A DNA stretch of 18,788 nt. Source: Candidatus Thorarchaeota archaeon (GTDB lineage Archaea; Asgardarchaeota; Thorarchaeia; Thorarchaeales; Thorarchaeaceae). Position numbers and translations under genes: made by a program. Below the pieces are notes generated by a model. That model did not search any database, had not been told where the DNA came from, and was given only the letters and a program-made list of their open reading frames with translations. The stretch lies in contig RDOC01000014.1 in NCBI GenBank assembly GCA_011364985.1, positions 1-18,788 on the forward strand, written 5' to 3'. The number at the start of each line of letters is the position of its first letter. Position 1 is the stretch's first letter. Positions 1 to 18,788 of this stretch are shown one piece after another.

Positions 1-349
1 AGCCTATGTGAAGAAGGAACGAATGAGCACTATCGAGGCGATCGGGTTCCTCAAGGAGGAAGGAGCTGTGCCTGTAATTGCGCACCCCCTCTCAGTAGGT
101 TTCCCAGATCTCAGGGAGTTCCTAATTGAGATGAAGAAGATGGGACTTCTAGGAGTTGAATCGGAATACAACTATCGTCCTATGAAGGTTGCAGTCAGTT
201 CCGAGGATGTCGGGAAGGCCAGTTTAGGGCTTAACCTTATCCAAACTGGAGGAAGCGACTATCACGGGAACCAATTAATGGCAAAACTTGGAAGCGTCAC
301 AGTCCCAACCGAGATTATTGAGAAGATAAGAAAAGCGGCGGATCGCTAA
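1..349 (+). CDS. PHP-domain (TrpH/YciV-like) metal-dependent phosphoesterase, C-terminal part (5' truncated by window edge)
   Basis: Motifs GAVPVIAHP, GLLGVESEY and LIQTGGSDYHG are typical of the C-terminal half of PHP/TrpH proteins. The frame is open upstream of the GTG at 8, so the gene probably starts before the window. Confidence 0.85.
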   Translation, partial: AYVKKERMSTIEAIGFLKEEGAVPVIAHPLSVGFPDLREFLIEMKKMGLLGVESEYNYRPMKVAVSSEDVGKASLGLNLIQTGGSDYHGNQLMAKLGSVTVPTEIIEKIRKAADR

Positions 350-351
350 AA

Positions 352-379
352 GGCGGAAGCCTAATTTGAGGCTATCGCC
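352..379 (+). other. Intercistronic stem-loop between the PHP and amidohydrolase genes
   Basis: GGCGGAAGCCT-AATTTG-AGGCTATCGCC: GGCG/CGCC and AGCCT/AGGCT pair, with one G-U pair and one mismatch; followed by AGCTTT. Confidence 0.45.
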
Positions 380-402
380 AGCTTTCAACGAGTGATAGAA
401 CC

Positions 403-1305
403 TTGAAGATAATCGACTCTCATGTTCATACTTGGACCCAACAAATCATTAGCAAGAAGGACATAGAGGCACGAAGAATTGCAGCTGAGCACTCCGGAAC
501 TGAACCACAGCTGAATTCGCCAGTTTTTGATCTGAGGAACGCAATGAAGAAAGCAGAAGTGAGTCACGCAGTGATTCTGCCCATTGACAGTGGGCTAAAC
601 CAGGACATGCCTTTGACCCTTCAGGAAAAGACTGACTATCATGTAGATGAAATCGAAGGAGACAAGACTCTTGTTACTTTTGTAGGGCTGGACCCCAGAA
701 GAGGAAAGGAGGGTCTCATTGAGTTGGAACGCGCCGTGAAAGAAAAGGGGTGCAGGGGCTGGAAGATGTATCCACCAAATGGGTTCTATCCTGACCAAGA
801 GGAGTTCTATCCGTACTACAACCTCTGTGTAGAACTTGGAGTGCCTGTTACGGTACACCAAGGGTTCACATCACGCTTCAAGTACGTGAAATATGCGAGG
901 CCGGTACATGTTGACAAGGTGGCTGTTGACTTTCCGGAATTGAAGATTATACTCGCTCACGTTGGCATCCCGTGGGTAAACGAGGCCCTCATGGTTGCAG
1001 CAAAAAATCCGAATGTGTCAGTAGACGTGTCAGGATGGCAGGTCTATGCGAAAACTCCACTCAAAATCTATCAAATGATAGCCGACGCGAAACTTGTCCA
1101 TGTATTTCCTAATCGTTTCCTGTGGGGAAGTGACTTCCCGCTTTTTGAAAATGATGTGACTTTACATGAGTGGGCCGAGTTCTTTCGCAATCTTCAGCTG
1201 CCACAGGAGATGATTGACCAAGGTTACAGACAGGTGAGCACTGAGGACATTGAACGGGTTATGTGGAAGAACGCTGCAAGATTGATGTTCGGTGAGAAAC
1301 AATGA
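403..1305 (+). CDS. Amidohydrolase family protein (Amidohydro_2, TIM-barrel metal-dependent hydrolase)
   Basis: IIDSHVH (HxH metal motif), GWKMYP, VPVTVHQG, IILAHVG and WGSDFP. TTG start preceded by GAGTGA. Confidence 0.9.
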   Translation: MKIIDSHVHTWTQQIISKKDIEARRIAAEHSGTEPQLNSPVFDLRNAMKKAEVSHAVILPIDSGLNQDMPLTLQEKTDYHVDEIEGDKTLVTFVGLDPRRGKEGLIELERAVKEKGCRGWKMYPPNGFYPDQEEFYPYYNLCVELGVPVTVHQGFTSRFKYVKYARPVHVDKVAVDFPELKIILAHVGIPWVNEALMVAAKNPNVSVDVSGWQVYAKTPLKIYQMIADAKLVHVFPNRFLWGSDFPLFENDVTLHEWAEFFRNLQLPQEMIDQGYRQVSTEDIERVMWKNAARLMFGEKQ

Positions 1306-1808
1306 CGAGCTTTGTTGTAGATGCAATGCTCGGGAAGGTAGCCCTCTGGTTGAGACTTGCTGGAAAGGACACCATCTATTCTCCCGATATTAATGACGAT
1401 GAACTGTTAGAGATTGCCAAGAATCAAAATCGCATCTTATTAACTTCGGATGCTGAGCTACACAATCGTGCTGAAGAAGCATGCTTAGAAACCATGTTAC
1501 TTCGAGGAACAGCAGACCAGCGTGTTGCAGCCGTGTTTCATCAATTCTCAATTAACCCCAAAATCGACCCATCAAAGTCACGTTGTTCGAAATGCAATGG
1601 AATTCTCACCGAGATTGATTCCAGTGACAAGGAAAGGATAAAGGATCTTGTCTTTGAGCAGACTTACAATCACTATGATCGATTTTGGCTGTGCAACGAA
1701 TGCAGAAGGGTCTTCTTTCAGGGTGGTCAATGGACCAACATTTCCAAGTACATGAAAAGGATAGAAAGGATGATTCAGATGCTAAAGGAGACTATTCAGC
1801 CTCTATGA
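1302..1808 (+). CDS. Mut7-C RNase domain protein (PIN-like domain plus C4 zinc ribbon)
   Basis: FVVDAMLGKVALWLRLAGKDT, DDELL, RILLTSD, then SRCSKCN...CNECRRVF. ATGA overlap with the upstream stop; GGTGA RBS. Confidence 0.9.
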   Translation: MTSFVVDAMLGKVALWLRLAGKDTIYSPDINDDELLEIAKNQNRILLTSDAELHNRAEEACLETMLLRGTADQRVAAVFHQFSINPKIDPSKSRCSKCNGILTEIDSSDKERIKDLVFEQTYNHYDRFWLCNECRRVFFQGGQWTNISKYMKRIERMIQMLKETIQPL

Positions 1809-2247
1809 CCTTGACATCAAACTCCATTGGTAGGCAGTCTGCTATAGTTCTGCTAAGATGGCAGTACTCCTGCATGAGCTCTGCGCATCTCTTTCCGGTC
1901 TCCAACTCGTCCTCTCCGACAATTACGGTACCGCTGACCTTCACGCCTGTGATTTTGTACCCGGACCCATCAAAGTCAGCTGTTGCAGCGCCTGAGAGTT
2001 CTAGGCTGATGAGTTCCAGTTCGAATCTTCTCTGAAAATCCAAGAATGTGTTGTTCAAGCAGGCTAGCAAGCTGGCTACAAAGAGCTCATCAGGGCAGAT
2101 TCCTTCACCTCTACCACCATATGTCTTGGGGGTGTCCAGAACGACTTTTCGCCCATTACTCACCGAACCAAGGCATCCTGTCTGACCATCCCAATTAGTA
2201 GTTGCTTGATACTCAATGTGCTCAGGGTACTTGGCCTTTAGCTTCAT
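1792..2247 (-). CDS. OsmC/Ohr family protein
   Basis: DTPKTYGGRGEGICPDELFVASLLAC and EYCHLSR contain the two conserved OsmC cysteines; GAGGT upstream of the ATG. Confidence 0.9.
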   Translation of the reverse strand: MKLKAKYPEHIEYQATTNWDGQTGCLGSVSNGRKVVLDTPKTYGGRGEGICPDELFVASLLACLNNTFLDFQRRFELELISLELSGAATADFDGSGYKITGVKVSGTVIVGEDELETGKRCAELMQEYCHLSRTIADCLPMEFDVKVIEAE

Positions 2248-2350
2248 CGCTCATAACCTCACACAACTGAGAATCTAGCCACGGATTAAGGATTGTGGTA
2301 CCATTTCTATTTCCATGTTGGCTAAGCACAAATGAGAATGTCAGGAAGTG

Positions 2351-2358
2351 ATTTAAAC
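2351..2358 (+). promoter_or_regulatory. Putative archaeal TATA box for the dehydrogenase gene
   Basis: ATTTAAAC lies about 35-40 nt upstream of the ATG at 2392. Confidence 0.3.
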
Positions 2359-2391
2359 CGACAGCACTTAGTTGCGGCGAGGCCTCAGTCC

Positions 2392-3435
2392 ATGAATCGT
2401 CGAATGAAGGCTGCGGTGTATCATAATGTTGGCGATGTTAGATACGAAGAAACCGACATTCCAGAGATTGGAGATGGAGAACTGCTCGTAAAGGTTGGTA
2501 CTGCACTAACCTGCGGAACGGATGTGAAGACCTACAAGAGAGGACACCCCGTTTTATTGAGTAGCCTTCCCACCTTGTTTGGTCATGAATATGCGGGGAC
2601 CATTGAAGAAGTGGGAAATAACGTTGAGGGCTTTGAGAAGGGAATGAGGGTTGTAGCCACAAACTCCGCTCCCTGCGGGACGTGTTTCTTTTGCAAGCGC
2701 GGTAGTCCTAATCTATGCCCTCAGCTCAAGTCATCTCTTGTGAATGGAGCCTTTGCGGAGTATATTCGCGTCCCGGCTCCGGTTGTGAAATGGAACACAC
2801 ATCAAATTCCAGACAGCCTGCGCTTCCGCGAGGCAGCTCTAACAGAGCCCTTGGCATGTGTTGTTCATGGGATTCAAGAAGCCGATATCAGACTCGGTGA
2901 TACAGTGGCGATCATTGGGGCTGGACCAATTGGACAGATGCTCATTATGCTGGCAAAGAAGAGCGGTGCATCTACGGTAATCGTGTCAGACTTTGCAGAA
3001 TTAAGGAGGAATACGGCAAAACGTGCGGGAGCTGACATTGTTGTTGACCCAGAAGCTGAGAATCCCATTGGGAGGGTGAAAGAAGAAACCTCTGGATACG
3101 GAGCCGACGTAGTAATCGAAGCAGTGGGACTTCCGACGACATGGGAACAGGCAGTAGATATGACAAGAGATGCAGGAACAACAATCCTCTTCGGGGGTGC
3201 AGCATCTGGTACAAAATTCGAGTTGGACACAGTTAGATTCCATTATGGTCAGCTCACAATAAAGGGGGTGTTTCACTTAACCCCCCGCCATGTTGGACAA
3301 GCCTTGAAGTTAATCATTGCAGGAGATATTGACCCTGACATTCTCATTTCACATGAGATGCCTCTTAAGAGGGTGACAGAGGCCCTTGAGATGATGGGCG
3401 CTGGCAAGAGTATGAAGGTTGCCATCAAGCCATAA
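2392..3435 (+). CDS. Zinc-dependent MDR dehydrogenase (L-iditol/threonine dehydrogenase-like)
   Basis: MKAAVY start region, catalytic Zn motifs TCGTD and GHE, structural Zn CGTCFFCKRGSPNLC, EPLAC, and Rossmann GAGPIG followed by an acidic VSD (suggests NAD). Start more likely 2392 or 2404 than 2332. Confidence 0.92.
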   Translation: MNRRMKAAVYHNVGDVRYEETDIPEIGDGELLVKVGTALTCGTDVKTYKRGHPVLLSSLPTLFGHEYAGTIEEVGNNVEGFEKGMRVVATNSAPCGTCFFCKRGSPNLCPQLKSSLVNGAFAEYIRVPAPVVKWNTHQIPDSLRFREAALTEPLACVVHGIQEADIRLGDTVAIIGAGPIGQMLIMLAKKSGASTVIVSDFAELRRNTAKRAGADIVVDPEAENPIGRVKEETSGYGADVVIEAVGLPTTWEQAVDMTRDAGTTILFGGAASGTKFELDTVRFHYGQLTIKGVFHLTPRHVGQALKLIIAGDIDPDILISHEMPLKRVTEALEMMGAGKSMKVAIKP

Positions 3436-3522
3436 TCAGAAGCAGAGTTGCTCTTGATGCATGAAAGAAATGAAGACTCGCTAGCTGGCAAGGGCCGCTC
3501 ATGGAGAGAAACTAGCAGGATA

Positions 3523-3942
3523 ATGCGCAAAATGAGGCCCTTGAGAAATAACGAGAGAACCCTAATCCAAACAATCGAGTCTCTTGACGACAAGTATCAA
3601 GGGCTTGTGGTAATTGTAGAGGGACGACGTGACGAGGCAATATTGAAAAATCTTGGACTAAGGAGTCCAATCATTAAAACACAGGCTGGAATAAGTAGAC
3701 TGGAACTCGTTGAGAATATTGTTGCTGAAGTGGGGTCCTCTGGCCAAGTTCTGATTCTTACGGACTATGATGTAGAAGGAGAAGAGATACGAGCTGCACT
3801 TGAGCAGGAATTAGAGATCAGGCACATTAGGATTCTACGAGGAGTACGGAATAGGATTCAAAGGCTCATGGGAAACTGGCGGTGCATAGAAGAGATGGTG
3901 TCACTCTTCAAAAGAAAGGACTCTCCGGAGCCGGCCTCTTAG
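3523..3942 (+). CDS. Stand-alone TOPRIM domain protein (archaeal UPF0292 / RNase M5-like)
   Basis: VIVEGRRDE and LILTDYDVEGEE give the TOPRIM E and DxD motifs. ATG at 3523 follows AGCAGGA; the ORF track starts at 3448. Confidence 0.85.
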   Translation: MRKMRPLRNNERTLIQTIESLDDKYQGLVVIVEGRRDEAILKNLGLRSPIIKTQAGISRLELVENIVAEVGSSGQVLILTDYDVEGEEIRAALEQELEIRHIRILRGVRNRIQRLMGNWRCIEEMVSLFKRKDSPEPAS

Positions 3943-3969
3943 AAGCCCCGGAAACTAGGCCATTGTCAC

Positions 3970-5001
3970 TCATACTGTGACTTGGCTCCCACAATTCGGA
4001 CAGATATACTTCCCAGCAGGTATGTCTGAACCGCACACTCTGCAAGTACGAGCCTTCCGCACTCGAATGGAATCGACTATGTCACCAACTTGAGGTTCGA
4101 GTATGAATTTGTTATCCCGATAGGTTATTTTGAACTCCTTCGGGTTCCCGGCTAACTCAAGCAACTCCATTGGCATTGGGAGACGATATTTGTCGTCGAG
4201 ACGCAGAATTCTTGTTGTATCAAGCGTGTCGAGGTCAATACCAGTCTGATGAAAACCAGAGATAACACCGTCCCGAATCTCCACTGTCACATCTGCCTTT
4301 GAGGCAACCTGCTGACTGTGAGTGACAATGAAGAAGGAGGTTCCAAGGGACTCATTGAGCTCCCGGAATAGATCGAGAATACGCTCGCCGGTTTCCGGGT
4401 CCAGATCTCCAGTGGGCTCGTCGCAGAGAACGAGTCCCTTCCCTTCATGGTCAAAGAGATTAACCAACGCGCTAGCGATGGCCACACGGGAGCGCTCACC
4501 GCCAGAGAGGGTAGTTGCCTTGTTTCTCTTCCGCTCCTCCAGACCAACTATCTTGATCAACTTGTCTACACGTTCCTTCCGAACACTCCGGGGGACTCCG
4601 GCGATTCGTGCGGCCAGCTCTACATTCTGCCAAGCGTTCAGGTGAGGCAAAAGGTTGTTAATCTGAAACACAAAGCCCATGAAGGAACGACGTGCCTCTG
4701 TGAGCACTCGTTCACTCAGTCTGGTGATATCTTTTCTAAGATTAGCCCAGTACACCTTTCCAACGGTTGCCTTGGTGATACCACCAAGTACGTTGATTAG
4801 CGTGGTCTTACCGGATCCCGAGGGGCCAACGACGGCCATTATCTTCCCTTCTAGTATCTGAAGGGAAATACCACTAAGGGCAACTACCTCGAGTTCGTTA
4901 GTCTTGTAGATCTTGTAGCAGTTGTGAAGACTCGCCACGATGTCATCGGGCATCTCTCCAAAGATGTCGAGTTCTTCTGTGGTTTGAGTAGTCGTTACCA
5001 T
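3970..5001 (-). CDS. ABC ATPase (LolD/MacB/FtsE family) with C-terminal AbrB/MraZ-like segment and C4 zinc ribbon
   Basis: Walker A GPSGSGKT, Q-loop GFVFQ, LSGGE, LCDEPTGDLD and VTHS. Tail reads LRLDDKYRLPMPMELL...FILEP then CRVC-x10-CPNC. Confidence 0.92.
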   Translation of the reverse strand: MVTTTQTTEELDIFGEMPDDIVASLHNCYKIYKTNELEVVALSGISLQILEGKIMAVVGPSGSGKTTLINVLGGITKATVGKVYWANLRKDITRLSERVLTEARRSFMGFVFQINNLLPHLNAWQNVELAARIAGVPRSVRKERVDKLIKIVGLEERKRNKATTLSGGERSRVAIASALVNLFDHEGKGLVLCDEPTGDLDPETGERILDLFRELNESLGTSFFIVTHSQQVASKADVTVEIRDGVISGFHQTGIDLDTLDTTRILRLDDKYRLPMPMELLELAGNPKEFKITYRDNKFILEPQVGDIVDSIRVRKARTCRVCGSDIPAGKYICPNCGSQVTV

Positions 5002-5011
5002 TTTCTTTGCC

Positions 5012-7918
5012 TCACAAGTTTCTCAATACTTGTGCTGGGTCAACTGACCCAGCTCTGCGAGCTGGTATGTAGCACGCAATTACCATCACCATGCCCTCAA
5101 GGGTCAGTGTCAGTACCATTACTGTGACCGGAAGCGCAATGGTCTCTGCAAGAATGGGAAATACCATGGAGATTCCCAATGTAAGAAACGTCATGACATA
5201 TCCGAACACGATTCCTAGAATGAAGCTGATTGCCAAGGCAGCCAGAATGAGCCCTGCAAACTCACCAAATACCATGGATACAACCTGCTTCTTTGTGCCG
5301 CCAAGAGCTCTGAATATGGCGTACTCAGACTGACGTTCACTGACTGCCGAGCTTAAGAACAAACCGATTGCCGAAAGCCCCATTGCTGCGCAAAGAATGT
5401 AGCTGATCGTGGTAAGACCTTGGGTCCCTGTCAGGAAGGGGCTTATTCCTGGCAAATCTAAGAGGCTAACATTCTCCACAGTATATATCTCTGCGTTCTT
5501 ATCTGATCGAATCACTTCCACAAGAGGCTGGACCTCTTCATAAGATGTTATGTCAACAAGGTAGACCTCTACATCAGATATGGCCGTGACATTTGAGAGG
5601 TATTCAAGGTTGACAAGTGCAAAGCCGCGTAGTGATACTTGGAAACCGAAATAGGCTCCAAAAGGTGTACCCCCAAGATCAGCCGCTGCCGCCATGCCAA
5701 AGCCTGGTGCGCTCTTCATAATTCCGACGATTTCAAAATCGACAAAGATTGTGGAGGTGCTTGTAGCAACGAGCACTGTGACTTGGTCGCCGACGCCTCG
5801 GCCCCAGATCTCTGAATAGAACTGGCTGATTACAATTCCATTCTCTGTGCCGTTCAGACTGGTAAGAACTGACTGCGGCGTCCCTGACACGAAACTACTA
5901 GAATCGAAGTCGGCAACATTCAGATATACCGTGGGTCTTATTCCTTTCAGCCAAAAGATCTCCGTACCAACAGCTGCTGTGGTATGCACAACTGGAGAAG
6001 CCGCCACGACACCCGGGAAGTCCTCGATTGTATCAAAGAAGCTCAATGGGGTGCCATATGTCTCGACCCTCATATCTGCACCAAGTGAATATCGCATTTC
6101 ACGATCTAGAGTTGCCTCGAAGCTTTGAGTTTGAATCAGCACCATAGTAGTTGTGGTCAGAGTAAGCGTGAGAATGACCAAAAGGGGTATGAACTGCCCC
6201 TTGCGCCTTCGAAGGCTCTGCTGCAAATAGAGAGATTTTTCTCCAATAATCGGTGTGAACTTCCCAGAGGCATGTGACGTTGCAATACGCATTGCTCGTG
6301 AGCCCAGATACGCTGATGCGAATAGACCAACGGTAGCAACAAGGAGCTGGAGAAGTGCAATCTCATTGACTGGAGGGATCAATATGGGCATAGCTATCAA
6401 GACTGACACGATCAATAGGAGACCCAAGGGATACACAAGTGGATTGGTTTCCTCAGGCAGTTCGTACTCGTTTCGGCTTGTGGGCTGACCGACTTCTGAA
6501 ACATCTATGCGTCTTGCCACATGCAGCAAGTATGCAGAAGGCAGATACATGGAGATAGCAGCAGCCAATATGACCGCCTGAATTGGCACTACTGTGCTCT
6601 CAAGGAATAGCTGAAAGGTCTCCATATTAAAGGTCAATAGTCCTGTGGATGCGCCCATCAGTGGAGCCATCACTAGTGATAGAAAGAAACCTACAATGAA
6701 TCCAATTGCGGCCAGTACGATGGATTCCCATATTACAGCTGCAAAGATCTGATTGAAAGAGGCGCCCTTGGCCCTGAGGGCGCTAATCTCCCCTCTTCGA
6801 TAGGAAATTGAGGTTTCCGATGTGAATATGGTGAGCATAAGGCTCATGATCATAACTGGTAAAGCCAAGATGATTAGTACCTGACTTCGGACATAGGTTG
6901 CGATGTGAGCTTGGAGTTCATCAATGGTTGTAAGGCCCGTCACCCGAAGCTCAGGGAACATCTCTTCTATCCGGACTTTTAGAGAGGCCAGATTATAAGT
7001 CACCGTTGTCAAACCGGCGGCCTTCAGTTCCTCGGCTGAGGCACGCAAAAGACCAACGGGCGAAAAATAGCCGCGTGTAGAAACATCATTTATGACAGCA
7101 GGGTCGAGTTGGTCTTGCAACATGATTACTGAGTCGTTCATGCCTAGAACTGTGTCCGGCCTGCCTAGGGGATCCCAGTTCAGACGAGACCTTGAAGTGA
7201 ACAGCTGACCAAGCATCGACACACGAACTACCTTGAATATGCCAACTACTCGAAGTCCTTTGAGTCCGATTCGGCCCAGTTCTTCAGGAGTGGCCCATTC
7301 GTCATCTTTTGGACGCTGTTTTGCGCCATAGCGGAGAATATCGAGGCTAATCACGCTGCCAATGTCAATCGTCACATCGTGCACGACTGCAGCGGATTCC
7401 ACAAAGTATTCTGAAACAATGACTTCACCTGGGTCCAATCGAAGTTCGCCTCTCCACTCAAGCTCAGTGGAAAAAGCATCAAGCATCTCATTGTTTCCAA
7501 GTATGATGCGCCCGTCCTTGATTCCTTCGCGATAGTTCAGATATCCTATATTATACAGTGTCCAATCATCCCAATCACCTTGAAGGATACATACCGATGA
7601 TGGCACTACATGCGCGTACTCAATGAAAGGACTAGCCAATGCAAAATCGCGCGCCTCTACCAGAGAGGAGTAATCTGTCAGAGAGGTCTGAACACGCAGA
7701 TTGATTTGATAGGCATTCTCTTCGAAGTACTCATCGACTGCAAGCGATGTTCCTGTTCCGGTCCAGATGAACACCGTTGTTGGGATGGAAACGCTGACCG
7801 CAAGGATAAGAGCAATTCCAATGTTGCGGACCTTATGATTCCAGAGAGATGTCATAGCGTATGACGGAGGCCACCAAATGCTTCCCTTCAGCATTTCATG
7901 TTGTACCACTTCTTTCAC
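5012..7918 (-). CDS. Large FtsX/MacB-type ABC permease with two FtsX repeats (about 968 aa)
   Basis: Two FtsX motifs (RRGEISALRAKGAS, RQSEYAIFRALGGT), multiple TM helices, two large extracytoplasmic domains, C-terminal PARRAGSVDPAQVLR. True start may be GTG 7909 (after GAGGTGA) or ATG 7894. Confidence 0.92.
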   Translation of the reverse strand: MKEVVQHEMLKGSIWWPPSYAMTSLWNHKVRNIGIALILAVSVSIPTTVFIWTGTGTSLAVDEYFEENAYQINLRVQTSLTDYSSLVEARDFALASPFIEYAHVVPSSVCILQGDWDDWTLYNIGYLNYREGIKDGRIILGNNEMLDAFSTELEWRGELRLDPGEVIVSEYFVESAAVVHDVTIDIGSVISLDILRYGAKQRPKDDEWATPEELGRIGLKGLRVVGIFKVVRVSMLGQLFTSRSRLNWDPLGRPDTVLGMNDSVIMLQDQLDPAVINDVSTRGYFSPVGLLRASAEELKAAGLTTVTYNLASLKVRIEEMFPELRVTGLTTIDELQAHIATYVRSQVLIILALPVMIMSLMLTIFTSETSISYRRGEISALRAKGASFNQIFAAVIWESIVLAAIGFIVGFFLSLVMAPLMGASTGLLTFNMETFQLFLESTVVPIQAVILAAAISMYLPSAYLLHVARRIDVSEVGQPTSRNEYELPEETNPLVYPLGLLLIVSVLIAMPILIPPVNEIALLQLLVATVGLFASAYLGSRAMRIATSHASGKFTPIIGEKSLYLQQSLRRRKGQFIPLLVILTLTLTTTTMVLIQTQSFEATLDREMRYSLGADMRVETYGTPLSFFDTIEDFPGVVAASPVVHTTAAVGTEIFWLKGIRPTVYLNVADFDSSSFVSGTPQSVLTSLNGTENGIVISQFYSEIWGRGVGDQVTVLVATSTSTIFVDFEIVGIMKSAPGFGMAAAADLGGTPFGAYFGFQVSLRGFALVNLEYLSNVTAISDVEVYLVDITSYEEVQPLVEVIRSDKNAEIYTVENVSLLDLPGISPFLTGTQGLTTISYILCAAMGLSAIGLFLSSAVSERQSEYAIFRALGGTKKQVVSMVFGEFAGLILAALAISFILGIVFGYVMTFLTLGISMVFPILAETIALPVTVMVLTLTLEGMVMVIACYIPARRAGSVDPAQVLRNL

Positions 7919-7919
7919 C

Positions 7920-10829
7920 TCATAAGTTCCTCAACACGATTGCAGGGTCAGTTCGACCTGCTTCTCTTGCAGGAAGGTATGCCCCGATTATCATTGCGAC
8001 CATTTCTACGCCAAGTACAATCATCAAGAACTCCACTGGAATTGTTATTGTTGCTTCTAACGTTCTTGAGAATGGACTCATCTGAAATAGCAAGAACCCA
8101 TTGATGTAGCCAAATACTGTACCAAGAACAAGGCTTACTGCTAAGGAGGCAAACACAACACCAGTGAACTCAGAAAACACCATACCGACTACTTGTCTTT
8201 TGGAGCCTCCTAGTGCTCGAATAATCGCATATTCTTTTCGTCGCTCTCGCACGACCGAGCCCAAGAAGATTGAGAGAGCAAACATGCTCATTATTAGTGT
8301 CATGACAAACCCGATTGAGAAAAGGCCTTCAATGGTATTCAGAAATTGAGCAGTAGCATAGTTGACTGCTTTCAGGTCAAAGGTGTCAGATGTCCAGACA
8401 TACGTTCCAGCCATGGAGGTGAGATTTGTTTGAAGTGCGATTCGATCCACGTCGTCCTCAAGTGATGCCATGAATAGGTCCGTTTCAGACTTGACAAGCT
8501 CCTCTGTGACAAAGTCCAGATTGACAAGGGCAAAACCGGAATACCCCGATTGAAAGCCGAAGCCGGCACCCGTCTGAGACGGAGGAATATCACCTATCCA
8601 CGCATAGCCGAAGCCCGGTGCACTATATACAAGACCGGTCACATTGAAGATCATCTCTTTAGTCACCAAGAATCCGCTGACCTCCATTCGCACAGTATCA
8701 CCTATGGTTTTGTTCCATCGTTCAGCATGATACCGACTCAGGATAATCCCATTCTCCATATTGGCCAGATTCGTTAGTACCTCGGTTGCATTTTCCTCAT
8801 AGAAGCTAGTATGATCGAAATGCCCGATTTCAGAATAGATTAGAGCATTAAGACCTGTCACTGTTATCTCATCAGTCCCTACTGTGCCTCTCGCCCGATA
8901 CACGGGCGTTACGTTTCTTACCTCATCGTATTCAAGAAGCGTTTCATTATAGCTCAAGGGCATCGAATCGAATATGATACGAAGGTCAACGCCAACCGCA
9001 TAGTCCACCTCACGTTCAAGATCGGCTCTAAGACTCTCTGCTTGAACAGAGAACGCGATTGTTGAGGAAATGGTCAAGGCAAGAATCAACATTAATGGGA
9101 TGATCCTGCCCCGTCTCATTCGCAAATATCCTGCTGCAATCCTATTCTTCTCCCCAAATGCAAAGGACAGGTGAGAGGAGATGCTTGCTAGACCAACACG
9201 CGAAACACGCGAGCCGTTATAAGCAATGAAGAACCATGCGGCCGTTCCTAGACCAAGCGTTAGGAGAAGCATAAGGGGATTGTTTGGTAGATAGATTGCA
9301 GCAGCAACGACAAGCATGAGCAGCGTGATCGAGGCCCCAAGAGTGAATCCATAGGAGGCATCCTTTGGATTAACATCTTCAGGCTTCTCCTCCACAGTGG
9401 CACCAATCTCTGCCAATGATGCCTTTCTTGCAAGATAGAGAATAAAGAACACAGGAGGAACGATGCACAACAACACTGCGGTTAGAAGCGTATCAAGGCG
9501 AACAACAGAGTTGAGCAGGTAGAACTGGTAGATTGTCCAGTCGAAGTGCATAAAGCTCTCGGTTGCAGGTATCAAAGCTGCAAACACAGCCGCCAACCCT
9601 GTTCCAATGACAAGAGCTGGTATCGTTAGAAGAAGAGTCTCCCAGAGGAAGACCATATTGATTTGGCTTGAGCTTGCCCCTTTGGACCGAAGAACTCCTA
9701 CCTCTATGATTCGTGGAGCCATAAAGGAGTCTGCTGCGAACACAGAAAGGATTAGAGCAAGGAAGAAGATGGGCAGGTTGAGCATCGAATATGATACCGA
9801 ACTCAAGTAGGAGTCGACGGTCCATTGTAAAACAAAGATCATGTCATATCCCTCGGTATTGACATTAAACTGTTCCTCAACCCTGGTCGAGAGAACGAAC
9901 ATATGCTCGGACATGTCTTCTGCTCCTGCACCTATCAATGCAGAGCTGGAAGCGCGAACAAGGATGCTTGCTAGAAAGAACCCATCAGGCTCAACATAAT
10001 TGCGCGATACAGAAGTATCAAGGACAATGACCGCGTCGCGTATGCCTAAAACTGGAAATCGCGTGTTTGTGTAATTCCAGTTTCGGCGCATCATTGATTG
10101 CATTCCTCTCTCAGCGAGGGAATAGTAGTTTGCCATGTCATAGATACCGGCTATTTCGAGCTGGCTCAGGGTTTGACGCCCAAGAAGTGCCAATTCGCGA
10201 CCATCTGGATACGTTGAATTCGCTTCACCGATGTCTCTGGCTAGAACCTCAAGATCAAAGGTTGAGCCAAGAGTGAGATTGAGGCCGAAAAGATCATATG
10301 TGTAAGCCAAGAATTGAGCAGACACAAGAGCCTGACCCTCTTCAAGGAGTAGACTGCCTTCGACCTCAAGCTCGACTTGCACTCTCTCAAGAAAATCGTT
10401 AGACGCAAAGATGACTCTACAGTCCTTAATGCCAGCCTCGTATAGTCGACCGCCAATATCGTATACGAAATCATCAGGAAGATATGACCCGTTGAACAAC
10501 CCTATGGTGGAGTTCAAGCGGTAAGTCTCTTCCACGAAAGGTTGGACATCAAGATACTGCTGGGCCTGGGTCCCATCATTGTAGTAGCCGTCCAGAGTTT
10601 CAACCAACAACTGGAATGAGCTGTCCTCAAAGAATCTGTCGGTAGCTATTTTGACTCCAGTATCGGCCCAGATGATGTTAGATGTCAACAGGCTAATACC
10701 TAGCCCAAGAGTGAGTACCAGACTCAAAGCCCGAAAAGGATTGGCTCTCATTGAACTCAGAGCGTATGACAGCGAATAGATGCGACTTCCTTTGGTTGAG
10801 GAAACATTGCGGTCTTTCATTGCTGCCAT
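7920..10829 (-). CDS. Large FtsX/MacB-type ABC permease with two FtsX repeats (about 970 aa), paralog of the downstream permease
   Basis: IEVGVLRSKGAS, RRKEYAIIRALGGS and PAREAGRTDPAIVLR. ATG 10829 follows GGAGTGA; the ORF track starts at GTG 10838. Confidence 0.92.
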   Translation of the reverse strand: MAAMKDRNVSSTKGSRIYSLSYALSSMRANPFRALSLVLTLGLGISLLTSNIIWADTGVKIATDRFFEDSSFQLLVETLDGYYNDGTQAQQYLDVQPFVEETYRLNSTIGLFNGSYLPDDFVYDIGGRLYEAGIKDCRVIFASNDFLERVQVELEVEGSLLLEEGQALVSAQFLAYTYDLFGLNLTLGSTFDLEVLARDIGEANSTYPDGRELALLGRQTLSQLEIAGIYDMANYYSLAERGMQSMMRRNWNYTNTRFPVLGIRDAVIVLDTSVSRNYVEPDGFFLASILVRASSSALIGAGAEDMSEHMFVLSTRVEEQFNVNTEGYDMIFVLQWTVDSYLSSVSYSMLNLPIFFLALILSVFAADSFMAPRIIEVGVLRSKGASSSQINMVFLWETLLLTIPALVIGTGLAAVFAALIPATESFMHFDWTIYQFYLLNSVVRLDTLLTAVLLCIVPPVFFILYLARKASLAEIGATVEEKPEDVNPKDASYGFTLGASITLLMLVVAAAIYLPNNPLMLLLTLGLGTAAWFFIAYNGSRVSRVGLASISSHLSFAFGEKNRIAAGYLRMRRGRIIPLMLILALTISSTIAFSVQAESLRADLEREVDYAVGVDLRIIFDSMPLSYNETLLEYDEVRNVTPVYRARGTVGTDEITVTGLNALIYSEIGHFDHTSFYEENATEVLTNLANMENGIILSRYHAERWNKTIGDTVRMEVSGFLVTKEMIFNVTGLVYSAPGFGYAWIGDIPPSQTGAGFGFQSGYSGFALVNLDFVTEELVKSETDLFMASLEDDVDRIALQTNLTSMAGTYVWTSDTFDLKAVNYATAQFLNTIEGLFSIGFVMTLIMSMFALSIFLGSVVRERRKEYAIIRALGGSKRQVVGMVFSEFTGVVFASLAVSLVLGTVFGYINGFLLFQMSPFSRTLEATITIPVEFLMIVLGVEMVAMIIGAYLPAREAGRTDPAIVLRNL

Positions 10830-10834
10830 ATGGA

Positions 10835-11617
10835 TCACTCCTGAGGCGCAGTTCCCTCCTCCTCAGCCTTGAACTTCTCACGCGCGACTTCGATATCAAC
10901 GCCGCTTGGTTTGAAGAAGTCTGCTACGAGCTCTTCCACGAGGATACCATCACGTAGAAGAAGTATCTTGTCAGTCATTTTGGCAACTTCGGGATCATGG
11001 GTGACAACGATTATTGCCCGATTATTTTCTTTTGCCAGACGCTTCATTAGCATGATTATCTCGCCCCCGATTACGTGGTCCAAATCTCCTGTGGGTTCGT
11101 CACACAGAAGAACTGCAGGACTATTCGCGAGGGCTCTTGCAAGAGCGACCCGTGACCGCATTCCTCCAGAGAGCTCATGGGGCATATGTTGTGCTCTATG
11201 GTCAATGCCAACCAAAGAGAGTAGCTCTATTGCCTTCTCCCGTCGTTTTGTCGTGGGAATGTTGTCCAGAAGCATGGGGACCTCAACATTCTCAAGGGCG
11301 GTAAAGATCGGAAGGAGATATTGATCTTGAAACATCATGCCCACTTTATGCCTCCGAATCGCAGAGATACCTTCATCATCGAGATTAGTTATCTCTAGAC
11401 CGTCAACAAAGATTCTCCCAGAGGTTGGAGTATCAAGACCTCCAATCAGATTCAGAAGCGTCGTCTTTCCAGAGCCCGATGCTCCGACAATGGCAACAAA
11501 CTCACCTTTTTTCACTGAGAGATTTGTGCCTTGCAGAACACGAATTATCCGAGAGCCATCTTGGAATTCTCTGTGGACATCTATGCATTCTACGGCCAGA
11601 TGATCATTGGCATTCAT
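10835..11617 (-). CDS. ABC ATPase (LolD/MacB/FtsE family)
   Basis: GASGSGKT, GMMFQ, PHELSGGM, LLCDEPTGDLD and VTHD. ATG 11617 follows GAGTGA; TTG 11623 is the alternative start. Confidence 0.95.
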   Translation of the reverse strand: MNANDHLAVECIDVHREFQDGSRIIRVLQGTNLSVKKGEFVAIVGASGSGKTTLLNLIGGLDTPTSGRIFVDGLEITNLDDEGISAIRRHKVGMMFQDQYLLPIFTALENVEVPMLLDNIPTTKRREKAIELLSLVGIDHRAQHMPHELSGGMRSRVALARALANSPAVLLCDEPTGDLDHVIGGEIIMLMKRLAKENNRAIIVVTHDPEVAKMTDKILLLRDGILVEELVADFFKPSGVDIEVAREKFKAEEEGTAPQE

Positions 11618-11640
11618 TGACAAGTCACTCAGATTCTGAC

Positions 11641-11649
11641 TTTAAAAAA
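11641..11649 (-). promoter_or_regulatory. Putative TATA box for the ABC operon
   Basis: The minus strand reads TTTTTTAAA about 25-30 nt upstream of the ATPase start. Confidence 0.45.
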
Positions 11650-11704
11650 CCAATTTAAGCCAAGTGGATTGAGCAGCCAGCGAAAATGTCATCCGAACAG
11701 CAGC

Positions 11705-11739
11705 TGTGATCTCAAGAGTCACATTTTTGTGACACAAAA
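11705..11739. promoter_or_regulatory. Interlocked inverted repeats (candidate operator) in the divergent ABC/mobB intergenic region
   Basis: TGTGA-N9-TCACA (11705-11723), GTCACA-TTTT-TGTGAC (11718-11733) and TTTTGTG-A-CACAAAA (11725-11739). Confidence 0.5.
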
Positions 11740-11771
11740 GGGAGAATATTACTCCTTGAGTGTGAAAGAAT

Positions 11772-12254
11772 ATGAGATTGTTTGCAGTTTCGGGATATTC
11801 TGGAACAGGAAAAACAACTCTTGTTGAAGCCTTGATTCAAGAACTCACAAAACGGGGATACTCAGTTGCCACTGTCAAGAGCACCAAGGAAACACTCAGT
11901 GATGTCGAGGGCTCTGACACATGGAGGCATCGTGTGGCTGGAGCTGCAGCAACAGCACTTCTGAGCCCTCAGGCAGCTGTGACATGGCAGTATAAGCTTC
12001 TTGGTCTAAAGGATGTCCTTCGGGATTGGAAATACGACTTTGTACTTATTGAGGGAATGAAGGATGTGGATTTGCCCAAATTCTGGTGTGTGAGAGATAT
12101 ATCGAAAGACGAGATGAGATCTAGGAATGTGAAGGCATTGATCACTCATCCAGACTCGTCAATAGAATGGCAAAATGATGAAGTTGAAGTCCTGACATCA
12201 GATGATATCTCAATCTTGGCAGATATCATAGAGCAGGAAGCAGCCCCAATCTAG
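11772..12254 (+). CDS. mobB: Molybdopterin-guanine dinucleotide biosynthesis protein B
   Basis: FAVSGYSGTGKTTL, RGYSVATVK, GSDTWRHRVAGA and DFVLIEGMK match MobB signatures. Confidence 0.88.
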   Translation: MRLFAVSGYSGTGKTTLVEALIQELTKRGYSVATVKSTKETLSDVEGSDTWRHRVAGAAATALLSPQAAVTWQYKLLGLKDVLRDWKYDFVLIEGMKDVDLPKFWCVRDISKDEMRSRNVKALITHPDSSIEWQNDEVEVLTSDDISILADIIEQEAAPI

Positions 12255-12273
12255 GCCAAGACCTGCATCCAAA

Positions 12274-12291
12274 TGAAAAAGCTCTTTTTCA
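12274..12291. promoter_or_regulatory. Palindrome with perfect 8-bp arms at the expected promoter position of the OGG1-like gene
   Basis: TGAAAAAG-CT-CTTTTTCA ends 22 nt before the ATG at 12314. Confidence 0.45.
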
Positions 12292-12313
12292 GTCAATCCC
12301 AGAAAAGGCCCTG

Positions 12314-13168
12314 ATGAAGACTCTAAAGGCCAAGCAATTTGACCTGGAAGCCACTTTGAACAGCGGACAGACATTCAACTGGATTAGGGAAGGAAAGGGC
12401 TACATTTGCAGTGATAATGGTCAGGTGGTCTATGTTGAACAAAACGGAAACAAACTCCTCTACGAAAGTTCTCACCGACAGGCAAACCTGAAAGAATCCT
12501 TCCGACTTGATGATCCACTCCTAGAGATTCAACAAGAGATTGCAAAGGACCAATTCATATGTGATTCCATCCGATTTTCACCAGACCTTCGTATCGTCAG
12601 AAATCCGTTCTACCCCTGTTTAATTTCCTTTATCTGCTCTATTCGAAAGAATATACCCACCATCAGAGGCCTGATGCAGTCCTTTCGTGAAATGTATGGG
12701 CCGCAATATGAATTCAGAGGAAGAACGTACTATGGGTTTCCAGCCCCCGAACAAGTTGCTCAAGCGTCGGTGCAGGAACTCAGAAGTCTTGGACTTGGCT
12801 GGCGTGCGAAGTTCGTTTCTGAAGCAACAGCGGCAATTGTTAAAGAAGAGGTCGTTGAGAAGGAGCTTGTTAAGATGAAGTACGAAGAAGCACACAGGAC
12901 TCTGAAGACTTTACACGGTGTCGGAAACAAGGTGGCGGATTGCATCTGCCTTCTTTCACTTGGTTTTCTAGAAGCATTTCCAATTGACATCTGGATTGAA
13001 CGTGCCATTCAGGAGCGTTATGATATCTTCACTAAAACAGGGAAGTCATACAGGAAGAAATCTGAGGCAGCTAGAAGTTATTTTGGAAGATATGCGGGCT
13101 ACGCTCAGGAATACCTCTTTAACTATACAAGACTAAGGAGAATCACGACTCTGTCATCCTCTACTTGA
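12314..13168 (+). CDS. ogg1: 8-oxoguanine DNA glycosylase/AP lyase, OGG1 family (OGG_N plus HhH-GPD)
   Basis: LEATLNSGQTFNW, LISFICS, GLGWRA, HhH LHGVGNKVADC (catalytic Lys), FPIDIW (catalytic Asp) and YAGYAQEYLF. Confidence 0.9.
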   Translation: MKTLKAKQFDLEATLNSGQTFNWIREGKGYICSDNGQVVYVEQNGNKLLYESSHRQANLKESFRLDDPLLEIQQEIAKDQFICDSIRFSPDLRIVRNPFYPCLISFICSIRKNIPTIRGLMQSFREMYGPQYEFRGRTYYGFPAPEQVAQASVQELRSLGLGWRAKFVSEATAAIVKEEVVEKELVKMKYEEAHRTLKTLHGVGNKVADCICLLSLGFLEAFPIDIWIERAIQERYDIFTKTGKSYRKKSEAARSYFGRYAGYAQEYLFNYTRLRRITTLSSST

Positions 13169-14342
13169 GAGACTGACGCTTCCGTTTTTTCCTTGTATAC
13201 CAACCATGATCAACAATGCCCTTTGATAACTCCCATGTCCGTGTCTGATAGAACGCCAAGGGATGGAGAACATACTCACAGAGAGGATCAAAGACTTCTC
13301 CGAGGGCAACAGGACAAAGGCTATTTCCCTGCATCTTCTTGCAGCCCGGCGGTGTATAACCCTCTCCTGCGGACTTCGAGGAGATATGACGGACCTGATA
13401 CTCTGCCAATGTCTGCACGAAGTCGGGAGCGGCCTTGAATACTCCCATAACCTCTCTGATATCCATGCCGATCTTCAGAAGGAACGCTGCCAAAGCAAAT
13501 CGAGCCTCATGTGACACATTCTTCCCAGCCAAGGAGTCTTCATGTATCTGCCCGATACACGGGGGAAATGCAGTTGTTGTGTCGCCAGACAGCTTCACCG
13601 GTTCCGTCTTGCGTATCTTCCCCCGAATCTCGGTCTCGATGCGTTCAACTGCTTCTGTGAGCCGCCGAGGGAGTGTGGGAACCTCTATTCTGCTATCAAG
13701 AATAAGCTGTTTGAACTTGCCAGAGATCAATCTTGCCAGCTCTGACTTCCTCACCGGCACCCAGCCAGAGTCGAGATGCCTGTTGATCAATTTCCAGTTC
13801 CATGCATGAAACAAAGGTGCTACCTCCAAGAAGTCCTCAAATCGTATTCGAAAATCAAAGCTTCGCAGAAGAAGTGGCATCTTTGTACGTTGTGCCTCGG
13901 TGCCTGTGGATTTCACAGCCCATCCAAAAGCAGACTCACAGAGATGTATGAGATAGCTGTCGGATTCATTCGCAAGATACTTGTTGACGGATTTTGATTC
14001 CGCTTCAGCCTGATACTCCTTTAATCTAGGTTCGTCGATTCGTTCAACAATGAGCCGAGCAGCTTGATAGACGAGAATTGAAGCAGGATTATTATGGTCG
14101 GGCAACTGAATCTCATCCTGAACTATGGAGGAATAGACTCGTTCTTCAGCTTGCCGGACAATATCGTGGTTCATTGGATCCTCAAGCTGATCGATGAGTG
14201 ACTTGACATCCCGTGTAACTTTGAAGAGGGCTTCTCTTGCTTCTGAAGAGAATGGATATCGAAGTTGTTGAATACTCAAAGCCACGTATTTCGCCTCAGT
14301 AGTACTCGGACTGCGCTGTTTCGACTTGGGGTGAACATCCAT
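13161..14342 (-). CDS. priL: DNA primase large (regulatory) subunit
   Basis: N-terminal RYPF, WKLINRHLDSGWV, and the Fe-S domain FPPCI...HEARFALAAFL...YQVRHI...YTPPGCKKMQGNSLC...C...HPL with four Cys. Confidence 0.93.
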   Translation of the reverse strand: MDVHPKSKQRSPSTTEAKYVALSIQQLRYPFSSEAREALFKVTRDVKSLIDQLEDPMNHDIVRQAEERVYSSIVQDEIQLPDHNNPASILVYQAARLIVERIDEPRLKEYQAEAESKSVNKYLANESDSYLIHLCESAFGWAVKSTGTEAQRTKMPLLLRSFDFRIRFEDFLEVAPLFHAWNWKLINRHLDSGWVPVRKSELARLISGKFKQLILDSRIEVPTLPRRLTEAVERIETEIRGKIRKTEPVKLSGDTTTAFPPCIGQIHEDSLAGKNVSHEARFALAAFLLKIGMDIREVMGVFKAAPDFVQTLAEYQVRHISSKSAGEGYTPPGCKKMQGNSLCPVALGEVFDPLCEYVLHPLAFYQTRTWELSKGIVDHGWYTRKKRKRQSLK

Positions 14343-14365
14343 CCAAATAAAGTGCGCTCAAGTCT

Positions 14366-14590
14366 TCACCACCGATTCTCGAAACTTGGCCGATAGTCAT
14401 CCACATTCCGACGGTAGAACTTCTTCCCACACACAGAGCATTCAAACATTTCGAGTCCCTTCATTCTCGACCAGAGCGGGAAGATGCGGAATATGCGCTC
14501 GCCTTGGCATCTGGGACATCTGAGTGGAGAGTTGTTGTTCTTTGAACCACGGGAACTGAAGGTCACGACCATCAAATCATAGTTATGCAT
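14366..14590 (-). CDS. Small C4 zinc-ribbon protein
   Basis: CPRC...CSVCGKKF. AAAGGAG lies just upstream of ATG 14590, and the ORF fills the gap between the thioredoxin gene and priL in the same orientation. Confidence 0.7.
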   Translation of the reverse strand: MHNYDLMVVTFSSRGSKNNNSPLRCPRCQGERIFRIFPLWSRMKGLEMFECSVCGKKFYRRNVDDYRPSFENRW

Positions 14591-14636
14591 TTGCTCCTTT
14601 AACTTCTCTCATTACCAATATTCAGAGATGGATCCA

Positions 14637-15176
14637 TCAGTGCCGCCCAAGAATGAAGTCAGCCCGAATCAAGAGATTCATGAACTCTCCGAGAGATTGT
14701 CGGAGGATTTCGGGGTCGCTATAGAGCTTCCTTAGATGGTTCTTCCGCCCTTCTAAGGAGGGGTCGATCTTTTCATTTATGAGCTTGTACGCTGCATTTG
14801 GCCTCTCGACCCATCGACAAAGCTCTTGAAGGTCACTGCTAAGGAATAAGACAACCGGCGTCTTTCTCTTACCATTTACTTTGAAGTTCTGATGGTAATG
14901 GACGTGTTTATTGCTGTCAAGTATTCTGAGTTGAATCTTTGGAGCCGTTGCAGCCATCCTCGCAAGAACAGGTAGTGTGCCCGAAGTATCATCACACGAG
15001 TCGGTTCCCAAAACGAGGATCCTAATCTCATTCTGGAGTTCCTTCAATGTGGCCTCGTCTTCTTCGGTGAGCATCAGGTCGGTATAACGCGCCTTCATTA
15101 GCTCAACATTTTCTCTTGCCGTTGACAGGAACTTCTTGTATTCCACTGCACTTACCCATTCTGTAGTTTCAGCCAT
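14637..15176 (-). CDS. Thioredoxin-fold protein (Thioredoxin_9-like) with atypical CDDT active site
   Basis: ILVLGTDSCDDTSGTLPVL, NGKRKTPVVLFL (cis-Pro loop) and WVERP match this family, whose usual motif is WCxDC. Confidence 0.8.
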   Translation of the reverse strand: MAETTEWVSAVEYKKFLSTARENVELMKARYTDLMLTEEDEATLKELQNEIRILVLGTDSCDDTSGTLPVLARMAATAPKIQLRILDSNKHVHYHQNFKVNGKRKTPVVLFLSSDLQELCRWVERPNAAYKLINEKIDPSLEGRKNHLRKLYSDPEILRQSLGEFMNLLIRADFILGRH

Positions 15177-15318
15177 CTATTACCAACTCAAATCCGAAAG
15201 AATTCCGCTGGAAAGCCCAACAGGGAATATTTCGATGCGAATGGATAAAAGGATATCTCGGCAGGCAATGTGCTTTTGTTCCTAAGGATTTAACAGAAGT
15301 GGGCTGGCAACTGCATGC

Positions 15319-16005
15319 ATGATTGAGGACACAGCCAAGGCAATCATCAAGGGCCTACATAGCCAGAAGGACATCGAGAAAGGGAGAATGGTTGCCAAGT
15401 ACATGAAGACCTCAAGGTTGGAGTTTCAAGGCGTTCTGGTACCTGAAATTAGGAAGACAGCCAGAAGACATATTCGCAGTGTTCCCTTAGAAAGTCTTCC
15501 ATCATTGGCTCAACGTCTTTGGGCGAATAAGATCTTTGAGCCACGCCTAGCTGGCGTAGAAATAATGGAATTGTACTCCAAGAAAGGGGATATAGATACA
15601 GCCATTGCAACAATCTCTTGGATGATTGACAGAATTGATACATTGTCCTTGTGCGATCCGCTTTGCATAGTCTGTTTGGGCACTTTGATGATTCGAGATG
15701 CATCAGTGCAGGAGAGAATTGCTGACTGGCGAAAGAGCGACAACTTCTGGAGAAGAAGAGCCACTGTCCTACCGTATGTACATCTTGGAAAGAAGACGAT
15801 TTACAGGTCAGAGTATGGAAAAATGATATTGGATGGTGTTACCTACCATCTCTCGGATTCGAACCTCTTTGTGGCAAAGGCTGTCGGATGGGCATTAAGG
15901 GAATACAGCAAGAAAGAGCCAGAGGTTGTTAGGGAGTTTATTGAAGAACATAAGGACATAATGCCGAAACTTGCAGTAAGGGAGGGTAGCAAGAAGCTCA
16001 AATGA
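15319..16005 (+). CDS. alkD: DNA alkylation repair protein, AlkD-like HEAT-repeat glycosylase
   Basis: KYMK...FQGVLVPEIRK, LW...FEPR, SDNFWRRRA, FVAKAVGWALREYSK and LAVREGSK. Confidence 0.88.
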   Translation: MIEDTAKAIIKGLHSQKDIEKGRMVAKYMKTSRLEFQGVLVPEIRKTARRHIRSVPLESLPSLAQRLWANKIFEPRLAGVEIMELYSKKGDIDTAIATISWMIDRIDTLSLCDPLCIVCLGTLMIRDASVQERIADWRKSDNFWRRRATVLPYVHLGKKTIYRSEYGKMILDGVTYHLSDSNLFVAKAVGWALREYSKKEPEVVREFIEEHKDIMPKLAVREGSKKLK

Positions 16006-16081
16006 ATAAACCCGTTGATTAGTTTCGGTTTCCTGTTAAGCTTATCTTAGGATGATAGTACATACATATTGCGTGTCTTCG

Positions 16082-17206
16082 ATGAAACGAGCCGGTGTTG
16101 CTGATTTGAAGCTTCATCAGGGCAGAGCACCCCATTGGCTGGTGAAGCGGATGATTCCTATGGTGGGGGCCATCTGTGAGTTCATCGTAGATGAATACGG
16201 AACGACTGAGCTTCTAACACGATTGTCGGACCCTATTTACTTTCAGGCTTTGTCAAATGCTTTGGGATACGACTGGGATAGCTCTGGGTCTACGACTGTG
16301 ACTTGTGGTGTGCTGAAGACTGCATTGACCTGGAACAGGCATAATATGGTGGCTGTTGGAGGAAAGGGGCTCGCATTCAGAAAAGTTCCTGAGAAACTTA
16401 GGGCGCTTGAAGACTATGGATTGGATGGAACAGGGCTCGGCGAAATAAGTAGGGCAGTGGCAAAAGTAGACAATGCTGCAGTTCAAGACGGATATCAGCT
16501 CTACCAGCATGTATTCTTCGTTGACGCCGGAGAGAACTGGACGGTGGTTCAGCAGGGCATGGATAGCAAAACAGGAGATGCACGTCGATACCATTGGACG
16601 TCAAAAGACATTGACAGCTTCATCGAGGAGCCACATAGTGGCATGATTTCGGGGCAGATAAAGAAGACAACTCTTGATCTGACTGCAAGGAGCTCTGAGG
16701 AGTGCAGGGACACAACTCTTGATGTTGTAAAAGAAGAACCACGACGAGTCAGACGTCTCTTCGAAGACATCAAAGCTTACGGAGAGAGTACATTGCTTCC
16801 GTGGCTTGAGAACGATGGTCAGACCTTCGAGATTCCCTCGTACAAAGTCATACCAAAACGAATGGACTGGAACGCAGTACGAAAGGCCTACGAGAATCAA
16901 CCTCAGGACTACGAAGAGTTCTTATTCATTGATGGGATGGGACCGGCCACAGTGAAAGGCCTCTCATTGGTATCAGAATTAATTTTTGGCAGTGAGCCCT
17001 CATGGTCCGACCCGGTTCGTCTGACTTTCGCCTTTGGAGGAAAAGATGGTGTCCCATTCCCGGTACCAAGAAAGGCATATGATCAAGCTATAACATTCAT
17101 GGAAGAAGCTGTGAATGAGGCAAAGATGGGAAGGAGAGAGAAAGTGAAATCCTTGAGGCAGCTAAGAAAGTTTGCTCCACCCGTTTTGCATAATTATCCA
17201 TCGTGA
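16082..17206 (+). CDS. DUF763 family protein
   Basis: ADLKLHQGRAPHWL, RLSDPIYFQ...GYDWDSSGSTT, GGKG, KVDNAAVQDGYQLY, VVQQGM, ARRYHW and FAFGGKDGVPFPV. Likely start ATG 16082; the ORF track starts at 16052. Confidence 0.9.
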   Translation: MKRAGVADLKLHQGRAPHWLVKRMIPMVGAICEFIVDEYGTTELLTRLSDPIYFQALSNALGYDWDSSGSTTVTCGVLKTALTWNRHNMVAVGGKGLAFRKVPEKLRALEDYGLDGTGLGEISRAVAKVDNAAVQDGYQLYQHVFFVDAGENWTVVQQGMDSKTGDARRYHWTSKDIDSFIEEPHSGMISGQIKKTTLDLTARSSEECRDTTLDVVKEEPRRVRRLFEDIKAYGESTLLPWLENDGQTFEIPSYKVIPKRMDWNAVRKAYENQPQDYEEFLFIDGMGPATVKGLSLVSELIFGSEPSWSDPVRLTFAFGGKDGVPFPVPRKAYDQAITFMEEAVNEAKMGRREKVKSLRQLRKFAPPVLHNYPS

Positions 17207-17287
17207 AGTTCGAACAACCTTTGTAGTCTTACTTACACATCAAACCTTTTACCTAAGTTTGCTGATTGTCTCCAGACAGGAGAAACG

Positions 17288-17926
17288 ATGGTTGTGCGTG
17301 TCGGATTGAGGATTTCCCTCGCAGCAATTCTATTCTTGCTGCTTTTAGCCATGAAGGATGTTGGAGCTACATGTAGTTCACACCAAGAGCAGCTCTTTGT
17401 GCCGGACCAGGGTGGTGAAAATCCTCCAACAGTCGTAGGTGTTCAAATGAATGTGACAGATGGTGGAACGATTTGTTGGGACGGTATCTACAACGGTCAG
17501 ACAGAGCAGGTGTGGAGGTTCGAGTACTGGATAAACGACACCGATGGCGTGGCTTCAGTTATCTATCAGTTCAAGAAGTGGGGAGAAGAGGTATGGCTGA
17601 ATAGACCTGCAAAGCTCATTGATGGCAATCTCTCGCGTGGGCTCTATGAAGCCAACTTCACATACGAGGTCTGGTGGGACTGGGAAGTCAACTGGGTACG
17701 GTCAGAGGTTGGAAGCTTCTATTACCGCATCTTCGCCAACGATACCCTTGGCAATTGGATGACAACGCCACCGGTATGCTACATGGGGGGGTATATGTTG
17801 GTCTATCCACCTCCGCAATACTATCTCATTGCCAATGCCCCATTATTGTTGACAGGAGCATCTATCGTCGCAATCATTATTGTAGTGGTTCTGGTTTTGC
17901 GAAGGTTTCCTAGCAGGGGGCAATAA
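17288..17926 (+). CDS. Hypothetical membrane-anchored surface protein (signal peptide, beta-rich ectodomain, C-terminal TM)
   Basis: Hydrophobic N-terminus, five N-x-S/T sequons, YYRIFANDTLGNW motif, C-terminal TM followed by RR; GGAGA RBS. Confidence 0.75.
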   Translation: MVVRVGLRISLAAILFLLLLAMKDVGATCSSHQEQLFVPDQGGENPPTVVGVQMNVTDGGTICWDGIYNGQTEQVWRFEYWINDTDGVASVIYQFKKWGEEVWLNRPAKLIDGNLSRGLYEANFTYEVWWDWEVNWVRSEVGSFYYRIFANDTLGNWMTTPPVCYMGGYMLVYPPPQYYLIANAPLLLTGASIVAIIIVVVLVLRRFPSRGQ

Positions 17927-17964
17927 CCGACACACACAATATGTGCCATTAGTCTTTAGATGCC

Positions 17965-18780
17965 ATGCTTGAGATAGAACCATACAACGACCTAGTGATG
18001 TGTATTAGAACTGGTTCGGGACAAAGTGGCCAAGTCGTCATGTGGACATATTCCTATTTGATAGAGGACACGCTCTTCGATGCAGGTTGTGCGAATGCAC
18101 GGGAAGAATTGGCCGAGGCGTTGAGAACCTATCAAATCAAGCGATTATTCATTTCTCATGCGCATGAGGACCATGTCGGAGCGTGTTCAATTTTCGAAGA
18201 TGAAGCCACCATATATGCGACATCAGAGGTTGCAGAGGAACTGAGAAATCCAATCGAGTTGACCGAGTTCTTTAGAGCTGTCTGGGGACAGCCAGAACCA
18301 GTTTCGAAGATTGAACCAATGCCCGCATTCTTTGAGGTCGCTGATCTTCATTTTGAAGTGATTCCTCTCCCCGGGCACAATGCCAATATGGTCGGCTTTC
18401 ATGAACCAAACAAAAAGTGGCTTTTCTCAGCAGATGCCGTTCCTGTGCCCTCAAGAAAGAAGATGGGAATGCTGGACGAGAACATTCCACAGACCCTGGC
18501 TACACTTGAGATGATACAGAGCTTGGACCTGGAAATACTCTTTGATAGTCATAGAGGACCAATAGAGAAACCTGCTGAACATATTCAAAGGCGGATCGAT
18601 TATCTCAGGGAATTTCAAAGAGAGGTAAAGCAACTGCATGAGAGAGGCAAATCGGTAGAAGAGATACAGGAAGCACTCGGACTGGAAGGCCCATGGTATT
18701 TGGAACTGACTGCCGATAGATTCGGAATCAGCTATGTGATAGAGTCAGTGATTCGGGACTCTGAGTTTAGTGGTACCTAG
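17965..18780 (+). CDS. Metallo-beta-lactamase-fold hydrolase
   Basis: LFDAG, SHAHEDHVG (HxHxDH), LPGH, LFSAD and DSH. Confidence 0.9.
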   Translation: MLEIEPYNDLVMCIRTGSGQSGQVVMWTYSYLIEDTLFDAGCANAREELAEALRTYQIKRLFISHAHEDHVGACSIFEDEATIYATSEVAEELRNPIELTEFFRAVWGQPEPVSKIEPMPAFFEVADLHFEVIPLPGHNANMVGFHEPNKKWLFSADAVPVPSRKKMGMLDENIPQTLATLEMIQSLDLEILFDSHRGPIEKPAEHIQRRIDYLREFQREVKQLHERGKSVEEIQEALGLEGPWYLELTADRFGISYVIESVIRDSEFSGT

Positions 18781-18788
18781 TTCTTTGG

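What the first reader, a model, noticed from the sequence alone, without database searches (positions are those of the whole stretch)
3970..4230. ABC ATPase with a C-terminal AbrB/MraZ-like swapped hairpin and a zinc ribbon
Seen: after the NBD comes ILRLDDKYRLPMPMELLELAGNPKEFKITYRDNKFILEP, then CRVCGSDIPAGKYICPNCG. The partner ATPase lacks this tail. Known: the pattern lDxxxRlxlPxel...lxlxP characterises AbrB/SpoVT/MraZ DNA-binding and dimerisation folds. I recall similar AbrB-like tails on some bacterial LolD-like ATPases, but without the Zn ribbon. Inference: this could be a transporter subunit that doubles as a transcription regulator or sensor, or uses the hairpin to dimerise two transporter complexes.
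Basis: partly seen in the sequence, partly recalled or inferred. Interest (0 to 1): 0.72.

Follow-up and report, generated by a model that had tools for sequence, protein, structure and literature searches.

The report
ABC ATPase with AbrB-like zinc-ribbon tail
One of the two motor subunits of an Asgard-archaeal (Thorarchaeota) MacB/YbbP-type membrane ABC machine really does end in a divergent AbrB-type half-domain plus a four-cysteine zinc ribbon; this fusion is old, is kept in several Asgard families and appears unstudied, but what the tail does (pairing or regulating the motors seems likelier than binding DNA) is still only inferred.

Summary
Window 3970-5001 (-) encodes a 343-aa MacB/LolD-type ABC ATPase. 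Residues 264-303 are a single AbrB/SpoVT/MraZ-like beta-beta-alpha-beta-beta unit and residues 319-340 are a CxxC-x10-CxxC zinc ribbon.

- **No Pfam AbrB model fires, but three other tests agree.** The profile-profile comparison with 24 true PF04014 domains gives 90% probability and score 29.1, against 8.2 +/- 1.9 for 200 shuffles. An AF2 model of the tail has AbrB-family proteins as its best matches, by Foldseek and as the top eight of an independent search of 48,161 PDB chains. The tail profile also picks up stand-alone PF04014 proteins in Asgard genomes.
- **The tail is old and conserved.** It is intact in all 81 complete relatives collected. It is strongly present in Thorarchaeota (24/26 genomes sampled) and four or five other Asgard families.
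- **The operon partners are constant.** The tailed gene always goes with a tail-less ATPase paralogue (NBD tree split 100/99) and 10-TM double-FtsX (YbbP-like) permeases.
- **Function is inferred only.** One half-barrel per tailed subunit suggests pairing between subunits or a regulatory role (about 0.4). DNA binding is possible but weakly supported.

This scan has already noted the same architecture on other DNA (other Asgard genomes, Marine Group II). I class it as a new variant of a known kind, of moderate interest.

The parts
3970..5001 (-). Gene for the tailed ABC ATPase (343 aa, P0001); last gene of the four-gene operon
   Evidence: ORF and translation; PF00005 and LolD/MacB models
4252..4929 (-). 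Nucleotide-binding domain, residues 25-250. Walker A GPSGSGKT, signature LSGGE, Walker B LVLCDEPT and H-loop THS are all intact
   Evidence: Read directly from the sequence; PDB relatives MacB/LolD/MJ0796/YbbA, E 1e-36 to 1e-45
4213..4251 (-). Conserved acidic connector, residues 251-263 (H-x2-G-I-D-L-x2-L-D-x-S/T), leading into invariant R264
   Evidence: Alignments A3 and A6; column counts and mean net charge of about -2
4093..4212 (-). AbrB/SpoVT/MraZ-like half-barrel unit, residues 264-303, with invariant D269, R273 and P277
   Evidence: hhalign 90.4%, score 29.1, against a shuffle maximum of 15.2; Foldseek and VIA top hits are AbrB, SpoVT, MazE, Sso7c4, MraZ and VapB; own-genome hit of the core profile at 4093-4239
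4048..4092 (-). Variable linker, residues 304-318; poorly conserved and modelled with low confidence
   Evidence: Alignment A6; pLDDT 60-69
3982..4047 (-). C4 zinc ribbon, residues 319-340 (CRVCG-x10-CPNCG)
   Evidence: PF13240 E 8.5e-5 and 22.7 bits, below the 25-bit cut-off here, with relatives down to E 8.4e-8; four Cys invariant in 81 sequences; small ribbon and RanBP2/NZF-type matches
5012..7918 (-). Permease 2 (968 aa): two FtsX repeats, about 10 hydrophobic segments and two large external domains (YbbP/BceB-like layout)
   Evidence: Pfam FtsX twice; hydropathy; LolE and YtrF are the only PDB sequence hits
7920..10838 (-). Permease 1 (972 aa), a paralogue with the same layout
   Evidence: Pfam FtsX twice and weak MacB_PCD; hydropathy
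10835..11623 (-). Tail-less partner ATPase (262 aa, TTG start); first gene of the operon
   Evidence: Translation; PF00005 E 1e-35; separate clade from the tailed NBDs, 100/99
11624..11771 (.). Divergent intergenic region between the operon and mobB. A TTTTAAA box about 20 nt upstream of the TTG start is the only element shared with related loci
   Evidence: Sequence; alignment with four syntenic Thorarchaeota loci

Best explanation
**What it is (confidence about 0.9).** This is the second motor subunit of an Asgard type VII (MacB/LolCDE/YbbAP-like) ABC machine. Its complete, apparently catalytically competent NBD is extended by an acidic connector, one divergent AbrB/SpoVT/MraZ-type beta-beta-alpha-beta-beta unit, a variable linker and a C4 zinc ribbon. 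The fusion belongs to one of two anciently diverged ATPase paralogues that are encoded together with 10-TM double-FtsX permeases.

**How it probably works (inferred, about 0.4).** An AbrB unit is only half of a swapped-hairpin barrel, so the tail needs a second half. The simplest source is the tail of another tailed ATPase. Pairing the tails would then do one of two things:
- tie two tailed NBDs together under one permease;
- or, if each pseudo-symmetric permease carries one plain and one tailed NBD as the conserved gene pairing suggests, link two transporter complexes (in Thorarchaeota, possibly the complexes of the two paralogous permeases).

The tail would then act as a cytoplasmic clamp or regulatory module on the ATPase cycle, comparable in role, not in fold, to the C-terminal domains of MalK, ModC, MetN or Wzt. 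The zinc ribbon would be a rigid interaction knob.

**Shown:** sequence, conservation, fold assignment, operon partners and the paralogue split. **Inferred:** stoichiometry, dimerisation and regulatory effect.
For: - **Fold.**
  - hhalign of the core profile (A4) against 24 bona fide PF04014 domains (A5): probability 90.4, E 1.4e-6, score 29.1 over 40 columns.
  - 200 column shuffles give mean 8.2, sd 1.9, maximum 15.2; the reversed profile gives 10.1.
  - The AF2 tail model from 81 sequences has pLDDT 76.6 and 82-93 across the core.
  - Foldseek PDB top ranks are AbrB-N, SpoVT, MazE and Sso7c4, with rmsd 1.6-1.8 A over 44-47 columns.
  - Many of the better viral-library matches are MraZ, AbrB and SpoVT proteins.
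- **Reciprocity.** In the search of 151 Asgard genomes, the weak hits of the core profile (E 1e-4 to 1e-7, positions 11-49) fall on short ORFs. Two of these coincide with places that PF04014 hit (G038:C1:5758xx and G018:C30:49xx-51xx).
- **Conservation.** All 81 complete relatives keep the core and the ribbon. There are strong hits in families f1 24/26, f4 13/13, f11 15/19, f22 4/7, f19 1/1 and f27 1/1.
- **Partnership.** The order is plain ATPase, permease(s), tailed ATPase in the window and L033, L034 and L036-L039, with variants in L032, L035 and L040. A tree of the NBDs alone separates tailed from plain with 100/99 support.
- **Stoichiometry.** In YbbAP one double-FtsX permease binds two NBDs (PMC12646458). 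The permeases here have the same layout of about 10 TM segments.
- **Half-barrel argument.** AbrB-family barrels are formed by two units (established structural knowledge of AbrB-N, MazE and MraZ).
Against: - No Pfam or NCBIfam AbrB/MazE/MraZ model reaches even E 10 on any of 23 tails. The assignment therefore rests on profile-profile comparison and on a predicted model.
- If the NBD pair is heterodimeric, only one half-barrel exists per transporter, so pairing needs a higher-order assembly that no data here show.
- Nothing here measures an effect of the tail on ATPase activity.
- Invariant R273 corresponds to a DNA-contacting arginine of AbrB, which the pairing model does not need.
Confidence: 0.45

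Rival explanations
1. Membrane-tethered nucleic-acid binder. Paired tails form an AbrB-type DNA-binding (or RNA-binding) barrel, helped by the ribbon, so the transporter directly regulates transcription (for example of its own operon) according to its ATPase state.
For: Most characterised members of the fold superfamily bind DNA (AbrB, SpoVT, MazE, VapB, MraZ, Sso7c4), and these are the top fold matches. R273 is invariant and sits at the position of AbrB R15. The zinc-ribbon segment is mildly basic, mean about +2. Stand-alone MazE_antitoxin plus Zn_Ribbon_1 proteins exist as a cluster.
Against: The core has a mean net charge of about 0, against about +3 for antitoxin-type PF04014 domains from the same phylum. 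The helix has no conserved basic residues where AbrB has R23 and R24, and the connector is acidic. The region upstream of the operon, including the palindromes of this window, is not conserved in four syntenic Thorarchaeota loci apart from a TATA-like box. The protein is anchored to a membrane complex.
Confidence: 0.18
2. Docking site for another protein. The single half-barrel completes its fold with a free AbrB/VapB-type protein, or the ribbon binds a partner. The transporter would thereby sequester or release a soluble regulator or toxin-antitoxin component, in the manner of MalK with MalT.
For: Asgard genomes carry many free PF04014 proteins (38 of 41 genomes). The tail profile cross-matches them. 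A heterodimeric NBD pair would leave the half-barrel unpaired.
Against: No small AbrB-type gene is next to the tailed ATPase in any of the ten loci examined. The own genome shows only one PF04014 match, in a 337-aa frame (the genome is 74% complete).
Confidence: 0.15
3. The tail is not AbrB-like. It would be a TOBE/OB-type or other known NBD regulatory domain, or an unstructured leftover of a fused small gene with no function.
For: No Pfam AbrB hit. The full-length AF2 model with a shallow alignment was poor.
Against: No TOBE/OB protein appears among the fold matches shown; the top ranks are AbrB-family proteins, with zinc fingers and a few unrelated chains lower down. The profile-profile score is far outside the shuffle range. 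Ten invariant positions are kept across lineages whose tails are about 30% identical, which is not how a leftover behaves.
Confidence: 0.04

Closest known systems
AbrB/SpoVT/MazE/VapB/MraZ swapped-hairpin domains (Pfam PF04014, PF02381; structures 1YFB/1Z0R AbrB-N, 2W1T SpoVT, 1MVF/2MRN MazE, 5ITJ Sso7c4, 1N0E MraZ)
   Same: The size is about 45 residues and the order of elements is beta-beta-alpha-beta-beta. The D-x3-R-x3-P motif and the hydrophobic pattern are shared. The profile-profile probability is 90%, and these are the best fold matches in three libraries.
   Different: It lies at the C-terminus of a membrane-associated ABC ATPase rather than at the N-terminus of a soluble regulator or antitoxin. 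It lacks the G-D turn after the helix and the basic helix residues, has about zero net charge, and falls below every Pfam model threshold. Dimerisation and DNA binding are untested.
E. coli YbbAP(-TesA) type VII ABC transporter (PDB 9GE6-9GE8; PMC12646458), and BceAB
   Same: It has a fused double-FtsX permease with 10 TM segments, two large external domains and two coupling helices that bind two MacB/LolD-type NBDs. YbbA is among the solved relatives of this NBD.
   Different: YbbAP uses two copies of one tail-less ATPase. Here there are two diverged ATPase genes, one of them tailed, and Thorarchaeota have two paralogous permeases. The external partner and the substrate are unknown.
C-terminal regulatory domains of ABC ATPases (MalK and ModC TOBE-type, MetN NIL/C2, Wzt carbohydrate-binding domain)
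   Same: An extra domain follows the NBD and, in those systems, pairs beneath the NBD dimer and regulates the transporter or selects its substrate (established knowledge). This is the role proposed here.
   Different: The fold is different (AbrB-like plus zinc ribbon). The transporter class is type VII rather than an importer or an O-antigen exporter. Only one of the two ATPase paralogues carries the domain.
Stand-alone AbrB plus zinc-ribbon small proteins (ESM Atlas cluster with PF04014 99% and PF13240 42%, mostly phage)
   Same: It has the same two-module order in about 77 residues and matches model residues 9-80 with TM 0.48/0.56. It is a possible source of the fused tail.
   Different: These are free proteins that are recognised by Pfam. 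No sequence-level link to the tail was shown.

Membership tests
AbrB/MazE/SpoVT (Pfam PF04014) / MraZ (PF02381) | Match to the curated Pfam model at or above its gathering score | tested here: not met
   PF04014 and PF02381 are not listed for this tail at E up to 10, nor among the 25 families that most of the 23 tails match. PF04014 in the own genome hits only another gene. I therefore do not file it as a PF04014 member.
AbrB-like swapped-hairpin superfamily | Detectable homology to true members by profile-profile comparison | tested here: met
   hhalign probability 90.4, E 1.4e-6, score 29.1, against a shuffle maximum of 15.2. Reciprocal weak hits fall on stand-alone PF04014 ORFs.
AbrB-like swapped-hairpin superfamily | Beta-beta-alpha-beta-beta unit of about 45 residues that superposes on solved members | tested here: met
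   On a predicted model only (pLDDT 82-93 in the core): rmsd 1.6-1.8 A over 43-47 residues to SpoVT, AbrB-N and Sso7c4. The first hairpin is not called as strand in the monomer model.
AbrB-like swapped-hairpin superfamily | Two units interdigitate into one barrel (homodimer or tandem repeat) | tested here: inconclusive
   There is only one unit per chain.
AbrB-like swapped-hairpin superfamily | DNA binding through basic loop and helix residues | not testable with these tools
   By sequence only: the equivalent of R15 is invariant, the equivalents of R23 and R24 are absent, and net charge is about 0.
Zinc ribbon (Pfam PF13240 Zn_Ribbon_1 type) | Two CxxC knuckles about 10 residues apart, and a model match | tested here: met
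   CxxC-x10-CxxC is invariant in 81 sequences. This protein scores 22.7 bits (cut-off 25), while relatives reach E 8.4e-8 and 21 of 23 tails match. Metal binding itself is not testable here.
Type VII ABC transporter (MacB/LolCDE/FtsEX/YbbAP/BceAB) | MacB/LolD-type NBD with intact catalytic motifs, encoded with FtsX-domain permease(s) that have large external domains | tested here: met
   NBD; permeases, 2 x FtsX each, about 10 TM segments.
TOBE/OB-type NBD regulatory domains (MalK, ModC) | OB-like beta-barrel after the NBD | tested here: inconclusive
   No such protein is among the matches of the tail model; all leading matches are AbrB-like. A missing match does not strictly exclude the fold.

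The most novel reading that the evidence does not exclude
The tail is a working nucleic-acid-binding or regulator-capturing module, so this Asgard type VII ABC machine reports its mechanical or ATPase state directly to gene expression. It would be a one-polypeptide 'transporter-regulator', a mechanism not described for this transporter class.
Probability: 0.15. Interest if true: 0.8.

Novelty: new variant of a known kind. Interest (0 to 1): 0.5.

Why it matters
Type VII ABC machines (MacB, LolCDE, FtsEX, BceAB, YbbAP) are studied intensively in bacteria, while their archaeal relatives are uncharacterised. A survey of Asgard transporters says the same of the Asgard Macrolide Exporter homologues (PMC7997004).

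An anciently fixed pair of different motors, one carrying an AbrB-type half-domain and a zinc ribbon, points to a cytoplasmic control or assembly step that the bacterial models do not have. It also shows that the AbrB fold is used outside soluble DNA-binding regulators.

The tail is missed by Pfam, so these proteins are annotated only as 'ABC transporter ATP-binding protein'. A dedicated profile would annotate the 81 relatives collected here, which stand for about ten clusters at 50% identity.

The practical value is modest until function is measured.

Tried and rejected
- **Full-length AF2 model.** With the 20-sequence Thorarchaeota alignment it was unusable (pLDDT 46).
- **Tail-tail complex prediction.** Two copies with alignment A6 gave a score of 0.40 against a mark of 0.42. 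The tool's verdict is 'no answer', so I use it neither for nor against dimerisation.
- **phmmer of the tail against PDB sequences.** Only insignificant zinc-ribbon hits.
- **ESM Atlas search by features.** No usable hit.
- **The search for related loci with the core alignment.** I could therefore not verify the leads to similar tails on ABC ATPases of Methanobacteriota and Thermoplasmatota or Marine Group II (earlier scan notes).
- **Conserved operator upstream of the operon.** None found beyond a TATA-like box.
- **Literature.** Three full-text searches found no paper on an AbrB-like tail on an ABC ATPase.
- **Bacterial origin of P0203.** I considered and rejected it. The locus is syntenic with that of P0225, from another assembly for which no source gives a name, and carries a ProRS with the PF09180 C-terminal domain, which I take to be the archaeal/eukaryotic type.

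Full report
**1. What is in the sequence**

The window carries a tightly packed minus-strand operon:
- a 262-aa ATPase at 10835-11623;
- a 972-aa permease at 7920-10838;
- a 968-aa permease at 5012-7918;
- a 343-aa ATPase at 3970-5001.

The finding's coordinates, 3970-4230, are residues 258-343 of the last protein plus its stop codon.

Residues 25-250 form a complete ABC nucleotide-binding domain with intact Walker A, Q-loop, signature, Walker B-Glu and H-loop. The support is PF00005 at E 9e-25 and the LolD and MacB NCBIfam models at E 1e-52 to 1e-55. The nearest solved sequences are MacB NBD, MJ0796, LolD, YtrE and YbbA.

Each permease has two FtsX repeats, about ten hydrophobic segments and two external domains of roughly 250-300 residues. 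This is the layout of the fused permease YbbP, which binds two NBDs through two coupling helices (PMC12646458).

Source names of close homologues place the window in Thorarchaeota, an Asgard lineage.

**2. Is the tail AbrB-like?**

Curated models say nothing. No AbrB, MazE or MraZ model of Pfam or NCBIfam is reported even at E 10 for this tail, and none is among the families that most of 23 related tails match. In the own genome, PF04014 hits only another gene.

I therefore tested the claim in three other ways.

- **Profile against profile.**
  - I aligned the core (residues 255-303) of 23 relatives (A4).
  - Separately I aligned 24 bona fide PF04014 domains taken from Asgard genomes (A5).
  - hhalign gives probability 90.4%, E 1.4e-6 and score 29.1 over 40 columns. 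The hairpin, the helix and the last two strands are in register.
  - Two hundred column shuffles of the query give 8.2 +/- 1.9 with a maximum of 15.2, and the reversed profile gives 10.1.
- **Fold.**
  - An AF2 model of the tail built on 81 sequences has pLDDT 76.6, and 82-93 in the core.
  - Foldseek against the PDB ranks AbrB-N, SpoVT, MazE and Sso7c4 first, with rmsd 1.6-1.8 A over 44-47 columns. E-values are weak, as expected for so small a unit.
  - Its first eight are SpoVT (4.9), Sso7c4 (4.8), AbrB-N (4.6), MazE (4.2), MraZ (3.8) and three VapB proteins. Most of the remainder are small zinc fingers aligned to residues 53-93 of the model.
  - In the viral library, many of the better matches are MraZ, AbrB and SpoVT proteins.
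- **Reciprocity.** I searched the core profile against 151 Asgard genomes. Its weak hits (E 1e-4 to 1e-7, profile positions 11-49) fall on short ORFs. Two of them are the same places that PF04014 hit.

The invariant D269-R273-P277 has the spacing of AbrB's D11-R15-P19, which I know from the AbrB sequence.

I conclude that the unit is a divergent member of the AbrB-like superfamily that lies outside the reach of the Pfam model.

The zinc ribbon is straightforward. CxxC-x10-CxxC is invariant in all 81 sequences. PF13240 scores 22.7 bits here, under its 25-bit cut-off, but reaches E 8.4e-8 in relatives.

**3. Distribution and partners**

An exhaustive profile search of 1.84 billion representative proteins found the whole tail only in about ten 50%-identity clusters. 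All are ABC ATPases of 322-349 aa, or fragments of them. The other hits were zinc-ribbon repeats.

A word-indexed search with the core alone returned 66 proteins. The 57 of more than 260 aa are ABC ATPases; the shorter ones are partial genes on short contigs. Where a source names them, they are Thorarchaeota, Heimdallarchaeota, Hodarchaeales, Promethearchaeota or 'Asgard group'. The single 'Zixibacteria' label sits on a locus syntenic with that of P0225, a tailed ATPase from another assembly that no source names.

Among the 151 Asgard genomes, strong hits occur in these families:

| Family | Genomes with a strong hit |
|---|---|
| f1 (the window's family) | 24/26 |
| f4 | 13/13 |
| f11 | 15/19 |
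| f22 | 4/7 |
| f19 | 1/1 |
| f27 | 1/1 |

Many other families have none. There is usually one copy per genome.

Gene order is conserved:
- **Thorarchaeota** (window, L036-L039): plain ATPase, permease, permease, tailed ATPase.
- **L033 and L034** (L033's protein is labelled Heimdallarchaeota; no source names L034's): plain ATPase, one permease, tailed ATPase.
- **L032** (protein labelled Promethearchaeota): the plain and tailed ATPase genes are divergent, next to one permease.
- **L035 and L040**: an Opp cluster lies between the tailed ATPase and the plain ATPase plus permease.

A maximum-likelihood tree of the NBDs, with the tails cut off, separates 12 tailed from 9 plain ATPases with 100/99 support. 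The two paralogues, and with them the tail, therefore predate the split of these lineages.

A structure-based Atlas search adds two leads that I could not verify. One is a cluster of stand-alone AbrB plus zinc-ribbon proteins, mostly from phages. The other is ABC ATPases with a similar tail in Methanobacteriota and Thermoplasmatota.

Earlier notes of this scan report the same architecture in other Thorarchaeota and in Marine Group II. The scan has thus found this before on other DNA.

**4. How it may work**

An AbrB unit is half of a barrel, and each tailed ATPase has one unit. One double-FtsX permease binds two NBDs, and a plain and a tailed ATPase gene are conserved together. The most economical assembly is therefore one plain and one tailed NBD per permease, which leaves one unpaired half-barrel per complex.

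That half-barrel could be completed in three ways:
- by the tail of a second complex, or of a second tailed NBD if the pair is homodimeric;
- by a free AbrB-type protein;
- not at all.

I favour tail-tail pairing acting as a clamp or regulatory module (about 0.4), because of the strong conservation of the hydrophobic strand pattern and because no partner gene is encoded nearby.

The evidence on DNA binding is mixed:
- **For.** R273, the equivalent of AbrB R15, is invariant, and most characterised proteins with this fold bind DNA.
- **Against.**
  - The core has a mean net charge of about 0, against about +3 for antitoxin-type PF04014 domains of the same phylum.
  - The helix lacks conserved basic residues, and the connector is acidic.
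  - The upstream region proposed as the EMSA target shares only a TATA-like box with four syntenic loci.

No paper on such a tail was found. A survey of Asgard transporters states that their Macrolide Exporter family homologues are uncharacterised (PMC7997004).

**5. Verdict**

- Interest is moderate (0.5). It would rise if the tail proved to couple transport to gene regulation.

Noticed in passing
L036:10040-11857 and L038:11032-12864 (absent at the equivalent place in the window, 3943-3969): In two Thorarchaeota relatives a protein of about 605 aa lies directly downstream of the tailed ATPase on the same strand. It has an N-terminal membrane anchor, an AXE1/alpha-beta-hydrolase domain and a multi-TM C-terminus. 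This recalls the hydrolase partner TesA of YbbAP. It was not found in the window's genome, which is 74% complete.
   Followed up: partly
window 11690-11745: Interlocked TGTG/CACA inverted repeats lie between the operon and the divergent mobB gene. They are not conserved in the equivalent intergenic regions of L036-L039, where only a TTAAAA/TTTAAA box is shared.
   Followed up: partly
window 403-18780, compared with L036-L039: A long syntenic block is shared among Thorarchaeota: Amidohydro_2, Mut7-C, OsmC, Zn-ADH, a small Toprim protein, the ABC operon, MobB, and in L037 also OGG and PriL. The operon therefore sits in a stable housekeeping neighbourhood, not in an island.
   Followed up: partly
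L035:7001-14981 and L040/L041:8001-16975: In one Asgard lineage an Opp-type peptide ABC importer cluster (two permeases, two ATPases) lies between the tailed ATPase gene and the plain ATPase plus double-FtsX permease genes. The tailed gene is then transcribed apart from its presumed partners.
   Followed up: no
The genome search survey, genome G134 (same genus as the window, 92% complete): No match to the tail core was found in the only other genome of the window's genus, although 24 of 26 genomes of the family have one. This is either an assembly gap or a recent loss.
   Followed up: no
window 17288-17926 (+) and 14366-14590 (-): ORFs of 212 aa and 74 aa have no Pfam family at E 0.001.
   Followed up: no
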